A DNA stretch of 52,478 nucleotides from Candidatus Altiarchaeota archaeon (lineage in GTDB: Archaea; Altiarchaeota; Altiarchaeia; JAFGQM01). Positions 1 through 52,478 of this stretch are shown here, piece by piece (positions within the stretch are counted from its first letter, which is position 1; every line of letters begins with the position of its first letter). Made by a program: the position numbers and the translations under genes. The stretch covers positions 1 through 52,478 of the forward strand of contig JBFYKJ010000056.1 of NCBI GenBank assembly GCA_041306005.1, written 5' to 3'. Below the pieces are notes generated by a model. It made no database searches. It had not been told where the DNA came from and worked only from the letters and a program-made list of their open reading frames with translations.

Positions 1-22
1 AACGTCGGAAGAAGCTAGGGGG

Positions 23-304
23 TTGTTTGATGTGGCATATCCAAAAACACCAAATTCAGTAACCAGCTTTTCTGAGATAATCGAGGTTGCGGAATTGATG
101 GGGAGGTTCTCATCTCAAGACGTCTCAAATGTTCTAGCCTGGCTGGGTGCGTCGATATCCCAAAACTCGGTTACACAATACCTGAGAACCTTGTTAGAGA
201 ACCGAATATTGGTGGTTATTAGCAGGGGATCGCGAAAAAGGGTATTGGGAATAAACACAAACATCGTAGAATGGCGAATCCCGGTCTTGACGTCAAAAAT
301 GTAG
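23..304 (+). CDS. Hypothetical small winged-helix-like protein, possibly 5'-partial
   Basis: 93-codon ORF from TTG 23 to TAG 302-304. The frame has no stop back to nt 2, so the gene may begin left of the window. Contains an HTH-like stretch SQNSVTQYLRTLLENRILVV. No family recognised. Confidence 0.4.
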   Translation: MFDVAYPKTPNSVTSFSEIIEVAELMGRFSSQDVSNVLAWLGASISQNSVTQYLRTLLENRILVVISRGSRKRVLGINTNIVEWRIPVLTSKM

Positions 305-355
305 TGTAACCAGTAGGTGCGTGAGCCGGACAACGACAATTTGGGTTACACTACA
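300..355. repeat. Perfect 11-bp inverted repeat (TGTAGTGTAAC ... GTTACACTACA) with a 34-nt spacer
   Basis: 300-310 is the exact reverse complement of 345-355. The left arm overlaps the TAG stop of the upstream ORF. The element lies in the ilvD upstream region. Confidence 0.8.
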
Positions 356-429
356 ACCAATGACTTTGCGGTCTTAGAGGGCCGAACTTGGTACGCATAG
401 ACCCCTTAAATGCATCCTTAGGCCCGACC

Positions 430-438
430 TTTTTATTT
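430..438 (+). promoter_or_regulatory. Candidate TATA-like box (TTTTTATTT) for ilvD
   Basis: A/T-rich nonamer 29-37 nt upstream of the ilvD ATG at 467. The spacing fits an archaeal TATA box with a leaderless or short-leader mRNA. Inference only. Confidence 0.3.
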
Positions 439-466
439 GGTTAAAGGAAAGATAGGTGTCCTCAAT

Positions 467-2092
467 ATGAAAAGCTATAGGATAAAACGCGGCGTTGAGA
501 CGGCTCCCCATAGAGCGCTGTTCAGGGCCGTTGGCTTAAAGGATAAAGACTTCGGCTTAGACCGGCCTTGGATAGGCATAGCCAACTCGTACAACACGAT
601 AGTGCCCGGCCACATACACCTGAACAAGCTCGCTCTGGAAGTCGAGAGGGGAATCCGAGATGCTGGTGGAGTGCCGTTTATGTGGGGGGTCCCCGCCGTG
701 TGTGACGGACAAGCCATGCATGTGGAAATGCGCCTCTCGCTGCCGTCCCGCGAGCACATCGCCGACAACGTCGAGATAATGGTACTTTCCCACTCCTTAG
801 ACGGGTGGGTTGGAGTCACCAACTGCGATAAGATAACCCCAGGGATGCTCATGGCCGCAGGAAGGCTTGACCTACCCTGCGTCATCCTGACCGGCGGGCC
901 CATGAAGGCGGGGGTCGTCGGCGGGAAGAAGCTGGATCTCATCTCGGTCTTTGAGGATGTCGGGAAGATCCGCGCCGGCAAGGGCAGCGAGGTTGAACTC
1001 ACCGCTATCGAGTGTGATGCATGCCCCGGGGCGGGCAGCTGCGCAGGGCTATTCACGGCTAATTCAATGGCCTGCATGACTGAAACACTCGGCATGTCAG
1101 TCACCGGGTGCGCGACGACGCTCGCGGTATCGCCCGAGAAGCTCAAGCAGGCTTATGAATCGGGAAAAAGGATAGTTGAACTGGTAAAGAAGAACCTGAC
1201 ACCGAGGCAGATAATGTCAAAGAATGCGTTCTACAACGCTGTCATGGTCGACATGGCGATAGGGGGAAGCAGCAACACTGCGCTGCATCTGCCGGCGATA
1301 GCAAAGGAGTGTGGCATAACTTTGACGCTGGATACCTTTGACGAGATGGCCCGAAAGACGCCAAACATCTGCCACATCAGGCCCTCCGGGCCTTATGTGA
1401 TGGAAGATTTGCAGAATGCCGGCGGGATACCCGGAGTTTTGAACAGGCTTAAGGACCGGTTAAAATCTTCGCCGACGGTAAACGGCGCGGACATAATAGA
1501 GATAGCGAAGAAGGGAAAAGTCGTGGATGACGCGGTTATACGCCCGCTCGACAACCCGTTCTACAAGGAGGGCGGCATCGCGGTGCTCAAGGGGAACCTC
1601 GCGTCCGCATCTGTCGTGAAACAGATAGCGGTCGACTCTGAAGCCATGGTCCTCTCGGGCCCTGCGAGGGTCTTTGAGAGCGAAGAGGCTGTGATGGAAG
1701 CGGTCGCCGACAGGAAGATCAAAGAAGGCGACATACTCGTCATCCGCTACATGGGCCCTGCCGGGGCTCCGGGGATGCCCGAGATGCTGACGCCGACGTC
1801 GGCGATAATGGGTGCAGGGTTTAAGAGGGTCGCCCTTCTGACCGACGGCAGGTTCTCGGGCGGCACCAGGGGACCGTGCATCGGGCACATAGAGCCGGAA
1901 GCGTTCCTCGGCGGGCCGCTAGGGGCGGTCAAAGACGGGGACATCATAGATATAGATATTCCCGGAAGGAAACTTAATGTCAGGCTCAGCGATGCCCAGA
2001 TAAAGGAAAGGCTCAAGTCCGCAAAAGCCCCGGAGAGGAAGATGAGCCCAATGCTCAAGAGGTATAGGCGGGACGTTATTAATGCTTGTTAG
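467..2092 (+). CDS. ilvD: Dihydroxy-acid dehydratase
   Basis: IlvD/Edd family hallmarks along the whole length: TAPHRALFRAVG, TNCDKITPGMLMAA, CPGAGSCAGLFTANSM, DGRFSGGTRGPCIGHIEPEA. The ORF track starts at TTG 437, but ATG 467 (MKSYR) is preferred. TAG stop. Confidence 0.93.
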   Translation: MKSYRIKRGVETAPHRALFRAVGLKDKDFGLDRPWIGIANSYNTIVPGHIHLNKLALEVERGIRDAGGVPFMWGVPAVCDGQAMHVEMRLSLPSREHIADNVEIMVLSHSLDGWVGVTNCDKITPGMLMAAGRLDLPCVILTGGPMKAGVVGGKKLDLISVFEDVGKIRAGKGSEVELTAIECDACPGAGSCAGLFTANSMACMTETLGMSVTGCATTLAVSPEKLKQAYESGKRIVELVKKNLTPRQIMSKNAFYNAVMVDMAIGGSSNTALHLPAIAKECGITLTLDTFDEMARKTPNICHIRPSGPYVMEDLQNAGGIPGVLNRLKDRLKSSPTVNGADIIEIAKKGKVVDDAVIRPLDNPFYKEGGIAVLKGNLASASVVKQIAVDSEAMVLSGPARVFESEEAVMEAVADRKIKEGDILVIRYMGPAGAPGMPEMLTPTSAIMGAGFKRVALLTDGRFSGGTRGPCIGHIEPEAFLGGPLGAVKDGDIIDIDIPGRKLNVRLSDAQIKERLKSAKAPERKMSPMLKRYRRDVINAC

Positions 2093-2123
2093 CCCTCGAT
2101 TATGAGTTCGCCCTATTCCGGGG

Positions 2124-2279
2124 TCATTCAGGTATCAGCACGCCCTTTCTCAGCAGCTTCTGCATGAACTGGGTCGAGGTCTTGTGCCCGGTCCGGAGGA
2201 ATAGGACATCTGCATTAGGGTGCCCCGGCAAAAACGACATCTCGCCGAGAAGGTCGATTATCTTGTGCCGGACGCCCTC
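2124..2279 (-). other. In-frame continuation of the LpxC-like ORF beyond its TAG stop (51 sense codons, then TGA 2124-2126)
   Basis: The same frame as 2280-3140 reads EGVRHKIIDLLGEMSFLPGHPNADVLFLRTGHKTSTQFMQKLLRKGVLIPE. This aligns with the LpxC C-terminal HKxxD zinc motif and the catalytic GH(A/K) region. Confidence 0.75.
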
Positions 2280-3140
2280 CTAGCCGCCGTACCTGACGCC
2301 CGTCACGCCGCCGGGCGGATTGAGATACTGGGGGTTTGAGGGGTGGCCGAGGAGAAGGGTGTTCTCGTGCGTCATGCCGTGCATGCGCAAGGCGCTGGTA
2401 AGGTCCATGAGCTTTTGCCCGACCCGGCTCTTCGGGTAAAACCCCGGCGTGCGGGCGTTCATTATCTCCTTTTTGAACGCCTCTGTGTCCCCGATGGTCC
2501 AGGTGTAGGTCTGCGGCCCCCCGAACGCCTTGTGCGGGTAATCAAAGTGGTATGTGACAGTCGGCTCCCCCACAGCCGGACGCATTATCAGCATGTCGCC
2601 GAGTTTGGGGTCTGTGACCACTACAAGCTTTTCATCGTCGTGGAACCTCGCGGAGACTCCCGCCTTCTGCAAGCGCTCGTTGACGTCGCGGCCCGCCATC
2701 AGCATGTCGCCGGCGGCCTTCATGTTCAGGCGCAGGGTGGGCACCTTGGCGTCCTGCTCCCTGAGGCCGACGTGGTCTATTTCCCGGACATATGGGGATA
2801 CCGCGTCGGAGAAGCACGGCAGCGCGTTCCCCTTGACCATGTGTATCTCCGCGTTGTGCACACCCATCGCCTTGAGCGCCCCGAGTATGTGCTCGGCGGT
2901 GTAGACCTTTGCCCCGCTCTCGGGGTCCTTGAGTATTATCGTCCTGTAGGGCCAGCGCTTAAGCCGGACGTTGAAGAAGTTGACCGGTATGCGGTGCTTG
3001 CCCTTGACAAAGACTATGCCGGTGCCGACGCCGGCCGGCTTTATGTCGATTATGGAGTGGCTGCCCTGCGCCGAGCGCCCCTCGAGGCGGATGGACGCCT
3101 TCAGCGTGGCCTGCCGCTTGACCGGTTCTTGCGTTGCCAT
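2280..3140 (-). CDS. LpxC-family (UDP-3-O-acyl-GlcNAc deacetylase-like) protein, truncated as annotated by an in-frame TAG
   Basis: By-eye alignment to E. coli LpxC: ATLKASIRLEGRS..GTGIVF matches RTLKRIVQATGVG..NTGVIY, TAEHILGALKAMGV matches TVEHLNAALAGLGI, and NARTPGF matches RARTFGF. ATG 3140 (MATQEP) is preferred. An alternative GTG 3188 would overlap the PolD stop as GTGA. The ORF stops at TAG 2280-2282 just before the conserved HKxxD motif. Confidence 0.8.
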   Translation of the reverse strand: MATQEPVKRQATLKASIRLEGRSAQGSHSIIDIKPAGVGTGIVFVKGKHRIPVNFFNVRLKRWPYRTIILKDPESGAKVYTAEHILGALKAMGVHNAEIHMVKGNALPCFSDAVSPYVREIDHVGLREQDAKVPTLRLNMKAAGDMLMAGRDVNERLQKAGVSARFHDDEKLVVVTDPKLGDMLIMRPAVGEPTVTYHFDYPHKAFGGPQTYTWTIGDTEAFKKEIMNARTPGFYPKSRVGQKLMDLTSALRMHGMTHENTLLLGHPSNPQYLNPPGGVTGVRYGG

Positions 3141-3184
3141 CTTTGGTTTTCGCGTATAGGTCAAACAGGCGCGGCCTTGCTGGC

Positions 3185-4870
3185 TCACGCCGTCTTCCCC
3201 TCGAAATTCATGACCTTCATCTGCATGGTCTGGAGATCCAATATCGGCACCTGGCAGGGCGTCGGGATATGGCCCTGCTGCTGCTGGAAATCCGTCTGGG
3301 CCTGCCAGGTCCCGGAGTTTAAGACCATGACCCCGCGGTACATGGTATATCCATTCTTGTGGACGTGGCCGCAGTGGAAGACGTCCGGCACTGTGTCCAC
3401 GACCATATAATCCTTCTGCTCTGGGGCTATCTGCTCCTTAGTCCCGTATATCGGCGAGAGGTGGCGCTTCTTCAGGTATTCCACCTGCGCCTTCTCAGGC
3501 TTGCTGTAGGATAGGTGGGAGAGGGAAGAAATCAGCGCGTCCATGGAGGTCCCGTGGTACATCATGACGTCCAGGCCGTGGGCCTTCACCCTCCCGGGGT
3601 TGCCGATGAGGTGTACGTTCGAGTTAGCCTTCAGGGGCTCGAGGAACTCCGCAAGCGAGGGCTGCGGCTCGACCCGCCTCACCGCGTCGTGGTTCCCGGC
3701 GGCGATGATTATCTCTATGTACGAGGGGACCTGCGCCATCATCTTCGCGAAGTAGTTGTACTGCTTGTAGATGTCCGGGATCGCAAGCTCCTTCTCCTGG
3801 CCCGGGTATATGCCAATCCCGTCCACAAGGTCGCCGGCGATGAAAAGGTACTTCACCGACTGGGCGACGTCCTTTCTGGTCCCGGACGACAAATTCAGCC
3901 AGTCTATGAACTTCTGGAACTCGCGCTCCTTGAAAAGCTGGGAGCCTACGTGGATGTCTGACAGGAACGCCACTGATACCGGGTCCTCGCACTCGAATTT
4001 CGGCTTAGTCATCGGGATGTCGGGCTCGATGACCTCTTTTGCGAGTATGAGCTCGCCCTTGACGGTCCCAATGACGCCTATCACCTCGTCGTTCACGAGT
4101 ATCTTGTTCTTCTGGGCCGCCTCGCTGCTGTCTATGACTATTGCCGACCCCGTCGGGTCCTCGATCTCGATTATCAGGTTCCCCTTCTGGGACTGCCGCA
4201 TGTCGCGTATCATCCCGATTACCTTTATCTCCTGGTTGTTGTACTTGCCTATTGAGTTGAGCTCCACGGCGTCGCGCAGGTTGACACGGCTGGAGAGTAT
4301 GCCCTTGAGCCGCTTGTACCTGTCCCTGAAGAGCTCGACGAAATTTTCCACCGTCCCCTCGGAAGTGGAATTCCCGGTCACGTCCTTGTCCTTGTCTACA
4401 AGGACCCTGCCCTCTATCTGCGATGCGATGGGGGGCTTCCCGCGCTTGACGGTGAAGGAGTACTCCTCCAGCTTCTCCACCGGGAAGAACTCGGAGAGGA
4501 ACTCGCTTGTTATCATGAAGACGCCCTTCTCTTTAGCCTGGGCGATTATTGCCGAGGGGTCCAGCCCGCGCTCTTTTATGACTTCGACTGCGTGGCTGCT
4601 CAGGAGCGCGCCTGAACCGAGGAATGCGTCGTTTATGCCTTTCTCCTCGCTTGACAGTTTGGGCTCAACAGGCGGCTTTTGGGTTATCTGCGTGATTTTG
4701 ACGTCTTGCTGCACCTCGGGCTCGGGCTGTGCGGCGGCAGGCCCTTGGGCAAAGGATGCGAGAGACCCCGGTTTCACGCGGAAATTAGGGGTTCGCGGCT
4801 TAAATACCGGCGGCACCAGCCGGATTTGGCCCGACACAGCGGTTTGCAGGCCCCCCTCAAAACTGCCCAA
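3185..4870 (-). CDS. polB: DNA polymerase II (PolD) small subunit DP1
   Basis: Calcineurin-like phosphoesterase motifs of DP1: VAFLSDIHVGS, IAGDLVDGIGIYPGQ, AAGNHDA, HCGHVH. An OB-fold-like middle region is present. Only a TTG at 4870 opens the long N-terminal low-complexity region, so the exact start is uncertain. Confidence 0.88.
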   Translation of the reverse strand: MGSFEGGLQTAVSGQIRLVPPVFKPRTPNFRVKPGSLASFAQGPAAAQPEPEVQQDVKITQITQKPPVEPKLSSEEKGINDAFLGSGALLSSHAVEVIKERGLDPSAIIAQAKEKGVFMITSEFLSEFFPVEKLEEYSFTVKRGKPPIASQIEGRVLVDKDKDVTGNSTSEGTVENFVELFRDRYKRLKGILSSRVNLRDAVELNSIGKYNNQEIKVIGMIRDMRQSQKGNLIIEIEDPTGSAIVIDSSEAAQKNKILVNDEVIGVIGTVKGELILAKEVIEPDIPMTKPKFECEDPVSVAFLSDIHVGSQLFKEREFQKFIDWLNLSSGTRKDVAQSVKYLFIAGDLVDGIGIYPGQEKELAIPDIYKQYNYFAKMMAQVPSYIEIIIAAGNHDAVRRVEPQPSLAEFLEPLKANSNVHLIGNPGRVKAHGLDVMMYHGTSMDALISSLSHLSYSKPEKAQVEYLKKRHLSPIYGTKEQIAPEQKDYMVVDTVPDVFHCGHVHKNGYTMYRGVMVLNSGTWQAQTDFQQQQGHIPTPCQVPILDLQTMQMKVMNFEGKTA

Positions 4871-4975
4871 ACCGGCATCGGGTGCCGCAGGGAAGCCTTT
4901 TTATACTTTTACTTGGGAATATTACCACCTATCAGTGGTAAAAAGTTCTGAAAGGCTTTAATAAGGGTCTGGAGA

Positions 4976-5269
4976 ATGGTCTTTGACATGCTGGCTTTGG
5001 GAGGCATATTGCTGGGCGCATACCTGGCTTACCGCGCCGGGAAGCAGGATGAGGACTCATCCAAGCTGCTTTACATGGTGGCTGCGATAGCGGCCTTCCT
5101 TTGGTCGATAAACGCCATGGGGAGCGGCTACAGCATCAGGATAGGCCCCGTGCCGCTGGCACTTCTGATGGGGGTGATCGGCGCACTAGTAACCACGGGC
5201 ACCTCCCGCGCCGTGTTCGCCGTGATAGCGTTCGTGCTGTTCGTCGGGATGGTCCCGCTGCATTTCTAA
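4976..5269 (+). CDS. Small integral membrane protein (4 predicted TM), paralog 1 of 3
   Basis: 97-aa hydrophobic ORF. It shares architecture with the next two ORFs, including a conserved T-G-(T/S) loop before the last TM. Confidence 0.6.
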   Translation: MVFDMLALGGILLGAYLAYRAGKQDEDSSKLLYMVAAIAAFLWSINAMGSGYSIRIGPVPLALLMGVIGALVTTGTSRAVFAVIAFVLFVGMVPLHF

Positions 5270-5271
5270 AG

Positions 5272-5553
5272 ATGATAAGTCCTGCATTCGGTGGGATGGT
5301 AGCCGGCTTTTTGCTCATGCTAGTCGCCGCTGCATCGAAAAAGGAGAAGTGGCAGACCGCCTACGGGATAGTCGGCCTGGTGCTCATATTCTGGAGTTTG
5401 GGTTTCCTCGGGCTGGGCCCGGTGGCGCAAAGCCTGATGCCAGCGACGGCGCTGCTCTTCGGCCTCTTCAGCATGTACACCAAGGGCAGCGCGCAGCTTA
5501 TCTGCATACTGGTCACAATCGTCCTCCTGCTGCAGGTGACGAACTTCGTCTAA
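5272..5553 (+). CDS. Small integral membrane protein, paralog 2 of 3
   Basis: ATG 5272 lies 2 nt after the preceding TAA. It encodes a 93-aa MISPAFGGMVAGF... hydrophobic protein. The longer track ORF from 5101 overlaps paralog 1 and is rejected. Confidence 0.55.
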   Translation: MISPAFGGMVAGFLLMLVAAASKKEKWQTAYGIVGLVLIFWSLGFLGLGPVAQSLMPATALLFGLFSMYTKGSAQLICILVTIVLLLQVTNFV

Positions 5554-5597
5554 TGGCGGCACCTGGCTAATAGACCACCAAAGGATACCTATACAAA

Positions 5598-5927
5598 ATG
5601 ATAAACCTCCTTGCAGTCATAATCGGGCTCTTCATACTGGTTGCTATAGCGCAAAACAAAGACTTTAGGAAGCCGAAGAACGGGGAGACTTATGCATTCC
5701 TGTTGATCCTTGTCCTCATACTGGTTTTAGTGGGCCTGGGTGCCCTGCTCCCGCTGTTCGGCGCGATGGCAAGATCACAAAGCATGCTGATGTTCTTCCT
5801 GCTGGGGCTTGGGGCGGTGACGGTTTCAACGTCGGGACAGGCCAAGACATTCTCAAGGGTAGCCTTTGTAGCCGTATTGGCGTTCATAATAATGAGCGTG
5901 CTCGTGCCGGGCCTGGGGCATTACTGA
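5598..5927 (+). CDS. Small integral membrane protein, paralog 3 of 3
   Basis: 109-aa hydrophobic ORF with the same TM/loop layout (TSGQAKTFSRVAF before the last TM). Confidence 0.6.
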   Translation: MINLLAVIIGLFILVAIAQNKDFRKPKNGETYAFLLILVLILVLVGLGALLPLFGAMARSQSMLMFFLLGLGAVTVSTSGQAKTFSRVAFVAVLAFIIMSVLVPGLGHY

Positions 5928-5985
5928 TAATGGGCTAACCGGCGTGCTTTGCGCCAGGCGCCCGTTATGGGTCTTCAATCACCAA

Positions 5986-6038
5986 CAGTCGGAGGCGCGC
6001 TGGCCGATCCCCAAGCAAGCCTCCCGACTGGTTTTTTT
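5986..6038 (+). terminator. Stem-loop followed by a T7 run
   Basis: CAGTCGGAGGC (5986-5996) pairs with GCCTCCCGACTG (6019-6030, one bulged C). TTTTTTT follows at 6032-6038. It lies directly downstream of the three membrane-protein genes. Confidence 0.5.
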
Positions 6039-6066
6039 AATTCCTTAGCGTTAGTTATGCGTGGAA

Positions 6067-6921
6067 ATGCTAGTGATAGGCGGCATCGCTCTTGACTACA
6101 TATCAGGCGTCAAGGACGCGAGTGCGGCGTGCACCCAGGTTTTGGACTACAGCGAGAGCATCGGGGGCATGGGGTACAATACGGCTATGGCGGCGGCCCA
6201 GCTGGGCGTGGCGACGCGCCTTATATCGGCCGTGGGCGAGGACTTCGACCAGTCGAGGGTCGGGACTCCAAAGAACGGGAAGCTGAAGCTGGATTTCCAT
6301 AAGGCCCCGGGTTACACTACAAGAAGCTTCATGTTCTCGGACGGGAAGGACGAGAGGATATACTTCTACCGGGGCGCGTACCACGAGATAGACGTCAAGA
6401 AGGCTACGAATGCCATCGATGAGGCCGCGTGGGTCCACTTCGCGGGCGTGATGCCCTGCTTTGCCGAGCTGGCTGAATATGCCAAGGTGAAAAAGAAGAC
6501 CGTGAGCACAAACCCCGGGTATGACCTGTTCCACTACAAGCCCGACGACCCTGTGGTGAGCGGGCTTTTGGACAACACGGATTACCTGATACTCAGCGCC
6601 AACGAGGCGAAGCACCTGGGCGGCGGGAAGGCTGCGAAATGCAAGGCGATGATAACGACCATGGGAAAAGACGGCTCGGTGGTTGAAAGCGGCGGGAAGA
6701 AAGCAAAGATACCGATATACTTTGTCAAAGCCGAATCCCCGTTCGGCGCCGGGGACACCTACACGGGCGGCTTCATAACGGCGATGCTTACCGGGAAGGG
6801 CGTCTTTGAGTCTGCGCGCTTTGCTAGCGCGGCAGCATCCTTTGCCGACGAGGGTAAGACCACAGCGCCAAAGCTAGATATGAAGAAAGTCGAGGAACGG
6901 GCAAAGGCTATCGGATTATAG
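6067..6921 (+). CDS. PfkB-family carbohydrate/nucleoside kinase
   Basis: N-terminal VIGGIALDYI, the C-terminal anion-hole motif PFGAGDTYTGGFITAM, and a ribokinase-like length. Substrate not assignable. The track start is GTG 6061; ATG 6067 is preferred. Confidence 0.75.
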   Translation: MLVIGGIALDYISGVKDASAACTQVLDYSESIGGMGYNTAMAAAQLGVATRLISAVGEDFDQSRVGTPKNGKLKLDFHKAPGYTTRSFMFSDGKDERIYFYRGAYHEIDVKKATNAIDEAAWVHFAGVMPCFAELAEYAKVKKKTVSTNPGYDLFHYKPDDPVVSGLLDNTDYLILSANEAKHLGGGKAAKCKAMITTMGKDGSVVESGGKKAKIPIYFVKAESPFGAGDTYTGGFITAMLTGKGVFESARFASAAASFADEGKTTAPKLDMKKVEERAKAIGL

Positions 6922-6958
6922 AACGCAAAAACCGAAGACTGAAAACCGAGATCCGTTC

Positions 6959-8218
6959 CTACTTCAGATTCGCAAGGATCTCCTGCGCCCTGCCCATCCT
7001 AACGTTACTCTCCTTGACCATCTGGGCCGCAACGCTGTCTATCTTGTCGCCCGTCGCCCCGGCCATGACCGCGATGTTCCTTGCGTGAAGCGACATGTGG
7101 CCCTTCTGGATGCCCTCGGCTGAAAGCGCCCTGAGGGCGGCCAGGTTCTGGGCCAAACCCACTGCGGCCATTATGCCGGACAGCTCCTTGGCCGAGGAAA
7201 CGCCTATTATCTTCTGGCAGATCTTGAACACGGGGTGCACCTTTGTCGCCCCGCCGATTGTCGCGACGGCCATCGGGAGCTCGATTTCCCCGACGAGGTC
7301 GCCGCTCGAGTCCTTGTGGTAGCTGGTCAGGGGCTTGTAGGACTCCATCGCGGCGTACACGTGGGCGCCGGCCTCTATCGCCCTGTGGTCCTGGCCCGTG
7401 GCCACCGCCACCGCTATTATCCCGTTCATTATCCCCTTGTTGTGGGTGGAGCAGCGGTAGATGTCGCTCTCGGCGAATGCGTATGCCTTGAGGATGTTGT
7501 CCACGATTTCTTCCCCCCCAAGCGCCTCCTTGGCGAAGACCGCCTTGGCTTTCGCCATCCTGTGGACTGCGAGGTTGGATATTATCTTTAGCAGTGCGCG
7601 CCCGCCGCTCAGCTCCTCGAGGACGGGTGATATCGCCTCGGTCATCGTGTTTATCGCGTTCGCGCCCATTGCGTCGCGGACATCCACCATCAGGTGCACC
7701 CGAAGCATGTGGCCGTAGCGGGTCTCGAGGACCTTGGCTGTCAAATCCCTCGGGCCGCCGCCGAATTTCAGCAACACCGAATCCTGCTGTTCCGCGAGCT
7801 TGAGTATCCTCTCCTTGCTGTCAAGTATCCTCTGCTTTGCAGTATTTGGCTCCGGGACGTCGACCAGTTGTATCTGCCCTATCATGACGGGCTCGGTGCT
7901 CTCTGCAGTGAAACCGCCCCTGACCCGGGCCATCTTGGCGGCATTGGACGCCGCGGCGACGACAGAGGCTTCTTCTATCGCCATCGGGACCAGGTAATCC
8001 TTCCCATTGATTTTGAAGTTCGTCGCTATCCCGAGCGGGAGCGGGAGGACGCCTACCACGTTCTCTATCAGTATGTCAAGTGTCTTGTCGTCTATCGCGC
8101 CGTGCTTGGACAAAAGGGCCGCCTCATCGTCCGTCAAGCCGGCGAATTCCTTGACGAGCTTTAGCCTTTCAGCTATCGGAAGCTTGTAGAAGCCCGAGAT
8201 GTTGGAGGTTTTTTCCAT
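6959..8218 (-). CDS. hmgA: HMG-CoA reductase, class-II-like
   Basis: Motifs ENVVGVLPLPLGIA, DAMGANAINTM, ATIGGATK and SLHARN. Soluble, about 420 aa, with no N-terminal membrane domain. N-terminal ISGFYKLPIAERL resembles bacterial-type class II enzymes. ATG 8218 is preferred over TTG 8224. Confidence 0.88.
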   Translation of the reverse strand: MEKTSNISGFYKLPIAERLKLVKEFAGLTDDEAALLSKHGAIDDKTLDILIENVVGVLPLPLGIATNFKINGKDYLVPMAIEEASVVAAASNAAKMARVRGGFTAESTEPVMIGQIQLVDVPEPNTAKQRILDSKERILKLAEQQDSVLLKFGGGPRDLTAKVLETRYGHMLRVHLMVDVRDAMGANAINTMTEAISPVLEELSGGRALLKIISNLAVHRMAKAKAVFAKEALGGEEIVDNILKAYAFAESDIYRCSTHNKGIMNGIIAVAVATGQDHRAIEAGAHVYAAMESYKPLTSYHKDSSGDLVGEIELPMAVATIGGATKVHPVFKICQKIIGVSSAKELSGIMAAVGLAQNLAALRALSAEGIQKGHMSLHARNIAVMAGATGDKIDSVAAQMVKESNVRMGRAQEILANLK

Positions 8219-8257
8219 TTTCAATCGATGTCTGGGTATCCAGGATATCCCTAGGGG

Positions 8258-8482
8258 TCAAAGCATGCAATCGCTTGCGATCTTAGCCTCCCTGAGCGCG
8301 GAGTTGAGGACTGCGCGAAGGGCGCCGAGGTCCGAGGCTTCTGCCCTGAGGACCAGGGTGTCTTTCTCAGCCGAGGCTGACAGCACGCTGCGCTCCCCGG
8401 GCCGCTCGCCCACGGACATCGCCCGGGCGGCGTTTTTTGCCTCCCGTGAGCTGCCCATGAGCATGCGGGCCTCTGCCCTCAT
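8258..8482 (-). CDS. pcc1: KEOPS subunit Pcc1-like protein
   Basis: 74-aa ORF starting at ATG 8482, 1 nt after the rpoP stop. It carries the C-terminal Pcc1/CTAG-like motif LRAEASDLGALRAVLNSALRE. The longer track ORF (to 8722) overlaps rpoP and rpl37ae and is rejected. Confidence 0.6.
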   Translation of the reverse strand: MRAEARMLMGSSREAKNAARAMSVGERPGERSVLSASAEKDTLVLRAEASDLGALRAVLNSALREAKIASDCML

Positions 8483-8483
8483 C

Positions 8484-8615
8484 TTAGACCGCAGGGAGCT
8501 CCCTGACCTGGCCAGCGCTGCGCTTGACCAATATGCGGCCGCTGCAGTAGGGGCACACGACTTTCGCCACGTTGTCCACCACCTTGCCGCACTTCTGGCA
8601 TACGTATTCGCCCAT
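8484..8615 (-). CDS. rpoP: DNA-directed RNA polymerase subunit P (Rpo12)
   Basis: 43-aa zinc-ribbon protein MGEYVCQKCGKVVDNVAKVVCPYCSGRILVKR (CxxC...CxxC). Its ATG lies 1 nt after the rpl37ae stop. This is its typical position in the archaeal exosome superoperon. Confidence 0.75.
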   Translation of the reverse strand: MGEYVCQKCGKVVDNVAKVVCPYCSGRILVKRSAGQVRELPAV

Positions 8616-8616
8616 T

Positions 8617-8823
8617 TTAAGCTGTTTGCACGTAGTACGCGCCGCCCGTGAACTTCCCGCAGTTCGGGCACTCGAAGACGCCGGGGTTGACCCTCTTTGA
8701 GGCCTTGCCGCACTTCGGGCATTCCTGCTCAGCCCTCTGCTTCTTCTCCACAACGGCGAAGCGCCTACGGATAGAACTGCCGTATTTCTTCCCGAGCTTC
8801 CTGCCGTACTTTGTATCGCTCAT
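8617..8823 (-). CDS. rpl37ae: Ribosomal protein L37Ae (eL43)
   Basis: YGSSIRRRFAVVEKKQRAEQECPKCGK...FECPNCGKFTGGAY, a four-Cys zinc ribbon of typical length. Confidence 0.9.
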   Translation of the reverse strand: MSDTKYGRKLGKKYGSSIRRRFAVVEKKQRAEQECPKCGKASKRVNPGVFECPNCGKFTGGAYYVQTA

Positions 8824-8869
8824 TTTGTTTGTTTTACGTTTATTCTGTTGCTGCCTGGCAAACCCCAGC

Positions 8870-9652
8870 TCACTTGAAGAGCTTCTTCACCTTCTTATAG
8901 CCCGCAAGCGCCTTGTCCACCATCTGGGTGATCTCCTCCGGCGAGAACGCGCCTATGCCGCCCTTCTGCATGGCGTGGATGCGGTCGTCGGCGACGGTGA
9001 CAGTCAGCCTGGCGTCAAGCGCGTACTCCTCGTCAAGGATAGGGTCTAAGAGTATCTTCCCGCCTATCTTGGCAAAGGTGAACGACACCGGTATCTTCGT
9101 TATCGGGAGGTCCTTGCTCTTCTCCCTGATTATAACGCCCTTCTCCTCGTCGTACTTAGGCACCCATGTGGTGTTCAGGGCCGCAGTCGCCGCGAGCATG
9201 CAGGCGTCTAAAAGATTCCCGTCGTGGTTCAGCACGTGGATGTCTATAGACACCATCCACACCTTTTCACCCGGTATGATGCACATCTTGTCCAGGTCTA
9301 TCATGTGGGACTCGCGTATCCCCCTGTCTACGACACGGGCAAGCTCGATGGCGTCCTCGCCCGGCCTTCCCGTTTCGAAATCGGGTGAGGCGATGGGGAC
9401 AAGCTCCGCCGAGGTCATCATGACCCCGGAGTTCGGCCCGTCGGAGTACGGGTCGCCTGCGAGTATCTTTATCCCGCAGAGCACGTCTGTGTTGCCCAGC
9501 TTGACCCTCGCGCTGCCCTCCGCCTTCGTCTCTATCATGTTCGTCTCTATCTTGATATCGCGGATGTCGTCAAGGCCGCGGCCGTCAACGCGCCTGCCGC
9601 TCTCGACCATCCTGCCGATGAAGTGCTTCTTCAGCTCTTTGTCGATGTTCAT
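8870..9652 (-). CDS. rrp42: Exosome complex component Rrp42
   Basis: RNase PH-like fold: GRRVDGRGLDDIRDIKIETN, EGSARVKLGNTDVLCGIK. Located downstream of rrp41. Confidence 0.9.
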   Translation of the reverse strand: MNIDKELKKHFIGRMVESGRRVDGRGLDDIRDIKIETNMIETKAEGSARVKLGNTDVLCGIKILAGDPYSDGPNSGVMMTSAELVPIASPDFETGRPGEDAIELARVVDRGIRESHMIDLDKMCIIPGEKVWMVSIDIHVLNHDGNLLDACMLAATAALNTTWVPKYDEEKGVIIREKSKDLPITKIPVSFTFAKIGGKILLDPILDEEYALDARLTVTVADDRIHAMQKGGIGAFSPEEITQMVDKALAGYKKVKKLFK

Positions 9653-9691
9653 TTTGTCGTGTTTTTACGCAATCTTTATGTCGTTATCGCT

Positions 9692-10411
9692 TCACAGCTT
9701 GGCGTACTTGTCCTTGAGCGCCTTCTTCTGCAGCTCATAGACGGCCTTGCAGCCCTGTATGCCGTATGCCTTCGCCTTCTCGAGCTCCTCCTTCGTGAAG
9801 TCGCCGTCCAGCTGCAGGAGCACCATCTCGTCCTTTGACGGGACGTATGCTATGGGCATGTCGCCCTCGCCGAAGTTGTCTTCCAGCTGGTCGAGGTCGA
9901 GGATTATCTCCCCGCCCGCCTTGCCCGCCGCGCACGCGACGACAAGGTCCCTCATCGGGATGCCCGCGTCCGCAAGGGCCACTGCGCCCGCCGTTAGAGC
10001 GGCGCACCTTGTCCCTGCGTCAGCCTGGAGCACTTCCATGAAGACGTCCACGACGCTTGTCGGGAAATGGTTGAGGAATACCACTCTCTCGAGCGCCTCC
10101 CTTATCACCATGCTTATTTCCGTGCTCCGCCTGTCGGGGCCCGGCTTTTTCCTGTCGTCCACGGAGAACGGCGCCATGTTGTACCTGCATCTTAGCACAG
10201 CCTGCGTGGTCTCCTGGTTGTGCTTCGGGTGCATCTCCCTCGGCCCGTAGACCGCCGCCATTATCTTGTTCTTGCCCCATTCGAGGTAGCAAGACCCGTC
10301 CGCCCTCTGCAGGACCCCGGCCTCTATCTTTATAGGCCTTAGCTCGTCAAACTTCCTGCCGTCATGCCTCTTCCCCTTAACGATCAAGGGGACATCGCTT
10401 TTCATGCCCAT
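9692..10411 (-). CDS. rrp41: Exosome complex exonuclease Rrp41
   Basis: RNase PH domain: [65 protein letters not shown]. Confidence 0.92.
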
Positions 10412-10435
10412 TTTATTTGATAATAACTCGAGCTT

Positions 10436-11512
10436 TCAGCTCGCGTCTTTGTCGTCGTTTTGCTCGTCGTCCCAGTCCCTTTTTGCTTCGGAGACCGGCT
10501 CTTTTGAGTATGATTCCGCGTCGGCCTCGTCGTACTTTGGCTTGTCCGGATAGCCGCCCGCTTCCTTGTACTGCCCCTCGGGCTTGTCTTCGCGCTGGCC
10601 GCCTTCCCTATGGCCGCCCTCGTCGCGCCGCCTGCCCTCATCACGGTAAGAGTCCCTTCGCCCACCGCGGTCCCCGCCGCGCCTGTCATCCCTGCGCCGG
10701 TTATCATCCCTGCGGTCGCCGCCCCGGCCGTAGCCGCCCCTGCGGTCGCCGCCCCGGCCGTAGCCGCCCCTGCGCTCATCGCGCTCTTCCCTGTCCTGCT
10801 GGGCCGCGCGGGCGAGCCTCTCAAGCTCGACTGGGTCCTTGCCCATTGCCTTTATCCCTTCTACCAGGTATTCGGATATCCTGTCGGTGAGGCCCTTTGT
10901 ATGCGACTCGGCCTCTATCTTCTTTATCGCGCCTATTATGAGCTGGGACAGATCGTCCGGCCCGTCTATCCATATTATGCCGTTCTGCCCGACAACGACC
11001 CTGCAGTTCGTCTTGTCGCGCAGGAGCGAGAGCATGGACTTCTTGCTGCCGATGACGCGCGGTATCTTCTTTGCGTTGACCGTGAGTATCACCCCGCCTT
11101 CAAGCTTGCGGGGCCCGTCGACATAACTGGCCTTGATCTCGTTGACCTCGCTGATTTTTACCGACACGACGTCGCCCTCCTTAAAGAGCGTCCTAAGGTC
11201 GAGCATGTCGTCGTCCTCGCGGTCGCGCCTCCGCTCCTTGTTGAGGTACGCCGTGTAAGCTGGGGTTATCCCTATCAGCCAGCCAGTGCGCATGACCTCA
11301 GTCACAACGCCAACGACCATGTCGCCCTCCTTTGGCACATATTGGCCGCTGAGAGGTATGACAGAAACGTCCTTCTCGCCGCTCTTCAGGCCGAATACCG
11401 CGGACCGCAGGCCCTCCGCATCGCTGAATGTGTTGTCGCCCTTGCGCGATTTGCCCAACAGCTCGCCGGGAATCACTATATCCCCCCTAAGCTCAAGTTC
11501 GCCCATCATCAA
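10436..11512 (-). CDS. rrp4: Exosome RNA-binding subunit Rrp4 with a C-terminal extension of about 120 aa rich in Arg/Gly/Asp
   Basis: The first ~235 aa show the N-terminal, S1 and KH layout (IVIPGELLG, GDMVVGVVTEV, VVVGQNGIIWIDG). The tail from about residue 236 reads ...RRGGYGRGGDRRGGYGRGGDRRDDNRRRDDRRGGDRGGRRD... Confidence 0.88.
   Translation of the reverse strand: MMMGELELRGDIVIPGELLGKSRKGDNTFSDAEGLRSAVFGLKSGEKDVSVIPLSGQYVPKEGDMVVGVVTEVMRTGWLIGITPAYTAYLNKERRRDREDDDMLDLRTLFKEGDVVSVKISEVNEIKASYVDGPRKLEGGVILTVNAKKIPRVIGSKKSMLSLLRDKTNCRVVVGQNGIIWIDGPDDLSQLIIGAIKKIEAESHTKGLTDRISEYLVEGIKAMGKDPVELERLARAAQQDREERDERRGGYGRGGDRRGGYGRGGDRRDDNRRRDDRRGGDRGGRRDSYRDEGRRRDEGGHREGGQREDKPEGQYKEAGGYPDKPKYDEADAESYSKEPVSEAKRDWDDEQNDDKDAS
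10711..10770. repeat. Perfect 30-bp tandem duplication inside the rrp4 tail
   Basis: TGCGGTCGCCGCCCCGGCCGTAGCCGCCCC occurs at 10711-10740 and again at 10741-10770. On the minus strand it encodes RGGYGRGGDR twice. Confidence 0.9.
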
Positions 11513-11565
11513 TCACTTGTCCTCAGTTATAACATATAAGCAAAAGGGCATGCACGCAGAACCAG

Positions 11566-12258
11566 TCATTCCTTCAGCACCCTCGTCTCCACGTTGCCCT
11601 TCGTGAAGGAGTTCAGCTCGTTGTAAAGCTCGTCCTGAAGGCCCGCAGGCAGCTCGATTATCGCCGCAAGGGACCCGTCCTTCAGCCATTCTTCCTTCTG
11701 CACAGTGTAGTGGCGCAGGTGGGCATATGCTTTTGGGGCGAACTCAGCCGGTATCTTGACTGCCAGCCTCAGCTTCTCGAACTTGACCGGGAGTATCGGC
11801 CGTATGGCCTTTATCGCGTCCTCGAGCTGCGCCTCGAACCGTTTATGCAAGTCAACGCCGAAGTGGCCCTTCTCAAGGGCGTTTTTCACCCTCTCGGGCG
11901 GGTGGGGCCTCCCGGTCTGCGGGTCTACGGCATCCCTGCATATGGCCTGCACGACGCGCTGCAGCCTCTGGTCGGCCATCTCCTTCCTCTGCTCGGTCGT
12001 AAGCTGTATCTCGCCCTCTTTTAATATCTTGGCGGCGACGTCGTTGATATTGTCGGTGCCAAACGCCTTCTTCAGCGCGTCCGCGTTGGCCTTGTCGCCC
12101 TTGCGGGCGTCCTTGAACACGTTGTCGATTTCCAGGACCTCTTCTATGCCTACCCCCGCCCCGGACTTGAACTCTTCGGCCTTTTTCGGGTCGACCAGTA
12201 TCTCAAAGTGCTCGCCAAATTTGGCAAACCGGGCCACAACACTGTTCTCTATGGTCAT
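11566..12258 (-). CDS. SBDS/Sdo1-family ribosome maturation protein
   Basis: N-terminal FYSH-like segment VARFAKFGEHFEILVDPKKA. 230 aa. Conserved position between psmA and rrp4. Confidence 0.85.
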   Translation of the reverse strand: MTIENSVVARFAKFGEHFEILVDPKKAEEFKSGAGVGIEEVLEIDNVFKDARKGDKANADALKKAFGTDNINDVAAKILKEGEIQLTTEQRKEMADQRLQRVVQAICRDAVDPQTGRPHPPERVKNALEKGHFGVDLHKRFEAQLEDAIKAIRPILPVKFEKLRLAVKIPAEFAPKAYAHLRHYTVQKEEWLKDGSLAAIIELPAGLQDELYNELNSFTKGNVETRVLKE

Positions 12259-12305
12259 TTTATCTCATGATCGTGAATTGCCGCGATTGGGAAGGTAGGT
12301 GCATC

Positions 12306-13061
12306 CTACTTCTTCGCGTCCTTTGCCTCTTTCGGCTTTTCTCCCTTCGCGGCGGCTTCCAGCTCGTCAAGGGGCAGCATCTTGAACTTCTTGTCCGTGG
12401 CGTCGACGATTGCGACATTCACGTTCTTTATGTCGAACTTGCCCTGCGAGACCTGGCGAAGCGCGGATATAGCCAGCCTTACCGCCTCGTTCCTTGGCAT
12501 GTTCTGCTTGTAGCTCTTCTCGAAGAATTTTTCAACTTCTTTCTTCCCGGAGCCTATGGCCGTAGCCAGGTACTGCGTGTACGCCCCGCTCGGGTCCGTT
12601 TCATACAGCTGCTTCCCGTCGCCGTTGACCCCGGCTATGAGGAGCGCGCAGCCGAACGGGCGCACGCCGCCGAACTGGGTGTAGACTTGAGAGGTATTGG
12701 AGATTCGTCGGGTCAATTCAGAAACCGATATCTGCTCGTCGTAGGCGATTGCGTTCTTCTGCGCCTCGAGGCGCGCCTCCTCGACCATCCTGCGGGCGTC
12801 CGCGATAAGGCCTGAAGACGCGGCCCCTATGTGCTCGTCTATCTGGTAGATCTTTTCAATCGAATCCTGGACTAATAGGGGGTAATCCACAGACTTGTCG
12901 ACTGCCAGGAGCACGCCGTCCTTGTAGATGATGCCGACCGCAGTCGTCCCCCTCTTTACCGCCTCGCGGGCGTATTCGACCTGGAAAATCCTCCCGTCCG
13001 GGCTAAAGACGGTGATAGCTCTGTCATATGCCAGTTGTCCTCCGGGATACATTTCGTCCAC
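12306..13061 (-). CDS. psmA: Proteasome subunit alpha
   Basis: YDRAITVFSPDGRIFQVEYAREAVKRGTTAVGI. 251 aa with a short Lys/Glu-rich C-terminal tail. Confidence 0.95.
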   Translation of the reverse strand: MDEMYPGGQLAYDRAITVFSPDGRIFQVEYAREAVKRGTTAVGIIYKDGVLLAVDKSVDYPLLVQDSIEKIYQIDEHIGAASSGLIADARRMVEEARLEAQKNAIAYDEQISVSELTRRISNTSQVYTQFGGVRPFGCALLIAGVNGDGKQLYETDPSGAYTQYLATAIGSGKKEVEKFFEKSYKQNMPRNEAVRLAISALRQVSQGKFDIKNVNVAIVDATDKKFKMLPLDELEAAAKGEKPKEAKDAKK

Positions 13062-13231
13062 CTCGTTAGCGCGAAAAGCCCGCCGCTTTATGCGGGCCGC
13101 GTGAAGTTCTTAACATGAATCCTTGATATTGAAAAGTGAAGAAACAGCGTATACTTTGAACGAAAGGTTATAAAAAGGCGGCTTGCGAGGGACTTGGCAT
13201 CTGGGGGTTAAACTCCGCGGGGGGTAGGCCC

Positions 13232-13573
13232 TTATGCCCACTTCCCGCGGGCTTTCTTGAGTATCCCGCTCACCCCCGCGACGCGAAGGGCGACTTTCTG
13301 CCTCCCGGCCTCCTTGACTAGGGCAAGGACCATCCTGCCCTCGTCCACACTTCCGCGATTGACCTTGACGACCCCTTTCTGCTTCTTCTCGTCGAAGTCG
13401 ACGACCCGCATGCCGGAGCGGGAAACTCCAAGCTCCCCGAGGAACGAGAGTGCCGACGCCCAGATGGCCTTTCCCATCTCCTCGCCGGATACGGGCCCGC
13501 CGGCGGTTATATCATATACCAAATAGCGGTTGCTCTCGCGCTTTGCAGGCGGAAGGGGATTTAGGGTGTCCAT
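13232..13573 (-). CDS. rnp2: RNase P protein component 2 (Pop5/Rpp14 family)
   Basis: LPPAKRESNRYLVYDI... and ALRVAGVSGILKKAR fit the Pop5 family. Located at the head of the exosome/proteasome superoperon. ATG 13573 is preferred over TTG 13594. Confidence 0.7.
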   Translation of the reverse strand: MDTLNPLPPAKRESNRYLVYDITAGGPVSGEEMGKAIWASALSFLGELGVSRSGMRVVDFDEKKQKGVVKVNRGSVDEGRMVLALVKEAGRQKVALRVAGVSGILKKARGKWA

Positions 13574-13600
13574 AGTTGTTTTTTGAGGCAGCAATAATAA

Positions 13601-13656
13601 GTTACACTACATAAAAGCCACCAAGTCGGGCATAACGGCTGCCAGTTTACACTGCA
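13601..13656 (+). promoter_or_regulatory. Two copies of the recurrent motif (GTTACACTACA at 13601-13611; TTTACACTGCA at 13646-13656) in the pop5/fen divergent promoter region
   Basis: The exact 11-mer is also found at 345-355 and, on the minus strand, at 300-310. It is flanked by the A/T-rich boxes AATAATAA and CATAAAAG. Confidence 0.4.
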
Positions 13657-13660
13657 CAAG

Positions 13661-14638
13661 ATGGGCGTCAACTTGAGAGACCTGATAACCGGCCACGAGA
13701 TATCGTGGTCCGAGCTTCGCGGGCGGAAGATAGCGATGGACGCCCTTAATAATCTATACCAGTTCCTTGCCACTATCCGCCAGCCCGACGGGACGCCGCT
13801 TCTTGATTCTAATGGGAATATTACGTCACACCTTACAGGCCTCTTTTACCGGACAATCCGCGTGTGCGAGAACGGGGTCAAGCCGTGCTACGTCTTTGAC
13901 GGCAAGCCGCCCGATTTGAAAGGCAGGGAGCTTGACAAGAGGAGGGAGCGAAAAATAGCTGCCGAGGAGAAGTGGAAGGACGCCAAGGAGAGGGGCGACC
14001 TTGAGGAGGCGAAGAAGTACGCCTCGATGACGTCGCGCTTTACCCCGGAGATGTTAGATGAATCGAAGAAACTTCTTGAAGCGATGGGGATACCGATAGT
14101 GCAGGCGCCCGGCGAGGGGGAGGCGCAGTGCGCGCACATGTGCCTGAAAGGGGAGGTTTATGCTACAGGGTCGCAGGATTATGATTCTCTACTGGCAGGT
14201 TCCCCGATACTGATAAAGAACATGACGATGCAGGAGAAGTTCCAATTAGAGAGAATCGACCTTGCGGAGAATTTGAAGAATCTGGGGATAACGAGGGAAC
14301 AGTTAATAGATATAGCTATCTTAATAGGCACGGATTTCAACGCCGGGGTGCGCGGGATAGGCCCGAAGAAGGGCTACAAGGCCGTGAAGGAGGGAAAGAT
14401 GGGCGAGTTTAAGGAAGCCTTAGGCGACAGGTATGATATGGTGAAAGAACTCTTCCTTAAACCCGAGACCACCGACAAGTACAAGCTCGAGTGGAAGCCG
14501 CCGAACGCGGAGAAGATACGCGGGATACTCGTCGGCGAGCACAGCTTCTCCGAGATGCGCGTGGACAAGGGGATAGAGCGGCTGGAAGAGGCGTTCACAA
14601 AGAACGTCAGCCAGTCCAGCTTGAGCCAGTGGTTCTAA
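13661..14638 (+). CDS. fen: Flap endonuclease 1
   Basis: MGVNLRDL..IAMDALNNLYQFL, TSHLTGLFYRT, FDGKPPDLK, PGEGEAQCAHM, GTDFN. Confidence 0.93.
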   Translation: MGVNLRDLITGHEISWSELRGRKIAMDALNNLYQFLATIRQPDGTPLLDSNGNITSHLTGLFYRTIRVCENGVKPCYVFDGKPPDLKGRELDKRRERKIAAEEKWKDAKERGDLEEAKKYASMTSRFTPEMLDESKKLLEAMGIPIVQAPGEGEAQCAHMCLKGEVYATGSQDYDSLLAGSPILIKNMTMQEKFQLERIDLAENLKNLGITREQLIDIAILIGTDFNAGVRGIGPKKGYKAVKEGKMGEFKEALGDRYDMVKELFLKPETTDKYKLEWKPPNAEKIRGILVGEHSFSEMRVDKGIERLEEAFTKNVSQSSLSQWF

Positions 14639-14639
14639 G

Positions 14640-15578
14640 ATGGCCCCGCTTTTCGAGAGACTAAGGAAGCCGCCGACCGTAGTCAACGTATTGCTGCTGC
14701 ACACCCACGGCGACGTGCATGCCCCTGAGGGCGGGACTGCTGTCGGGGAGGCCTTCGGCAAGCGCCTTAAGTTCGGCCCGGGCGCTTGGGAGCGCAGCTT
14801 CTACGCCCGCCCAAACGGGCTTTTTGGTGGGAGGGCCAGGGTGAACGTGCTTGTAAGGGGGCTTCGCGAGAGTACGCCAGGCGGGGCTGCGTGGAAGGCG
14901 GTGACTCCCGAAGAACTCAGGTCCGCGCACCAGTTGATATCCTTAGCCCCCCTGGACAGCGAGACCTTGGATGCACACGGCAAGCCGGAACTCGCAGGCC
15001 CGCTAGCGCGGCTGGACGCGCAAGGCGCAATCCATAAGGGCATGGCCGACTTGATGGGCGGGGATGAGATACGCGCCAAGGTCGCGGGCGCGGCGGCGAG
15101 GGCCGCCCACCCGAGCAGCGAAAAGAAGGTGCTCATATTCTGCGTGACTGGCTCCGGGATGTCCTCTCTTACCGCTTCGGAGTTCGTTAAGGAATATTCG
15201 GGTCGGGACGCCCATGCGGATAGCATAGGCAGCAATGAGCGGCTGGAAACGCATGAGGGCATGCCGTATAGGATTGTAAGGCGAGCCGCCGGGACATCAA
15301 GGGGGCCCAATCCCGGGAAACCGATGGAGCGCCTCGAACCCCATGAACTGGATACTGCCGACCTTGTATTGACTGACATATGGGCCGCCAACGAAAACGC
15401 GCCTCATGCTATTGAACGACTCGGTAGAAAGGATTACAAAGCCTTGACAGACAGGCTAGAAAGGCTGCACAAGGAAGGCAGGGTCATCAACTGGTTCTAC
15501 AACACGGCCGGCGACAATGTCGTGAAAGTCGAGCCAACGAAGCGGGACACTGCAGTAAGGAAGGCACTCGGGTGGTGA
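14640..15578 (+). CDS. Hypothetical protein with a C-terminal EIIB/LMW-phosphatase-like Cys loop
   Basis: The ATG lies 1 nt after the fen stop. The segment KKVLIFCVTGSGMSSLTASEF followed by ELDTADLVLTD resembles the P-loop of PTS EIIB(cellobiose) / low-Mr phosphatase folds. The Arg of the CX5R motif is absent. Weak, by eye only. Confidence 0.45.
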   Translation: MAPLFERLRKPPTVVNVLLLHTHGDVHAPEGGTAVGEAFGKRLKFGPGAWERSFYARPNGLFGGRARVNVLVRGLRESTPGGAAWKAVTPEELRSAHQLISLAPLDSETLDAHGKPELAGPLARLDAQGAIHKGMADLMGGDEIRAKVAGAAARAAHPSSEKKVLIFCVTGSGMSSLTASEFVKEYSGRDAHADSIGSNERLETHEGMPYRIVRRAAGTSRGPNPGKPMERLEPHELDTADLVLTDIWAANENAPHAIERLGRKDYKALTDRLERLHKEGRVINWFYNTAGDNVVKVEPTKRDTAVRKALGW

Positions 15579-15618
15579 CAGTGCGCTTCGGTTCGATGGC
15601 ACCGCAGTCCTGGCTTGC

Positions 15619-16221
15619 TTAAACCATCCTCAGGAAATACTCGTGCACCCGCGTGTCGTTTGTGAGCTCCGGGTGGAATGCAGTCACTAAAACATTACCC
15701 TGCCTGGCCGCGACTATCCTGTCACTATACTTAGCTAGCACCTCAACGCCCTTTCCGACTGATTCGATCGCCGGCGCGCGGATGAATACCGCGTGGAACG
15801 GTCTTGCCGGATCCGAAAGCCCGTTAAACCCCAAATCGACAGAGAAGCTCTCCTTCTGCCGCCCGAATGCGTTGCGGTCGACGACGGCGTCCATCTTCCC
15901 GAGGAACTCCTGGCCAGTTTTTTCCGCGTCGCGCTTGCCGGCCGATGAGCCCTCCTTAGCTAAGAGTATCATCCCGGCGCAGGTGCCAAAGACGGGCTTC
16001 CGGTATTTTTCCAGTTCGTTGAACATGCCCGTTTTCCTAAGGAGCTTCCACATCGTCGTGGACTCGCCGCCGCTTATGATGAGGCCGTCGGTCCGGGCAA
16101 GCTCCTCCTTGTCGCGGACTATGGAGACACCACCCTTGATGCCGAGGCTCTCCATCGCAGCAATCGTCGCCGCGATGTGCTCTTCAAGGTTTCCCTGCAT
16201 CCCGAGGATTCCGATTATCAT
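15619..16221 (-). CDS. pdxT: Pyridoxal 5'-phosphate synthase glutaminase subunit PdxT
   Basis: MIIGILGMQGNLEEH, GGESTT, GTCAGMILLA, FHPELT. Start at ATG 16221. The N-terminal 83 codons of the track ORF are rejected. Confidence 0.9.
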   Translation of the reverse strand: MIIGILGMQGNLEEHIAATIAAMESLGIKGGVSIVRDKEELARTDGLIISGGESTTMWKLLRKTGMFNELEKYRKPVFGTCAGMILLAKEGSSAGKRDAEKTGQEFLGKMDAVVDRNAFGRQKESFSVDLGFNGLSDPARPFHAVFIRAPAIESVGKGVEVLAKYSDRIVAARQGNVLVTAFHPELTNDTRVHEYFLRMV

Positions 16222-16255
16222 CGGTGTTTTTTCCCGCTCACCCGAAAAAAATAGG

Positions 16256-16825
16256 ATGGTCGCCAAGAAACCCGGCGGGAAGGGCAGGGGGCACAGGATA
16301 AAGCCCATCATCGTGGAGATGGGCACCGGCCCGGAGCTCGCACGGGCGCGCTGGCTGCAAAAGCAGTTCAAGAGGGCGAAGATAATCGCGTTCGACGTGC
16401 GGGCTCCGAAAAAGCCCGTGCCGAATGGAATAAAGTTCGTCAAGGGCAAAGCCGTCCAGAAACTTAACAAGATGCCGAAGGCCTCGGTGAGCAGGGTCTA
16501 CGCCGACAATTATTTCTCCAACGAGGCCGGGGTCCTGGGGAAAGAGGGCATGGCGATAAGGCCAAAGACCCTCGGCGCGATAAAGAGGGCGCTAAAGGAC
16601 GGCGGGGAGTTTCACGTCACGACGCCCGCGTTCCACGGGAGGCTCCTTGCGAAAAAGCTGGCTGAGAGCGGGTTTGTGATAACCAAGAGGCGGCCGGTCC
16701 GGAAGGGCGACTTCATGAGCCCGATGGTAAAGGAGGATTTTGAAGAGCTTTCCCGGGGCGAGCACCGCAAGGCAGGGAAGGGGATATGGCCGTACCGGGT
16801 GGTGGCGGTGAGGGTGAGAGAGTAG
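16256..16825 (+). CDS. Putative class I SAM-dependent methyltransferase-like protein
   Basis: Motif-I-like IIVEMGTGPE, an acidic AFDV, and a post-motif LKDGGEFHV. ATG 16256 lies only 34 nt from the divergent pdxT start. The track ORF start at 15653 runs antisense to pdxT and is rejected. Confidence 0.5.
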   Translation: MVAKKPGGKGRGHRIKPIIVEMGTGPELARARWLQKQFKRAKIIAFDVRAPKKPVPNGIKFVKGKAVQKLNKMPKASVSRVYADNYFSNEAGVLGKEGMAIRPKTLGAIKRALKDGGEFHVTTPAFHGRLLAKKLAESGFVITKRRPVRKGDFMSPMVKEDFEELSRGEHRKAGKGIWPYRVVAVRVRE

Positions 16826-16852
16826 GCGCTTTGCGAATCGTATAGCAGACCC

Positions 16853-17086
16853 TCAAGCCCCCTTTATCGCGTTCAAGAACTCCTCGACATCTATCCCAAT
16901 GTCCTTCTTTATTATCTTGTTAAGGAGGCTGCGGTCGATGTCCTCGCCGCCGTGGACGGGCACGATAGTCGTCCTGCCATCGGGATGCTCCAAGAAGACA
17001 TGGCTCCCCTTTTGCCGAATCGCCGCAAACCCCAGTTTTGAAAGCGCTGCGATGACTTCCTTCCCCGACATCTGAGGCAGCTTCAT
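16853..17086 (-). CDS. hicA: HicA-family mRNA interferase toxin
   Basis: 77 aa, reading MSGKEVIAALSKLGFAAIRQKGSHVFLEHPDGRTTIVPVHGGEDI (YcfA/HicA fold with the GSH motif). The ATG lies 1 nt after the hicB stop. Confidence 0.85.
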   Translation of the reverse strand: MKLPQMSGKEVIAALSKLGFAAIRQKGSHVFLEHPDGRTTIVPVHGGEDIDRSLLNKIIKKDIGIDVEEFLNAIKGA

Positions 17087-17087
17087 C

Positions 17088-17294
17088 CTAGACTGCGACC
17101 TTCTGCAGGCCGACGAACTTCGTCTCGATGCGGACCTTCGGGAGGCATTCAGAGTACAACGCTATGGCTTCCTTTGTCCTCTTAAGGAGCTCGTCAATAG
17201 TCTTTGCCTGCGTATGGCAGCCGGGCAGCTCGACGACCTCTGAGACCAGGTAGCCGTCCTGGCCCTGCTCGATTATGACATTGTACTCTTTCAT
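17088..17294 (-). CDS. hicB: HicB-family antitoxin (UPF0150-type, no obvious DNA-binding extension)
   Basis: 68 aa, reading YNVIIEQGQDGYLVSEVVELPGCHTQAKTIDELLKRTKEAIALY. This is a typical HicB N-terminal domain. Confidence 0.8.
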   Translation of the reverse strand: MKEYNVIIEQGQDGYLVSEVVELPGCHTQAKTIDELLKRTKEAIALYSECLPKVRIETKFVGLQKVAV

Positions 17295-17342
17295 GAGTAG
17301 GTTAGAGAAGGATGGGATAAAAACGGCGGGCGGGCTAAGAGG

Positions 17343-17353
17343 TGTAGTGTAAA
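17343..17353 (-). promoter_or_regulatory. Motif copy TTTACACTACA (minus strand) 49-59 nt upstream of hicB
   Basis: It has the same orientation and the same distance to the ATG as the copy upstream of fen (50-60 nt). On the minus strand it is preceded by CTATATGG. Confidence 0.35.
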
Positions 17354-17401
17354 AACCATATAGGTAAGGGGGATAAGCAGTAGACTGAAGACCGCAGACC
17401 C

Positions 17402-18325
17402 TTAAACTCCCCTGTGCGCCAACTTGTGCTTGTCCTCCATGGTCCTTATGTCCAAACCGGGCATCGCATCGCCGAGACCGGTCGAGACCCTGAGGAGCTC
17501 CTTAGGCTTGTCGTAGTGTAAAACCGACTCGACTATCGCCCTTGCCATCTTTTCCGGCTGCTTGGACTTAAAAATCCCGCTGCCGACAAAGACGCCATCC
17601 GCGCCCATCTGCATCATGAGGGCGGCGTCTGCCGGGGTAGCTATACCGCCTGCGGCGAAGTTGACTACGGTGAGGCGCCCGAGCTCGGCCGTTTTCTTAA
17701 CTAATTCGAATGGCACCCGGTATTCGGCGGCCTTCCTCTTCAACGCGTTCTCGTCCTTGGATTTAAGGAGCCTCACAAGCTCGGCTATCTCGCGGTTTAT
17801 GGCGTTCATGTGGCGCACGGCCTCGACGACGTTGCCCGTCCCGGCCTCGCCCTTCGTCCTTATCATCGCCGCGCCCTCGTGGATGCGCCTTAGGGCCTCG
17901 CCAAGATTGCGCGCGCCGCACACGAAAGGGACTGTGAATTTAGATTTATCAATGTGGTGCTCCTCGTCCGCAGGTGTTAAGACTTCTGACTCGTCCACCA
18001 TGTCAACCCCCATCTCCTGGAGTATCTGGGCTTCCACCGGGTGGCCGATTCGCGCCTTGGCCATGACAGGTATAGTGACAGTATCTAATATCTCCTGCAC
18101 CTTCGTCGGGTCTGCCATTCGCGCCACGCCACCGGCCGCGCGTATGTCGGAGGGGACTCTCTCAAGAGCCATCACAGCCACCGCCCCCGCTTTCTCGGCT
18201 ATCCTGGCCTGCTCGGCATTGGTCACGTCCATTATGACGCCGTGCTTCACCATCGAGGCGAAGCCGCGCTTTATCTGGTCGGTCCCTTTCAGCTCTGAAG
18301 CCCCGGCAGCCCTTTTCTTGGCCAT
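17402..18325 (-). CDS. pdxS: Pyridoxal 5'-phosphate synthase lyase subunit PdxS
   Basis: [79 protein letters not shown]. Confidence 0.95.
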
Positions 18326-18378
18326 ATCGGAATAATTCGCGGGTATATTTTCAGGTGAGGCTTATAAAACTATATAGT

Positions 18379-20151
18379 ATGGAAGGACTCGCGAGGGAGC
18401 TGATAGAATCCATCGTCTCCGGGAAGATTAAGGACAAGGATAGCCTTGTCAGGGAAAAAGCCCGCCTCTGCGAGCAGTATCACCTCTCGAGCTTCCCAAA
18501 GAACTCCGAGATACTCCAGTTCGCCGAGGAGGACGAGTACGATGAAGTGATCACACTCCTCCAGAAGAAACCCACAAGGACGATCTCGGGCGTCGCGGTC
18601 ATAGCCGCGATGACTAAGCCCCACAAGTGCCCACACGGGAAGTGCATCTACTGCCCGGGGGGGGTGGATGCGGAAGTCCCGCAGTCTTATACGGGAAAAG
18701 AACCCGCCACCAGAAGGGCTATAATGCACAATTATGACCCGTACCAGCAGGTCCATGCGCGGCTGGAACAACTGGATACAATCGGCCACCCGATAGACAA
18801 GTGCGAGCTCATCCTCATGGGCGGGACGCTCCCGTCCCAGCCGTACGTCTACCAGGACTACTTCGTCAAAGGTTGTTTACAGGCGATGAACGATTACTCG
18901 GTGGAGCGGCACAAACCGTCTACCGCCGCAGGCAAAGCCGTGAAGAGCGTCAAAGGGATGAGGCTGAAGGCGATGAAGACTTTGGCCCTCGGCTGGAAGA
19001 GGATGCCGATAGCCGAGGTCCAGCGCGCGAACGAGCACGCGGAGGTGAGGTGCGTCGGGATGACTTTTGAGACTCGGCCCGATTATGCCAGAAGGAGGGA
19101 GGTCGACTTCATGCTCAAGATGGGCGGCACCAAGGTGGAGATAGGGGTCCAGACCCTGAGGGACGGAGTTTACAGGAAAGTGGAAAGGGGGCACACCGTC
19201 GCTGATGTCGCCATATCCACTCAGGTGATGAAAGACGCGCTCCTAAAGGTCGGCTACCAGATGATGCCAGGGCTCTTCGCCGACGAGAAACAGGACTACC
19301 AGATGTTCAAGGAGATGATAGAGGATGAGAGGTTCAAGCCCGATCTGGTCAAGTTCTATCCCTGTCTTGTATTAAGGGGCACGAAGCTTTACGACATGTG
19401 GGAGAAAGGGGAGTATGAGCCGTATAACACCGAACAGGCAGTCAGGCTCCTCGCGAAGGTCAAGAAGATAGTGCCGCCGTGGATGCGCGTCATAAGGATA
19501 CAAAGGGACATACCGATAGACCTTGTCGTCGCGGGAGTGACGAAATCGAACTTAAGGGAACTTGTCGAGGGCGAGATGAAGAAGCACGGCGACCGCTGCA
19601 GGTGCATAAGGTGCAGGGAAGTGGGCCTGCGCATGGCGCGCGACAAGGTCGAGCCCGACGCGGACGCGATAGAGCTCAAGAGGATAGACTACGACGCGAG
19701 CGGCGGGGCAGAGACGTTCCTAAGTTTTGAGGATACTACTAATGATCTCCTGATAGGCTTCCTTAGATTAAGGAAGCCAAGCATAGGCGCGCACCGGAGG
19801 GAGATGCTCTGCGAGGGCGATGATTGGAAGAAAAGGAAGGAGCGCGCGGGCGAGTCGGTTGATGCACCGCACCCCCCAAGGAGAGACGGGAAGATAGTCT
19901 GCGCCGCGGGCATAAGGGAGCTTCACGTCTACGGGCCGATGGTGGAGATAGGGGAGAATGCGCAGGAGAAGTGGCAGCACCGCGGTTACGGGAAGGAGCT
20001 CCTTAAGGAGGCGGAGAGGATAGCCTCCGAGGAATGGGGGCTTAACAAGATCAGGGTCATAAGCGGCATAGGGGCGAGGGATTATTACAGGAAGTTCGGG
20101 TACAAGCGGGTGGGGCCGTATATGGGGAAAGATTTGGATAATAGGAAGTAG
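18379..20151 (+). CDS. elp3: Elp3-type tRNA uridine(34) modification radical SAM/acetyltransferase
   Basis: Radical-SAM Cys triad KCPHGKCIYCPGG and a C-terminal GNAT region (IRELHVYG..QHRGYGKELLKEAERIA). ATG 18379 is preferred over GTG 18355. Confidence 0.9.
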   Translation: MEGLARELIESIVSGKIKDKDSLVREKARLCEQYHLSSFPKNSEILQFAEEDEYDEVITLLQKKPTRTISGVAVIAAMTKPHKCPHGKCIYCPGGVDAEVPQSYTGKEPATRRAIMHNYDPYQQVHARLEQLDTIGHPIDKCELILMGGTLPSQPYVYQDYFVKGCLQAMNDYSVERHKPSTAAGKAVKSVKGMRLKAMKTLALGWKRMPIAEVQRANEHAEVRCVGMTFETRPDYARRREVDFMLKMGGTKVEIGVQTLRDGVYRKVERGHTVADVAISTQVMKDALLKVGYQMMPGLFADEKQDYQMFKEMIEDERFKPDLVKFYPCLVLRGTKLYDMWEKGEYEPYNTEQAVRLLAKVKKIVPPWMRVIRIQRDIPIDLVVAGVTKSNLRELVEGEMKKHGDRCRCIRCREVGLRMARDKVEPDADAIELKRIDYDASGGAETFLSFEDTTNDLLIGFLRLRKPSIGAHRREMLCEGDDWKKRKERAGESVDAPHPPRRDGKIVCAAGIRELHVYGPMVEIGENAQEKWQHRGYGKELLKEAERIASEEWGLNKIRVISGIGARDYYRKFGYKRVGPYMGKDLDNRK

Positions 20152-20221
20152 CTTAGCAAGCACGCCTCACTATGTGACTGGCTATAGAAGGTTTTTATTC
20201 AACCAGACATCAGAATTGACA

Positions 20222-20767
20222 ATGGCCTCCAAGACCGTCGGGCTGCTGGTTATCGCTGGTGTCCTCTCTATACTGCCGCTGCAAAGCGTTATATTCCACC
20301 CGTCAGACCCCAACTGGGACATTTCGCGGAACAGCGGGATAAGCACTTATGTATCCCTGCTGATAATGGTTTTGATATGCTCCCTTATGGCGATGCACTT
20401 GCTCAAAGCGCAATCAATGGCGCGGCTTGACATATTCCTGGCCATCCTCGTCAGCGCTTTGATAGGCTTTCATTCCCTGTACGCCGTCGCAATGGCTCTG
20501 TTCGGCATTGTATACACCCCGCTGTCCATATTATACTGGGTCCTTGGGTGCATAATACCGTTCGTTCTGACCTATTATGCGGCCCACCTGCTGCTCTCTA
20601 AGTGGCTTGGGCACGAAAAGGGCGAATCAAAGAAGGCGGCCATAATCACGGGCATCCTGTGCCACTATGTGATCGTCATCATCCTTCAGAGCTATATCAT
20701 ACACCCCTGGCTGTTCCCAGTGCAATGGATGCCCGGCCCGGCGGCCTCGGCTTTGGGCGGACTCTAA
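20222..20767 (+). CDS. Integral membrane protein (about 5 TM), unknown function
   Basis: Hydrophobic ORF. ATG 20222 (MASKTVGLLVIAG) is preferred over GTG 20174. Confidence 0.55.
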   Translation: MASKTVGLLVIAGVLSILPLQSVIFHPSDPNWDISRNSGISTYVSLLIMVLICSLMAMHLLKAQSMARLDIFLAILVSALIGFHSLYAVAMALFGIVYTPLSILYWVLGCIIPFVLTYYAAHLLLSKWLGHEKGESKKAAIITGILCHYVIVIILQSYIIHPWLFPVQWMPGPAASALGGL

Positions 20768-20776
20768 GCCCGTCTT

Positions 20777-20986
20777 TCATGTCCTCATCTTCCTTAAGTC
20801 CCACACCGCAAACGCCACCACTACCACGCCTATCATCCAGTGGTTGAAATACGGGTCCAGCCAAGCGAGGCCGACAGAGCCGTAATTGAACCTTATCTGG
20901 TGTAGAAGGAAGGAGTCCGCTATCAGGTACAGGCCCAACAGTATCAGAAGGTAATCAACCAGCTTGTGGGTTTTTTTGTCAATCAC
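20777..20986 (-). CDS. Small membrane protein (2 TM)
   Basis: 69-aa ORF with two hydrophobic helices. No family recognised. Confidence 0.45.
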   Translation of the reverse strand: MIDKKTHKLVDYLLILLGLYLIADSFLLHQIRFNYGSVGLAWLDPYFNHWMIGVVVVAFAVWDLRKMRT

Positions 20987-21002
20987 TTTAGTCGGGTTGC
21001 AA

Positions 21003-21545
21003 TCAGGCTTTCCCCATCATCCTGTCTATTTGTCTGTAGAGCTCTGCGACCGTACCGGTGTTGTCGATGACGACGTCCGCCATCTTCCTGACCTTGTCAA
21101 GCTCTTTTTCAGTCGCAGCTTTCTCCTTCTCCTTAAACTCTGAAAGCGTCATCTTCCCTTCGCCCTTTTCCCCCCTCTTCTTGCTGCGCTCGTAGCGAAG
21201 CTGGAGAGGCGCGTCGATGAATATCAGCTTGTTGTGCGGGAACTTCTTTAGCATCTCCGCCTCGTTGACGTACCTTATCCCGTCTATCAGGCGAAGCTCC
21301 GACTTAGCCGCCTTTAGGTCCCCCTCCATCGCGCCGACAAGGACTTCTGCGCCCAGCTCGGCGCGCAGCCCCTTGCCCAATTTTTGCAAATTCTCGCGGG
21401 TGATCGGCAGGGAAAGGCGCTTAAGGATGTCGCTCAGTATGTCCGAATAGATGAACTGCTGGGCCTTGTACTTCTTCTTCAGGTGGGCGGCTGCGGTCCC
21501 TTTCCCGGAGCCTATGCGGCCGGAAAGGCCGATGACTAGTATCAT
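21003..21545 (-). CDS. P-loop nucleotide kinase (CoaE / dNMP-kinase-like)
   Basis: Walker A motif VIGLSGRIGSGKGT at the N-terminus, about 180 aa, with an LID-like basic segment. It is divergent from the dCMP deaminase gene. Substrate not assignable. Confidence 0.6.
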   Translation of the reverse strand: MILVIGLSGRIGSGKGTAAAHLKKKYKAQQFIYSDILSDILKRLSLPITRENLQKLGKGLRAELGAEVLVGAMEGDLKAAKSELRLIDGIRYVNEAEMLKKFPHNKLIFIDAPLQLRYERSKKRGEKGEGKMTLSEFKEKEKAATEKELDKVRKMADVVIDNTGTVAELYRQIDRMMGKA

Positions 21546-21656
21546 TTTGTTTCGGATAGTCTGGTGCTTATTTTCGGTATTATTAACAGGTTGGCGCCTT
21601 TGTGCGGCTAAATGCCATCCTTATTGTTTTTTAGCCGGGCTTATTAAATTAGCACG

Positions 21657-22208
21657 ATGGCCGATTTCCTGGGATGCCTGGACAATGAGTTCGTGGACGA
21701 GGAGGAGGGCAGGGACGCGAAGACAAAGCGCGAGGACTACCTGCACTGGGACGACTACTTCATGGGAATAGCCCTTTTATCCGCCCAGAGGAGCAAGGAC
21801 CCGAGCACCCAAGTCGGCGCGTGCATAGTCGACGAGAATTTGAAGATCGTGGGCATAGGCTACAACGGCTTCCCAAGGGGCTGCAGCGACGAGGTCCTGC
21901 CCTGGGCGAGGAAGGCGAAGGATGTCAAAGAAACAAAATACCCGTACGTCGTCCACGCCGAGGTCAACGCGATACTGAATTCCACGGTCAAGCTGGGCAA
22001 CGCGAAGATGTATGTCGCCCTCTTCCCGTGCAACGAGTGCGCGAAGATGATAATCCAGGCCGGGATAAAGGAGATAATCTACCTTAGCGACAAATATGCC
22101 GGCACCGACTCGGTCGTCGCGGCGAAGAGGATGCTCGAGATGGCCGGGGTGAAACTGAGGAAGCTCAAGCCCAAGGTGAAAGACCTGAAGATAGCGTTCA
22201 CGTTCTAG
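21657..22208 (+). CDS. dCMP (deoxycytidylate) deaminase
   Basis: Zinc motifs HAEVNAI and [14 protein letters not shown]. Confidence 0.88.
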
Positions 22209-22277
22209 CCGCTTGGCAAAGCCTCGTGCGCCCACTCAGCCCCTTAAGCTTTTTTACCGCCCAAAGGCAAACTAAAC

Positions 22278-22577
22278 ATGGCAAAGGAAGGCACCGACTG
22301 GGAGTACGAAGTCGCGTACAAGATACTCGACCTCTATGTGAAGGAGCTGACCGAGAGGAAAGACAAGAGGATGCTCGACATCGAGGGCCTTGTCGAATCC
22401 TATTTCTACATCCTCGGCCGCCTCAAGGTAGGCTCTCACGAGGTCGACCAGATAGTAAAGGCTGTGCGCGACGATTTGCGCAAAAACCCGGAGGGCCCCG
22501 CCGATAGCGGGCTCAGGGACGCAGTCGGCAAGAAGAAGATGAGCGCCGGTTTGCTGAAGGCGTTAGAGGGCATGTGA
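22278..22577 (+). CDS. Hypothetical helical protein
   Basis: 99-aa ORF with coding-like composition. No family recognised. Confidence 0.45.
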   Translation: MAKEGTDWEYEVAYKILDLYVKELTERKDKRMLDIEGLVESYFYILGRLKVGSHEVDQIVKAVRDDLRKNPEGPADSGLRDAVGKKKMSAGLLKALEGM

Positions 22578-22641
22578 GGCCCAAGAGAACTAGGGTGTAA
22601 TTATTCTGGGCAGCCGCAGCAGTCAAAAACATCTAAAGCGG

Positions 22642-25600
22642 CTACATCACGCCCATGCACGCCTCGTCCCAGGTGCATTTCTCGGTGTGGAGTTCGAAGT
22701 GGTCTTTGCAGTTGCCCTGCAAGAAAGGCTTCCCGCTCAGTTCGCACACCACACTGCTGCAAACATCGTATTTCCATCGGCAGTAGTTGCAGTGGTGCTT
22801 ATCGCCGTCGGAGTCACACTCCCCGCCGGTGCCCTTGCCCACAGAGAACCATCCCTCTACGCAAACATCGTATTTACCGCAACTGCGGTCCACGCCCAGC
22901 GGGCCGGTGTTCCCGGCCGCCAGCTTCCAGATGAAGCCGCCCCCGGGTTCCCCGGGGTACCCGGCCCCCTGGTGGTAGTTGAACAAACAGGTCCACTCCT
23001 CGGTGGGGCACGCCTTTATCATGCCCCAGTCCTCGTCCCCGTCGCACATGGCGTACAGCTCGCTGGCGTTGTACCAGCCGTATTCAAGCTCCGACGCCGA
23101 TGTGTCGGGCCCTTCAGAGCTAGACCCGCCGGTGCCCTTGCCGCGCTCCTCCGCCGTGCCGTAGAATGCCCGCTCCCCTATGCCCCGGCAGTAGAGGAAA
23201 TCGTCGGTGCCGACGAGCCCGTCCTCGTCGTACACCCTGTCGCACGGGAAATTCTCATCGCAGGTGCAGTCCTCATCTTTCTCCCCGTTGCAGTTGTTGT
23301 CCAGGCCGTCGTGGCATATCTCCAGCCCGTAGCGGCTTAAGTTCTGCATCTCCACATAGCAATACGGGCAGAACTGGGCTATGCCCCCCTCGTTGTCTTT
23401 CGCCAGGGCGTCTATGCAAAGGTAGTCGTCCTCGGTCAGCGCGCCGTCCTGCGTCACGTCGGCGCATTCTAAGACCGCATCCTGCTCAACTCTATCGTTC
23501 AGTATCCAGCCCTCTATCAGCACGTCACTCGCGGTGATGGCGCCGTCCTGCGTCAGGTCGCCGGGCGTGCCGTTGCAGCCGAATCCGTAGACTACGAGGC
23601 ACGCAACCGGTATCGCCGAGCTGCCGGCGATGGCCTGCAGGCACTGCAAATCGGCCGAATCCAGCGCCCCGCTCCCGTCAAAGTCCGTCACGTTGAGCAA
23701 AGCCGGGTGCGGGTCAACGCCGAATCCGGCCGCGCCCACGATTCTCCCCATGACGGCGACGTCTGTCTGGCCTATGCCTTCGTCGTCGTCCAGGTCACCG
23801 GGCTCGCCCAGCGAGATGTTGAAGCAAAAGCCGCCGTTCATCCGCCGGGAGCAGTCCGTCGCCCCCGTGTCCCCAAGCCACTTGGTGGCCACTACGTTCA
23901 CCAGGCAGGCCTCGTCGTCAATATCGACGTCCCCGTCGTTGTCCATGTCGCCGCAGCCCGCATACTCGTTCCGCTCGACCTGCGACGGCACCTTCTTGAA
24001 GAAATCGCCGAAAAGGCTTATGTCATAAGACGCGGCGACGCAGTCATCGTTCCAGTCCCCGCGGCCGGCGTCCGGTTCCAAACAGTGCATTATGTCCTGG
24101 CCGCCGCTAAGGGTCATGCCGCTCCTTATGCAGGATATTATCTCGGCCTCGGCATACGTCTTCTTGCCACGGTAGTCATACACGCACTGCCTGGCCATCG
24201 GCCGGTCCTCGCAATCCCCAACCTCGCATTCAGATGCCCTTGCCTTTGACGTGTCGACGACGAATATCTCCAGCTCCGCGAGCCCGGACGCCCCGAGCAG
24301 GAGCCCTATCTTGTATACGCCCTCGTGGGGCGGGGCGAACAGCGCGACCGTGTATGTCCGCAGGCGCTGATCCCATGCGAGCGCAGACGTCTGCCCGTAC
24401 AAGACCGCCTTTATATTGGCAAGGCCCTCCACGTCCTTCTCGCCCTGCTTGACCCTCACATTCACGGTGAACGTCTCCTTGGGCTCCAGTATCTTCGGGC
24501 TCGCGCTCTGCTCGGAGGTGACGCCCGGGCGCGACAGCTCGGTGTCAAAGGAGATGGTGAAATTCTGCTCGTATATGACGCCCCCCTCTATCCTCTTGAG
24601 GTATATCTCCGCCCGGTGGCCGCCCGGGTAGGGGGTGTTCACGATGACCGTATAGTTCCCGCCTGAACCTGTGAGCTTGGGCCGTTCCGGCAGCCAGATC
24701 CCGCCATCAAGATAGTAAACCCCGACGTCGCTGGCGGTCGGCGAGTCCAGCGGCGTGCCGTTGAAGAGGATGCTCATGCCTATCTCGATGGGCGGCGTTT
24801 CGTCCATTATCGCATAGGGGGTGAGCTCGAAGTAGCTGTTGCTCACGGGCATGACGTTAACCCCCACTACTTTCATGCCCTTCCTGCCGTCATATAGCGC
24901 CAAGACCGCCAGGTCGTAGGTGCCGGGCGCATCGGGCGCTGCGCACGATGCCTTCCATACGCCCCCCGAGATCGCCGCCCCGCACGGCTGACCCGCCAGC
25001 TCGAAGCTGACGTTGGACTGCTGCGTCACGTCGGTCTGCCCGTAGAGGATCCTTGAGACGCTCGCCGCGAAGGGCCTCCCGGCGGCGGCCGGGTTCGGGA
25101 ACGTCAGCGCGCCGAATGTGAAGTTGTATTCCGGCGGCTCGGGAGGCTGCAGCGTGATTGTTACGGACTTGTTCTCGCCCGGGCCCGCGCTGTACTGCTT
25201 GGACCTGTAGTTTGAATACGCCTCCAGGTTCGATACGGTGAAATAGAAGGGCTTTGACGCCCCGACCGGCACGAACTCGGTGTAGCCGGAGGGTGCCGGG
25301 AGGAGCGCGCCCCCATACCCCGAGCCGTATACCTTAGTGCCGTTGGCCGTCCAAAGCTCCACCGTGGCGTTGGCGGTCAGAATCCTGCCGGCCTTGTCCA
25401 ACACCCTTGCCCTCGCGTTGCCAATCTGCGCGCCGCAAGTGACTTTTAGGTTTAGCGTGTTGGGCCCCGCATCCAGGGCAATGCTTGCACTGGCGCCCAC
25501 ACAGCCCGTTTCGAGCGCTGAGGCGAAAACGGTCGCGCCGGCCGAGAGCTGGAACTCGGCGCATCCGACCGAAAGCGGCTTTTGCCCCAGCTGCTCGCCG

Positions 25601-26478
25601 ATAAGGGAGTGCACCCTGGCCGAGCCGTTGACGGGCTTGCCGCCCTGGTCCCGGACGCACACGCTCAGCACTGCAGGCTCCGGCGCCGAAGCGCGCATCT
25701 GTACTAGTAGTTCCCTTTCCTCGCCAAAACCCAGCATGGTCGGGCTCGCCCTGCCGTCGTACTGCCCATAGCCCGCCGCATCGGCGATGACCGCATACCA
25801 GTTGCCCGAATCAAGGGAGAACGAGCCCATTCCCGCTATCGGCTTGGCGGCGGCTATCGTGTGCGCATTGCCGTTGGGTATCACGACGGTGACGTTTGCC
25901 CTGATGAAAGACCCGGCTTCATCCCTGACTGTGAGCCTCAGGGTGCCCTTGGGGGTCTGCGGCTTGTCGAAGAAATCGGCCGGCAGGCTCACCGGGATCG
26001 TCACGGTGCCCGCGTCAAGGGGGTACGGGTCCGATACTGCCGTCTTCCCGTTCAACGGGTTCCTGACGGCGGCGGTCACGCTGTGGCCGGATATGCCGCC
26101 GAAGGTGAACTCGCTCTTCTTTCCCTCAGAAGAGCATATCTGCCCGCCGTCCGCATCGTTGAGGCTGACAAATAGCGAAGCTGGGACCTGGCCGGCTATT
26201 TTCACCACAACGGTCTTTAGATTTTCCGAAGGGGGGCAATCCGCCAGGCACGACAACGAGGTCTCGGGGGCATCGCATGCGCCGTCGCCGCACAGCGGTT
26301 CGGCCTCAGATGCCGCCGGGCCGCTTGGCCAAAGAAGGATGACCGATATTATTAACAGCGCGAGTATGCCCAATGGAAACAATATCGCGGGTATGCGGTG
26401 CTCGTCAAAAAAGCCGTCAAGGCGGGCGGCTTCCAGGGCGCGCCATGAAAAGTCGTCCAGCTTCCCGAATGGGGGCAT
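22642..26478 (-). CDS. Giant membrane-anchored, Cys-rich surface protein with three dockerin-like modules (paralog A)
   Basis: 1278 aa. N-terminal cytoplasmic motif LDDFSWRALEAARLDGFFDEHRIP, followed by one TM. CGDGACD...CLADC module at 26236-26292. A long beta-rich region of about 650 aa. Six DxDxDG-type Ca-loop segments at 23398-24063. MopE-like ICHDGLDNNCNGEKDEDC near 23255-23325. Cys-rich C-terminus. Confidence 0.85.
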   Translation of the reverse strand: MPPFGKLDDFSWRALEAARLDGFFDEHRIPAILFPLGILALLIISVILLWPSGPAASEAEPLCGDGACDAPETSLSCLADCPPSENLKTVVVKIAGQVPASLFVSLNDADGGQICSSEGKKSEFTFGGISGHSVTAAVRNPLNGKTAVSDPYPLDAGTVTIPVSLPADFFDKPQTPKGTLRLTVRDEAGSFIRANVTVVIPNGNAHTIAAAKPIAGMGSFSLDSGNWYAVIADAAGYGQYDGRASPTMLGFGEERELLVQMRASAPEPAVLSVCVRDQGGKPVNGSARVHSLIGEQLGQKPLSVGCAEFQLSAGATVFASALETGCVGASASIALDAGPNTLNLKVTCGAQIGNARARVLDKAGRILTANATVELWTANGTKVYGSGYGGALLPAPSGYTEFVPVGASKPFYFTVSNLEAYSNYRSKQYSAGPGENKSVTITLQPPEPPEYNFTFGALTFPNPAAAGRPFAASVSRILYGQTDVTQQSNVSFELAGQPCGAAISGGVWKASCAAPDAPGTYDLAVLALYDGRKGMKVVGVNVMPVSNSYFELTPYAIMDETPPIEIGMSILFNGTPLDSPTASDVGVYYLDGGIWLPERPKLTGSGGNYTVIVNTPYPGGHRAEIYLKRIEGGVIYEQNFTISFDTELSRPGVTSEQSASPKILEPKETFTVNVRVKQGEKDVEGLANIKAVLYGQTSALAWDQRLRTYTVALFAPPHEGVYKIGLLLGASGLAELEIFVVDTSKARASECEVGDCEDRPMARQCVYDYRGKKTYAEAEIISCIRSGMTLSGGQDIMHCLEPDAGRGDWNDDCVAASYDISLFGDFFKKVPSQVERNEYAGCGDMDNDGDVDIDDEACLVNVVATKWLGDTGATDCSRRMNGGFCFNISLGEPGDLDDDEGIGQTDVAVMGRIVGAAGFGVDPHPALLNVTDFDGSGALDSADLQCLQAIAGSSAIPVACLVVYGFGCNGTPGDLTQDGAITASDVLIEGWILNDRVEQDAVLECADVTQDGALTEDDYLCIDALAKDNEGGIAQFCPYCYVEMQNLSRYGLEICHDGLDNNCNGEKDEDCTCDENFPCDRVYDEDGLVGTDDFLYCRGIGERAFYGTAEERGKGTGGSSSEGPDTSASELEYGWYNASELYAMCDGDEDWGMIKACPTEEWTCLFNYHQGAGYPGEPGGGFIWKLAAGNTGPLGVDRSCGKYDVCVEGWFSVGKGTGGECDSDGDKHHCNYCRWKYDVCSSVVCELSGKPFLQGNCKDHFELHTEKCTWDEACMGVM

Positions 26479-26546
26479 GGGGAATTAAATGGAGGTGCAT
26501 TAAAAAGGGCTAATGGCTAATGCCTTGCCGCGGCACGACAATCCCG

Positions 26547-29500
26547 TCATCCCGACGCGTGGTCCGAGTACCTGGTCCTGCCGGTGAGTATGTGCCATAC
26601 TACACGGTAGTCGTCCTCGTACCTCGTCCCGTAGTCCATGTGTATCAACGGCCTCTGCGACTGGTCGGCGCCCGAAAACTCGACTATGAGGTAGCAAGTG
26701 CCGTAGTGGCCGCCCTTCATGGAAAAGCCGTATGAATGGGTGTTTTGTATGGAGCCGCCCCTGTCATCCCCCTCCTCGATGACGTACAGGCCGTCGGGGT
26801 CCTTCGCGAGATAGACGCGCGAGATGCCTTTTGCATCGTACCCCTCGGGTATGTAGACCGCAAGCAGGTGGGTGCTGGCAGACTCCGGCTTCCAGAGGAG
26901 GTACAGCTCGTAGCGGTTGTCAAAAGTCCCTTCCCCGGACTCCAGGCCGCCAAGGCTGCCCATGCACAGGCCCTCGGCCGGGCAGACCTCGGATTCGCCG
27001 CCCTCGCCATCGTCGCAGCCGCCCATGCCCCCGCCGCTCGGCCCGCACTCTTCCTTCTGGCATACGTCGAATTCGAAGCGGCAGTAGCGGCATTTTTTCT
27101 CATAGATGAGCTTGCAGTTCGAGCCTGAAGATGTGCCCACCGAGTTCCACCCGGTATGGCAGTCCGGCGCGTCGTGGCAGTCGTATGTCGCGCCCAGGGG
27201 GCCTATGTTCCCCTCCGCGCTCATCCACCTAAAGCCCTTCATGTCGTTTATCTCCGATGCGCTTGTCGTCCCGCCGCCCTCTTCTCCGCCGCCCTCGTTG
27301 TTCTCTATCCAGTCTTCCGTATTCCCCGAATTGTGCGAGAAGCCCGGCAGGAAGTTGAAGAGGCACGTCCATTCCCCGCCCCCGCAGTACATTATGTTGC
27401 CCCAGCCCTCCTCGCTGCACATGCCGTCGACGTCGTCTATCGGGTTCCAGTCAAAGCCGCCCTCGGGCTCATCATCCTCGTCTTCCTCTTCGTCCTCGGT
27501 CGCCCCCGCCGCCCACTGGCTGAAGTCCCGCTCCCCGAAAGCCGTGCATACGGCGAAATCGTTCGTCTCCGGCAGGCCGTCGATGTCGTAGAGTTTTGAG
27601 CACGACTGCCCGTCGTCGCAGGTGCAGTTCTCGTCCGTATATCCGTTGCAGTCGTTGTCAAGGCCGTCGTGGCATATCTCCTGCCCGTAGCGGCCGAGGG
27701 CCTGCAGGTCCCGCGCGCAGATGCCGCAGAACGGGGAAGTGAGCGTTATATCGCCATTTATGGTACCGTCCATGCAGAAGTAGTCCTCATCGTCGACGAC
27801 CGCATCATTGTTCATGTCGGCGCACTTGAACACGGTCGTTGAATCGACCCTGTGGTTGACTATCCAGCCTTCTATCATGAAGTCCGTGTCGTCTATCTCC
27901 CAGTCCCGCGTGAGGTCGCCGGGGGCGTATGTCCCGTTCGGGTAATCTGGCCCCGGGCCGGGCTTTGTCGCGCAGCCGAAGTCGTAGATGGCAAGGCATG
28001 AAATCGCTATGTTCTTCCCATTCACTATGCTGTCAAGGCAGTCGTAATCCTTTATATCCACATTGCCGCTCATGTCAAAGTCGGTGATGTTGAGCAGGAA
28101 CTCGTCGGGCGTGACGCCGTAGCCTGCAATGCGGACGACGTCCCCCATTATCCCGAGGTCCGCGGCGTCCATGTTGCCGCTGCCGTCAAGGTCCCCGGGC
28201 TCGCCCACGCTTATGTTGAAGCAGAAGCCGCCCCGCATCGAGCTTGCGCAGTCCTCGTCGCCGTAGTCGCCGAACCACTTGGTGGAGAGGATGTTGGTTA
28301 TGCAGTCATAGTCATCCTCGTCGGCGTCACCGTCGTTGTCCATGTCCCCGCAGTAGCGGTACTCGTTGCGCTCCTCCTGCGAGGGTATCTTGGTGAAGAA
28401 GTCGTTCATCAGGCCGAGATCCGAAGAGGTCAGCATGCAGTCCGTGTCCCAGTCGCCGCGGCGGGCGGAGGCCGACAAACAGTGGGTCACGTCCTGCGAG
28501 CGTATCATCAGGCCAGTGCGTATGCAGGTCACCACGTCGCTCTCGGAGTAGGACTTCTTCGAGTCGTACTCCGCGACGCACTCCCTCACCATCGGCCGGT
28601 CGACGCACTTCTTTATGTCGCAGTCGTCCGCGCGGCTCTTGCCGGTGTCGACGACGAATATCTCAGTGTAAGCTATCCGCTCCTGCTCTATGTAGAACTC
28701 CAGCTTGTAGATGCTCTCGTATTCGGGGGCCTTAAGCGAGACCGCGTAAGCCTTCTGCGCCGAGTCCCACGGCATCGATTTCGTGGTTTCGGCAAGCCCT
28801 ACCTTTAGGTTGGCAAGGCCCTCGATAGCCTTCCCGCCCTGGGTTATCCTCAGGTAGGCGGTGAAACTCTCTTCCGGCTCGAGTATGCGCGGGCTCGCGC
28901 TCACCTCGGTCGATACGGCAACCTGCGACGGCTGGGAGTCGAAGGTGATGGTGAAATTCTGCTCATACACAGCATCGCCCACCGTCTTCATCAGGTATAT
29001 CTCCGCCCGGTGGTCGCCGGGGAAAGGCGTGTTTGCGGCGATCGTGTACAATCCGTCGGCGCCCTTGAGGGCGGGCTTGTCCAAAGCCCATATCTTGCCC
29101 GGCACGTAGTATATGCCGACGGAGCTCGCATCGGGCGCGGCCAGCGGGGTCCCGTTGAAGGTTATGTCCATCTCGATGTCTATCGGCGGCTGGACGTCGA
29201 GGATAGCGTGCGGGACCAGCTCAAAGTAGCTGGACGCGCCAACCGCGAATACCTTGACCTGCTGGGTCTTGCTGCCCGCCCTGCCGCTGTAAAGCGCGTT
29301 GACCGCGAGATCGTAGTCCCCGGCCAAATCGGGGGCCTGGCACTCGGCGGTCCACACCGAGCCCTTAGACACTGCGCATGGCTGGGCGGCGAACTCCACC
29401 GTGACGTTGGCTAAGGAAGTCACGTCCGTCTGGCCGTAGAGGACGCGCGATACGGTCACCTTAAATGTGTCAAGGGCGACTACGGGGCTTGGATAAGCGA

Positions 29501-30890
29501 TGCCGCTGAACGAGAAGTTGTACACCGGGGGTTCAGGTATGGGGAGGTCGAGGGTGACCGTCTTGTTGGCGCCGGGATTTACGCCGTACTTCGACGAGGT
29601 GAATGCCGAGTAGCCGGCGACCCCGGTCACGGTGAAGTAGACCTTCTTTGACGAGTCGGCGGCGACGTACTCGGTGTACCCGGTTGGCGCCGCCAGGAGC
29701 GAGCCGCCAAAGCCCGATCCGCTTATCTTCCGGCCGTCCGACGAGAAAGCCGTGACAGTGGCCTGGCGGGTCACGTCGGTCTCGTTGGCCGTGACCTTCA
29801 CCCTCACCTGCCCGACCTGCGGGCCGCACGTCAAATTCAGGCTGACAGCATTCGAGCCGGGGGCGAGCGCCACCTCTTTCGCGGCGCTTGAGCATCCGGG
29901 TGAGTCAAAAGACACCTCCACCCTCGCACCCGACAGTAGGCTGAACTGCGCGCAGCCGGATATCAGGGGCGCCGTGCCGAGCGAGTCGCCGCTCAGCGAC
30001 GATACGCCGACGCTGCCCTCGAGCGCGCTGCCCGCGGAGTATGCGCATGCCCTGAGCGAGGCCTGAACGGGCGCGGGCACCAGCGGGTCCATCTGCGCAA
30101 TGATCTCCCTCTGCGCGCCCTGCTCGACGTTTATCGGGCTCTTCCTGCTGTCATACTGGGCATAGCCCTCGGCGTCGACGATTATCGCATACCACTTGCC
30201 GGCGTCGACTGTGAAGAAATCACTGCCCGGCACCGACTTCGTGCTGACTATCGTGTGGGATGAGCCGCTTGGTATCACAAGGGTGACCTTTCCGGTGACC
30301 GAAAAGCCGGATTCTGCATCCTTGAGCGTCACGCGGACAACGCCCTTGGGGATCGCTGTCTGCTCGAAGAATCCCGACGGCATTGCGACAGTTATCTCCG
30401 TTTCCTTGCCTTCAAGCGATATCAGGTCCGACTGCGCAGCCTTGCTGTTCTTCGGGTTTGACACCACCGCGCGGGCGCTGTCGCCGGACAGGCCCGAAAA
30501 TGTGAACGAGCTCTTCTTCCCGCTGGAAGCGGCAAGCCGGACACCCTCGGCATCCTCGATGCGGACGTCGATGCTGGCATCCACCTGCCCGAATATCAAG
30601 ACCTTTACTGTCTTGAGGTCGCCCTCCTTCTTCGCGCAGTCCTCGGGGCAGGATATCAAATCCTCGTCCCTCGCGGGCTCGCACGCCCCGTCGCCGCAGA
30701 ATATCTCGGCCTGGGGGGCGCCCGGCGGCCCGGAGGGCTGGGATATGAGCAGGAGCACCGCTACAAGCAGGATTATTATGGCGAGGGGCAGCACCAAGGC
30801 GGGTATCCTATACTGCTCAAACACGCCGTCGAGGCGCGTCTTCTCGACAAGCGTCCACGAGAAGCCGTCAAGCGACTCCTTAAGAGGCAT
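26547..30890 (-). CDS. Giant membrane-anchored, Cys-rich surface protein with three dockerin-like modules (paralog B, extended C-terminus)
   Basis: Collinear with paralog A: MPLKESLDGFSWTLVEKTRLDGVFEQYRIP plus a TM, CGDGACE...CPEDC at 30636-30698, dockerin-like segments at 27753-28460, and ICHDGLDNDCNGYTDENC. It additionally has an acidic tract (EDEEEDEDDE) and an extra C-terminal domain of about 150 aa. ATG 30890 is chosen by homology to paralog A; the track start is 30941. Confidence 0.85.
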   Translation of the reverse strand: MPLKESLDGFSWTLVEKTRLDGVFEQYRIPALVLPLAIIILLVAVLLLISQPSGPPGAPQAEIFCGDGACEPARDEDLISCPEDCAKKEGDLKTVKVLIFGQVDASIDVRIEDAEGVRLAASSGKKSSFTFSGLSGDSARAVVSNPKNSKAAQSDLISLEGKETEITVAMPSGFFEQTAIPKGVVRVTLKDAESGFSVTGKVTLVIPSGSSHTIVSTKSVPGSDFFTVDAGKWYAIIVDAEGYAQYDSRKSPINVEQGAQREIIAQMDPLVPAPVQASLRACAYSAGSALEGSVGVSSLSGDSLGTAPLISGCAQFSLLSGARVEVSFDSPGCSSAAKEVALAPGSNAVSLNLTCGPQVGQVRVKVTANETDVTRQATVTAFSSDGRKISGSGFGGSLLAAPTGYTEYVAADSSKKVYFTVTGVAGYSAFTSSKYGVNPGANKTVTLDLPIPEPPVYNFSFSGIAYPSPVVALDTFKVTVSRVLYGQTDVTSLANVTVEFAAQPCAVSKGSVWTAECQAPDLAGDYDLAVNALYSGRAGSKTQQVKVFAVGASSYFELVPHAILDVQPPIDIEMDITFNGTPLAAPDASSVGIYYVPGKIWALDKPALKGADGLYTIAANTPFPGDHRAEIYLMKTVGDAVYEQNFTITFDSQPSQVAVSTEVSASPRILEPEESFTAYLRITQGGKAIEGLANLKVGLAETTKSMPWDSAQKAYAVSLKAPEYESIYKLEFYIEQERIAYTEIFVVDTGKSRADDCDIKKCVDRPMVRECVAEYDSKKSYSESDVVTCIRTGLMIRSQDVTHCLSASARRGDWDTDCMLTSSDLGLMNDFFTKIPSQEERNEYRYCGDMDNDGDADEDDYDCITNILSTKWFGDYGDEDCASSMRGGFCFNISVGEPGDLDGSGNMDAADLGIMGDVVRIAGYGVTPDEFLLNITDFDMSGNVDIKDYDCLDSIVNGKNIAISCLAIYDFGCATKPGPGPDYPNGTYAPGDLTRDWEIDDTDFMIEGWIVNHRVDSTTVFKCADMNNDAVVDDEDYFCMDGTINGDITLTSPFCGICARDLQALGRYGQEICHDGLDNDCNGYTDENCTCDDGQSCSKLYDIDGLPETNDFAVCTAFGERDFSQWAAGATEDEEEDEDDEPEGGFDWNPIDDVDGMCSEEGWGNIMYCGGGEWTCLFNFLPGFSHNSGNTEDWIENNEGGGEEGGGTTSASEINDMKGFRWMSAEGNIGPLGATYDCHDAPDCHTGWNSVGTSSGSNCKLIYEKKCRYCRFEFDVCQKEECGPSGGGMGGCDDGEGGESEVCPAEGLCMGSLGGLESGEGTFDNRYELYLLWKPESASTHLLAVYIPEGYDAKGISRVYLAKDPDGLYVIEEGDDRGGSIQNTHSYGFSMKGGHYGTCYLIVEFSGADQSQRPLIHMDYGTRYEDDYRVVWHILTGRTRYSDHASG

Positions 30891-30936
30891 AAGGAGATTA
30901 ATGCCGGGGGGAATAAAAGCCTGTATATCATAAATG

Positions 30937-30977
30937 CCCATATGGAAGAAAATCCCATATGGAAGAAAAGCCCATAT
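30937..30977. repeat. 17-bp tandem repeat, about 2.4 copies (CCCATATGGAAGAAAAK)
   Basis: Units at 30937-30953 and 30954-30970, with a partial unit at 30971-30977. Located 47-87 nt upstream of the preferred start of giant paralog B. Confidence 0.85.
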
Positions 30978-30982
30978 AACTT

Positions 30983-31032
30983 AACTATGCTGGGGAGATC
31001 GCACAATAACTATGCCGGGGGGATCGCACAAC
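30983..31032. repeat. 25-bp tandem repeat, 2 copies (AACTATGCYGGGGRGATCGCACAAY)
   Basis: Units at 30983-31007 and 31008-31032, with 3 mismatches. Located between the peptidase stop and giant paralog B. Confidence 0.85.
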
Positions 31033-31070
31033 AGGGAGGTATCCGGGCTGCATGAGGGGATTAGCCGCAC

Positions 31071-31955
31071 TCACACCGCCCACATCAGTATGGCGGACCA
31101 GAAGGGGGATATCGCTATCGCGAGCGGGAACGCGGGGGCGAACCTTATGCCCCACTTTATCCGGATCTTCTTTGGCAGCTGCTTGCGCGAGGCGCGTATG
31201 GCCTTTATGGCCTCTTTGGTCAGACCGTCCATGTCCCTGCTGCTGGCCAGCTTCTTGCCGCGGATGACGAGGTCTTCGGCCACAAGGTCGCCCTCGCGCA
31301 GCTCTTTAACGGTGACTTCCCTTTGCATGGCTATCTCCTCTACGCTCCTCGTGAATGCCAGGAGGGGGTAATATATCGCCGGCAGGGCAAGTGCCAGCAT
31401 CATCACATAGCTGTGGGGCTTTGCCATTATGAACAGCGAAACGGCTATGACGACGCCCAGTACGGCTATGAACCAGTTCTTCCGGACCCTGCCGCCGAAG
31501 AGGGAGAATACCTTCATATGCGTTACGGCAAGTATGAATGCGTAGGTCAGGGAGTATGGGATCGCGATCACCGAGAGGGCGACGAAGAACCCGAAGAACG
31601 CTGGGAATATCGCCGCTGAGCCCATTATGGACGGGGCCGCAATCCCGCCGAGCGCGGCGCCTATGCCCGCTATCAGCTTGGCATCGCCCCCGCCCCAGCC
31701 GCCGGTGTAGAAGAGGAGCGCGCCAAATGCGAAGAATATTGCTGCCACTGCCGCGCCGTCAAGGAAATAAACATAATCCCCCAGCATCACCGAGAACGCC
31801 GCCCGCATAGCGAGCGCGGCTGCCACAAGCCCTATGCTGAACTTGTCCGGTATCTCGCCGGTCTTCAGGTCGAAATATGACGCCACGACCGAGAAGCCCA
31901 TGGCTGTGGAGAGCATGAACAGGTTCGCAGTCGGGATGTCGATCATCGGGGCCAT
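31071..31955 (-). CDS. A24-family prepilin/preflagellin-type aspartic peptidase
   Basis: Polytopic membrane protein with the two catalytic Asp motifs YFDLKTGEIPD and GGWGGGDAKLIAGIG. It also has a soluble insert and C-terminal TM helices, as in archaeal FlaK/PibD-type enzymes. Confidence 0.8.
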   Translation of the reverse strand: MAPMIDIPTANLFMLSTAMGFSVVASYFDLKTGEIPDKFSIGLVAAALAMRAAFSVMLGDYVYFLDGAAVAAIFFAFGALLFYTGGWGGGDAKLIAGIGAALGGIAAPSIMGSAAIFPAFFGFFVALSVIAIPYSLTYAFILAVTHMKVFSLFGGRVRKNWFIAVLGVVIAVSLFIMAKPHSYVMMLALALPAIYYPLLAFTRSVEEIAMQREVTVKELREGDLVAEDLVIRGKKLASSRDMDGLTKEAIKAIRASRKQLPKKIRIKWGIRFAPAFPLAIAISPFWSAILMWAV

Positions 31956-31997
31956 GTTTTCGGTTTTTGCGATTTGTGCGCTCGGCGGATCTCCAGC

Positions 31998-32360
31998 TTA
32001 TCTGTAAACTTCAGTCTTCACCCCAGCCTTCTTCGCGGCGTCGGCGAACCACGCCTGCTTGCCGGATATGTAAAGCACGGTCTTTGTCTTCTTGGCGACA
32101 ACAAGCTCGCACGCCTGGCCCTCACTTATCGTCAGCTCGTACAAAAGCTTGGCCGCCGCCGAGAGCTCCTGTTCATTAAGCTTCACAGGGGTCAAAAACG
32201 GTTCCGGCGCGGCGAATGCCACATATATAAGCCCCTTGCCGGGCGCAATGCGGTCCTTAACCGGGTAAAGCGCGTTTGCGGCCTTCTGCTGGTCATAGAG
32301 CCCGCGGCTCATGGACGCTTTCCTCGGCTTTCCCCCGCCGCCGAAAAGGAATACGAACAT
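31998..32360 (-). CDS. Hypothetical protein
   Basis: 120-aa ORF immediately upstream of, and co-directional with, the peptidase gene. No family recognised. An alternative start is M17 at 32312. Confidence 0.45.
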   Translation of the reverse strand: MFVFLFGGGGKPRKASMSRGLYDQQKAANALYPVKDRIAPGKGLIYVAFAAPEPFLTPVKLNEQELSAAAKLLYELTISEGQACELVVAKKTKTVLYISGKQAWFADAAKKAGVKTEVYR

Positions 32361-32392
32361 TTTGTCAGTCGAACGATGTGAAGGATAAGTTA

Positions 32393-32447
32393 GTGTTATG
32401 CGCTCATAGGTTTGTGTTATGCGCTCATAGGTTTGTGTTATGCGCTC
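32393..32447. repeat. Perfect 21-bp tandem repeat, 2.6 copies (GTGTTATGCGCTCATAGGTTT)
   Basis: Units at 32393-32413 and 32414-32434, with a partial unit at 32435-32447. Located 33-87 nt upstream of the ATG at 32360. Confidence 0.9.
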
Positions 32448-32465
32448 CGAATGGAAGCACGCGGA

Positions 32466-33041
32466 TCACCGCCTGCGCTTCTTTTTCACCGCCGCGAAGC
32501 CCGAAACCCCCGCGAGCTCGGCCGGCGCGGAAGAGCCAAGGCCCGCCGCTATCCTGAGCTTCACCCTCTCGCCTTTGGCGACCGCCATGCCGCGCGGGTT
32601 TGAGACCGCATAATCCGCCTCCCTAACCCTCGAGAATAGGTCGTTTTTCACGTGCACGCCGACCCATCCCTTAGTCGAGAAGAGGACAGTCCCGTAGCAA
32701 TACCGCCGGCCCACGAAGTACTTGAGGGCGATTGTCATCAGTATTATCACCATCACAAGGCCAAATACCGTGTACATCGAGCCGAAGTCCATTGCTGAGA
32801 GCGGGACGGACTTTATGACCAGTATCAGCACCAGGAAGACCGCTTCATATGCGATGAAGACGAATGCGTACTTCTTCCAGTCCTCCGGGTAGTCGCGGGC
32901 GAACTCGCCCCGGGCTATCGGGAATTGGAGCAGGAACAGGGCCGCCGCGGGGATGAGGAGCAGCGGCTCCAGCAGGAACGCGAATGTTATCAGGAAGAGA
33001 AATGCAGTCATCAGCACCTGGAGCTTTGCAAGCGAGTTCAT
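32466..33041 (-). CDS. Integral membrane protein with a C-terminal soluble beta-rich domain (DUF2101-like by eye)
   Basis: Start at ATG 33041 (MNSLAKLQVLMTAF). About 4 TM, then GRRYCYGTVLFSTKGWVGVHVKNDL...GERVKLRI. The N-terminal 87 codons of the track ORF are rejected. Confidence 0.55.
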   Translation of the reverse strand: MNSLAKLQVLMTAFLFLITFAFLLEPLLLIPAAALFLLQFPIARGEFARDYPEDWKKYAFVFIAYEAVFLVLILVIKSVPLSAMDFGSMYTVFGLVMVIILMTIALKYFVGRRYCYGTVLFSTKGWVGVHVKNDLFSRVREADYAVSNPRGMAVAKGERVKLRIAAGLGSSAPAELAGVSGFAAVKKKRRR

Positions 33042-33152
33042 GCGGATAATAACGAGGCCGGAATAAAAAACACCGCGCGGGGCGGGGCAGCCCCCGCAAG
33101 GGCTCTCTGCCGGCCGGGCCCCGCTTTTAACCCCCAAGAGGGAAAAATACCT

Positions 33153-33752
33153 GTGGAAACTGAGAGCATTCCCGATATTGCGCGAGAAGCGGGGCAGGAT
33201 GCCGAGCATCAAACGCCCAGCCAGGGCGCCGGCCAGCAGGCGCCTGAGCATGGCGGGCACCACGCCCCCGGGCACGGCGCCGGAGAGCAGGCGCCGGGGC
33301 ACGAGGGCGCAGGCAGCCTCGCGCCGCAGGAGACCAAACGGCTTGTGGAAGCAATCGAGGCGGGCATCAGGGATGGCAGGACCCTTGAGTCCCTAAAGAA
33401 GGCCATGGAGGATGTCGGGTACAAAGAGGCCGAGATAAGGGGGATAGTGTCAAAGGTCGACAGGGCGAAGACCATAAGGAGGGCGTCGAGGAAAAAGAAG
33501 CCCCGGCACAACACCGGCTGGATAGCGGCAGGGGTTGCAACACTCGCGGTGGTAATACTCGTATCGTACATAGCAGTCATCGAGCCCTCGCAGAGGCCGC
33601 AAGGCATTGAGGGCGGGATATTCGAGGAAGCCGGCCTCACCAAGAACACGACTGCGGGCAGGATATGCTACGTCATTAACGAGAGCATCAAGCAGAAGAT
33701 GATAGACTCGGGGGCCGAGTGCGACAAGTGGTTCCTGATCAAGGAGATATAA
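33153..33752 (+). CDS. Hypothetical single-pass membrane protein with a His/Gly/Ala/Pro/Gln-rich N-terminus
   Basis: There is no ATG before residue M of AMEDV. GTG 33153 or GTG 33345 are possible starts. It contains a helical LESLKKAMEDVGYKEAEIRGIV segment, one TM (WIAAGVATLAVVILVSYIAVI) and an extracytoplasmic tail with 2 Cys. Confidence 0.45.
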   Translation: METESIPDIAREAGQDAEHQTPSQGAGQQAPEHGGHHAPGHGAGEQAPGHEGAGSLAPQETKRLVEAIEAGIRDGRTLESLKKAMEDVGYKEAEIRGIVSKVDRAKTIRRASRKKKPRHNTGWIAAGVATLAVVILVSYIAVIEPSQRPQGIEGGIFEEAGLTKNTTAGRICYVINESIKQKMIDSGAECDKWFLIKEI

Positions 33753-33785
33753 GAGATAGCAATAAGGGATTCTTGCAAGCATCAG

Positions 33786-34436
33786 TCATGCGAGCTTCGC
33801 GTTCCTTATGAACGCCTTCATCTTCTCCGGGTCCTTCAGCCCTGGCTCGTACTCGACGCCGCTCGAGACGTCGACCGCATAAGGCCTGACTCGCCTCACT
33901 GCGTCGGCGATGTTTTCCGGTTTTAGGCCGCCCGCCATGATGACCGGCCTCTGCGAGAGGTTCCTCATGACGGCGGCTATCGACCAGTCATAAGTCTTTC
34001 CCGTGCCGCCTATTTCCTTCCCGGCCTTTGTGTCAAGAAGTATGTAATCCGCCATCTCGCCGAGCTTTGACAGCCTCGACTTGAGCGCGTCGGTGACGCC
34101 CTTAAGCTCGGCATCTATTGATATATTAGCTATCACCGTCGGGACGAGCTCCTTTATCTCAAAGTATTCATCGAAAGTGAGAGGCGCGTGGAGCTGGAGG
34201 ATATTGGTCCCCGCGGCCTCGAAGCTGTTTATTATCTCGTCCACATCCTGCGAATGGGTGACTAAGACCGTGGGGACTATCGGCCCTATCTCGGTGATTA
34301 TTCTGGCTATCTCATCCGGCGTGAGATACCGCGGGGAGTTCTCCGCATTCACAAAGCCCAGTAGGTCGGCCCCTAAATCCATCGCCAGGATGGCGTCCTC
34401 GGGATTCGTCAAACCGCAGATCTTGACAAAGGTCAT
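33786..34436 (-). CDS. trpF: Phosphoribosylanthranilate isomerase
   Basis: VKICGLTNPEDA, GADLLGFV, ILLDTKAGKEIGGTGKTYDW, AGGLKPENI. Confidence 0.88.
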   Translation of the reverse strand: MTFVKICGLTNPEDAILAMDLGADLLGFVNAENSPRYLTPDEIARIITEIGPIVPTVLVTHSQDVDEIINSFEAAGTNILQLHAPLTFDEYFEIKELVPTVIANISIDAELKGVTDALKSRLSKLGEMADYILLDTKAGKEIGGTGKTYDWSIAAVMRNLSQRPVIMAGGLKPENIADAVRRVRPYAVDVSSGVEYEPGLKDPEKMKAFIRNAKLA

Positions 34437-34467
34437 CGTCTATATCGTCTATAGGGAATACGGGGCG

Positions 34468-35241
34468 TCACTTCTCAACCAATTCATTAACCGCCTTCTC
34501 CAAATCGGGCGCAGTCATCAAGCTGCTCCCCACAAGCGCGGCATCCGCGTATTTCAGGACGAAATCCAAATCAACCCGCGACTTCACCCCGCTCTCCGAG
34601 ACCTTCAGCTTGCCCGCCGGGAGTTTGGCAGACAGCTCTTTTGTCGTATTCAAATCGACCTTCAGGTCCCTTAGGTTGCGGTTGTTTATCCCGATGAGGT
34701 CCGACCCCGTCGAGAGGGCGAAGTCTATCTCCGAGGCGTCGTGGATTTCCACCAAACATTCCATCCCGAGCTTCTTCGCACGGTCGTAGAACGTCCCGAC
34801 GTCCTCGCCTAAAACAGATACCATCAGGAGCACCGCATCCGCGCCGTAGTGCTTGGCCTCAAGGAGCTGGTACTCGTCGACTATGAAATCCTTCCGCATT
34901 ACAGGTATCTTCGTCGAGACCTTCGCCTCCATCAAGTTTTCCAGACTGCCCTGGAAGTAAAACGGCTCGGTCAGGACAGAGAGGGCGCACGCGCCGCCCT
35001 TCTCCATCGCCTTCGCGGCCTTCGCGGCGTCTATGCCGCTTGCCAGCATCCCCTGGCTCGGGGACGCTGGCTTTATCTCGGTTATCAACGCGTTCTTCGA
35101 CCGCTTCGCCTTTTCGATAGACTCCTTAAGGCTCCGCGTCTTGGCCTCGAGGTTGAAGAGGGCCGCGGGTATCTTGCGCTTGCGTATCTCCAGCTCGACG
35201 CGGGTCTTCGCGACTATTTTTTCTAAAACGGTCTCTTCCAT
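34468..35241 (-). CDS. trpC: Indole-3-glycerol phosphate synthase
   Basis: ALITEIKPASPSQG, LSVLTEPFYFQGS, RKDFIVDEYQ, GINNRNLRDLKVDL. ATG 35241 lies 1 nt after the trpD stop and is preferred over the track start at 35265. Confidence 0.9.
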   Translation of the reverse strand: MEETVLEKIVAKTRVELEIRKRKIPAALFNLEAKTRSLKESIEKAKRSKNALITEIKPASPSQGMLASGIDAAKAAKAMEKGGACALSVLTEPFYFQGSLENLMEAKVSTKIPVMRKDFIVDEYQLLEAKHYGADAVLLMVSVLGEDVGTFYDRAKKLGMECLVEIHDASEIDFALSTGSDLIGINNRNLRDLKVDLNTTKELSAKLPAGKLKVSESGVKSRVDLDFVLKYADAALVGSSLMTAPDLEKAVNELVEK

Positions 35242-35242
35242 C

Positions 35243-36265
35243 TTATGGGTTTGATACTTCAACAAGTTTTTCCAGCGCCCGCAACGCTTTCCCCGAGTCG
35301 ATGCTCTTCTCTGCCAGGACGATGCCGTCCTTCAGGCTCTTCGCTTTTCCTCCGACGTATATCGCGGCCGCGGCATTGAGCACAACGATGTCCCTCTTAG
35401 CCCCTTTCTCCTTGCCCGAAAGGATGCGCTTAATGACATCCGCGTTCCCCTCCGGGGTCCCGCCCTTCAGGTCTGCCGGCTTTGCCTTTCTGAGGCCCAC
35501 ACCCTCGGGCTTAAGGAAGAATGTAAGTATCGAGCCGCCCCTAAGTTCGGAAACCTTTGTTTCCCCCAAAGTGGATATCTCATCCAGCCCGTCCATCCCG
35601 TGGACGACCATGGCGTGCTCTACGCCCAGCTCGTGAAGCACCCTCGCCAGTTTTTCAGTCAGCTCCGCGTCGTACACCCCCAGCACCTGCCGCTTCACCT
35701 CAGCCGGGCTGATGATCGGGCCGAGGATATTAAAAACAGTCCTAGTCGCGAGCTGCTTCCTGGCTTCAGCGACGTGCTTCATCGCCCCGTGGTAAGAGCG
35801 CGCGAACATGAAGCCTATTCCGGCGTTCTTAATGCACCTGATTACGCCCTCGGGGCCGAGGTCTATCTTCACCCCAAGTTTTTCCAAGACGTCCGCGGAG
35901 CCTGAAGAAGACGACACTGCGCGGTTGCCGTGCTTCGCCACGGGAACCCCGGCACCTGCTGCGACGAAAGCGGCCGCTGTGGAGATGTTAAACGTCTTTA
36001 CCCCGTCGCCCCCCGAGCCGCACGTGTCGACGAGCGAATCCGCCAAACTCTTCGGCTCGATTGTGACGCGTGTCGCGAATTTCCTTAGGACTTTTGCAAA
36101 AGCGGTTATCTCCCCGGCCGTTTCCCCTTTCTCCTTCAGCCCTAAGAGGAACATCTTTATCTCCTCGTCTGAGACCTTGCCGGACATTATCTTCTGCATC
36201 GCGTCCGCTGCCTCTTTCCCGGTGAGGTCCTGCCCTGCGTCCAGCTTTGCGAGGATCTGTTCCAT
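35243..36265 (-). CDS. trpD: Anthranilate phosphoribosyltransferase
   Basis: DTCGSGGDGVKTFNISTAAAFVAAGAGVPVAKHGNRAVSSSSGSADVLE. Confidence 0.92.
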   Translation of the reverse strand: MEQILAKLDAGQDLTGKEAADAMQKIMSGKVSDEEIKMFLLGLKEKGETAGEITAFAKVLRKFATRVTIEPKSLADSLVDTCGSGGDGVKTFNISTAAAFVAAGAGVPVAKHGNRAVSSSSGSADVLEKLGVKIDLGPEGVIRCIKNAGIGFMFARSYHGAMKHVAEARKQLATRTVFNILGPIISPAEVKRQVLGVYDAELTEKLARVLHELGVEHAMVVHGMDGLDEISTLGETKVSELRGGSILTFFLKPEGVGLRKAKPADLKGGTPEGNADVIKRILSGKEKGAKRDIVVLNAAAAIYVGGKAKSLKDGIVLAEKSIDSGKALRALEKLVEVSNP

Positions 36266-36448
36266 GAGTTCCAGCTAGATTATACGATGAATTATATTAA
36301 ACGGCTTTGCACCCCCTACAACGGATTTTTATGCGCCCAGCCGCTAATATCACCGGCCCGGGTCTTAAATACTTTATCTCCTTATAGCAGTGCGCCCGCT
36401 CGGGTGGCCCGCACATGCGTGCGCGCCCGTCATGCGCATCCATTCAAC

Positions 36449-38056
36449 ATGGGGGTAGGAAGGATAATAGGCACGACGTCGCTGAAGAAATACCTCTTCG
36501 CCGTGACTAAAGAGGGCGAGAGGTTCGCGAGGAAGGACGACTTCGTGTCTGCGGTGGAGCCCGTGACCGGCAAGGAGGTCATCGGCATAATCAAGGAGGT
36601 GACCGCCTCAAACCAGCTTTTGCCCGACGAGTTCGCCCGCGAGAGCGCGATGAGCGAGTTCGTCGAGAGCTACGGGCTTGACGACGGGGAGTACCTTGTG
36701 GGGATAGTCGATGTCCTCGGCCACCTTGACGCGGATACGGGCGGCCTTGAGCTTCCGAAATACAGCCTGCGCCCGGCAAGCGAGGTGTCGATGACAAAGG
36801 ACGAGACCATCGCAAGGCTCCTTGAGGTCCCCGGGAATAAGGCGATACCCGTCGGCTGCGTAGCGACGAGGCCTAAAGTTGACGTCCAGCTTGACGCTAA
36901 CAAACTGGTCGGCACCCACTGCGCGATACTTGCGATGACAGGGGCCGGGAAGTCTTACACTGGGGGCGTGATTATAGAGGAGCTCCTTAAGAAAGGCGGC
37001 GCCATCGTGGTCTTCGACCCGCATGGAGAATACAAATACCTAGGCTACAAGAGCGACGGGAGCGAGTCCGAGATCAATGAGAAAGTCAGGGTCCTCGGGA
37101 TAGGGAGGCTGGCGGAAAAGAGGCTTAAGATGAAGGCGAGCGGGCTGACGGCCGAGGACATCGCCGCGATGGCCGCCGGGACGACCGAGACCCAAAGGGA
37201 CATGCTCTACGCCGTCATAGACATCTGCGCCGAGAAGAAGCGGGACTACACCCTGCGCGACATGACAGAGGTGCTCGGCATGGTCCTTGAGGCAAAAGGG
37301 AATGAGAAGGGCGGCGACAACGGGGATGAGATAACCATCAGCAGCCTTGAGTCCGACGTCCTGAAGCTTGCGAAGAAGGCGCATGCGTCGACGACGTCCG
37401 CATTGCTCCGCAGGCTGGAGAACCTCCAGAGGTCCGGCCTCATCGCCGAGGACGAAACAAAGCTTGGGGAATTGATTTCCACCAACCAGGTTACCGTCAT
37501 AGATCTATCCGGCGTCCCAGAGTCGATAAAGGAGATAGTCGTCTCGGCCCTCGCGAGAAAGATATTCTACGCGCGGATGAACCACGTGAACGACGCGATG
37601 GGCGAGAAGCTCGAGGTCCCCTGCCTGATGGTGCTCGAGGAGGCGCACAACTTCGTCCCGAGGGAGTTTGAGAAGGAGATAGTCTCGCGGGGGATATTGA
37701 GGAGGATAGCCCGCGAAGGGAGGAAGTTCGGGGTGGGGCTGTGTTTGGTGTCTCAGCGGCCTTCGCGTCTCGACCAAGATGTCCTCTCCCAGTGCGGCAC
37801 GCAGATAATCATGAGGATAGTCAATCCCCTCGACCAGGACTTCATCAGGAAGTCGGCAGAAGCGGTCACCGAGGACGTGATTCGGGACCTGCCGGGGCTT
37901 GGTAGGGGCGAGGCGATAATCACCGGCTCCGCGATAAACTTTCCGATGCACGTGAAGATCAAGAAGAGGGACACAAAGCCCGGCGGGTGTGATATAGATA
38001 TAATAGGAGAGTGGAACCGGCCCGTCGTGAAGCCGGGCTCTGCAGGCCGAAAGTAA
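36449..38056 (+). CDS. HerA/FtsK-superfamily ATPase (DUF87-type, HerA-like)
   Basis: N-terminal barrel-like region, Walker A AILAMTGAGKSYTGG, Walker B CLMVLEEAHNFVP, and an Arg-finger region LVSQRPSRLD. Start at ATG 36449. The 54 upstream codons of the track ORF are rejected. There is no NurA-like neighbour. Confidence 0.78.
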   Translation: MGVGRIIGTTSLKKYLFAVTKEGERFARKDDFVSAVEPVTGKEVIGIIKEVTASNQLLPDEFARESAMSEFVESYGLDDGEYLVGIVDVLGHLDADTGGLELPKYSLRPASEVSMTKDETIARLLEVPGNKAIPVGCVATRPKVDVQLDANKLVGTHCAILAMTGAGKSYTGGVIIEELLKKGGAIVVFDPHGEYKYLGYKSDGSESEINEKVRVLGIGRLAEKRLKMKASGLTAEDIAAMAAGTTETQRDMLYAVIDICAEKKRDYTLRDMTEVLGMVLEAKGNEKGGDNGDEITISSLESDVLKLAKKAHASTTSALLRRLENLQRSGLIAEDETKLGELISTNQVTVIDLSGVPESIKEIVVSALARKIFYARMNHVNDAMGEKLEVPCLMVLEEAHNFVPREFEKEIVSRGILRRIAREGRKFGVGLCLVSQRPSRLDQDVLSQCGTQIIMRIVNPLDQDFIRKSAEAVTEDVIRDLPGLGRGEAIITGSAINFPMHVKIKKRDTKPGGCDIDIIGEWNRPVVKPGSAGRK

Positions 38057-38215
38057 GGCGTTAAAATTCTTAGGAGTACGCATCGGGTTAGATTCTTTAG
38101 AAGTAGGGGCCCGGCGCCTTGCGGCGCCGCGGGCTTTCAGGCTTTCGCCTGCATTGGGGGTGGTAAGTGTGCGGCCCGTTAGGGCCTGTCGCGGCTTGTC
38201 GCCGCGGGTTCTGGG

Positions 38216-38426
38216 TGGGTTGTGCTTGGGTGCTGGCTCTCTAATGTTCTTGGGTTGTGCTTGGGGTTTTGACAGCTTTCTTGGGTTGTGCTTGGGAGAT
38301 TTGGGTTGTGCTTGGGTTTTCTGGTTTCTTGATTGTTGGTGGGTTGTGCTTGGGAGATTTGGGCATGAGGTTCGCTGAAAGCGAACCTATGCCCAAGTTC
38401 TCTGTGAACTTTGGGTTGTGCTTGGG
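38216..38426 (+). repeat. Array of six perfect direct copies of the 15-mer TGGGTTGTGCTTGGG with irregular spacing
   Basis: Copies at 38216-38230, 38251-38265, 38282-38296, 38302-38316, 38340-38354 and 38412-38426. Gaps are 20, 16, 5, 23 and 57 nt. Copies 3 and 5 share the extension AGATTTGGG. The array lies between the 3' ends of two convergent genes. Confidence 0.9.
38359..38396. other. Stable hairpin inside the 15-mer array
   Basis: TTGGGCATGAGGTTCGC (38359-38375), loop TGAAA, then GCGAACCTATGCCCAA (38381-38396). The stem is 16 bp with one bulged base. It may act as a bidirectional terminator or belong to a small RNA. Confidence 0.6.
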
Positions 38427-38436
38427 TGTCGGCAGA

Positions 38437-38898
38437 TCAGCTTACGGGCGGCTTGGGAGCCACATAATACACTGTCCTGCCAGAGTGAACCTTGTCAAGG
38501 GCGCCCATCGTGAAGAGCTTGTGCAGGCGCGCGGACGCGGCGTGCTTGCCGCGGTACTGGAGGTGCTTTTGCAAATCCTCGGCCGTGGCCCTCTCGTGGG
38601 CGACCACAAAGTCGAGGATCTCCCGGTCCTTCTTGCTAAGCGTGAGTGAGTCATGACTCTTCGAGGTCTCAAGCGTGGCTATCCTCTCGTCGATGTCGGC
38701 AAGCCTGCGGTTGAGGTCGACTAGAAGGGAGTTGAAATTGTCCATCGCGGCCTTCAGGCCGAGGAATATCTGGGAGAACGTAAGCGGGTTATCGGCTATG
38801 GCCTTGTATTTCTCAAGCACCTCGGTAAGCTCCCTCATCTGGTCTCCCAGGTTAAGGGTGTATTTTTGAGGTGTGAACTTGTCCCGCGACTCTTCCAT
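38437..38898 (-). CDS. Coiled-coil + C-terminal winged-helix transcription-regulator-like protein
   Basis: 153 aa from ATG 38898. The N-terminal helical region (LVDLNRRLADIDERIATLE) is followed by LSKKDREILDFVVAHERATAEDLQKHLQYRGKHAASARLHKLFTMGALDKV, which is wHTH-like. Confidence 0.6.
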   Translation of the reverse strand: MEESRDKFTPQKYTLNLGDQMRELTEVLEKYKAIADNPLTFSQIFLGLKAAMDNFNSLLVDLNRRLADIDERIATLETSKSHDSLTLSKKDREILDFVVAHERATAEDLQKHLQYRGKHAASARLHKLFTMGALDKVHSGRTVYYVAPKPPVS

Positions 38899-38902
38899 AT
38901 TA

Positions 38903-38955
38903 ATCACGACTCCCAAATCCGAATCGTGATATAATCACGACGCACTCTATATAAA
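38903..38955 (-). promoter_or_regulatory. Promoter/operator of the wHTH gene: TATA-like TTTATATA plus a perfect palindrome TCGTGAT-ATA-ATCACGA and an extra half-site
   Basis: The TATA-like box is at 38948-38955 (minus strand TTTATATA). The palindrome is at 38924-38940. A further ATCACGA is at 38903-38909. All lie between the TATA box and the ATG at 38898. Confidence 0.5.
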
Positions 38956-39142
38956 TACGCCTTTTTTGGCGGGAACGGGGAGGACTAATGTCTAAAAAAA
39001 GATGTTTTACAAAACACTAAAAAGCCTGCGAGAACCTAATCCTTTTTATAGATTTAGCCTATAGATTACCGCCTTGGGAATCTTAGGGGGTCAATTTCCC
39101 TCAGGCATCGAATAACTTCTTCCTAAAGAGGGGTCGCGCGGC

Positions 39143-40249
39143 ATGAGAGAAAGCTTTGCCCTCCGGGGCGCCATGAGGTATCTGAAGGAGAAGCATCCGG
39201 AAGAGGAGTTAGGGGAGGTCCTGCAGATCTGCGAGAACCTGGCCCTTGACCTGTCGAGGAAGAAAGGCTACCTGCACCCGCGGGCTCTTGCCGCCGCTTC
39301 ATCCCACATATTCCAGACCCGCCACGGCAAGTCCGTGACCCTTGAGGGTACGGCCTCCGACTTCAGGATATCGTCGGCGACCCTGCGCGAGTACCTAAGG
39401 ACATTCCCGACGGCCAGCGCATTGGAGACGGCGGAAAAAATACTGGAGAACCAGCTCTTCGGCGTCGAGCTCAGGGAGTCTCTGAAGGTGCTCAAGGTCC
39501 TGCAGGAGAAGCTTGACAAGAAGAAGAACACGCTCAACCCCGCGGCGTTGTCCGCGGCGGCAGTGTACATCTACGGCTACAAGGACGGCAGGGAGATATC
39601 GATAGCCGACGTCGCGAAGCGCTTTGAGATCTCCACATCCACACTCCGCGACTATGTCGGCGCGCACGAGGAGGCGATGGACCCCGTAGAGAGGGCGAAG
39701 ATGATACTGCGCCAGTACGCCAAGGACGAGGATTTGTCGAAGATGTACGGCATGGTCGCAAGGGTGTACGAGTCGATGGGGATATCCACGGCCAGGATAC
39801 TTGCCGCGATAGCGTATTACCTGTATGTGATCGACGAACAAAAGTATGTGACCATCGAGAAGGTCGCAAGGGACTTCAACGTCTCGATACCCGCCCTGCG
39901 GTCATACCTCGAGCCTTATTTGTCGTCCATATCCAAGACGTATCTCCTCTTCAAGAGGGGCGACGCCTACGATGTCAAGGGGGCGGTGGGCCAGCTGAAC
40001 GAGTCGGAGACGGAGCTGCTCGGGCGCGTATATGCGAAGTTCGGCAACAACATATTCGAGCTGTCGCTACTATTCGACATACCGGGCGTGCCGAGGGGGC
40101 GGTGGCAGCTCTTTGTAAGGAAGATGAGTAGGCTGGGGCTCCTTGACATCTACAAGAAGCCGCTCGACCCGAAACAGTACTGCACCCTGGTCAGGGGCGT
40201 CAGCGAGTCGCTGGCCAAGCCCGAGAGGCTTGAAAGGTGGCTTGGGTAA
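39143..40249 (+). CDS. Protein with three tandem TFIIB/TFB-cyclin-like helix-turn-helix repeats and a C-terminal wHTH-like domain; no Zn-ribbon
   Basis: Repeats with a period of about 85 aa: RALAAASSHIFQTRHGKSVTLEGTASDFRISSATLREYL, AALSAAAVYIYGYKDGREISIADVAKRFEISTSTLRDYV, ARILAAIAYYLYVIDEQKYVTIEKVARDFNVSIPALRSYL (nt 39281-39910). The pattern matches the AAAxYxA...xTxxEIAxxxxVSxxTIRxxY signature of TFIIB cyclin repeats. Confidence 0.6.
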   Translation: MRESFALRGAMRYLKEKHPEEELGEVLQICENLALDLSRKKGYLHPRALAAASSHIFQTRHGKSVTLEGTASDFRISSATLREYLRTFPTASALETAEKILENQLFGVELRESLKVLKVLQEKLDKKKNTLNPAALSAAAVYIYGYKDGREISIADVAKRFEISTSTLRDYVGAHEEAMDPVERAKMILRQYAKDEDLSKMYGMVARVYESMGISTARILAAIAYYLYVIDEQKYVTIEKVARDFNVSIPALRSYLEPYLSSISKTYLLFKRGDAYDVKGAVGQLNESETELLGRVYAKFGNNIFELSLLFDIPGVPRGRWQLFVRKMSRLGLLDIYKKPLDPKQYCTLVRGVSESLAKPERLERWLG

Positions 40250-40291
40250 GTATGTATGGCAGTACAAGCAAGCGCCGGAGCGTCGACCCGG

Positions 40292-41500
40292 TCAGAGTAT
40301 GACCGCATAGCCAATCAGCCGCCACTTCATGTCTATCCTCTTTGAGATGGCGAGGCGGTCGCCCTTTACGGCGATGACGGGTATCTTGAGGTTCATGGAC
40401 GCCTGTCCCGGCTTCACCTTCTGGACGACGCCTACCGTGACCGTCGTGCCGAAGCTCAGCATGAGCGGCTCGCCCACCTTTATCTCCACGTCGGTGTCGA
40501 CGAGCTCCCTCTCGATCAGGTGTATCTCCGCCTCAACCGCGGACATCGGCCCGGGCAGCCCGCCGACTTTGCTCAGCACGTTGCCTGAAAGCGCATCCGA
40601 CTTCGTCAAGCTCGGGTCGAGGGTCGTCTGCACCGCCATAAGCCCGCCCGGGCGCACGGCGCTGACCATCTCATCGCTCGCGTCTATGGCCGATATCCTG
40701 GTCTTTATCGGGTCCCAGAACTCCTGGTTCTGCTTGACCCTCTTTATGCCGGGCTTTATCTCGATCTCGTCGCCGACTTTTAGCTCCCCCTGTACGAGGG
40801 TCCCGCCAAGGACGCCGCCCTTCAGCTCGGATATCTTCGAGCCCGGCTTGTTGACGTCGAACGAGCGCGCTATGAGCATCTTCGGCGTTTTTTGCAAATC
40901 CCGCTTCGGCGTCGGGATTATCTGCTCAATCGCCGCTATCAGCGCGTCGATGTTCGCGTTGTAGTTCGCGGCTATGGGTATTATCGGGGCCTCGATCCCG
41001 ACCTTCTTAAGGAACGCCTCGATATCGGCCTTGTTCTGCGCGGCCTGCTCCTTTGCCACGACGTCTATCTTGTTCTGCACGACGATTATGTTCTTCAGCC
41101 CCATGAGCTTGAGGGCCAGGAGATGCTCCTTTGTCTGCGGCTGCGGGCACTGCTCGTCGGCGGCTATTACGAGTATGACCCCGTCCATCAGGGCGGAGCC
41201 AGAGAGCATCGTCGCAATCAGGGTCTCGTGGCCCGGGGCGTCGACGAAAGAGACCTTGCGCAGGAACTTCGCTTTCCCCCCGCACTTCGGGCACTTCTCG
41301 CTTGTGGCGTAAGCGTCAAAGCCCCCGCACTTGTCACAGCGGTAGAAATTGCAGTCCGCGTAGCCCAAACGGATGGAGATGCCCCTTCGTATCTCCTCGC
41401 TGTGGCGGTCGGTCCAGACCCCGGACAGGGCCTTAGTAAGAGTCGTCTTCCCGTGGTCCACGTGGCCCACGAGCCCGATGTTGACTTCAGCTTGAGGCAT
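40292..41500 (-). CDS. eif2g: Translation initiation factor aIF2 gamma subunit
   Basis: NIGLVGHVDHGKTTLTKALSG, zinc knuckle CDKCG..CPKCG, DAPGHE, VQNKIDV. Confidence 0.95.
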   Translation of the reverse strand: MPQAEVNIGLVGHVDHGKTTLTKALSGVWTDRHSEEIRRGISIRLGYADCNFYRCDKCGGFDAYATSEKCPKCGGKAKFLRKVSFVDAPGHETLIATMLSGSALMDGVILVIAADEQCPQPQTKEHLLALKLMGLKNIIVVQNKIDVVAKEQAAQNKADIEAFLKKVGIEAPIIPIAANYNANIDALIAAIEQIIPTPKRDLQKTPKMLIARSFDVNKPGSKISELKGGVLGGTLVQGELKVGDEIEIKPGIKRVKQNQEFWDPIKTRISAIDASDEMVSAVRPGGLMAVQTTLDPSLTKSDALSGNVLSKVGGLPGPMSAVEAEIHLIERELVDTDVEIKVGEPLMLSFGTTVTVGVVQKVKPGQASMNLKIPVIAVKGDRLAISKRIDMKWRLIGYAVIL

Positions 41501-41569
41501 TATCTTAAAGGTCTTTAGTCTTGAGTCCTGGGTCCTGCCTTGGGTGCTGGAAGCTTACCTCTTCAGGGC

Positions 41570-42064
41570 TTACTTCGTCTCCTTTGCCGCTTCTTTCGGG
41601 GCTTCCTTCTTCTCCTTGCGGGCTTCGGCCGGGGCGGCGCCCTCCTTTGGGGCCTCGCCCTCTTTCGGGGCCTCGCCCTCTGCCTTCTCAAGCCCGAGGA
41701 GCTTCTCGATGGGGTCCTTCCCCTCCTTGACCACGATGGTGTTTATCTGCGATATCTTGTCGTCGATTATGTCGCCGACGACGGTTTTCCTCAACCTTAC
41801 GCCCTCCCCGGCCGGCCTATAGCCCTGAGTCCTTGTGGACATCAGCGCCTTGCCCCTGCCGGTCTTGTGCATGTCCTTCCTCATGGGAAAACCGCACTTG
41901 TCCGAGCCGCCGGTTATCTTCACCTCGTAGCCCTTTAGCCCGAGGGGCGTCACATTAACTTCGTCACCTATCTTCTTGCCGATGAAAACAGCAGCCAGGC
42001 CCTCCTTGGCTTCCAGGTTGTAGGATTTGCCAGTCTTGGTGCCGACAACTATCTTGCATTCCAT
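41570..42064 (-). CDS. rps6e: Ribosomal protein S6e with a Lys/Glu/Ala/Pro-rich C-terminal tail
   Basis: MECKIVVGTKTGKSYNLE, GGSDKCGFPMRKD. Start at ATG 42064. The upstream 74 codons of the track ORF are rejected. The tail is EKAEGEAPKEGEAPKEGAAPAEARKEKKEAPKEAAKETK. Confidence 0.88.
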   Translation of the reverse strand: MECKIVVGTKTGKSYNLEAKEGLAAVFIGKKIGDEVNVTPLGLKGYEVKITGGSDKCGFPMRKDMHKTGRGKALMSTRTQGYRPAGEGVRLRKTVVGDIIDDKISQINTIVVKEGKDPIEKLLGLEKAEGEAPKEGEAPKEGAAPAEARKEKKEAPKEAAKETK

Positions 42065-42257
42065 TTTGTTTAGTTTATGTTCCGTAGAAGCGATACCGCC
42101 AGAAGCAGTAACACCCAGAAACAGCGCTTTATTTGAAGGATAGGGTATATAAGTGGTAGGAGGCGGCGTAACGGGGAGTGTACAAGCGGTTTTAAGCGCC
42201 GTTTGCAGTGTAATCGCATCTGGCATAGCCCGCCGATTTAAATACTTATTTGGATTA

Positions 42258-42284
42258 ATTACCCTGATTACCCAATAATTACCC
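42258..42284 (+). promoter_or_regulatory. Three direct ATTACCC heptamers at 9- and 11-nt phasing, immediately upstream of the ATG at 42289
   Basis: ATTACCC at 42258-42264, 42267-42273 and 42278-42284. The last copy ends 4 nt before the start codon. Confidence 0.4.
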
Positions 42285-42288
42285 AAAG

Positions 42289-43017
42289 ATGGCGCCTACG
42301 ACTAAACGTATAGAGTCCAAGATTATAGAGCCCAAAGTAAAGAGGCGGGCTTGGAAGATCCCGGCCCATGAGATATCGCTGGTAAGCCTGCCCGCGCCGG
42401 CATCAGAGGACTATGTCGCCCCCGAGGCGACGGATGAAAAGCACCGCCCGTTGAAGGGGGCGGTAAGGGATGTCATCAGGCCATTTACGGGTATAGACTT
42501 AAAGGGCAAGGACAGCCTGGTCCTGTGGACCGGGAGGGACCCCAGCCAGGTCGCATTGCCCCTCATCCACAACAAGCAAGGGCCCCTGCAAAGCAGGGTG
42601 CACGGGCTTATAGAGTTCAGGCTTGCGGATACGCCCGACGGCAAGCGCATCAACCTCATCGGTTATACGGACATCTCCAGAAGGGGGTCCGGCGTCCTAA
42701 TGCTCCCAAGGGCGGTCAACAGCATAGCAGAGATGTATGAGCAGCTTGGCACCGCCAGGCCGCACGAGGAAACGCCCCACCTCAAGACCAGCGTTTCGGG
42801 GGGCTCGCAGGCCAAACAGATAATCATCCGCCCAAACCAGTCGATAATCGTCCCAGGGATGGCGGAGGAGACCTTGAGGGACAAGCACCTGTTTTTCGAA
42901 GAGTACGTCGGAAGGGACGGAAAAAAACGGATGGGCATAAGGGACGAGCATAAGCAGTGGTATCCGGCGTGGATGGTCTTTGCGCCCAAAGAGTACAAGC
43001 AAAAAGAGCGCCGCTAA
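42289..43017 (+). CDS. Hypothetical protein
   Basis: 242-aa ORF with coding-like composition. No family recognised. Confidence 0.5.
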   Translation: MAPTTKRIESKIIEPKVKRRAWKIPAHEISLVSLPAPASEDYVAPEATDEKHRPLKGAVRDVIRPFTGIDLKGKDSLVLWTGRDPSQVALPLIHNKQGPLQSRVHGLIEFRLADTPDGKRINLIGYTDISRRGSGVLMLPRAVNSIAEMYEQLGTARPHEETPHLKTSVSGGSQAKQIIIRPNQSIIVPGMAEETLRDKHLFFEEYVGRDGKKRMGIRDEHKQWYPAWMVFAPKEYKQKERR

Positions 43018-43019
43018 GG

Positions 43020-44723
43020 CTATCTGGCCGCCTTTCCCGCGCCCCGCTCCCCGGCGCCAAACATCCGTGACCATGGCCTTATAGCGACGCGATATTCCGG
43101 GAGTATGTATTTGTGCAGCGGCGTGTCCGCATGCCCGCCCTTTGTTGCGCGCTGGGCGGCCTCCCTTGCCACGCGGTCCCTCTCGTCCATCATGAACTCG
43201 TGCCTCCGCATCATCAGCTCGCTCGCATCCGCGCCCGCGTCATGCATCCCCCTTAGCTCCTTTTGCAAATCGGCCATACGGGAGGGCTCGACATCGGCTG
43301 GCGCGGCAATCGGCGGGCGCAGCATCACTCCAGTCGTCATCCTCTTGTGGTGTTCCAGCAGGTTGTTTAGGGAACTGATATCCTTTGCATACGGTGGAGA
43401 CGCCCACCACGCATCCTTCCTGCGCAGCATGGACTTTATCCGCGTTATGCTCTCGTCCCAGCCCTTTGCCTTGAAGTCTTCGCCGGGCTCCATGAGTATG
43501 TTTGCATAGGTGGAACTCCTAGTCCGCTTCCTCATGTGGGCGACGGGCCAGCTGTTCGTCGAGGCTATCATATGCCCATCTTCTTCCAGCTTCGCATATA
43601 ATGCTGCGTCCTCCCCCCTCATCGTGCTAGTGATAAACGGGTATCTCATCAGGACCCACGAGCGCACGCAAGTGTTCCCGGCCCCGCGGTGCAGCTGGGT
43701 CTTGTCGGGGATGCCCGGCGCGCCGGACGCCCAGTGCGGCGTGAAGGCGGGCCTTGCCATCTCCACGGACTGCCAGGCCTTGCGTATCATGTTTTTGAAG
43801 CCGTGCCTTACGCTGAGGTTGTCCATGAACCTCCTTGAGAACACCGCCCTCCCGAGGCTTGCGGTCTCGCGGGTGCGCGGGTGGACCACATCGATGCTCC
43901 CCATCTTCTTGGAGTTCGGGCGCCTGACGCCCTGCGTGTTCTTCAGGAACATCTCTATCGCGGTCAGCGAGGTGTCGACTATGTCCTGGGCGGGCATGTC
44001 AGCGTCGAATGTTATGCCCCCGCTCGCGGCGGCGACTTTGGGGTTCTTCTGGAAGTAATCGTCGATCTTGGCGAAGTACGACCCAGCATCCTTGAGCCTC
44101 AGCCTGCCCTCGACCTCTATCTTCCCGCCCTTCAGCCTCGTGGCGCCCTTGGGGAACCCCCTGCCAAAAAGCGCCCTTGCGCCCTTTTTTGTGTAGACTG
44201 CAGTGGTCCTGACGAGCGGCTTTGCATAAAGGTCGTCATCAAAGAGTATCGCAAGGTCATCCGGGCGGTTAAGGAGGCCCTTGGAGTAAGCAAGGAGGGT
44301 CGCGCGGTTCCTGGCCGGGCCGTAGCCGTCCGGTGTCGAGTCATAGTTGCCGACGTATCGGGCAAGCTCGCCCCACCGCTCCGGGTCCTTGTCGTGAAGC
44401 TCCCTTAGCATCTTCTCCTGCTCTTCGGGCGCGATGTGGTGTATGTGTATGTTCCGTTTCTTGTTTTTCCCCAGATACCGCTTAAGGTCCCTTAATGCGC
44501 GGGCGTTCTCGTCGACCACTTCACCCGTGTTGTAATCGGCCACGAGGAAGTGCACCTGCCCGGGGTAATCGTGGGTCACCGCGTTCTCCACGAACGACTT
44601 GACGCACTGGCCTATGCTCTCGGCCCTGGCGGTCGGTATCAAGACTACCTTGCGGCCATTCGGCTTGTGCGGAAGTCCCGGTTTTTCAGCCCTTGGGCGG
44701 GCCTCTGTTTTTCCGGCAGGCAT
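43020..44723 (-). CDS. Putative GT-A-fold glycosyltransferase-like protein
   Basis: N-terminal Rossmann-like VVLIPTARAESIGQCVKSF, an acidic ILFDDDLY (DxD-like) motif, and a later RGEDAALYAKL (GED-like) motif. 567 aa. Family not assignable by eye. Confidence 0.45.
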   Translation of the reverse strand: MPAGKTEARPRAEKPGLPHKPNGRKVVLIPTARAESIGQCVKSFVENAVTHDYPGQVHFLVADYNTGEVVDENARALRDLKRYLGKNKKRNIHIHHIAPEEQEKMLRELHDKDPERWGELARYVGNYDSTPDGYGPARNRATLLAYSKGLLNRPDDLAILFDDDLYAKPLVRTTAVYTKKGARALFGRGFPKGATRLKGGKIEVEGRLRLKDAGSYFAKIDDYFQKNPKVAAASGGITFDADMPAQDIVDTSLTAIEMFLKNTQGVRRPNSKKMGSIDVVHPRTRETASLGRAVFSRRFMDNLSVRHGFKNMIRKAWQSVEMARPAFTPHWASGAPGIPDKTQLHRGAGNTCVRSWVLMRYPFITSTMRGEDAALYAKLEEDGHMIASTNSWPVAHMRKRTRSSTYANILMEPGEDFKAKGWDESITRIKSMLRRKDAWWASPPYAKDISSLNNLLEHHKRMTTGVMLRPPIAAPADVEPSRMADLQKELRGMHDAGADASELMMRRHEFMMDERDRVAREAAQRATKGGHADTPLHKYILPEYRVAIRPWSRMFGAGERGAGKAAR

Positions 44724-44801
44724 GGGAGATTATGCCGTAGAATGTTTAAAAGGATAGTGGCTCAACGGCATCGCCGCCCGGTTGGCGCGCGCGGACGTGC
44801 C

Positions 44802-47800
44802 TCACTTCTCCCTCGAAAGCTGCACCAGCTTCTTCAGCAGCTCCTCGTCCTCCTTGTTCATGAACTTCTTGCCTTTCTTTAGGATGGTCTCGTATTCGTT
44901 GAACGTTATATGGGTGAAGAGGATGTCCCCCTCCACGATGTTCCTCCCGACGAGCGGCCCGTCGATGGCGACAGCCACCTCCATCCCCTTCTTCGCCTCG
45001 TCCAGCTTGTCGGTCTTGTCTTGTATTGATTTTACCGTCCCGACGCGCGTGCCGTCCTCCTTCATCAGCGGGTATCCCTCGCGTATCCTGCCCTTTATCA
45101 CCGCGACGCCTATTATCGCGGGGTCTGAGCGCCTGAACGTGCACCCCTCGAGGAACTTGATCTCCGCCGGGAATGGTATCGTGTCGAATATCGCCATCTC
45201 CTGCTGGCGCTTGACGTCCTTGACCCACTCCCCATAATCCTCTATTATCTTGAAGATTATCTTGTTTGCGAGGAGCTTGACCTTGGCCGTTTCGGCGTAT
45301 TGGAGCAAATCCTCGGCTACCGGCGCGTTGAAAGCGATGACTATCCCGTATTCGGGGTTCTGCTTCCTCATGGATTCCGCCTCCATGATGTCCGTCTTTG
45401 ACACCGCCCCGATATCCGCCTTCCTGACCGGTATCCCGAGCTTCTTGAACATGCCGAGGATGGCTTCCAAACTTCCGAGGCTGTCCGACCGGACGACAAG
45501 CCCGACGTTTTCGTGGTCGAAGCGGACGGACTCGAGCTCCTTTCTTATTATGGCCTTCAGCTCCTCGGCTTTCTTCGGGTCGGCGCCCTCGACAACGTAG
45601 ACCTGCCCGCCGGGGAGGGCGTTCTCGACGCCGGGGCCCACCAGTTTCAAACCGCTCGCCGCGGAGATTGACGCTATGTTGTCGAACTTGTCCCTAGGGT
45701 CGCGCATCTCGTCCAGGGGCTTGGGTTTAAGTAGAGCCTTGACCTTCGTCTCTACGGGCCCGTCCTTGCCGCTCATGACGACAGTGTCACCCCGCTTGAT
45801 GGTCCCGTCATATAATATTAAATCAAGGCTCGTGCCCAGTCCCTTCTCCTCCTTGACTTCCAGGATGCTCGCCTTGCCCGGGCCCTTCACCTCTATCTGC
45901 AGGTTCTTTTCAAGGTATTTCTGGGAAAGCCCCGTTAAGAGCATCATCGCCTCGGCGATGCCCTCGCCCGTTTTTGCCGACACGGGCACTATGCAGACCT
46001 GCTTTGTGAAGTCCCCGACACGGTCGAACCTCTCGGAGCTGATGTTCATCTCGCTTAGGCGACCGACCAGTTCATACAGTTTTTGCTCGACCTCCTTTCT
46101 CACGAAGTCCTGCTGCTGCTTGACTGCCTTAATGAAGCAGTACTCGCCGGTGTTGTGCCACCCGGAAAGAAGGTCTATCTTGTTAGCCACGACGATGAAC
46201 GGGGTCTTGTAGTTCTTGAGTATCTCAAGGGCTTCTATAGTCTGGGGCATGAAGCCCTCGCGGATGTCGACTACGAGGACGGCGAGGTCTGCGATGCTGC
46301 CGCCCCTCTTCCTTAAATTAGTAAACGCCTCGTGTCCCGGGGTGTCGATGAATAGGAGTCCGGGGATAGTCACGTCCACATTCATCGCCTCAAGCTGTTT
46401 CCCGCACAGGTTTTTTATTACGTCGATGGGGACTTCTGTCGCGCCGATGTGCTGGGTTATCCCGCCCGCCTCCCTCGCGGCGACAGAGGACTCCCTGATC
46501 TTGTCGAGAAACGAGGTGTTGTGTATTATGCACCGGTCGGCAATGAAGTTATGGGTCTCCGGTTGGGTGAAATCATAGACGTTGCATTCGCCCCTTATCT
46601 CCCGCGCCCCGGCGACCCGCGTGCAGACGAAGTCCGAGTTGACGATCCCGTGGAGCCTCCCGGCGTGGTTGAAGACAAGGACAGGGTATCGGGCCGCGCT
46701 CTCAAGCCCGGGCAGGAGCGACAGACCCTTCGCGGTCAGCATGAAGCGGCTTTCCGCCTTGGCGAGCAGCCCTTCGCTTGACAGGAAGGTCAGGTGGTTC
46801 AAAAGCCTCTTGTGCGGCACCGGAAGCCTCTTGTAAAGGGCGGAATATGTGAGCGGGCGCTCCAGCGCCTTCAGCGCCGAGAGCCTCTCGCGCATGGTGC
46901 CCTTATACCCTTTGCCCAGCACCCGCTTCTGCAGGCTCTTTATGAAAGACCTGAGGTACGCGCGTGAGACGAAGGGGTATTTCTCATAAGCCTTCTGGTA
47001 GGGTATCTCCGTCTCCATCCCCGAAAGGCCGAATGAGACGCGAAGCTCCCTGACTTTGGAGCCGGGTATCGGGAGGAGGTCAAAGATCCTGCTCGTTGTC
47101 GCCTTCTTGTGCATCGAATCCAGGCACGCCTGCTTCCTCGCAAGCCTGAAGCCTATGGACTCGCTGAAGTTGCAAAGGTACTCGCTTCCCGAGATTTTCA
47201 GCCGATAGCCCCCCCTCGAGCTGCTCACGACCGACGGGCAGCCGAACCGCTGCAGGGCTATTGCAAGCTTTCTTATCATGTCCCCGCTCATAGAGAGGAC
47301 CTCAACACCCGTTGATTTGGACACATAGCCGTCGGTGTCGAAATAGCCTGAGATGAATGCGGAGAGAAACGGGTTTGGCGACCTGAGGACGAGGTCCGGG
47401 ATAGTCATCGTGCGGCTCTTGTCGCGGCGCGGGTAGGCGAACACCTGGCAGAGGAGTTCGCCGAATGTCTTGTTGCCGGTGTTGGCAACGCTGTTAGTCG
47501 TCCGCTGGGGGGTAATGCGGATGCCCGTGCCAAAAGCGCTCATCATCGCCCGCCCGTACTCGGCGATAAGGTCCCCGTCGGTGTTTGAGAGGATTGCATT
47601 CCCCCGCGTACCGTCGCCCCATAGGGCGCCCATGGCATAAAAGGCGTCCTTGAACTGCTCTTCGGTCTTGGGGAGGCTGATCAGCGAGCCCCTGTGGCTG
47701 GCGCGCTGTTTTGTGGTGGAGTACTTGATGGCTGTGATAGAGTCATAGAGTTTTTGCGGGGGGATTTTGCCCCTCGCAAGGGCGACCGCGTCAGCGGCCC

Positions 47801-48401
47801 TAAACCTACCATGCATGGTGCAGTCATGCACCGAGCGGGTGATGAGCGCCCGCTTCTTTTCCTTGGCAAGCGCCCCGAGGCGCGCTGCCATTTCCGGCTC
47901 GAAGAAGGCTATGAAATCCCGGGACTCTGCGAGCTTTAGCAGGAAAAGCTCCTTGAAGCGCGCCAGGCTGATTTGCGGGGGCTGGACCCTGGCAGGGACT
48001 AAGATGAAGTCCCCGGTCTTGAGAGAATCGGCGCGCACCTTTGTTATCATCCCGTCCCCGCCCATCGAGAAGAACGGGTGCTCGGGGGTCACTTTTACCC
48101 TGGAGCCGTGCCTTGTCGCGACCTCGACGACCTTATCGGCCTTCAGCCTCCAGATGTGGCTCGCCTTCCTGGCCGATATGGCGCCCGTCTCGTCAAGCGA
48201 GAGGAGTTTTATATCAGCGCCCGAGAGGTCCAGGATGTCGCCGCGCCCGTCGGGGACGCGGGGCATCTTGGTGGAGAGCTCGTCGTAGATGCCCTTTATC
48301 GGCCTGATGCTCCCGTTTGCCAGGGCTATCTCAGTGTCGCCGGTGACGCACTTCCCGTGGTCAACGTGCCCGAGCACGGAAATGATAGGCTGACGGATCA
48401 T
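44802..48401 (-). CDS. infB: Translation initiation factor aIF5B (IF2-like GTPase) interrupted by an intein in the P-loop
   Basis: Exteins: MIRQPIISVLGHVDHGK | TSFLDKIRESSVAAREAGGITQHIGATEVP, DTPGHEAFTNLRKRGG, ANKIDL. The mature length would be 588 aa. Confidence 0.93.
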   Translation of the reverse strand: MIRQPIISVLGHVDHGKCVTGDTEIALANGSIRPIKGIYDELSTKMPRVPDGRGDILDLSGADIKLLSLDETGAISARKASHIWRLKADKVVEVATRHGSRVKVTPEHPFFSMGGDGMITKVRADSLKTGDFILVPARVQPPQISLARFKELFLLKLAESRDFIAFFEPEMAARLGALAKEKKRALITRSVHDCTMHGRFRAADAVALARGKIPPQKLYDSITAIKYSTTKQRASHRGSLISLPKTEEQFKDAFYAMGALWGDGTRGNAILSNTDGDLIAEYGRAMMSAFGTGIRITPQRTTNSVANTGNKTFGELLCQVFAYPRRDKSRTMTIPDLVLRSPNPFLSAFISGYFDTDGYVSKSTGVEVLSMSGDMIRKLAIALQRFGCPSVVSSSRGGYRLKISGSEYLCNFSESIGFRLARKQACLDSMHKKATTSRIFDLLPIPGSKVRELRVSFGLSGMETEIPYQKAYEKYPFVSRAYLRSFIKSLQKRVLGKGYKGTMRERLSALKALERPLTYSALYKRLPVPHKRLLNHLTFLSSEGLLAKAESRFMLTAKGLSLLPGLESAARYPVLVFNHAGRLHGIVNSDFVCTRVAGAREIRGECNVYDFTQPETHNFIADRCIIHNTSFLDKIRESSVAAREAGGITQHIGATEVPIDVIKNLCGKQLEAMNVDVTIPGLLFIDTPGHEAFTNLRKRGGSIADLAVLVVDIREGFMPQTIEALEILKNYKTPFIVVANKIDLLSGWHNTGEYCFIKAVKQQQDFVRKEVEQKLYELVGRLSEMNISSERFDRVGDFTKQVCIVPVSAKTGEGIAEAMMLLTGLSQKYLEKNLQIEVKGPGKASILEVKEEKGLGTSLDLILYDGTIKRGDTVVMSGKDGPVETKVKALLKPKPLDEMRDPRDKFDNIASISAASGLKLVGPGVENALPGGQVYVVEGADPKKAEELKAIIRKELESVRFDHENVGLVVRSDSLGSLEAILGMFKKLGIPVRKADIGAVSKTDIMEAESMRKQNPEYGIVIAFNAPVAEDLLQYAETAKVKLLANKIIFKIIEDYGEWVKDVKRQQEMAIFDTIPFPAEIKFLEGCTFRRSDPAIIGVAVIKGRIREGYPLMKEDGTRVGTVKSIQDKTDKLDEAKKGMEVAVAIDGPLVGRNIVEGDILFTHITFNEYETILKKGKKFMNKEDEELLKKLVQLSREK
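46518..48350 (-). mobile_element. 611-aa intein with LAGLIDADG homing-endonuclease domain inserted after GHVDHGK
   Basis: Block A CVTGDTEIAL (Cys1 codon 48348-48350). Block B VKVTPEHPFF. LAGLIDADG motifs FYAMGALWGDGT and FISGYFDTDGYV. Blocks F/G NVYDFTQPETHNFIADRCIIHN (Asn codon 46518-46520), followed by the +1 Thr. Confidence 0.9.
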
Positions 48402-48497
48402 TTTGAGGAGAAATCAAAAGCTTAGTTTAGCTTATTTTACCGGGTTAATTAGAAGCAAAGGGTTTAAATCTTCGAGGCATCGGGGGCTGATACGGCG

Positions 48498-50288
48498 TCA
48501 CGCGCAGTCCTGCGGGCACACGCCCATGTTCCGCTCCACCTGGTCGCAGGTCCCGTCGCCGCAAAGTCCGGTCTGCGGTCCGGGGTTCCCGGTCTGCGTG
48601 CCGCAGTCCTGCGGGCAGACGCGCATGTTCCGCTCTATCTCGTCGCACGTCCCGTCGCCGCAAAGTCCGGTCTGCGGTCCGGTTCCAGTCCCCGGCCCGC
48701 CGTCCTGCTGCGAAACTGGCGTCGGCGAGAAACCGGACGCCGCGCCGGATGCCTCTTCGATGAAAACCGGGCTGTCGCCCAGCTGCAGTGTCAGCGTGCC
48801 CGAAGCAACGTTCACGACACCAGATTTGAAAGCCGTTGAATAAGATGCGACGTCTTTGCCATTCTGCCGGTTCGGCACGGCCTCGGCCACCTCGGCTTTG
48901 CTTATCCCGGCTATCGGCACAGTGGCGGTCTTCGTCTTTGCGCCCGGCTCGTTCCAATAATCCCACCAGACTACCCACACGGGCTTGCCGCCCTTTGTGA
49001 ACTTGAACGCGTATATGTTGTCCTCGCCGGCAATGACTGTCTCTATGCCCCCCCAGTCGGAGCCCTCCAGAGTCTCGGTCATCCGTTTATAGGTGTAATA
49101 TGCCAGCTTCTTCGTCCCGCGGCTGGGCTCCCCCGAGCCCTGGCCGTCATATATCAGGCCCATGTATGCGAAAAAATTATTGTTGTCCTGGTAGCCCTCC
49201 ACCACGCTCAGCCACATCGCCCTCTTCACGCCCCTAGACAGCAGATAGACATAGCGCTTGAGCAGGTCCAGGGCGTGCTGCCGCTCGCTCTGCGCCCCAA
49301 ACACGGCGTCGGGCGGGTCGCCGGACCAGGTGCCCATCTCGGTCACCCATATGGGGACATCGCCATACCCGGTCTCGTCGAGGCGTTTCCTTACGTGGCC
49401 TATTATGTCAATGCCGTCTGCGTCCCTAAGGAGATAATCGCCCGATGCGTCCCCGTAGAAATGCAGGTCGACGACGTCGATATAACTGCCGCCGAGCTCC
49501 TGCAATACAGGGAGGTAATACTTGTCGAAGTTATTGGTGTATTGCGGGCTGGCCGACGAGCCCGCCAGCAGGACGCGGGTGCCCGGATCGGCCTCCTTTG
49601 CAGCCTCATAAGTGATTCTCTGCACGCCGGCGAAACCCTCGATGCCCCTGCCGTTCATCATGGCTTCCAGGTCAATCTCATTTCCCACCTGCCAATATCG
49701 TATCGGGCTCTTAAGCCCGGGCATGTCGTCCACGCCGTCGCCGTCGTAGCGCTCGACAGCGGCCTTGACGAACGCCGCGTATTTCCGTTCGTCCACGGGC
49801 TGCCAGGTATCGCCAACGTAATATGACGGCCTCGACGGCCTGACCTGCGAGCCCGATTGGGCTGGCCCGGACGGCGCACCAGACGGTGCTGGCCCGATTG
49901 GCGACGGCGCTATGTTGGTCACCAGAAGCATGCCCTCCGGCACCCGCTGCCATTGTGCGTCATATTCGCTGAAATCGTATTCGTCCTTGCTCAAATCGCT
50001 CTGGACGAAGTTCCAGAACGTGTAAAGCCCTTCCCTCATCCAACGGGCCCCGATCTCCTTTAAGGTTTCTTCGGCACCGCGGACTAAGTGAAAGCCGAAC
50101 GGGGAGTCGGCATATTGGCCGGCGGCAGTGCATGCGCCGCAGTCTAAGGGGCATGATGAGCAAGTCTCGCCGCTGCACGCGCCGTCTCCGCAGCTTGCAG
50201 GCGCCGTCGTTGGAGGTTGGGACATCAGCAAGTATGCAACTATCGCGATGGACACTGCACCAACAATCGCTATGGCTCGTTTGTCCAC
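48498..50288 (-). CDS. Secreted/anchored clan-GH-A-like glycoside hydrolase with an N-terminal and two C-terminal CGDGxC modules
   Basis: N-terminal hydrophobic anchor or signal. CGDGACSGETCSSCPLDCGAC at 50130-50192. TIM-barrel-like core with WQVGNEID (putative acid/base NE) and IWVTEMG (putative nucleophile) about 115 aa apart. A beta-sandwich-like region. Then 2x LCGDGTCD(E/Q)(I/V)ERNM(R/G)VCPQDC at 48501-48665. Confidence 0.6.
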   Translation of the reverse strand: MDKRAIAIVGAVSIAIVAYLLMSQPPTTAPASCGDGACSGETCSSCPLDCGACTAAGQYADSPFGFHLVRGAEETLKEIGARWMREGLYTFWNFVQSDLSKDEYDFSEYDAQWQRVPEGMLLVTNIAPSPIGPAPSGAPSGPAQSGSQVRPSRPSYYVGDTWQPVDERKYAAFVKAAVERYDGDGVDDMPGLKSPIRYWQVGNEIDLEAMMNGRGIEGFAGVQRITYEAAKEADPGTRVLLAGSSASPQYTNNFDKYYLPVLQELGGSYIDVVDLHFYGDASGDYLLRDADGIDIIGHVRKRLDETGYGDVPIWVTEMGTWSGDPPDAVFGAQSERQHALDLLKRYVYLLSRGVKRAMWLSVVEGYQDNNNFFAYMGLIYDGQGSGEPSRGTKKLAYYTYKRMTETLEGSDWGGIETVIAGEDNIYAFKFTKGGKPVWVVWWDYWNEPGAKTKTATVPIAGISKAEVAEAVPNRQNGKDVASYSTAFKSGVVNVASGTLTLQLGDSPVFIEEASGAASGFSPTPVSQQDGGPGTGTGPQTGLCGDGTCDEIERNMRVCPQDCGTQTGNPGPQTGLCGDGTCDQVERNMGVCPQDCA

Positions 50289-50340
50289 GTCAGTCTAAGG
50301 GCGGATGCCTTGGGGAGATTAACCGCCCTACCAAGAAAAA

Positions 50341-52185
50341 TCAGGGGCAGTCCTGCGGGCAGACGCCTATGTTCCGCTCCACCTCGTCGCACGTCCCATC
50401 CCCGCACTTCCCAGTTCCCGGTCCGTTCCCGGTCCCCGAACAATCGGCGGGGCAGAGCTGCGGGTTTTGCCTCTCGGTATCATCGCATATCCCGTCGCCG
50501 CACTTTTCCGTCACCGGCCCGTTCCCGGTCCCCGAACAATCGGCGGGGCAGAGCGACGGGTTCGCAGACTCTATCTCGTCGCACGTCCCGTCGCCGCACT
50601 TTCCGATATCGGGTTGCCCGTTATCATCTGGTGCCCCGCCCCCGGCGCCAGAAATCGGTGAATACGCATACTGCGGCAGGCTCTGGCAAGAGCCGCACTC
50701 CTCGATGTACACGGGCCCGGCGCCTAGCTCCAGCCGAAGGATGCCCTGCGAATCGGAAGAAGCCTTGAACTCGATGCCTTCCATCGTCGTCACCTTGAAG
50801 GTCCCTGTCCCGACCTGCAGGCTCGTCGTCTGCGAAGCGGGCGCCTGCGCGCGGCCGAAAGTCGAGTGGCCCTCGAACCGCACGGGCACGAATGCGACGT
50901 AGATGCTCTTGCCGCCGCCCTCGAACTTCTCGGCCCAATAACCTGCGCCGTTCACCTCGCCCGCGACGTGCTGGACGTGGTTCGGGTACTGCAGCATTAT
51001 CCTGCGCATGGTCTTGAAAGCGTAATACCCCGCACGGTACTCGTTCGGGCTGCCCAATACCGCCATCCCAAAGTCCTCGCCCTGCGCCATTTTGGACGTC
51101 ACGCCCATCGCCACAGCCTGGCAGAACCTGCCTTCGGCCTTGCCCTTGGCGTGCGTCAGAAGATAGCCTTGCGCCAGCTGCGCGGCCGCAAGCTCCTCGC
51201 CAAAGTACTTCGGCCCGTATGCGCACTCGGTATAGACTACAGGGACCTCGGACTTGCCGTGATCCGCCAAGAAGTCATGCAGGTGGTCCTCAAGGTCGTA
51301 CTGCGAGGAGAAGTAGTACTCGCTCGTCTGCGTCCCGCCGGTGTAGGCGTAGTCATGCATGGAGAAACAGTCGATGTTATCCAAATTGTCCAAGTATGGC
51401 CCAAAACGGTCGAATACCTCCTGGGTGTCGTCAGCCATGTTCTTCGTGCCTATCCCGAGCGGCTGGTGGATGCTGGCCGAGCAGACTTTGATGTCCGGGT
51501 CGATGCTCTTTACCCGCTCATAGACCGAGTTGTCGACTTCTGCGAGATACTCCGTAGTGTCGCCCCAGAGGCATGGCGTGACGGGCTCGTTCTCAAGCTC
51601 CACGAAGCTTATTCTCATCTTGCCCTTGTATCTTTTCGTGAAATTGCCGAGGAAGTCCGCCGCGTATGCAGGGTCGCTCGGCGCGGGGTTCGGAGACCCC
51701 ATGAACTTGGTGCACTGGCTGACGTCCACCGCCGGCGTCCTCTTTACCGCCCAATCCGGGTTCCCGGCCTGCATGAGTATGATCATAGTCTTGAGGCCGT
51801 ACCTGTCTATCATGTCAGCTATGCTGTCGAACTTGGACCAGTCGTATTGGCCCTTCGCGGGCTCGATGGACTTCCACTGAGGGTTTATCTTGACGTAATT
51901 CACGCCAAGTTCCTGCTTTGCTATCCTGAATATCTCGTCTATCTTGTCGTCCGGGAGTGAGAATGCGTCGTAGCCTATGTAAAGGGAGTAGAGCATGTCG
52001 ACTTTGGGTTCTGGGGATGTGCCGCACGAACCACAGTCGGATTGGCATGAAGTGCAGGTCTCGCCGCTGGAGCAGGAACCATCCCCACACCGAGCAGGCG
52101 GCTGCGGCGGCGCGGAAGGCTGCATGAGCATACATGCGGCTGCGATTATCGCTATCGCAAGCAATGTGAGCATTCGTTTGTCCAC
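50341..52185 (-). CDS. Secreted/anchored clan-GH-A-like glycoside hydrolase with an N-terminal and three C-terminal CGDGxC modules
   Basis: Same layout as the preceding hydrolase. CGDGSCSSGETCTSCQSDCGSC at 52024-52089. FVELENEP and VVYTECAYG motifs. Three KCGDG(T/I)CD...CP(A/Q)DC modules at 50344-50601, separated by SGTGNGP linkers. Confidence 0.6.
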   Translation of the reverse strand: MDKRMLTLLAIAIIAAACMLMQPSAPPQPPARCGDGSCSSGETCTSCQSDCGSCGTSPEPKVDMLYSLYIGYDAFSLPDDKIDEIFRIAKQELGVNYVKINPQWKSIEPAKGQYDWSKFDSIADMIDRYGLKTMIILMQAGNPDWAVKRTPAVDVSQCTKFMGSPNPAPSDPAYAADFLGNFTKRYKGKMRISFVELENEPVTPCLWGDTTEYLAEVDNSVYERVKSIDPDIKVCSASIHQPLGIGTKNMADDTQEVFDRFGPYLDNLDNIDCFSMHDYAYTGGTQTSEYYFSSQYDLEDHLHDFLADHGKSEVPVVYTECAYGPKYFGEELAAAQLAQGYLLTHAKGKAEGRFCQAVAMGVTSKMAQGEDFGMAVLGSPNEYRAGYYAFKTMRRIMLQYPNHVQHVAGEVNGAGYWAEKFEGGGKSIYVAFVPVRFEGHSTFGRAQAPASQTTSLQVGTGTFKVTTMEGIEFKASSDSQGILRLELGAGPVYIEECGSCQSLPQYAYSPISGAGGGAPDDNGQPDIGKCGDGTCDEIESANPSLCPADCSGTGNGPVTEKCGDGICDDTERQNPQLCPADCSGTGNGPGTGKCGDGTCDEVERNIGVCPQDCP

Positions 52186-52212
52186 TTTAGGTTTATCGGT
52201 TGCAGGAAAAAA

Positions 52213-52470
52213 TCATTTCCCGACCATCCTTCTCGTCGCCGCGCGCAGGCCCGCGCGCATCGCGGATCTTATTTCCTTCTCGGGTGCGGTCTTCAAGTCG
52301 CCGACTTTGCCCAAGAACACGGCCTCCCATATGTCGCCTATCCCGGTTTTCTCCCTTATCCTTCGCGGGTCGATGTATTCAACGGGCACCGAGATTATCT
52401 TCCCGCCCCTCTTGACCGCGGTCTCCTTCTGCCCGTGCATGACGACGATTTCGTTGCGCAGTTTTAACAT
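52213..52470 (-). CDS. Hypothetical protein, possibly 5'-partial at the window edge
   Basis: 85-aa ORF. Its start lies within 8 nt of the right window edge. No family recognised. Confidence 0.35.
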   Translation of the reverse strand: MLKLRNEIVVMHGQKETAVKRGGKIISVPVEYIDPRRIREKTGIGDIWEAVFLGKVGDLKTAPEKEIRSAMRAGLRAATRRMVGK

Positions 52471-52478
52471 CCCGGTCC

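Follow-up and report, generated by a model that had tools for sequence, protein, structure and literature searches.

An in-frame TAG ahead of the catalytic C-terminus of an archaeal LpxC-like gene, probably an ordinary nonsense substitution

The locus considered here belongs to a stretch of 52,478 nucleotides of DNA from a Candidatus Altiarchaeota archaeon, which was analysed as a whole and is referred to as the window. Three neighbouring genes are relevant: an LpxC-like gene interrupted by a TAG codon, the gene of the DNA polymerase II (PolD) small subunit upstream of it and a convergent ilvD gene, whose end lies 31 nt from the TGA at 2124..2126. The features of the locus are the following.

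2124..3140, minus strand: complete coding region of the LpxC-like gene (PF03331), 338 codons, the in-frame TAG being codon 287
3138..3140, minus strand: probable start codon ATG, at which the database gene call P0001 begins; the sequence upstream is conserved in the orthologous locus L001
2883..2897, minus strand: AEHIL motif (E83, H84), corresponding to the general base E78 and the Zn ligand H79 of E. coli; upstream of the stop
2280..2282, minus strand: in-frame TAG, codon 287; CAG (Gln) in the nearest orthologue
2279..2283, minus strand: pentamer C-TAG-G, read from GGC TAG GAG; CCAGG before the presumed C>T change
2127..2279, minus strand: 51 sense codons after the TAG, whose evolution is still that of a coding region
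2253..2270, minus strand: RHKIID motif (H292, K293, D296), corresponding to H238, K239 and D242 of E. coli; two Zn ligands
2181..2192, minus strand: TGHK motif (H319), corresponding to the catalytic H265 of E. coli
2124..2126, minus strand: original stop TGA; the nearest orthologue, P0002, ends at the homologous ...GVLIPE
3185..4870, minus strand: PolD small subunit, a neighbour conserved in L001

As stated in the preliminary description, the minus-strand frame reads ...GVTGVRYGG up to the TAG at 2282-2280 and then runs on through EGVRHKIIDLLGEMSFLPGHPNADVLFLRTGHKTSTQFMQKLLRKGVLIPE (51 sense codons) to the TGA at 2126-2124. The gene had been extended in that description to a GTG at 3188; the start is more likely the ATG at 3140, judging from conservation. 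The sequence GAAAACCAAAG-ATGGC around this ATG is conserved in L001, where an in-frame TAA (read by eye from the L001 sequence) stands four codons 5′ of the ATG.

Translated through the TAG, the protein matches the Pfam family PF03331 (LpxC) with an E-value of 3.9e-34 and 118.8 bits, the cut-off being 27. The tail encoded after the TAG had been assigned to the Zn-binding and catalytic region of LpxC, and this assignment is borne out both by solved LpxC structures and by the invariant columns of the family. Indeed, alignment with these structures places the tail over their HKxxD and GH region (P. aeruginosa 5u39: 'defvkHKilDaigdl ... ksGHaln'), and the tail includes the invariant E301, R304, H305, K306, D309, G312 and H332 (P0002 numbering), while E90 and H91 of the AEHIL motif are also invariant columns in family alignments. 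The RHKxxD and GH motifs of the tail provide two of the three Zn ligands and the catalytic His. The whole catalytic set is encoded (E83/H84, H292/D296, H319), its last three residues behind codon 287. By its sequence, the product of standard translation would be devoid of H292, D296 and H319, the counterparts of H238, D242 and H265 in E. coli; in this the anatomy given in the preliminary description was right.

The fold was examined on P0002, the intact orthologue of 80% identity, in place of the window protein. Its AlphaFold2 model (pLDDT 88, pTM 0.88) retrieves LpxC structures as the top Foldseek matches in the PDB, with an E-value of about 1e-24 and a target-normalised TM of 0.81-0.89, and P0002 is thus predicted to adopt the two-domain LpxC fold. 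In the model, residue 300 directly precedes a helix (301-314), which is followed by a strand (323-328), a second helix (332-344) and a second strand (348-350). The residue at the TAG site is a loop position just before the HKxxD helix.

The window gene is a member of a very small archaeal LpxC-like clade, one record of which is labelled Candidatus Micrarchaeota. These proteins share with bacterial LpxC, the UDP-3-O-acyl-GlcNAc deacetylase of the Raetz pathway, a PF03331 match well over threshold, the fold as predicted for P0002 and the E-H, HKxxD and GH catalytic motifs. In other respects they differ from it. The host is an archaeon, as indicated by PolD, exosome, aIF2, aIF5B, Elp3 and other archaeal genes in the window, and Archaea are not known to make lipid A. 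The window protein and three clade members score only 61-100 bits against the NCBIfam lpxC equivalog TIGR00325, whose cut-off is 187.25, which places them outside true LpxC. They are also about 40-50 residues longer than bacterial LpxC, and a profile of the clade gives its own members at least 358 bits and bacterial LpxC at most 122 bits, setting the clade apart as a separate tiny group. The Raetz partners lpxA, lpxD and fabZ were found neither among the Pfam matches of the window nor in the homologue loci L003, L034 and L036. Inference of function from gene neighbourhood was rejected, as the neighbours vary from locus to locus: the PolD small subunit and ilvD in one case, ArgJ, ArgB and ArgD in another (the ArgJ/ArgB context belongs to L003), and MsrB, PEP-utilizers, MscL and PadR in a third.

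The codon at the TAG site was compared across the clade. P0002 (351 aa, 80% amino acid identity) is collinear with the window protein over the full length and has the same PolD small subunit neighbour; the orthologous locus L001 aligns over 1395 nt at 81% nucleotide identity, a stretch that takes in the C-terminus of that subunit. Where the window reads GGC-TAG-GAG, L001 and L002 read GGG-CAG-GAG; among the more distant clade members, the codon is CAA in L003 and CAG in L034, and the residue is Gln in P0152 and Glu in P0004. The orthologue comparison, which had been proposed as a check, thus returned a sense codon in all five other clade members, for Gln (CAG/CAA) with one Glu, together with a conserved tail. 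The ancestral codon is accordingly CAG for a conserved glutamine, from which a single C>T transition suffices to produce the stop. A stop one substitution away from a sense codon, with essential residues downstream, is what a nonsense pseudogene would look like at the sequence level.

No sign of relaxed selection or of further lesions was found in the LpxC-like gene. Between the window gene and P0002, dN/dS is 0.166 before the TAG and 0.088 after it. In the tail, 44 of 51 residues are identical (86%, counted from the alignment) and GC3 is 0.76. The synonymous rate is not lowered behind the stop (dS 0.88 after the TAG versus 0.65 before). The window lineage is not accelerated in a relative-rate test either, with 14 window-derived and 16 P0002-derived residues (p = 0.86), and no residue deviates from an invariant column. 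A pseudogene with so little decay would have to be very young; otherwise only an error or readthrough fits.

TAG is an ordinary stop in this DNA. It ends 7 of the 29 Pfam-supported genes of the window (24%), each at full profile length. In ilvD, psmA, HMG-CoA reductase and elp3, which were previously cited as TAG-ended genes of expected length, the Pfam matches reach the last profile positions, and the view that a global reassignment of TAG is unlikely holds. No other convincing case of a gene interrupted by a single stop was observed in the window: the remaining pairs of ORFs in one frame represent either neighbouring genes or antisense frames, and the plus-strand ORF at 8913-9740 was rejected as an interrupted gene, being antisense to Rrp42.

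The best explanation of the locus, with a probability of roughly 60%, is an ordinary nonsense substitution, the gene being a very young pseudogene or a segregating loss-of-function allele. A single C>T transition would have converted the conserved CAG codon of an archaeal LpxC-like zinc deacetylase gene to TAG. Translation should then end at codon 287 to give a 286-residue product, in which domain II would be short of two helices and two strands at its end and two of the three Zn ligands would be absent. Because H292, D296 and the catalytic H319 would be missing, this product is expected to be inactive. The explanation takes the T at 2282 to be real in the DNA and implies that the LpxC-like gene may be dispensable. 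If real, the change must be very recent, because outside this codon the gene is intact and under purifying selection. Three options had been left side by side in the preliminary description, namely a recent nonsense pseudogene, a base-call or assembly error, and readthrough or Pyl-type recoding. The first two fit all the data, whereas the third is disfavoured by the sense codons of the orthologues, the share of TAG among stops, the lack of a downstream structure, the synonymous rate and the absence of tRNA genes and Rfam elements from the window; the TAG is unlikely to be a programmed recoding site.

As regards the origin of the substitution, the altered base would be the inner C of a CCWGG site with the sequence CCAGG, and deamination of 5-methylcytosine is a possible cause. 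Amber hotspots at CCAGG (CAG>TAG) were described in lacI by Coulondre et al. 1978 (reviewed in PMC12606429), and the two cases share a C>T change at the second C of CCAGG that turns a Gln codon into TAG. However, the lacI hotspots of E. coli are caused by deamination of Dcm 5-methylcytosine, whereas in the window the depletion of CCWGG is only mild (129 observed versus 159 expected, 0.81 of expectation), which is not decisive, and no methyltransferase gene was seen there. In a further difference from lacI, the pentamer of the nearest orthologue is GCAGG, not CCAGG.

The strongest competitor of the nonsense substitution is a base-call, consensus or assembly artefact, in which case the real gene would carry CAG and be intact, the T at 2282 being an error or a wrongly chosen minor variant. 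This is a serious possibility, though an unlikely one. It would account for a gene free of any other defect, the tail having a dN/dS of 0.09, no acceleration and all its invariant residues, and it would require a single transition. Moreover, the change creates CTAG, a tetranucleotide strongly avoided in the contig (29 observed versus 77 expected). If the CCWGG site were methylated, a miscall linked to the methylation would be possible on some sequencing platforms. On the other hand, the contig looks accurate: all Pfam domain matches that were checked for coverage span their profiles from end to end and show no frameshift, and by our own estimate real young pseudogenes greatly outnumber random consensus errors that create a stop. 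Searches found neither reads, coverage or a second assembly of this population nor a second contig of the same species. A search of 5.8 billion proteins yielded only P0002 (80% identity) and P0003, and a scan of JGI metagenomes for same-species contigs yielded only the P0002 contig. No exact protein match was obtained for P0001, the PolD small subunit or ilvD, and a scan of GTDB species representatives with two peptide patterns, limited by those patterns, gave no relative.

Readthrough of the UAG without Pyl, tolerated or programmed, is improbable. A near-cognate tRNA-Gln(CUG) or a suppressor tRNA would supply some full-length enzyme, possibly in a regulated manner. Insertion of Gln by misreading could recreate the ancestral residue (in yeast, natural tRNAs insert Gln, Tyr and Lys at UAG; PMC4150775), and the tail is perfectly preserved. 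Nevertheless, the stop is not conserved in the clade, and synonymous divergence behind it is not reduced. A stimulatory RNA structure downstream, envisaged in the preliminary description, was not found, the fold being nothing unusual (MFE z = 0.43, by a method without pseudoknots). The marks of programmed readthrough, a conserved stop with either a downstream structure or a suppressed synonymous rate, are thus absent. With TAG as the stop of about one gene in four here, a suppressor would be costly, and the only archaeal stop-codon readthrough demonstrated to date is that of Sec and Pyl (PMC8211752). A parallel may be sought in retroviruses. The UAG readthrough of the MuLV type inserts Gln, the residue that would be restored here, and in both cases the UAG is followed by G. 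However, readthrough of that type runs on eukaryotic ribosomes and depends on a conserved stop with a conserved pseudoknot behind it, whereas here the stop is not conserved and no unusual fold follows it.

The insertion of pyrrolysine at the TAG by a Pyl-encoding archaeon is extremely improbable. An in-frame TAG with a conserved downstream frame in an archaeal gene is formally the signature of a Pyl gene, and mtmB, mtbB and mttB of Methanosarcinales and Methanomassiliicoccales likewise have an in-frame TAG ahead of a C-terminal coding region that is conserved and essential. However, in those genes the TAG is kept among orthologues and the genomes avoid TAG stops, whereas here the orthologues have CAG or CAA and TAG stops are common; the 24% found in the window compares with at most 11% in Pyl-using archaea (Methanomassiliicoccales; PMC3941956). 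The site holds Gln or Glu in the orthologues, neither TAG nor Lys, and is a loop residue with no catalytic role, in a gene that is no methylamine methyltransferase. Within the window, ARAGORN found no tRNA gene, an Rfam search gave nothing at gathering thresholds and the Pfam matches included no pyl or methyltransferase gene. Taken as a single claim, decoding of the UAG at useful efficiency, with Gln through a near-cognate or suppressor tRNA or with Pyl, so that the full-length LpxC-like enzyme is made, has a slim chance of being true. If true, it would be the first archaeal stop-codon readthrough outside the Sec and Pyl methyltransferase paradigm.

A protein that naturally ends at the TAG, with a coincidental match in the tail or a C-terminal piece made separately, has next to no probability: nothing beyond the stop codon itself speaks for it, the coincidental match is effectively refuted by the codons of the orthologues, a tail 86% identical to the orthologue with a dN/dS of 0.09, the invariant catalytic columns in that tail and relatives that are all single chains of 325-359 aa, and separate expression was rejected, as no ATG, GTG or TTG follows the TAG in frame before the Met of GEM, which lies downstream of HKxxD.

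For annotation, the gene is to be marked on this contig as interrupted (a pseudogene or a possible error), not as a 286-aa LpxC, and it is unsuitable as cited evidence for stop-codon recoding. Although incidental to the stop codon, the LpxC-like clade is the more interesting biology, as a distinct putative zinc deacetylase of the LpxC fold, with no lipid A pathway around it, occurs in a small number of uncultured archaea. Should the T be confirmed by reads, the nonsense substitution would offer a clean snapshot of the first step of gene loss in an accessory gene.

The LpxC-like gene interrupted by an in-frame TAG most likely starts at ATG 3140, because the database call of the gene (P0001, which ends at the TAG) begins there and the immediate upstream sequence is conserved in the orthologous locus. 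In that locus (contig L001) an in-frame TAA stands four codons 5′ of the ATG, as read from the printed sequence. The gene would therefore have the following features, all on the minus strand.

2124-3140, minus strand, LpxC-like gene of 338 codons, the TAG being codon 287
2282-2280, minus strand, in-frame TAG directly after ...GVTGVRYGG
2897-2883, minus strand, E83/H84 pair, before the TAG
2270-2253, minus strand, H292, K293 and D296 (window numbering), after the TAG
2192-2181, minus strand, H319 (window numbering), after the TAG

Past the TAG, the same frame comprises 51 sense codons, EGVRHKIIDLLGEM...RTGHKTSTQFMQKLLRKGVLIPE, up to TGA 2126-2124. The preliminary description had located both TAG and tail correctly, whereas its start at GTG 3188 is not favored. 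The read-through translation matches Pfam PF03331 (LpxC) with an E-value of 3.9e-34 and 118.8 bits (cut-off 27).

In E. coli LpxC, E78 is the general base, H79, H238, and D242 are the zinc ligands, and H265 is catalytic. From this established enzymology, a product ending at residue 286 would retain just one of the three metal ligands and would lack the catalytic histidine. A phmmer comparison with PDB sequences aligns the tail with the “HKxxD ... GH” region of P. aeruginosa, Aquifex, and E. coli LpxC, and in alignments with relatives all invariant C-terminal columns fall 3′ of the TAG (E301, R304, H305, K306, D309, G312, and H332, numbered as in the nearest intact orthologue, P0002). The AlphaFold2 model of P0002 (pLDDT 88, pTM 0.88) resembles LpxC crystal structures with a target-normalised TM of 0.81-0.89, and truncation at its residue 300 costs helix 301-314, strand 323-328, helix 332-344, and strand 348-350. 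Since two zinc ligands, the catalytic histidine, and the C-terminal elements would be lost, the earlier account of a zinc-binding and catalytic C-terminus behind the stop, without which the product lacks essential residues, is borne out.

Apart from the truncated call of the window itself, a search of 5.8 billion protein clusters yields P0002 (80% identity, 351 aa) and P0003 (41%) as the only relatives. The P0002 contigs, L001 and L002, share 81% nucleotide identity with the window over 1395 nt, and represent the orthologous locus because this alignment includes the C-terminus of the upstream PolD small subunit. The tail is conserved in the orthologue. At the TAG site, GGC-TAG-GAG in the window corresponds to GGG-CAG-GAG in L001, and farther clade members have CAA (L003), CAG (L034), Gln (P0152), or Glu (P0004); none of these five relatives has a stop there. 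Given the CAG of the orthologue and the Gln or Glu of the farther members, the TAG is a single C>T transition removed from a Gln codon that is otherwise conserved.

For the window compared with L001, dN/dS (Nei-Gojobori) is 0.166 in the 299 codons that precede the TAG and 0.088 in the 51 that follow it, and GC3 is considered equal in tail (0.76) and body (0.72). A relative-rate test with the LpxC-like relatives P0003, P0004, and P0005 as outgroups assigns 14 replacements to the window and 16 to P0002 (p = 0.86), and comparison with the same sequences reveals no deviation of the window copy at invariant columns. The gene is thus not decaying. Because dN/dS is low, replacement rates are even, and invariant columns are intact, the TAG is the sole lesion, and it either arose very recently, is spurious, or is read through.

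What is left is a plain nonsense substitution of one nucleotide: a pseudogene or allele at its beginning, or an error. The favored reading is that the mutation is genuine and of very recent origin, with a probability of about 0.6. Another contig of this species is absent from the searchable collections. The change hit the inner C of the pentamer CCAGG (GG[C CAG G]AG to C-TAG-G), exactly the context of the classic amber hotspots of 5-methylcytosine deamination in lacI (Coulondre et al. 1978; review PMC12606429). Deamination at CCAGG may hypothetically have produced the change, and a methylated site could equally favor platform-specific miscalls, which would make the T an artefact. An artefact of any kind is the less probable alternative, as the contig looks accurate, considering that the Pfam-supported genes checked all reach their profile ends without frameshift, and young nonsense pseudogenes are, by our estimate, far commoner than random consensus errors that create a stop. 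As to the deamination hypothesis, CCWGG is only mildly depleted in the whole window (129 observed vs 159 expected), and no methyltransferase is seen.

TAG is an ordinary, frequent stop in the contig, terminating 7 of 29 Pfam-supported genes (24%), and profiles are complete in TAG-ended ilvD, HMG-CoA reductase, PsmA, Elp3, PfkB, and dCMP deaminase; global reassignment, already deemed unlikely, remains so. It has been reported that archaea using pyrrolysine (Pyl) avoid TAG, the maximum being 11% of stops (PMC3941956). The 52-kb window contains no tRNA gene and no Rfam family at gathering thresholds, and its Pfam hits include no pyl or methylamine methyltransferase gene. The downstream RNA structure proposed as a check is not apparent, the 126 nt from the TAG on folding no better than shuffles (z = 0.43), and because dS against L001 is not reduced after the TAG (0.88 vs 0.65 before), no overlapping RNA element is under conservation. 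In Archaea, selenocysteine and Pyl are the only demonstrated stop-codon readthrough (PMC8211752). Natural yeast tRNAs insert Gln, and also Tyr and Lys, at UAG (PMC4150775); low-level misreading, if any, could remake the wild-type protein, which does not speak for a programmed event. Of the options originally offered, pseudogene and error are retained, whereas programmed recoding is unlikely in view of TAG usage, Gln orthologues, and absence of a fold, and any functional readthrough or Pyl is highly improbable.

The window is archaeal, and encodes PolD small subunit, exosome Rrp4/41/42, SBDS, PsmA, Pop5, Fen1, Elp3, aIF2-gamma, S6e, and an intein-containing aIF5B. It derives from a poorly described archaeal lineage, since its aIF2-gamma is 71-77% identical to that of five “uncultured archaeon” MAG species (loci L006-L010), and the next-best matches (Bathyarchaeia, Woesearchaeota, Asgard) reach about 50%. 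In Rrp4 (10436-11512, minus), residues 58-186 comprise S1 and KH domains, and a low-complexity C-terminal tail of about 130-150 residues is rich in RGG/RGGYGRGGDRR repeats and acidic residues, which strikes us as unusual for an archaeal protein of this kind. An intein containing a LAGLIDADG homing endonuclease (Pfam Intein_splicing, LAGLIDADG_3, residues about 56-628) interrupts aIF5B (44802-48401, minus). Two adjacent giant ORFs (22642-30941, minus), of 1278 aa with a dockerin type I domain and 1464 aa without Pfam match, probably encode surface or secreted proteins, and 48498-52185 encodes a GH5/GH42-like glycosidase as well as a further protein, in which a RET_CRD-like cysteine-rich domain is recognized. 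Naive longest-ORF calling mis-assigns the region 8913-9740, where a plus-strand ORF (275 aa, no Pfam match) is an antisense artefact of Rrp42 (8870-9652, minus). Over the whole window two tetranucleotides are far scarcer than expected, GATC (78 vs 214 expected) and CTAG (29 vs 77); speculatively, a restriction-modification system might lie behind the avoidance of GATC.

The archaeal LpxC-like clade is very small: when 1.84 billion representatives were scanned in full with HMMER, only 3 had E below 1e-30. It comprises P0004 and five clusters at 90% identity (window gene; loci L001-L004 and L034-L037). A Candidatus Micrarchaeota MAG is the annotated source of one member. Against a profile of the clade, its five members reach 358-590 bits, compared with 122 for the highest-scoring bacterial LpxC. 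The proteins, of about 325-359 aa, retain every catalytic residue of LpxC, but score 61-100 bits against the NCBIfam lpxC equivalog (cut-off 187) and have no Raetz-pathway or lipid A genes near their loci, whose neighborhoods are not common across the clade. For these reasons the gene is an LpxC superfamily member by predicted fold and active site, and not demonstrably LpxC by function. In one member (L003 316-5481, L004 90-5255) the gene is flanked by ArgJ and ArgB (AA_kinase), and a class-III aminotransferase (ArgD-like) comes next; such a context, not shared by the other clade loci, hints at a possible N-acetyl-amino-acid deacetylase role. The clade is a more interesting lead than the nonsense change itself.

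Follow-up and report, generated by a model that had tools for sequence, protein, structure and literature searches.

Closest Described Systems

The adhesin-like proteins (ALPs) of Methanobrevibacter smithii and Methanosphaera stadtmanae are large, occur as multiple paralogues and mostly carry a single N-terminal transmembrane (TM) helix together with Ig-like repeats (PMC11532034). The two proteins described here, A and B, are encoded in a window of 52,478 nucleotides (the whole stretch of DNA that was analysed) from an uncultured archaeon. Like the ALPs, they are archaeal, far above average protein length and members of a group with many paralogues per genome. In both cases the bulk of the chain is predicted to lie outside, beyond one N-terminal helix (in most ALPs), and Ig-like repeats are combined with variable extra domains. 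However, the ALPs have right-handed beta-helix and ‘ABD’ Ig-like repeats and are Asn/Thr-rich, whereas A and B are Cys-rich. Dockerins are never mentioned for the ALPs, nor are a conserved N-terminal box, a CGDGxC module, a triple dockerin or a MopE-like motif reported for them (PMC11532034). No sequence homology between the ALPs and the A/B family was detected via Pfam or NCBIfam. The function of the ALPs is likewise inferred and not demonstrated (PMC11532034).

Bacterial fibrillar adhesins consist of a stalk and an adhesive head (Monzon et al., PMC8286594, PMC9210967). They resemble A and B in having a cell anchor, a repeated beta-sandwich stalk and a distal, putatively binding head, and both groups evolve fast with domain shuffling. 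The bacterial proteins use LPXTG, T1SS or T5SS anchors and adhesive domains of known families, whereas the head of A and B comprises three dockerins and an unknown Cys-rich domain, and their anchor is an N-terminal signal-anchor that follows a conserved, predicted cytoplasmic box. The best reading is that A and B are comparable to the methanogen ALPs and fibrillar-adhesin-like in functional class. The chance that they are type-II signal-anchored, fibrillar-adhesin-like surface stalks is put at about even (roughly 0.5).

Type I dockerins are also described from extracellular proteins of Archaeoglobus fulgidus and ANME archaea that have nothing to do with cellulose breakdown (PMC9012536; Peer et al. 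2009 cited there). According to that work they are thought to link proteins at the cell surface, a role that A and B may share. The ANME proteins are either scaffoldin-like, with one dockerin and up to five cohesins, or dockerin-bearing substrate-binding proteins (PMC9012536), whereas the N-anchored Ig stalk of A and B bears three dockerins in a row and lacks cohesins. Long beta-rich or stalk-like structures that project a distal functional part are also represented by the tetrabrachion-type S-layer and by the hamus of Ca. Altiarchaeum (PMC4460559). The hamus subunit, in contrast to A and B, is a 97 kDa protein that combines an S-layer-like N-terminus with a Sec signal peptide; a dockerin has not been reported for it (PMC4460559). 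Polymorphic toxins and BIL/Hint variable surface proteins (Zhang et al. 2012, PMC3482391) share with the A/B family a long conserved N-terminal part, a variable C-terminal part, Hint domains in some members and clustered arrays.

Genes A and B

22642..26478, minus strand: gene A, predicted N-terminally anchored surface protein, 1278 aa (ORF list; stop codon at 22642-22644)
26547..30890, minus strand: gene B, paralogue of A, 1447 aa (the frame is open up to ATG 30941, giving 1464 aa)

The initial annotation had described two consecutive minus-strand ORFs of 1278 and about 1447 aa as collinear paralogues occupying about 16% of the window. Both are present in the ORF list, cover 8249 of 52,478 bases (15.7%) and are 46% identical over ~1295 collinear residues (BLASTP, E = 0). 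The elements listed there for each protein were recovered in both: a conserved N-terminus, a single TM, a membrane-adjacent CGDGAC module, a Cys-containing hinge, three dockerin-like modules, a MopE-like motif and a Cys-rich C-terminus. Of 47 cysteines, 46 align between A and B. There are 15 N-glycosylation sequons in A and 11 in B, of which 8 are common to both.

A further claim, that stretches are near-identical at the DNA level, held in part. A 19-mer, located in the MopE-like motif of A, occurs exactly twice, once in each gene, against 0 occurrences expected by chance. DNA identity is confined to motif-coding stretches, with a longest exact match of 20 nt and 99 nt at 82%, and nothing points to recent gene conversion. 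The start of B can be placed at the internal ATG 30890 or at the upstream ATG 30941; the stored database sequence (P0002, with A as P0001) uses the latter and has 1464 aa. The former is the likelier start, as its product begins MPLKESLDGFSW, which parallels the MPPFGKLDDFSW of A and the N-terminal consensus of the family.

Membrane Anchor and Topology

26398..26478, minus strand: A residues 1-27, conserved N-terminal box, predicted cytoplasmic (consensus of 62 family members)
26329..26397, minus strand: A residues 28-50, predicted single transmembrane signal-anchor (Kyte-Doolittle)
26236..26292, minus strand: A residues 63-81, membrane-proximal four-Cys module CGDGAC...C...DC (motif scan)
30735..30890, minus strand: B residues 1-52, N-terminal box and transmembrane anchor (A/B alignment, hydropathy, motif scan)

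The N-terminal box has the consensus sLnD.sWdLLd.lhLgdFFDdHnIPP among 62 family members, in which W, FF and IPP are nearly invariant; it has no match in Pfam or NCBIfam. It is followed by the only TM-length hydrophobic segment of each protein (residues ~28-50 in A and ~28-52 in B). Other Kyte-Doolittle windows above 1.6 in A are limited to four marginal ones (maximum 1.74) at residues 945-950, within dockerin 2. In the CGDGAC module, the C, G, D and C columns are invariant (family alignment A5), and the same CGDGxC module is present in two GH5-like proteins of the window. Lys and Arg amount to 2.0 per 20 aa on the N-terminal side of the TM versus 0.23 on the C-terminal side (36/43 family members), and none of the 41 full-length box-bearing members has a C-terminal TM. 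The sole N-terminal TM, the K+R bias, the missing C-terminal TM and a Cys-rich ectodomain with conserved sequons support type-II anchoring (N-in/C-out), the topology predicted at the outset.

The hydrophobic segment could also be a long cleavable signal peptide, from which the mature proteins would be released and remain attached to the cell only via their dockerins. A conserved N-terminal extension before the hydrophobic core recalls the ESPR-type signal peptides found in giant autotransporters (PMC2805444). The hydrophobic run gives way to small residues (PAA/SEA in A, APQA/E in B), and dockerins in cellulosomes do serve as attachment modules of secreted proteins. However, the uncharged run spans 21-32 aa in 41/41 full-length members with the N-terminal box versus 12-15 aa in most of the short family forms. 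In this short subfamily a Sec-type signal peptide takes the place of the box, and a C-terminal TM is present in at least some members, whereas the box-bearing members have no other anchor; a single anchor for each protein is the pattern throughout the family. No cohesin anchor was found either in the window or in the related loci, and cleavage is considered improbable.

Predicted Ig-like Stalk

24253..26220, minus strand: A residues 87-742, stalk of ~seven predicted beta-sandwich domains (AlphaFold2, Foldseek)
28647..30698, minus strand: B residues 65-748, CGDGAC module and Ig-like stalk (collinear alignment to A)

The AlphaFold2 model of the A stalk (m0761e3ef2375) is all-beta with a mean pLDDT of 84.3, and the all-beta region extends over ~690 aa. 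Its domains are predicted to be Ig-like, FN3-like or prealbumin-like beta-sandwiches of 80-95 aa each. The region had been annotated as about 650 aa of beta-rich, repetitive sequence; the repetition exists as fold (~seven sandwiches) but not as sequence, as BLASTP detected no internal repeats in it. Weak Pfam matches to Fn3_arc and CarboxypepD_reg occur in relatives, and B residues 348-411 weakly match Fn3_arc. A Foldseek comparison of the model with the PDB returned multi-Ig chains of adhesion molecules, alpha-2-macroglobulin MG arrays and, as S-layer or appendage proteins, GhpA and the assembly domain of the Bacillus anthracis S-layer protein Sap.

The Sap match bears on the main rival to the adhesin reading, namely that A and B form the S-layer or canopy of this lineage, with N-terminal stalks and a distal lattice held by Ca2+-dependent contacts between dockerin/Cys-rich heads. 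Stalked S-layers do exist, tetrabrachion with its coiled-coil stalk being an example. Archaeal S-layer proteins are typically glycosylated chains of Ig-like domains and often Ca2+-dependent, which the sequon-bearing Ig-like chains of A and B resemble, and the window shows no further S-layer candidate. On the other hand, no Pfam S-layer family was matched, and the N-terminal anchor differs from the usual signal peptide with a C-terminal anchor.

Predicted Distal Head

24064..24252, minus strand: A residues 743-805, helical Cys-containing hinge (AlphaFold2 model mfe9a5be7cb1a)
23389..24063, minus strand: A residues 806-1030, three dockerin modules at 806-866, 893-955 and 972-1030 (Pfam, AlphaFold2, Foldseek)
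23254..23325, minus strand: A residues 1052-1075, MopE-like CxDGxDNxCxG Cys motif (motif scan)
22645..23253, minus strand: A residues 1076-1278, predicted Cys-rich beta tail, the ‘A-type head’ (family alignment A6)
27747..28646, minus strand: B residues 749-1048, Cys hinge and three dockerin modules (alignment to A, Ca-loop residues)
26961..27683, minus strand: B residues 1070-1310, MopE-like motif and A-type Cys-rich tail (A/B alignment, motif scan, alignment A6)
26550..26960, minus strand: B residues 1311-1447, extra C-terminal domain of ~137 aa (unaligned extension relative to A)

The hinge helices of A are modelled with pLDDT 86-94, and its cysteines C751, C756, C765 and C783 do not vary across 49 family members. 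Each dockerin module is predicted to consist of two Ca-binding loop-helix segments. Pfam Dockerin_1 scores 32.2 bits in A, above the cutoff of 22.9, only 10.8 bits in B and up to 66 bits in relatives. The head model reaches pLDDT 85-97 over A residues 740-1100 and matched only dockerins in the PDB by Foldseek, with the double-dockerin 8x39 as best match (probability 1.0) and single dockerins at TMt up to 0.83. At the level of the models, the dockerin fold of the A modules is established. The hinge and dockerin modules of B are 42-65% identical to those of A per module, and all six dockerin loops, in A and B alike, have D at positions 1 and 12, with positions 3 and 5 filled by Asp, Asn, Ser or Thr.

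The MopE-like motif, CHDGLDN(N/D)CNG in the initial annotation, was found by scan; the family shows no variation at C1055, D1060 and C1063, and Pfam Cu-binding_MopE remains sub-threshold in A (24.4 bits against a cutoff of 27). The Cys-rich tail of A is conserved in one subgroup of the family (alignment A6). It is modelled with a few strands at pLDDT 35-60 and has no PDB relatives by profile search. The extra C-terminal domain of B, absent from A, is shared with the tail of relative P0003 and has no Pfam or PDB match.

The dockerins raise the possibility that A and B anchor a cellulosome-like enzyme display, in which the triple dockerins would recruit cohesin partners that organise nearby glycoside hydrolases. 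Specific binding between archaeal dockerins and cohesins has been reported, in work cited in PMC9012536, and the window encodes the two secreted GH5-like enzymes (48498-50288 and 50341-52185) that have the CGDGxC module in common with A and B. However, these enzymes have neither dockerin nor cohesin, their genes lie 18 kb off, and they show no linkage to the arrays in other MAGs. No cohesin was found by Pfam in the ~40 window ORFs, nor in the called genes of related loci. The stalk domains are too small for cohesins, which are ~140 aa long, and with dockerins on the anchored protein the polarity is opposite to that of cellulosomes. Such a display is judged quite unlikely.

Family, Arrays and Genomic Site

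Searched exhaustively, a set of 1.84 billion representative proteins yielded only 145 relatives of A and B, and every locus retrieved for them lies in an uncultured archaeal MAG or metagenome contig. NCBIfam gave no match, Pfam only Dockerin_1 with other matches sub-threshold, and PDB sequence and profile searches a weak dockerin match only. On these searches, the complete architecture is matched by no family in Pfam, NCBIfam or the PDB, in line with the earlier statement that no characterised family was recognisable. Judged from sequence, the family is rare, uncharacterised and lineage-restricted. The genomic context of the window confirms an archaeal host; its nearest named relatives are Altiarchaeota and Hadarchaeota (~57-60% identity in aIF2-gamma).

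Family genes form tandem arrays of 2-5 diverged paralogues (25-48% identity) at varying genomic sites. The A/B pair is an accessory block within conserved housekeeping synteny, and the corresponding site is empty in three related lineages and occupied in one. S-layers are usually described as one or two proteins. These arrays, with their differing heads, and the empty sites count against an S-layer. In its favour, two Ig domains, the hinge, the dockerin triplet and the Cys-rich domain make up a conserved core that is found in both membrane orientations, in the long N-anchored form and in the short signal-peptide subfamily with its C-terminal TM in some members, which fits a self-associating module. 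Overall, an S-layer role is seen as rather unlikely.

The C-terminal heads of the family are of the A-type Cys-rich, Hint/BIL or LamG lectin kind, or an unknown domain of ~380 aa. This variability fits a stalk displaying exchangeable binding heads. Together with the arrays, it would also fit a polymorphic toxin system for contact-dependent competition, whose stalk delivers a variable C-terminal effector released by Hint autoproteolysis. In several relatives the MopE motif is indeed followed by a Hint/PT-HINT/BIL-type domain, with the motifs CFPAGT, TxxH and HN. In contrast, A and B lack Hint as well as any toxin domain recognised by Pfam, and their Cys-rich tails are extracellular in appearance. 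Neither gene is followed by a small ORF resembling an immunity gene: 68 nt separate A from B, and the ORF beyond A is a conserved syntenic gene on the opposite strand. The variable head of one relative is a lectin-type LamG, resembling a binding module, and the others matched no toxin or other Pfam family. A toxin function is regarded as highly improbable.

Proposed Function

Attachment is the most likely function of the family, and we infer an adhesin or scaffold role for A and B, as had been suggested initially. As fibrillar-adhesin-like stalks, A and B would keep the acidic/aromatic N-terminal box in the cytoplasm, while one helix fixes the chain in the membrane and the four-Cys CGDGxC module is positioned at the membrane surface. 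The ~seven beta-sandwiches would form a stalk roughly 25-30 nm long that keeps a compact distal head off the cell. This head would comprise the disulfide-braced helical hinge, three Ca2+-loaded dockerins, the MopE-like motif and the Cys-rich beta domain, with one further C-terminal domain in B. It may bind a cohesin-like protein, the surface of another cell or a polymer, and tandem paralogues with exchangeable C-terminal heads across the family would diversify the partners bound. Against the adhesin reading, the A and B heads contain no recognised adhesive domain, no cohesin was found in the window ORFs or related loci, and non-cellulosomal dockerin-like modules may be purely structural Ca2+-stabilised units.

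Codon Usage and Putative Upstream Elements

26499..26506, minus strand: AT-rich TATA-like element TTTTTAAT, 21-28 nt upstream of the A ATG (sequence reading)
30910..31031, minus strand: upstream region of B, with TATA-like TTTATGATATA (about 30925-30935) within repeats

The codon usage of A and B is native, with GC3 of 0.81-0.82 versus 0.70-0.84 in host genes. Gene A may have its own promoter, with a leaderless or short-leader transcript. Upstream of B, four 17-nt and two 25-nt tandem direct repeats enclose the TATA-like element, and this repeat region may be regulatory.

Genes A and B and their duplication history

There is roughly an even chance (about 0.5) that the tandem genes A and B encode type-II-anchored, fibrillar-adhesin-like stalk proteins. 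The features behind this reading are an N-terminal signal anchor with its preceding box, a long Ig-like stalk, a variable distal end and a tandem, multi-copy arrangement. The ORF listing places the two genes as follows:

22642-26478, minus strand: A, 1278 aa
26547-30941, minus strand: B, open frame of 1464 aa

An internal ATG at 30890 in the B frame would give a protein of 1447 aa. From this codon B begins MPLKESLDGFSW, parallel to the start of A (MPPFGKLDDFSW) and to the family consensus, and a TATA-like AT-rich element lies approximately 40 nt upstream. For these reasons 30890 is the likelier start of B than 30941. The region 30910-31031, within 130 nt upstream of B, contains a 17-nt repeat (GGAAGAAAA.CCCATAT-like) in four tandem copies and a 25-nt repeat (TAACTATGC.GGGG.GATCGCACAA) in two. 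These repeats overlap the TATA-like element and may be binding sites for a regulator.

The initial annotation described consecutive, collinear minus-strand paralogues of 1278 and about 1447 aa that make up some 16% of the window. Both ORFs were found, with 46% identity over approximately 1295 collinear residues (BLASTP). The pair accounts for 15.7% of the window, and 68 nt separate B from A. Forty-six of 47 cysteines are aligned between the two proteins, and eight N-glycosylation sequons are common to both. The near-identical DNA stretches also reported were recovered in part: the 19-mer GCCGTCGTGGCATATCTCC occurs in two exact copies, at 23305 and 27663, where chance would give none, but the DNA is near-identical only where motifs are encoded (at most 20 nt exact; 99 nt at 82%). 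Identity is spread fairly evenly over the protein domains (37-65%). With exact DNA matches no longer than 19-20 nt and this even domain identity, recent gene conversion is ruled out, and A and B are, on this comparison, an old duplication. Recent horizontal transfer is disfavoured, as the GC3 of both genes (0.81-0.82) lies inside the host range of 0.70-0.84, indicating native codon usage. Their higher overall GC results from amino-acid composition.

N-terminal anchor and membrane topology

A motif scan located the expected N-terminal motif and CGDGAC module in both proteins, and the single transmembrane (TM) helix that had been proposed corresponds to the only hydrophobic segment long enough to span the membrane (~28-50 in A, ~28-52 in B). 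The conserved cytoplasmic box directly before this segment (N-box) has the consensus sLnD.sWdLLd.lhLgdFFDdHnIPPilFP in 62 members of the family, among which W, FF, IPP and FP hardly vary, and has no match in Pfam or NCBIfam. An uncharged N-terminal run of 21-32 residues is present in all 41 full-length members with the N-box, and a C-terminal TM in none of them; A and B themselves lack any C-terminal hydrophobic segment. Lysine and arginine are crowded before the helix in 36 of 43 members (2.0 vs 0.23 per 20 residues). The restriction of the TM to the N-terminus, this charge bias and the Cys-rich, sequon-bearing bulk of the proteins support an orientation in which the signal anchor holds A and B N-in, C-out. 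Secretion by way of a long, cleavable signal peptide is improbable, given the length of the hydrophobic run (21-32 residues) and the pattern of one anchor per protein.

Processing of a class III (type IV pilin-like) signal by the adjacent Peptidase_A24 was also considered. The short basic N-terminus and [KR][GA] site of such signals are not found in A and B, where approximately 27 conserved, acidic and aromatic residues come before the helix. Immediately ahead of the helix, family members read H-[N/G]-IPP, A itself HR-IPA and B YR-IPA. As the A24 peptidase is also conserved independently of the family, its gene being present in relatives without family genes at that site, this type of processing is not supported.

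A short subfamily of 740-1030 aa starts with a Sec signal peptide of typical form, which has a core of 12-15 residues and a conserved AQ(V/I)PF motif. These proteins contain only the distal core, namely two Ig domains, the hinge, three dockerins, the MopE-like motif and the Cys-rich domain. At least some of them have a hydrophobic, Gly/Ala-rich C-terminal membrane tail, which gives the opposite anchoring polarity. Examples of the subfamily are a tandem pair at locus L015 (7920-10511 and 10552-13314) and the relatives P0034, P0035, P0039-P0044, P0053 and P0056.

The Ig-like stalk

Protein A was modelled in two pieces, with family alignments built from exact substrings of the relatives' proteins. 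The AlphaFold model of A 58-745 (17 sequences; mean pLDDT 84.3) is entirely beta and comprises about seven sandwich domains of 80-95 aa. Foldseek matches in the PDB are generic multi-Ig chains, including contactin-2, DSCAM and the MG arrays of alpha-2-macroglobulin and C3, together with B. anthracis TIE, a Sap S-layer domain and the base of the GhpA grappling hook. A weak Fn3_arc match was obtained in B (Pfam). The region had been described as beta-rich and repetitive; the repetition exists at the level of the fold, but BLASTP found no internal sequence repeats in A. Cohesin-like domains within the stalk were ruled out, as the domains span only 80-95 aa and no cohesin occurs among the best 50 Foldseek matches.

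The distal head

The second model, of A 740-1278 (22 sequences), has a pLDDT of 85-97 as far as about residue 1100, after which confidence is low. The distal part (head) of A is arranged as follows:

743-805: helical four-Cys hinge
806-866: first dockerin module
893-955: second dockerin module
972-1030: third dockerin module
1052-1075: MopE-like motif
1076-1278: Cys-rich beta tail

The dockerin boundaries are drawn from helix positions and Ca-loop signatures. Foldseek returned only dockerins for the head, the best being the C. thermocellum double-dockerin 8x39 (probability 1.0), with single dockerins at TMt <=0.83. Dockerin_1 (PF00404) scores 32.2 bits at residues 972-1021 of A, above the cutoff of 22.9, and 27-66 bits in relatives. 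B scores only 10.8 bits on its own but aligns to the dockerin modules of A at 42-61% identity. Read from sequence, both loops of every module, six per protein, carry D at positions 1 and 12, and one of Asp, Asn, Ser or Thr at each of positions 3 and 5; A and B thus have the Ca residues of the duplicated loop-helix (F-hand). The head is predicted from the model to consist of three confidently folded dockerins braced by conserved cysteines. Pfam, AlphaFold and Foldseek support the dockerin-like modules of the initial annotation, and its Cys-containing hinge and Cys-rich C-terminus correspond to the four-Cys hinge and the beta tail.

The CHDGLDN(N/D)CNG motif was likewise present in A and B by motif scan. 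Cu-binding_MopE (PF11617) reaches 24.4 bits in A, below its cutoff of 27, and 17-25.5 bits in relatives, and B has no match at E<=1 in Pfam. The resemblance to MopE thus appears to be at the motif level only (CxDGxDNDCDG). The A-type tail is conserved in a subgroup of the family, and profile searches of the PDB gave no relative for it. B ends in an additional C-terminal domain of 137 aa, also present in the relative P0003; this extension gave no matches, including in PDB sequence and profile searches.

Two minus-strand genes in the window encode secreted enzymes with small Cys-rich modules:

48498-50288, minus strand: GH5/GH42-like glycoside hydrolase
50341-52185, minus strand: GH5/GH42-like glycoside hydrolase

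Each begins with a hydrophobic segment followed by a CGDG(A/S)C...C..DC module, and each carries 2-3 C-terminal CGDG(T/I)CD..E....CP.DC repeats that Pfam detects only as RET_CRD. As the module beside the A/B anchor also occurs in both enzymes, the small CGDGxC unit looks like a general surface-protein module of the host.

The dockerins raise the question of whether A and B form a cellulosome-like scaffold for these GH5-like enzymes. This is improbable. The enzymes carry neither dockerin nor cohesin, only CGDGxC modules, and the polarity would be reversed, with the dockerins on the anchored protein. Pfam found no cohesin among the approximately 40 window ORFs or the called genes of the related loci L008-L021, and no scaffoldin was found in the window ORFs or related loci.

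Family size, arrays and variable heads

An exhaustive HMMER search with an A/B profile against 1.84 billion representative proteins returned 145 proteins at E<=1e-3; 82 pass a stricter limit of E<=1e-30. About 40 are full-length (1100-2026 aa) and share one layout, from N-box, TM and CGDGxC module through stalk and hinge to the dockerins. The first three of these elements are also used by shorter proteins, joined to other C-terminal parts. A DNA-pattern scan located seven loci in GTDB species genomes, all archaeal MAGs, and six in JGI metagenomes, with no relatives on viral contigs. The family is restricted to one deep archaeal lineage.

Family genes occur mostly in tandem arrays of 2-5: two at L002, L015 and L016, three at L001, L007 and L013, and four or five at L003. 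The flanks differ by locus, with TrkH/TrkA at L001 and L003 and housekeeping genes at L005. Inside arrays, a stop codon or frameshift interrupts some members (L003 13047-15884/15888-17087; L007 1-1089/1067-2197); these could be pseudogenes, reflect phase variation or stem from errors of assembly.

What follows the MopE-like motif ranges from ~100 to 650 aa across the family, and several types of head have been recognized:

Head types following the MopE-like motif
A-type Cys-rich tail
Hint/BIL-type autoprocessing domain (Pfam AXH, Hint, PT-HINT; motifs CFPAGT, TxxH, HN)
LamG lectin domain, in one relative, at the same position as the A/B head
DUF5648, weak

The Hint/BIL domain is found at L001 7995-13214 and L003 7884-13046 and in P0006, P0016, P0024 and P0078. 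In P0016 it forms the end of the protein, and in others, P0006 and P0024 among them, a conserved domain of ~380 aa starting C(P/L)(F/Y)VYSxDG comes after it. These features suggest that the distal head is released or modified by autoproteolysis. The occurrence of Hint in some relatives would also fit a polymorphic toxin. For A and B this is very improbable, as Pfam finds no Hint or toxin domain in either and there is no immunity gene: the B-A gap is 68 nt, and the only ORF after A is a convergent, conserved syntenic gene.

An S-layer or canopy protein is a more serious alternative, although an unlikely one. Ig chains, glycosylation sites, Ca2+ modules and the Sap-like Foldseek match would all suit such a protein, as would the occurrence of the conserved core in both membrane orientations. 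S-layer proteins are expected from one or two genes per genome, with a Sec signal peptide and a C-terminal anchor (TM or PGF-CTERM), whereas the anchor of A and B is N-terminal and each array holds 2-5 diverged paralogues with different heads. The array pattern argues against an S-layer without being decisive. In addition, Pfam and NCBIfam gave no S-layer family match, and the syntenic site is empty in relatives.

Proposed function and comparison with known systems

The fibrillar-adhesin-like reading agrees with the anchor-stalk-head design described for fibrillar adhesins (PMC8286594, PMC9210967). The cell anchor and beta-sandwich stalk of that class have counterparts in the N-terminal TM and the approximately seven domains modelled at pLDDT 84. 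At the distal end, A and B have three dockerins and a Cys-rich domain, and one relative has a LamG lectin. In the proposed mechanism, the chain would be inserted N-in and the stalk would project the head roughly 25-30 nm from the membrane (about seven domains of 3.5-4 nm each). The dockerins, predicted to be Ca2+-loaded, would allow the head to bind a putative partner, which may be a cohesin-like protein, another cell or a polymer. A range of specificities would then arise from the paralogues and from exchange of heads.

Adhesin-like proteins of gut methanogens, which are N-terminally TM-anchored and encoded as multiple paralogues, have the same design as A and B (PMC11532034). The modules (dockerin and Ig-like sandwiches) and the functional design are known. 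No description was found in the databases and literature searched of this module combination, of the conserved N-box, of a triple dockerin on an anchored stalk instead of secreted cargo, of the membrane-proximal CGDGxC module or of the Cys-rich head. The NCBIfam scan of A and B gave nothing, and PDB sequence and profile searches of full-length A gave only a weak dockerin match. The view that the overall architecture belongs to no characterised family holds, with dockerin the only Pfam assignment above threshold.

The A/B family offers a concrete, well-delimited candidate for how this lineage builds its surface and attaches to partners or substrates. It extends non-cellulosomal archaeal dockerins to a new architecture, with dockerins on an anchored stalk. 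The parts open to testing are the N-box as a possible new targeting signal, the confidently modelled triple-dockerin head and the natural series of head variants. The significance is moderate, since methanogen adhesin-like proteins and bacterial fibrillar adhesins already show this design.

A broader and distinctly doubtful reading combines the N-box and the head-swapping arrays into a lineage-specific contact or recognition system. The N-box (…D.SW.LLD.L.LGDFFD.H.IPP) would here be a hitherto undescribed sorting or insertion signal for giant archaeal surface proteins, served by dedicated machinery and analogous to ESPR or YSIRK in bacteria. The arrays would act as a cassette system in which a constant stalk and triple-dockerin platform carries swappable Cys-rich, lectin, Hint-processed or enzyme-like heads that serve to tell self from non-self or to capture partners. 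Where a Hint domain is present, the head might even be attached covalently via a thioester intermediate.

Genomic locus and host lineage

The window is an ordinary archaeal chromosomal region, with an exosome operon, SBDS, proteasome alpha, FEN1, HMG-CoA reductase, PolD small subunit, IlvD, Elp3, TrpFCD, HerA, aIF2-gamma, S6e and an intein-containing aIF5B. Scans of it for tRNAs and Rfam RNAs gave nothing. The aIF2-gamma has about 30 relatives at 63-78% identity; the nearest named ones (56-60%) are from Ca. Altiarchaeota, Hydrothermarchaeales, Hadarchaeota, Methanocaldococcus and Methanofastidiosum, and the PDB ranking is consistent with a euryarchaeal-grade lineage.

Contigs encoding aIF2-gamma relatives have a conserved order, aIF5B - S6e - aIF2g - HTH - ... 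- trpD - trpC - trpF - x - DUF2101 - 120 aa - Peptidase_A24 - [site] - small convergent gene - dCMP deaminase - kinase. Occupancy of [site] differs between lineages:

Content of the syntenic site
Window: B and A
L008 and L009 (76% aIF2g): only a 76-aa lipoprotein-like gene
L017 (74% aIF2g): empty; its MAG, CAZINR01, has family arrays elsewhere (L001, L007)
L018 and L019: unrelated gene on the opposite strand
L020 and L021 (71% aIF2g; MAG CAYMNU01, the same as L004): two family genes after the orthologous A24

The L020/L021 A24 peptidase is 59% identical to that of the window, and the two family genes encode a 606-aa short member and a 1446-aa full member, the first 362 residues of which are 35% identical to B. 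As family genes occupy this site in two of the five lineages inspected, the A/B pair is an accessory block within a conserved backbone.

The genes on either side of the pair are:

22278-22577, plus strand: 99-aa ORF convergent with A
31071-31955, minus strand: Peptidase_A24 (prepilin-type), directly upstream of B
31998-32360, minus strand: clustered with the A24 gene
32466-33302, minus strand: clustered with the A24 gene

The DUF2101 - 120-aa - A24 cluster is conserved in all five related lineages inspected, and family genes follow A24 in the window and L020/L021 and not in L008, L017 or L018. The recurrence of the adjacency in a second lineage leaves room for a looser functional link between A24 and the family. 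The 99-aa ORF has no Pfam match; orthologues of 105-109 aa lie at the same syntenic position in L008 (19705-20022) and L017 (15527-15856).

Three further minus-strand genes of the window are recorded here:

44802-48401, minus strand: aIF5B/IF-2 interrupted by a LAGLIDADG intein, 1199 aa
43020-44723, minus strand: 567-aa cytoplasmic-looking protein
2280-3188, minus strand: LpxC-family (UDP-3-O-acyl-GlcNAc deacetylase-like) protein

The intein is also present in the L008 and L017 orthologues of aIF5B (1198-1200 aa) and absent from those of L018 and L020 (584-591 aa). The 567-aa protein, encoded between an ORF at 42289-43017 and aIF5B, has no significant Pfam match. The LpxC-family protein (83 bits) is encoded within an archaeal housekeeping region and is unusual for an archaeon.

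Follow-up and report, generated by a model that had tools for sequence, protein, structure and literature searches.

Nine copies of a cysteine-rich mini-module with a RET-like calcium-ligand pattern on four proteins of an Altiarchaeota contig

Module copies and their carriers in the window

The window is the whole stretch of 52,478 nucleotides that was analysed, contig JBFYKJ010000056.1 of a Candidatus Altiarchaeota archaeon. Two hydrolases and two giant proteins encoded in it carry the module copies listed below. The scores are given with respect to an HMM built from 1003 copies of other organisms only (the other-organism HMM) or to the Pfam profile PF22540 (RET_CRD).

22642..26478, minus strand: giant A, 1278 aa; TM anchor at residues 29-50, then one module
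26236..26292, minus strand: giant A module CGDGACDAPETSLSCLADC, 8-residue loop class, 12 residues past the TM anchor; best scorer with the other-organism HMM (29.0 bits)
26547..30941, minus strand: giant B, 1464 aa; TM anchor and one module, architecture as in giant A
30636..30698, minus strand: giant B module CGDGACEPARDEDLISCPEDC, 10-residue loop; other-organism HMM 23.8 bits
48498..50288, minus strand: hydrolase 1, 596 aa from GTG
50130..50192, minus strand: hydrolase 1 N-terminal copy, six-Cys variant CGDGACSGETCSSCPLDCGAC; other-organism HMM 21.7 bits
48603..48662, minus strand: hydrolase 1 C-terminal copy 1 CGDGTCDEIERNMRVCPQDC; RET_CRD 30.7 bits, other-organism HMM 27.8 bits
48504..48563, minus strand: hydrolase 1 C-terminal copy 2 CGDGTCDQVERNMGVCPQDC; RET_CRD 27.4 bits, other-organism HMM 26.3 bits
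50341..52185, minus strand: hydrolase 2, 614 aa from GTG
52024..52089, minus strand: hydrolase 2 N-terminal copy, six-Cys variant CGDGSCSSGETCTSCQSDCGSC; other-organism HMM 20.3 bits
50536..50598, minus strand: hydrolase 2 C-terminal copy 1 CGDGTCDEIESANPSLCPADC; RET_CRD 32.2 bits
50440..50502, minus strand: hydrolase 2 C-terminal copy 2 CGDGICDDTERQNPQLCPADC; RET_CRD 28.5 bits
50347..50406, minus strand: hydrolase 2 C-terminal copy 3 CGDGTCDEVERNIGVCPQDC; RET_CRD 26.8 bits

The first-pass annotation had described nine copies in these four proteins, and a regex scan of the six frames of the window with the pattern CG(D)GxC-x8-10-C-x2-DC agreed with it in number and coordinates: there were exactly nine matches, all on the minus strand and confined to the four ORFs listed, with none in other frames. 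Residue shuffling of the six-frame translation (300 trials) produced no full match and 0.02 'CGDG.C' cores per shuffle, and the analytic expectation from composition was ~1e-5 copies. With the other-organism HMM the nine copies scored from 20.3 to 29.0 bits, the next-best match in the window being at 4.7 bits.

In every carrier one hydrophobic stretch lies at the N-terminus, and 10-15 residues after it comes the first module copy, the post-anchor copy that the same annotation had reported. This single-anchor topology was seen in no other large ORF of the window, and all four single-anchor exported proteins of the window are module carriers. The hydrolases are paralogs that share 27% identity along their whole length (E 1e-40), and the giants are paralogs with 46% identity. 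Therefore, the four carriers form two paralog pairs, and the nine copies represent three independent module placements.

Hydrolase 1 runs from the anchor through the six-Cys module, a GH-A-like catalytic domain and Gly/Pro/Thr linkers to two modules; hydrolase 2 has the anchor, the six-Cys module, a GH42/GH5-like domain (Pfam Glyco_hydro_42, E 5.8e-12; Cellulase, E 6.8e-8) and three modules. In both enzymes the last copy leaves one residue before the protein end. The N-terminal copies of both are of the six-Cys form CGDGxCxxGETCxSCxxDCGxC, which is also found in other organisms. Beyond its module, giant A consists of Ig-like or unassigned repeats, dockerin-type repeats and a Cys-rich C-terminal third. 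The module analysis corrected two gene starts in the annotation of the window. Homologs of hydrolase 1 align upstream of the public start (P0028, 513 aa), and therefore the long ORF is preferred; for giant B the more likely start is M18 at 30890.

Match to the calcium-binding segment of RET

The module had at first not been recognised as a named domain. In fact, all five C-terminal copies singly pass the PF22540 gathering cut-off of 26 bits (26.8-32.2 bits), the full-length hydrolases reach 31.4 and 42 bits, and PF22540 is already annotated in the public entry of a window protein. The four N-terminal copies were below this threshold, with 16.4 bits (E 0.012) for giant B and no match for the other three. 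The alignment spans only profile positions 42-72 of 103 (about 28 positions matched), and the module has 19-22 residues and four or six Cys, compared to ~100 residues, 14 Cys and seven disulfides in a complete RET_CRD domain. With a match of only about 28 of 103 positions, shared ancestry and convergent origin of a short Ca2+-binding loop are indistinguishable.

The match falls on a particular segment of RET. The C565-C585 segment of the human receptor, the "calmodulin-like motif" (CaLM), reads C565-P-D567-G568-H-C570-D571-V-V-E574-...-C581-P-Q-D584-C585. By cryo-EM, Asp567, Glu574, Asp584 and backbone carbonyls of RET line a pocket that holds strong density (PMC6760901); the Ca2+ site was 'tentatively' assigned from density, and mutational work supports it. 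The substitutions D567N/Y, G568S, D571N, E574D and D584N reportedly lead to weaker Ca2+ binding and illegitimate disulfides; C565, C570 and C585 are described as buried and as part of intradomain disulfides, and C581 was analysed alongside them (PMC9574375).

The pattern of the module, C-x-D-G-x-C-D-x-x-E-x6-C-P-x-D-C, is the one of CaLM (human RET 565-585). A phmmer search with the array as a query found zebrafish RET (7aml) at E 2.7e-4, and a 141-copy family profile compared to the whole PDB had only RET as a significant match (7aml, 1.8e-6; human 6q2j/6q2n and 6gl7, 1.6e-5). By hand count, hydrolase 2 C-terminal copy 1 is identical to zebrafish RET 539-559 (PDB 7aml) in 14 of 21 residues. 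In the ungapped alignment of the hydrolase 2 copies D3, G4, D7, E10 and D20 fall on Asp567, Gly568, Asp571, Glu574 and Asp584, so that by sequence alignment the predicted ligands have the fixed spacing seen in CaLM between Cys565/570 and Cys581/585. The window copies vary little or not at all at these positions, with the Glu shifted by 1-2 positions in giant B and the six-Cys copies.

The module conserves the residues that are the three side-chain Ca2+ ligands of CaLM, the Gly and the four Cys, and both are extracellular and membrane-proximal. In the metazoan receptor kinase RET, however, the segment occurs once, as part of a domain of ~100-120 residues that has seven disulfides, whereas the prokaryotic module is a free-standing unit of ~20 residues, often in tandem, between low-complexity linkers and on enzymes. 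AF2 run with a 137-row alignment predicts a confident compact unit for hydrolase 2 C-terminal copy 3, in which the module has pLDDT ~84-87 and EVERNI forms a short helix, next to a linker that is disordered. Foldseek with the 32-residue model gave no match, an uninformative result that lends no support either.

The RET CRD, with its three small beta-sheets, two helices and seven disulfides, had been presented as a fold that was new and had no relatives (PMC6760901); it holds a segment that has many prokaryotic sequence relatives. The 'RET_CRD' labels on prokaryotic proteins should be read as 'Ca2+-loop mini-module' rather than as a receptor domain. The prokaryotic module could also serve as a simple model for the Ca2+ site of RET, at which mutations activate the receptor in cancer (PMC9574375).

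Spread, placement and conservation of the family

The module is present in at least 12 phyla of bacteria and archaea, where it is attached to a variety of secreted enzymes; the lineages include CPR, DPANN, Omnitrophota, Chloroflexota and Myxococcota. The first-pass annotation had seen in it a common handle of this organism's envelope proteins. Its occurrence in phyla with very different envelopes and in fusions to unrelated enzymes speaks against an anchor of the SLH type or one specific to a given envelope; the module is no new organism-specific anchor but a building block that is already catalogued, if little studied, and it is reused by secreted enzymes in many uncultured lineages. The view of a discrete unit of ~20 residues on extracytoplasmic proteins was borne out. 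All four window carriers have an N-terminal anchor, and in most of the family a hydrophobic stretch is present at the N-terminus (40 of 44 carriers from genome loci; 119 of 139 representative proteins).

The two placements noticed in the window, after the anchor and at the C-terminus, proved to be general: among 44 loci, 19 have the post-anchor copy, 13 have copies at the C-terminal end and 14 have arrays, which in Myxococcota proteins reach 13-44 tandem copies. The fusion partners are promiscuous (GH42/5/14/39, CotH, esterases, FGE-sulfatase, S9/S15 peptidases, LamG), with the hydrolase 1-type catalytic domain in about 8 of the 44 genome-locus carriers.

In a sample of 227 copies from the 44 GTDB loci, D/N3, Gly4 and the Asp before the last Cys are 100% conserved, Gly2 is conserved at 96-100%, and the Glu is conserved at 100% in the 8-residue loop class. 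Aromatic residues make up ~1.5% (F 1.2%, W 0.1%, Y 0.2%), and the nine window copies have none. In the six-Cys variant the two additional Cys tend to occur together (58/65 vs 312/949, Fisher p 9e-20), which implies that the canonical four Cys pair among themselves.

Homologs of the giants at 27-46% identity retain the post-anchor copy; for giant B, the module is at the equivalent place in its homologs P0008 and P0009 as well as in a third paralog, from locus L045. The hydrolase 2 homologs P0004-P0006 are without modules, and all end where the hydrolase 2 array begins. In P0005 and P0006 a Big_2 Ig domain lies between the anchor and the catalytic domain, at the module's place. Big_2 and other Ig-like lipoprotein stalks share the post-anchor position with the module and have a presumed spacer role, but Big_2 is an unrelated beta-sandwich of ~80 residues without Cys or metal.

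Proposed role and comparison with known modules

The nine copies are members of a widespread extracytoplasmic mini-domain of bacteria and archaea. We consider it probable that this mini-domain is a structural unit with a bound Ca2+ and two disulfides, serving as a stalk or an end-cap. The earlier description as a 'two-disulfide or metal-binding knot' was close, judged by the homology to RET; from the alignment, the module is probably both, with the Ca2+ held by Asp/Glu and not by the cysteines. After export, and assuming extracellular disulfide formation, the four canonical cysteines would form two internal disulfides, with a third one from the extra Cys pair in the six-Cys variant. One Ca2+ ion would be caged by Asp3, Gly4, Glu10, the Asp before the last Cys and backbone carbonyls. 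The outcome would be a very small, rigid, acidic knot between flexible Pro/Gly/Thr linkers, a stalk or spacer when placed after the anchor and an end-cap or short array at the C-termini of secreted enzymes and adhesin-like giants. It would thus be a generic structural unit rather than a substrate- or envelope-specific binding handle; its position and the diversity of its partners are what suggest the spacer role. The hydrolases and giants are exported envelope proteins; if this role holds, they would depend on Ca2+, and to our knowledge few self-contained protein modules that bind Ca2+ and are stapled by disulfides would be as small as this one.

A docking or tethering handle, as suggested in the first-pass annotation, appears unlikely. 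It would be a minimal Ca2+-dependent recognition unit functionally similar to dockerin, by which the hydrolases, through their C-terminal arrays, and the giants, through their post-anchor copies, join an envelope partner or each other. Such a role would fit the location at termini on flexible linkers, as in dockerins and SLH domains, as well as the presence of the module on every single-anchor exported protein of the window and of multiple carriers in several genomes (L001/L019, L006/L025, L007/L008, L011/L031). In zebrafish RET, I546, which is in the CRD beta1-beta2 loop of the matching segment, contacts the ligand (PMC8266384). Between hydrolase 1 and hydrolase 2 the terminal copies are identical in 54 of 60 nt (~90%, by hand count on the alignment) compared to 27% amino-acid identity of the diverged enzymes; gene conversion could explain this likeness, and so, equally well, could selection for a specific binding surface. 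However, we found no candidate partner, cohesin-like or other, in the window, and surface positions other than the Ca2+ ligands and Cys are poorly conserved family-wide. Moreover, the hosts are diderm, monoderm, CPR and archaeal, with unrelated envelopes, the long Myxococcota arrays look structural, and the Big_2 spacer substitutes for the post-anchor copy in homologs. A bolder form, a new cellulosome-like display in which the arrays plug into a putative envelope receptor or the dockerin-bearing giants and RET inherited or co-opted the docking loop, seems quite improbable.

We hold similarly little expectation for a mini carbohydrate- or mineral-binding module, comparable to fungal CBM1 on its Ser/Thr/Pro linker and directed to a polysaccharide or a cation-rich surface. 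The repeated linker fusions to glycoside-hydrolase domains speak for it, and its surface, acidic and loaded with Ca2+, might form bridges to anionic polymers, but aromatic residues are scarce, the esterases, peptidases, CotH, FGE-sulfatase and non-enzymatic giants are equally fused, and the post-anchor copy is badly placed for substrate targeting. Least likely is a Cys4 centre with Zn or Fe ligated by the four cysteines in place of disulfides: four invariant Cys within ~20 residues, a weak sub-threshold Zn_ribbon_ACC match (E 0.008-0.08, 11 residues) and the difficulty of disulfide formation if the host is anaerobic are offset by the Cx4C...Cx3C spacing in place of paired CxxC knuckles, the extracytoplasmic context, the reported disulfides of RET with its Ca2+ on Asp/Glu, the pairwise co-occurrence of the extra Cys, as expected of disulfides, and the invariant Asp/Glu/Gly that would be left unexplained.

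Among established modules, LDL-receptor class A and calcium-binding EGF are small disulfide-stapled extracellular units whose fold is completed by one Ca2+ on Asp/Glu; strung together in tandem, they serve as rigid spacers or for binding. They have ~40 residues, three disulfides and a Cys spacing unlike that of the module, and neither had a Pfam match in the window proteins or isolated copies. Small Cys-knot CBMs such as CBM1 have a conserved aromatic flat face, which is absent from the 227 copies and the nine window copies; the CxxC knuckles and the cytoplasmic or nucleic-acid context of a zinc-ribbon or Cys4 site are absent as well.

Dockerin type I (PF00404) resembles the module in its Ca2+ dependence and its location on flexible linkers at the termini of secreted glycoside hydrolases, but has ~60-70 residues in duplicated EF-hand-like loop-helix segments without cysteines, and a defined cohesin partner. 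The duplicated 22-residue segments are absent from the module, and the Dockerin_1 matches in the giants (giant A residues 972-1021, E 1.2e-7; giant B 1007-1054) lie off the Cys modules.

The first-pass annotation pointed out a loose likeness of the motif start to the Myxococcus cysteine-rich repeat (TIGR02232)/DUF4215 (PF13948), with which the module shares a CG(D/N)G opening, a Glu a few residues on, secretion and long tandem arrays in Myxococcota. This does not amount to membership: the repeat is a longer unit with another Cys pattern (...GE.CDDGN...), and the four proteins and isolated copies gave no match to either family (NCBIfam at E<=1; Pfam at E<=1 and E<=10). One Myxococcota module carrier also matches DUF4215.

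Copies of the module in the window

The four long ORFs of the minus strand were translated, and all six frames were scanned with a regular expression. Both confirmed the placement of the nine module copies made in the first-pass annotation, and the scan found no match elsewhere in the 52-kb window. The carriers are two giant proteins and two hydrolases.

Translated ORFs that carry the module
22642-26478 (-), giant A
26547-30941 (-), giant B
48498-50288 (-), hydrolase 1
50341-52185 (-), hydrolase 2

Eight columns were invariant in the nine copies (C, G, D, G, C, C, D and C). The N-terminal copies of the hydrolases were of a six-Cys variant, CGDGxCxxGETCxSCxxDCGxC. Chance or low complexity as the origin of the motif was rejected: the count of the full motif expected from composition was about 1e-5, and 300 residue shuffles of the six-frame translation produced no full match. 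Besides, an HMM built from 1003 module copies, solely from other organisms, scored the nine window copies at 20.3-29.0 bits, compared to 4.7 bits for the next best match in the window.

We observed that all four carriers have one N-terminal hydrophobic stretch, with the first module copy 10-15 residues downstream; a single N-terminal anchor was seen in none of the other large ORFs of the window. The giants (46% identity) and the hydrolases (27% identity, E 1e-40, the same architecture) are two pairs of paralogs, therefore the nine copies in four proteins represent three independent placements.

The public gene calls for the hydrolases (P0028 with 513 aa and P0003 with 551 aa) start downstream and lack both the anchor and the six-Cys module of the N-terminus; the regions left out are 50041-50288 and 51997-52185 (-). 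The GTG codons at 50288 and 52185 are the more likely starts, judging from homolog alignments and the shared N-termini (MDKR, a hydrophobic stretch, CGDG). The giant B ORF starts 17 codons before the Met that matches the giant A start (30890-30941 (-): MPLKESLDGFSW vs MPPFGKLDDFSW), and from this alignment the true start of giant B is probably M18 at 30890.

Similarity to the calmodulin-like motif of RET

In the Pfam scan of whole proteins, PF22540 (RET_CRD, the cysteine-rich domain of RET) scored above the gathering score in both hydrolases. The five C-terminal copies also passed singly, at 26.8-32.2 bits vs the gathering score of 26 bits, with each match restricted to profile positions 42-72 of 103. 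The giant B copy remained sub-threshold (16.4 bits), while the other three N-terminal copies, scanned singly, had no Pfam match; NCBIfam had no model for the module. In a search of PDB sequences the hydrolase 2 array matched zebrafish RET (7aml, E 2.7e-4), and a hand count on the alignment gave 14 of 21 residues identical for its copy 1. When a profile built on 141 copies, the majority of them from other organisms, was compared with the whole PDB, RET alone was significant (1.8e-6 for 7aml; 1.6e-5 for the human structures 6q2j/6q2n and 6gl7).

The corresponding segment of RET has been described in the literature. According to Li et al. (2019, PMC6760901), the RET cysteine-rich domain (CRD) has a new fold and contains seven disulfides. 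In a pocket lined by Asp567, Glu574, Asp584 and backbone carbonyls they saw strong density, which they interpreted tentatively as a Ca2+ site of the calmodulin-like type. In a 2022 study (PMC9574375) the mutations D567N/Y, G568S, D571N, E574D and D584N destabilised Ca2+ binding, distorted the CRD and gave illegitimate intermolecular disulfides; C565, C570 and C585 were described as buried, in intradomain disulfides, and C581 was analysed alongside. By spacing, D3, G4, D7, E10 and the Asp before the last Cys of the module coincide exactly with the residues mutated in that study, with the Glu shifted by one to two positions in giant B and in the six-Cys copies. We consider homology of the module sequence to the calmodulin-like motif (CaLM) segment of RET to be well supported. 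The module is grouped with RET_CRD by HMM and would work like the CaLM segment; it is not a full CRD, since only 28 of the 103 positions match.

The first-pass annotation did not recognise the module as a named domain and took a match to a known annotated domain as refuting its proposal. This refutation applies in part, because PF22540 is already among the Pfam entries in the public record for the window's own protein. A literature search (the motif, PF22540, and RET CRD or CaLM with prokaryotes) found no description of a stand-alone prokaryotic module. Membership tests excluded the Myxococcus repeat, dockerin, LDL-A or EGF module, CBM and zinc ribbon as its identity, and the 'CysRRep' repeat of a 2026 bioRxiv preprint was rejected for its different pattern, Cx6-9Cx5-7Cx8-11Cx7-8CC.

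Single-sequence AF2 modelling of the hydrolase 2 C-terminus gave a pLDDT of 41. With a 137-row alignment of module copies taken from the searched proteins, the 21-residue module reached about 84-87; in this model one short helix covered EVERNI and the preceding Gly/Pro/Thr linker was disordered. A Foldseek comparison of the 32-residue model with the PDB returned no match, which is unsurprising with a query of this size.

Distribution and conservation

With the 99-aa array as query, a word-indexed search for homologs gave 94 candidates and 2 matches, not enough to characterise the family. The scan of GTDB with a narrow pattern, one genome per GTDB species, produced 44 confirmed module loci. The bacterial ones belonged to Chloroflexota/Anaerolineae, Omnitrophota, Patescibacteria (Parcu-, Pacei-, Peri- and Saccharibacteria), Elusimicrobia, Myxococcota and Pseudomonadota; other hosts were Woesearchaeota, Iainarchaeota, Thaumarchaeota, Halobacteria and Methanofastidiosum. 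A profile search of 1.84 billion representatives found at least 623 proteins at E<=1e-3 and at least 102 at E<=1e-10; these counts are lower bounds, because a single 21-residue copy cannot become significant there.

An N-terminal hydrophobic or lipobox-like stretch was present in 40 of the 44 locus carriers, and a hydrophobic one in 119 of the 139 best profile matches starting with Met. A copy lay just downstream of the N-terminal stretch in 19/44 carriers, and the last copy was at most 12 residues from the protein end in 13/44. Arrays of at least four copies were seen in 14/44, with a maximum of 44 in a Myxococcota protein. Pfam matched RET_CRD in 19/44 and 37/51 carriers. The partner domains were of many kinds (GH42/5/14/39, CotH, several esterase families, FGE-sulfatase, S9/S15 peptidases, LamG and Kazal).

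Across 227 copies, Gly2, D/N3, Gly4, the Glu and the penultimate Asp were invariant or nearly so, while the remaining positions varied; the composition was acidic, with aromatic residues almost absent. The six-Cys variant also occurred in other organisms, and its two extra Cys co-occurred (58/65 vs 312/949, p 9e-20). This co-occurrence indicates a putative third disulfide in the six-Cys variant and suggests that the canonical four Cys pair among themselves.

In several proteins from Myxococcota and Pseudomonadota MAGs (L021 1608-5723, L039, L030, L008, L014 and L043) almost the whole protein consists of 13-44 tandem modules. Some of these have Somatomedin_B-like or DUF4215 matches, and some a conserved Cys-rich C-terminal tail, ...CCxxxxGxxCxxxxQCF.

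Role of the module and its carriers

In our view, the module is probably a loop that cages Ca2+, is held by two disulfides and serves as a stalk or end-cap unit. Such a loop would be compact, rigid and protease-resistant, acting as a stalk beside the membrane anchor and, at the C-terminus, as an end-cap or short array. We infer Ca2+ binding and the disulfides from the conserved ligands and from RET, and the spacer role from the position, the diversity of partners, the lack of a conserved surface and the interchange with Big_2. The interchange is seen in homologs of hydrolase 2 without the module (P0004-P0006). All three stop at the start of the hydrolase 2 linker and array, and in P0005 and P0006 a Big_2 Ig domain lies between lipobox and catalytic domain, at the site of the six-Cys copy. 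Thus, the module behaves as an exchangeable accessory part, taking a site otherwise held by a classic stalk domain.

The docking or tethering handle proposed in the first-pass annotation seems unlikely to us, though it draws some support from the placement of modules at termini, from terminal copies that evolve in concert and from the contact that the RET loop of the matching segment makes with GDNF (PMC8266384). As to the terminal copies, a hand count on the alignment showed the last modules of hydrolase 2 (50347-50406 (-)) and hydrolase 1 (48504-48563 (-)) to be identical at 54 of 60 nt, with four of the six differences synonymous. With the enzymes at 27% protein identity, the terminal copies seem to have been exchanged recently or to be under strong constraint; the adjacent paralogs may have undergone gene conversion, or one may have received the module from the other recently.

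A small carbohydrate- or mineral-binding module is still less plausible, since aromatic residues are almost lacking and fusion partners other than GHs occur. A Cys4 Zn/Fe site is very improbable, as the Cys spacing is unsuited, the carriers are in an export context and the RET precedent opposes it. The preferred Ca2+-caged stalk unit reveals no new kind of system; that a cancer-relevant RET Ca2+ site is linked to a mini-module common in microbes is mildly surprising, and the link can be tested directly.

Homologs of the hydrolase 1 catalytic core (26-39% identity), all found via the module, came from Patescibacteria, Omnitrophota, Woesearchaeota, Halobacteria and Proteobacteria, with anchor-module-enzyme as the usual layout. 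The only Pfam match of this domain, 48666-50129 (-), was Glyco_hydro_cc (E 0.0018, sub-threshold). Domains of this type, typically ending in ...PVF(V/I)EE, were seen at loci L042, L004, L023, L006, L025, L015, L032 and L020, with clear homologs in CPR, Omnitrophota, DPANN and others; they seem to form an uncharacterised family similar to clan GH-A.

The giant homologs P0008 (38%) and P0009 (27%), and a further giant paralog in MAG GCA_964391885.1, the nearest relative found, keep one copy directly after the anchor. Giants and homologs also share ...DG(F/V)F(D/E)x(H/Y)(R/N)IP(A/P)... just before the hydrophobic stretch, which might be a processing site. A Peptidase_A24 (prepilin-peptidase-type) gene, 31071-31955 (-), lies directly upstream of giant B (counterpart L045 5033-5896), and the order A24 peptidase, giant paralogs, dCMP deaminase, Elp3 is conserved in that MAG. 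The C-terminal third of the giants is very Cys-rich. The giants also have dockerin-type Ca2+-binding repeats (PF00404, E 1.2e-7; in giant A residues 972-1021, 23416-23565 (-)), with no cohesin-like partner seen by Pfam in the window, and a MopE-like CHDGxDNxCxG motif (PF11617, sub-threshold; in giant A residues 1052-1069, 23272-23325 (-)).

The window is archaeal and encodes aIF5B with intein, aIF2-gamma, S6e, Elp3, FEN1, HerA, PdxS and trp genes; no tRNA or rRNA genes were found in it. The intein, with a LAGLIDADG homing-endonuclease domain, interrupts the aIF5B/IF-2 gene at 44802-48401 (-) (Pfam Intein_splicing E 1.4e-20, LAGLIDADG_3 E 5.8e-13).
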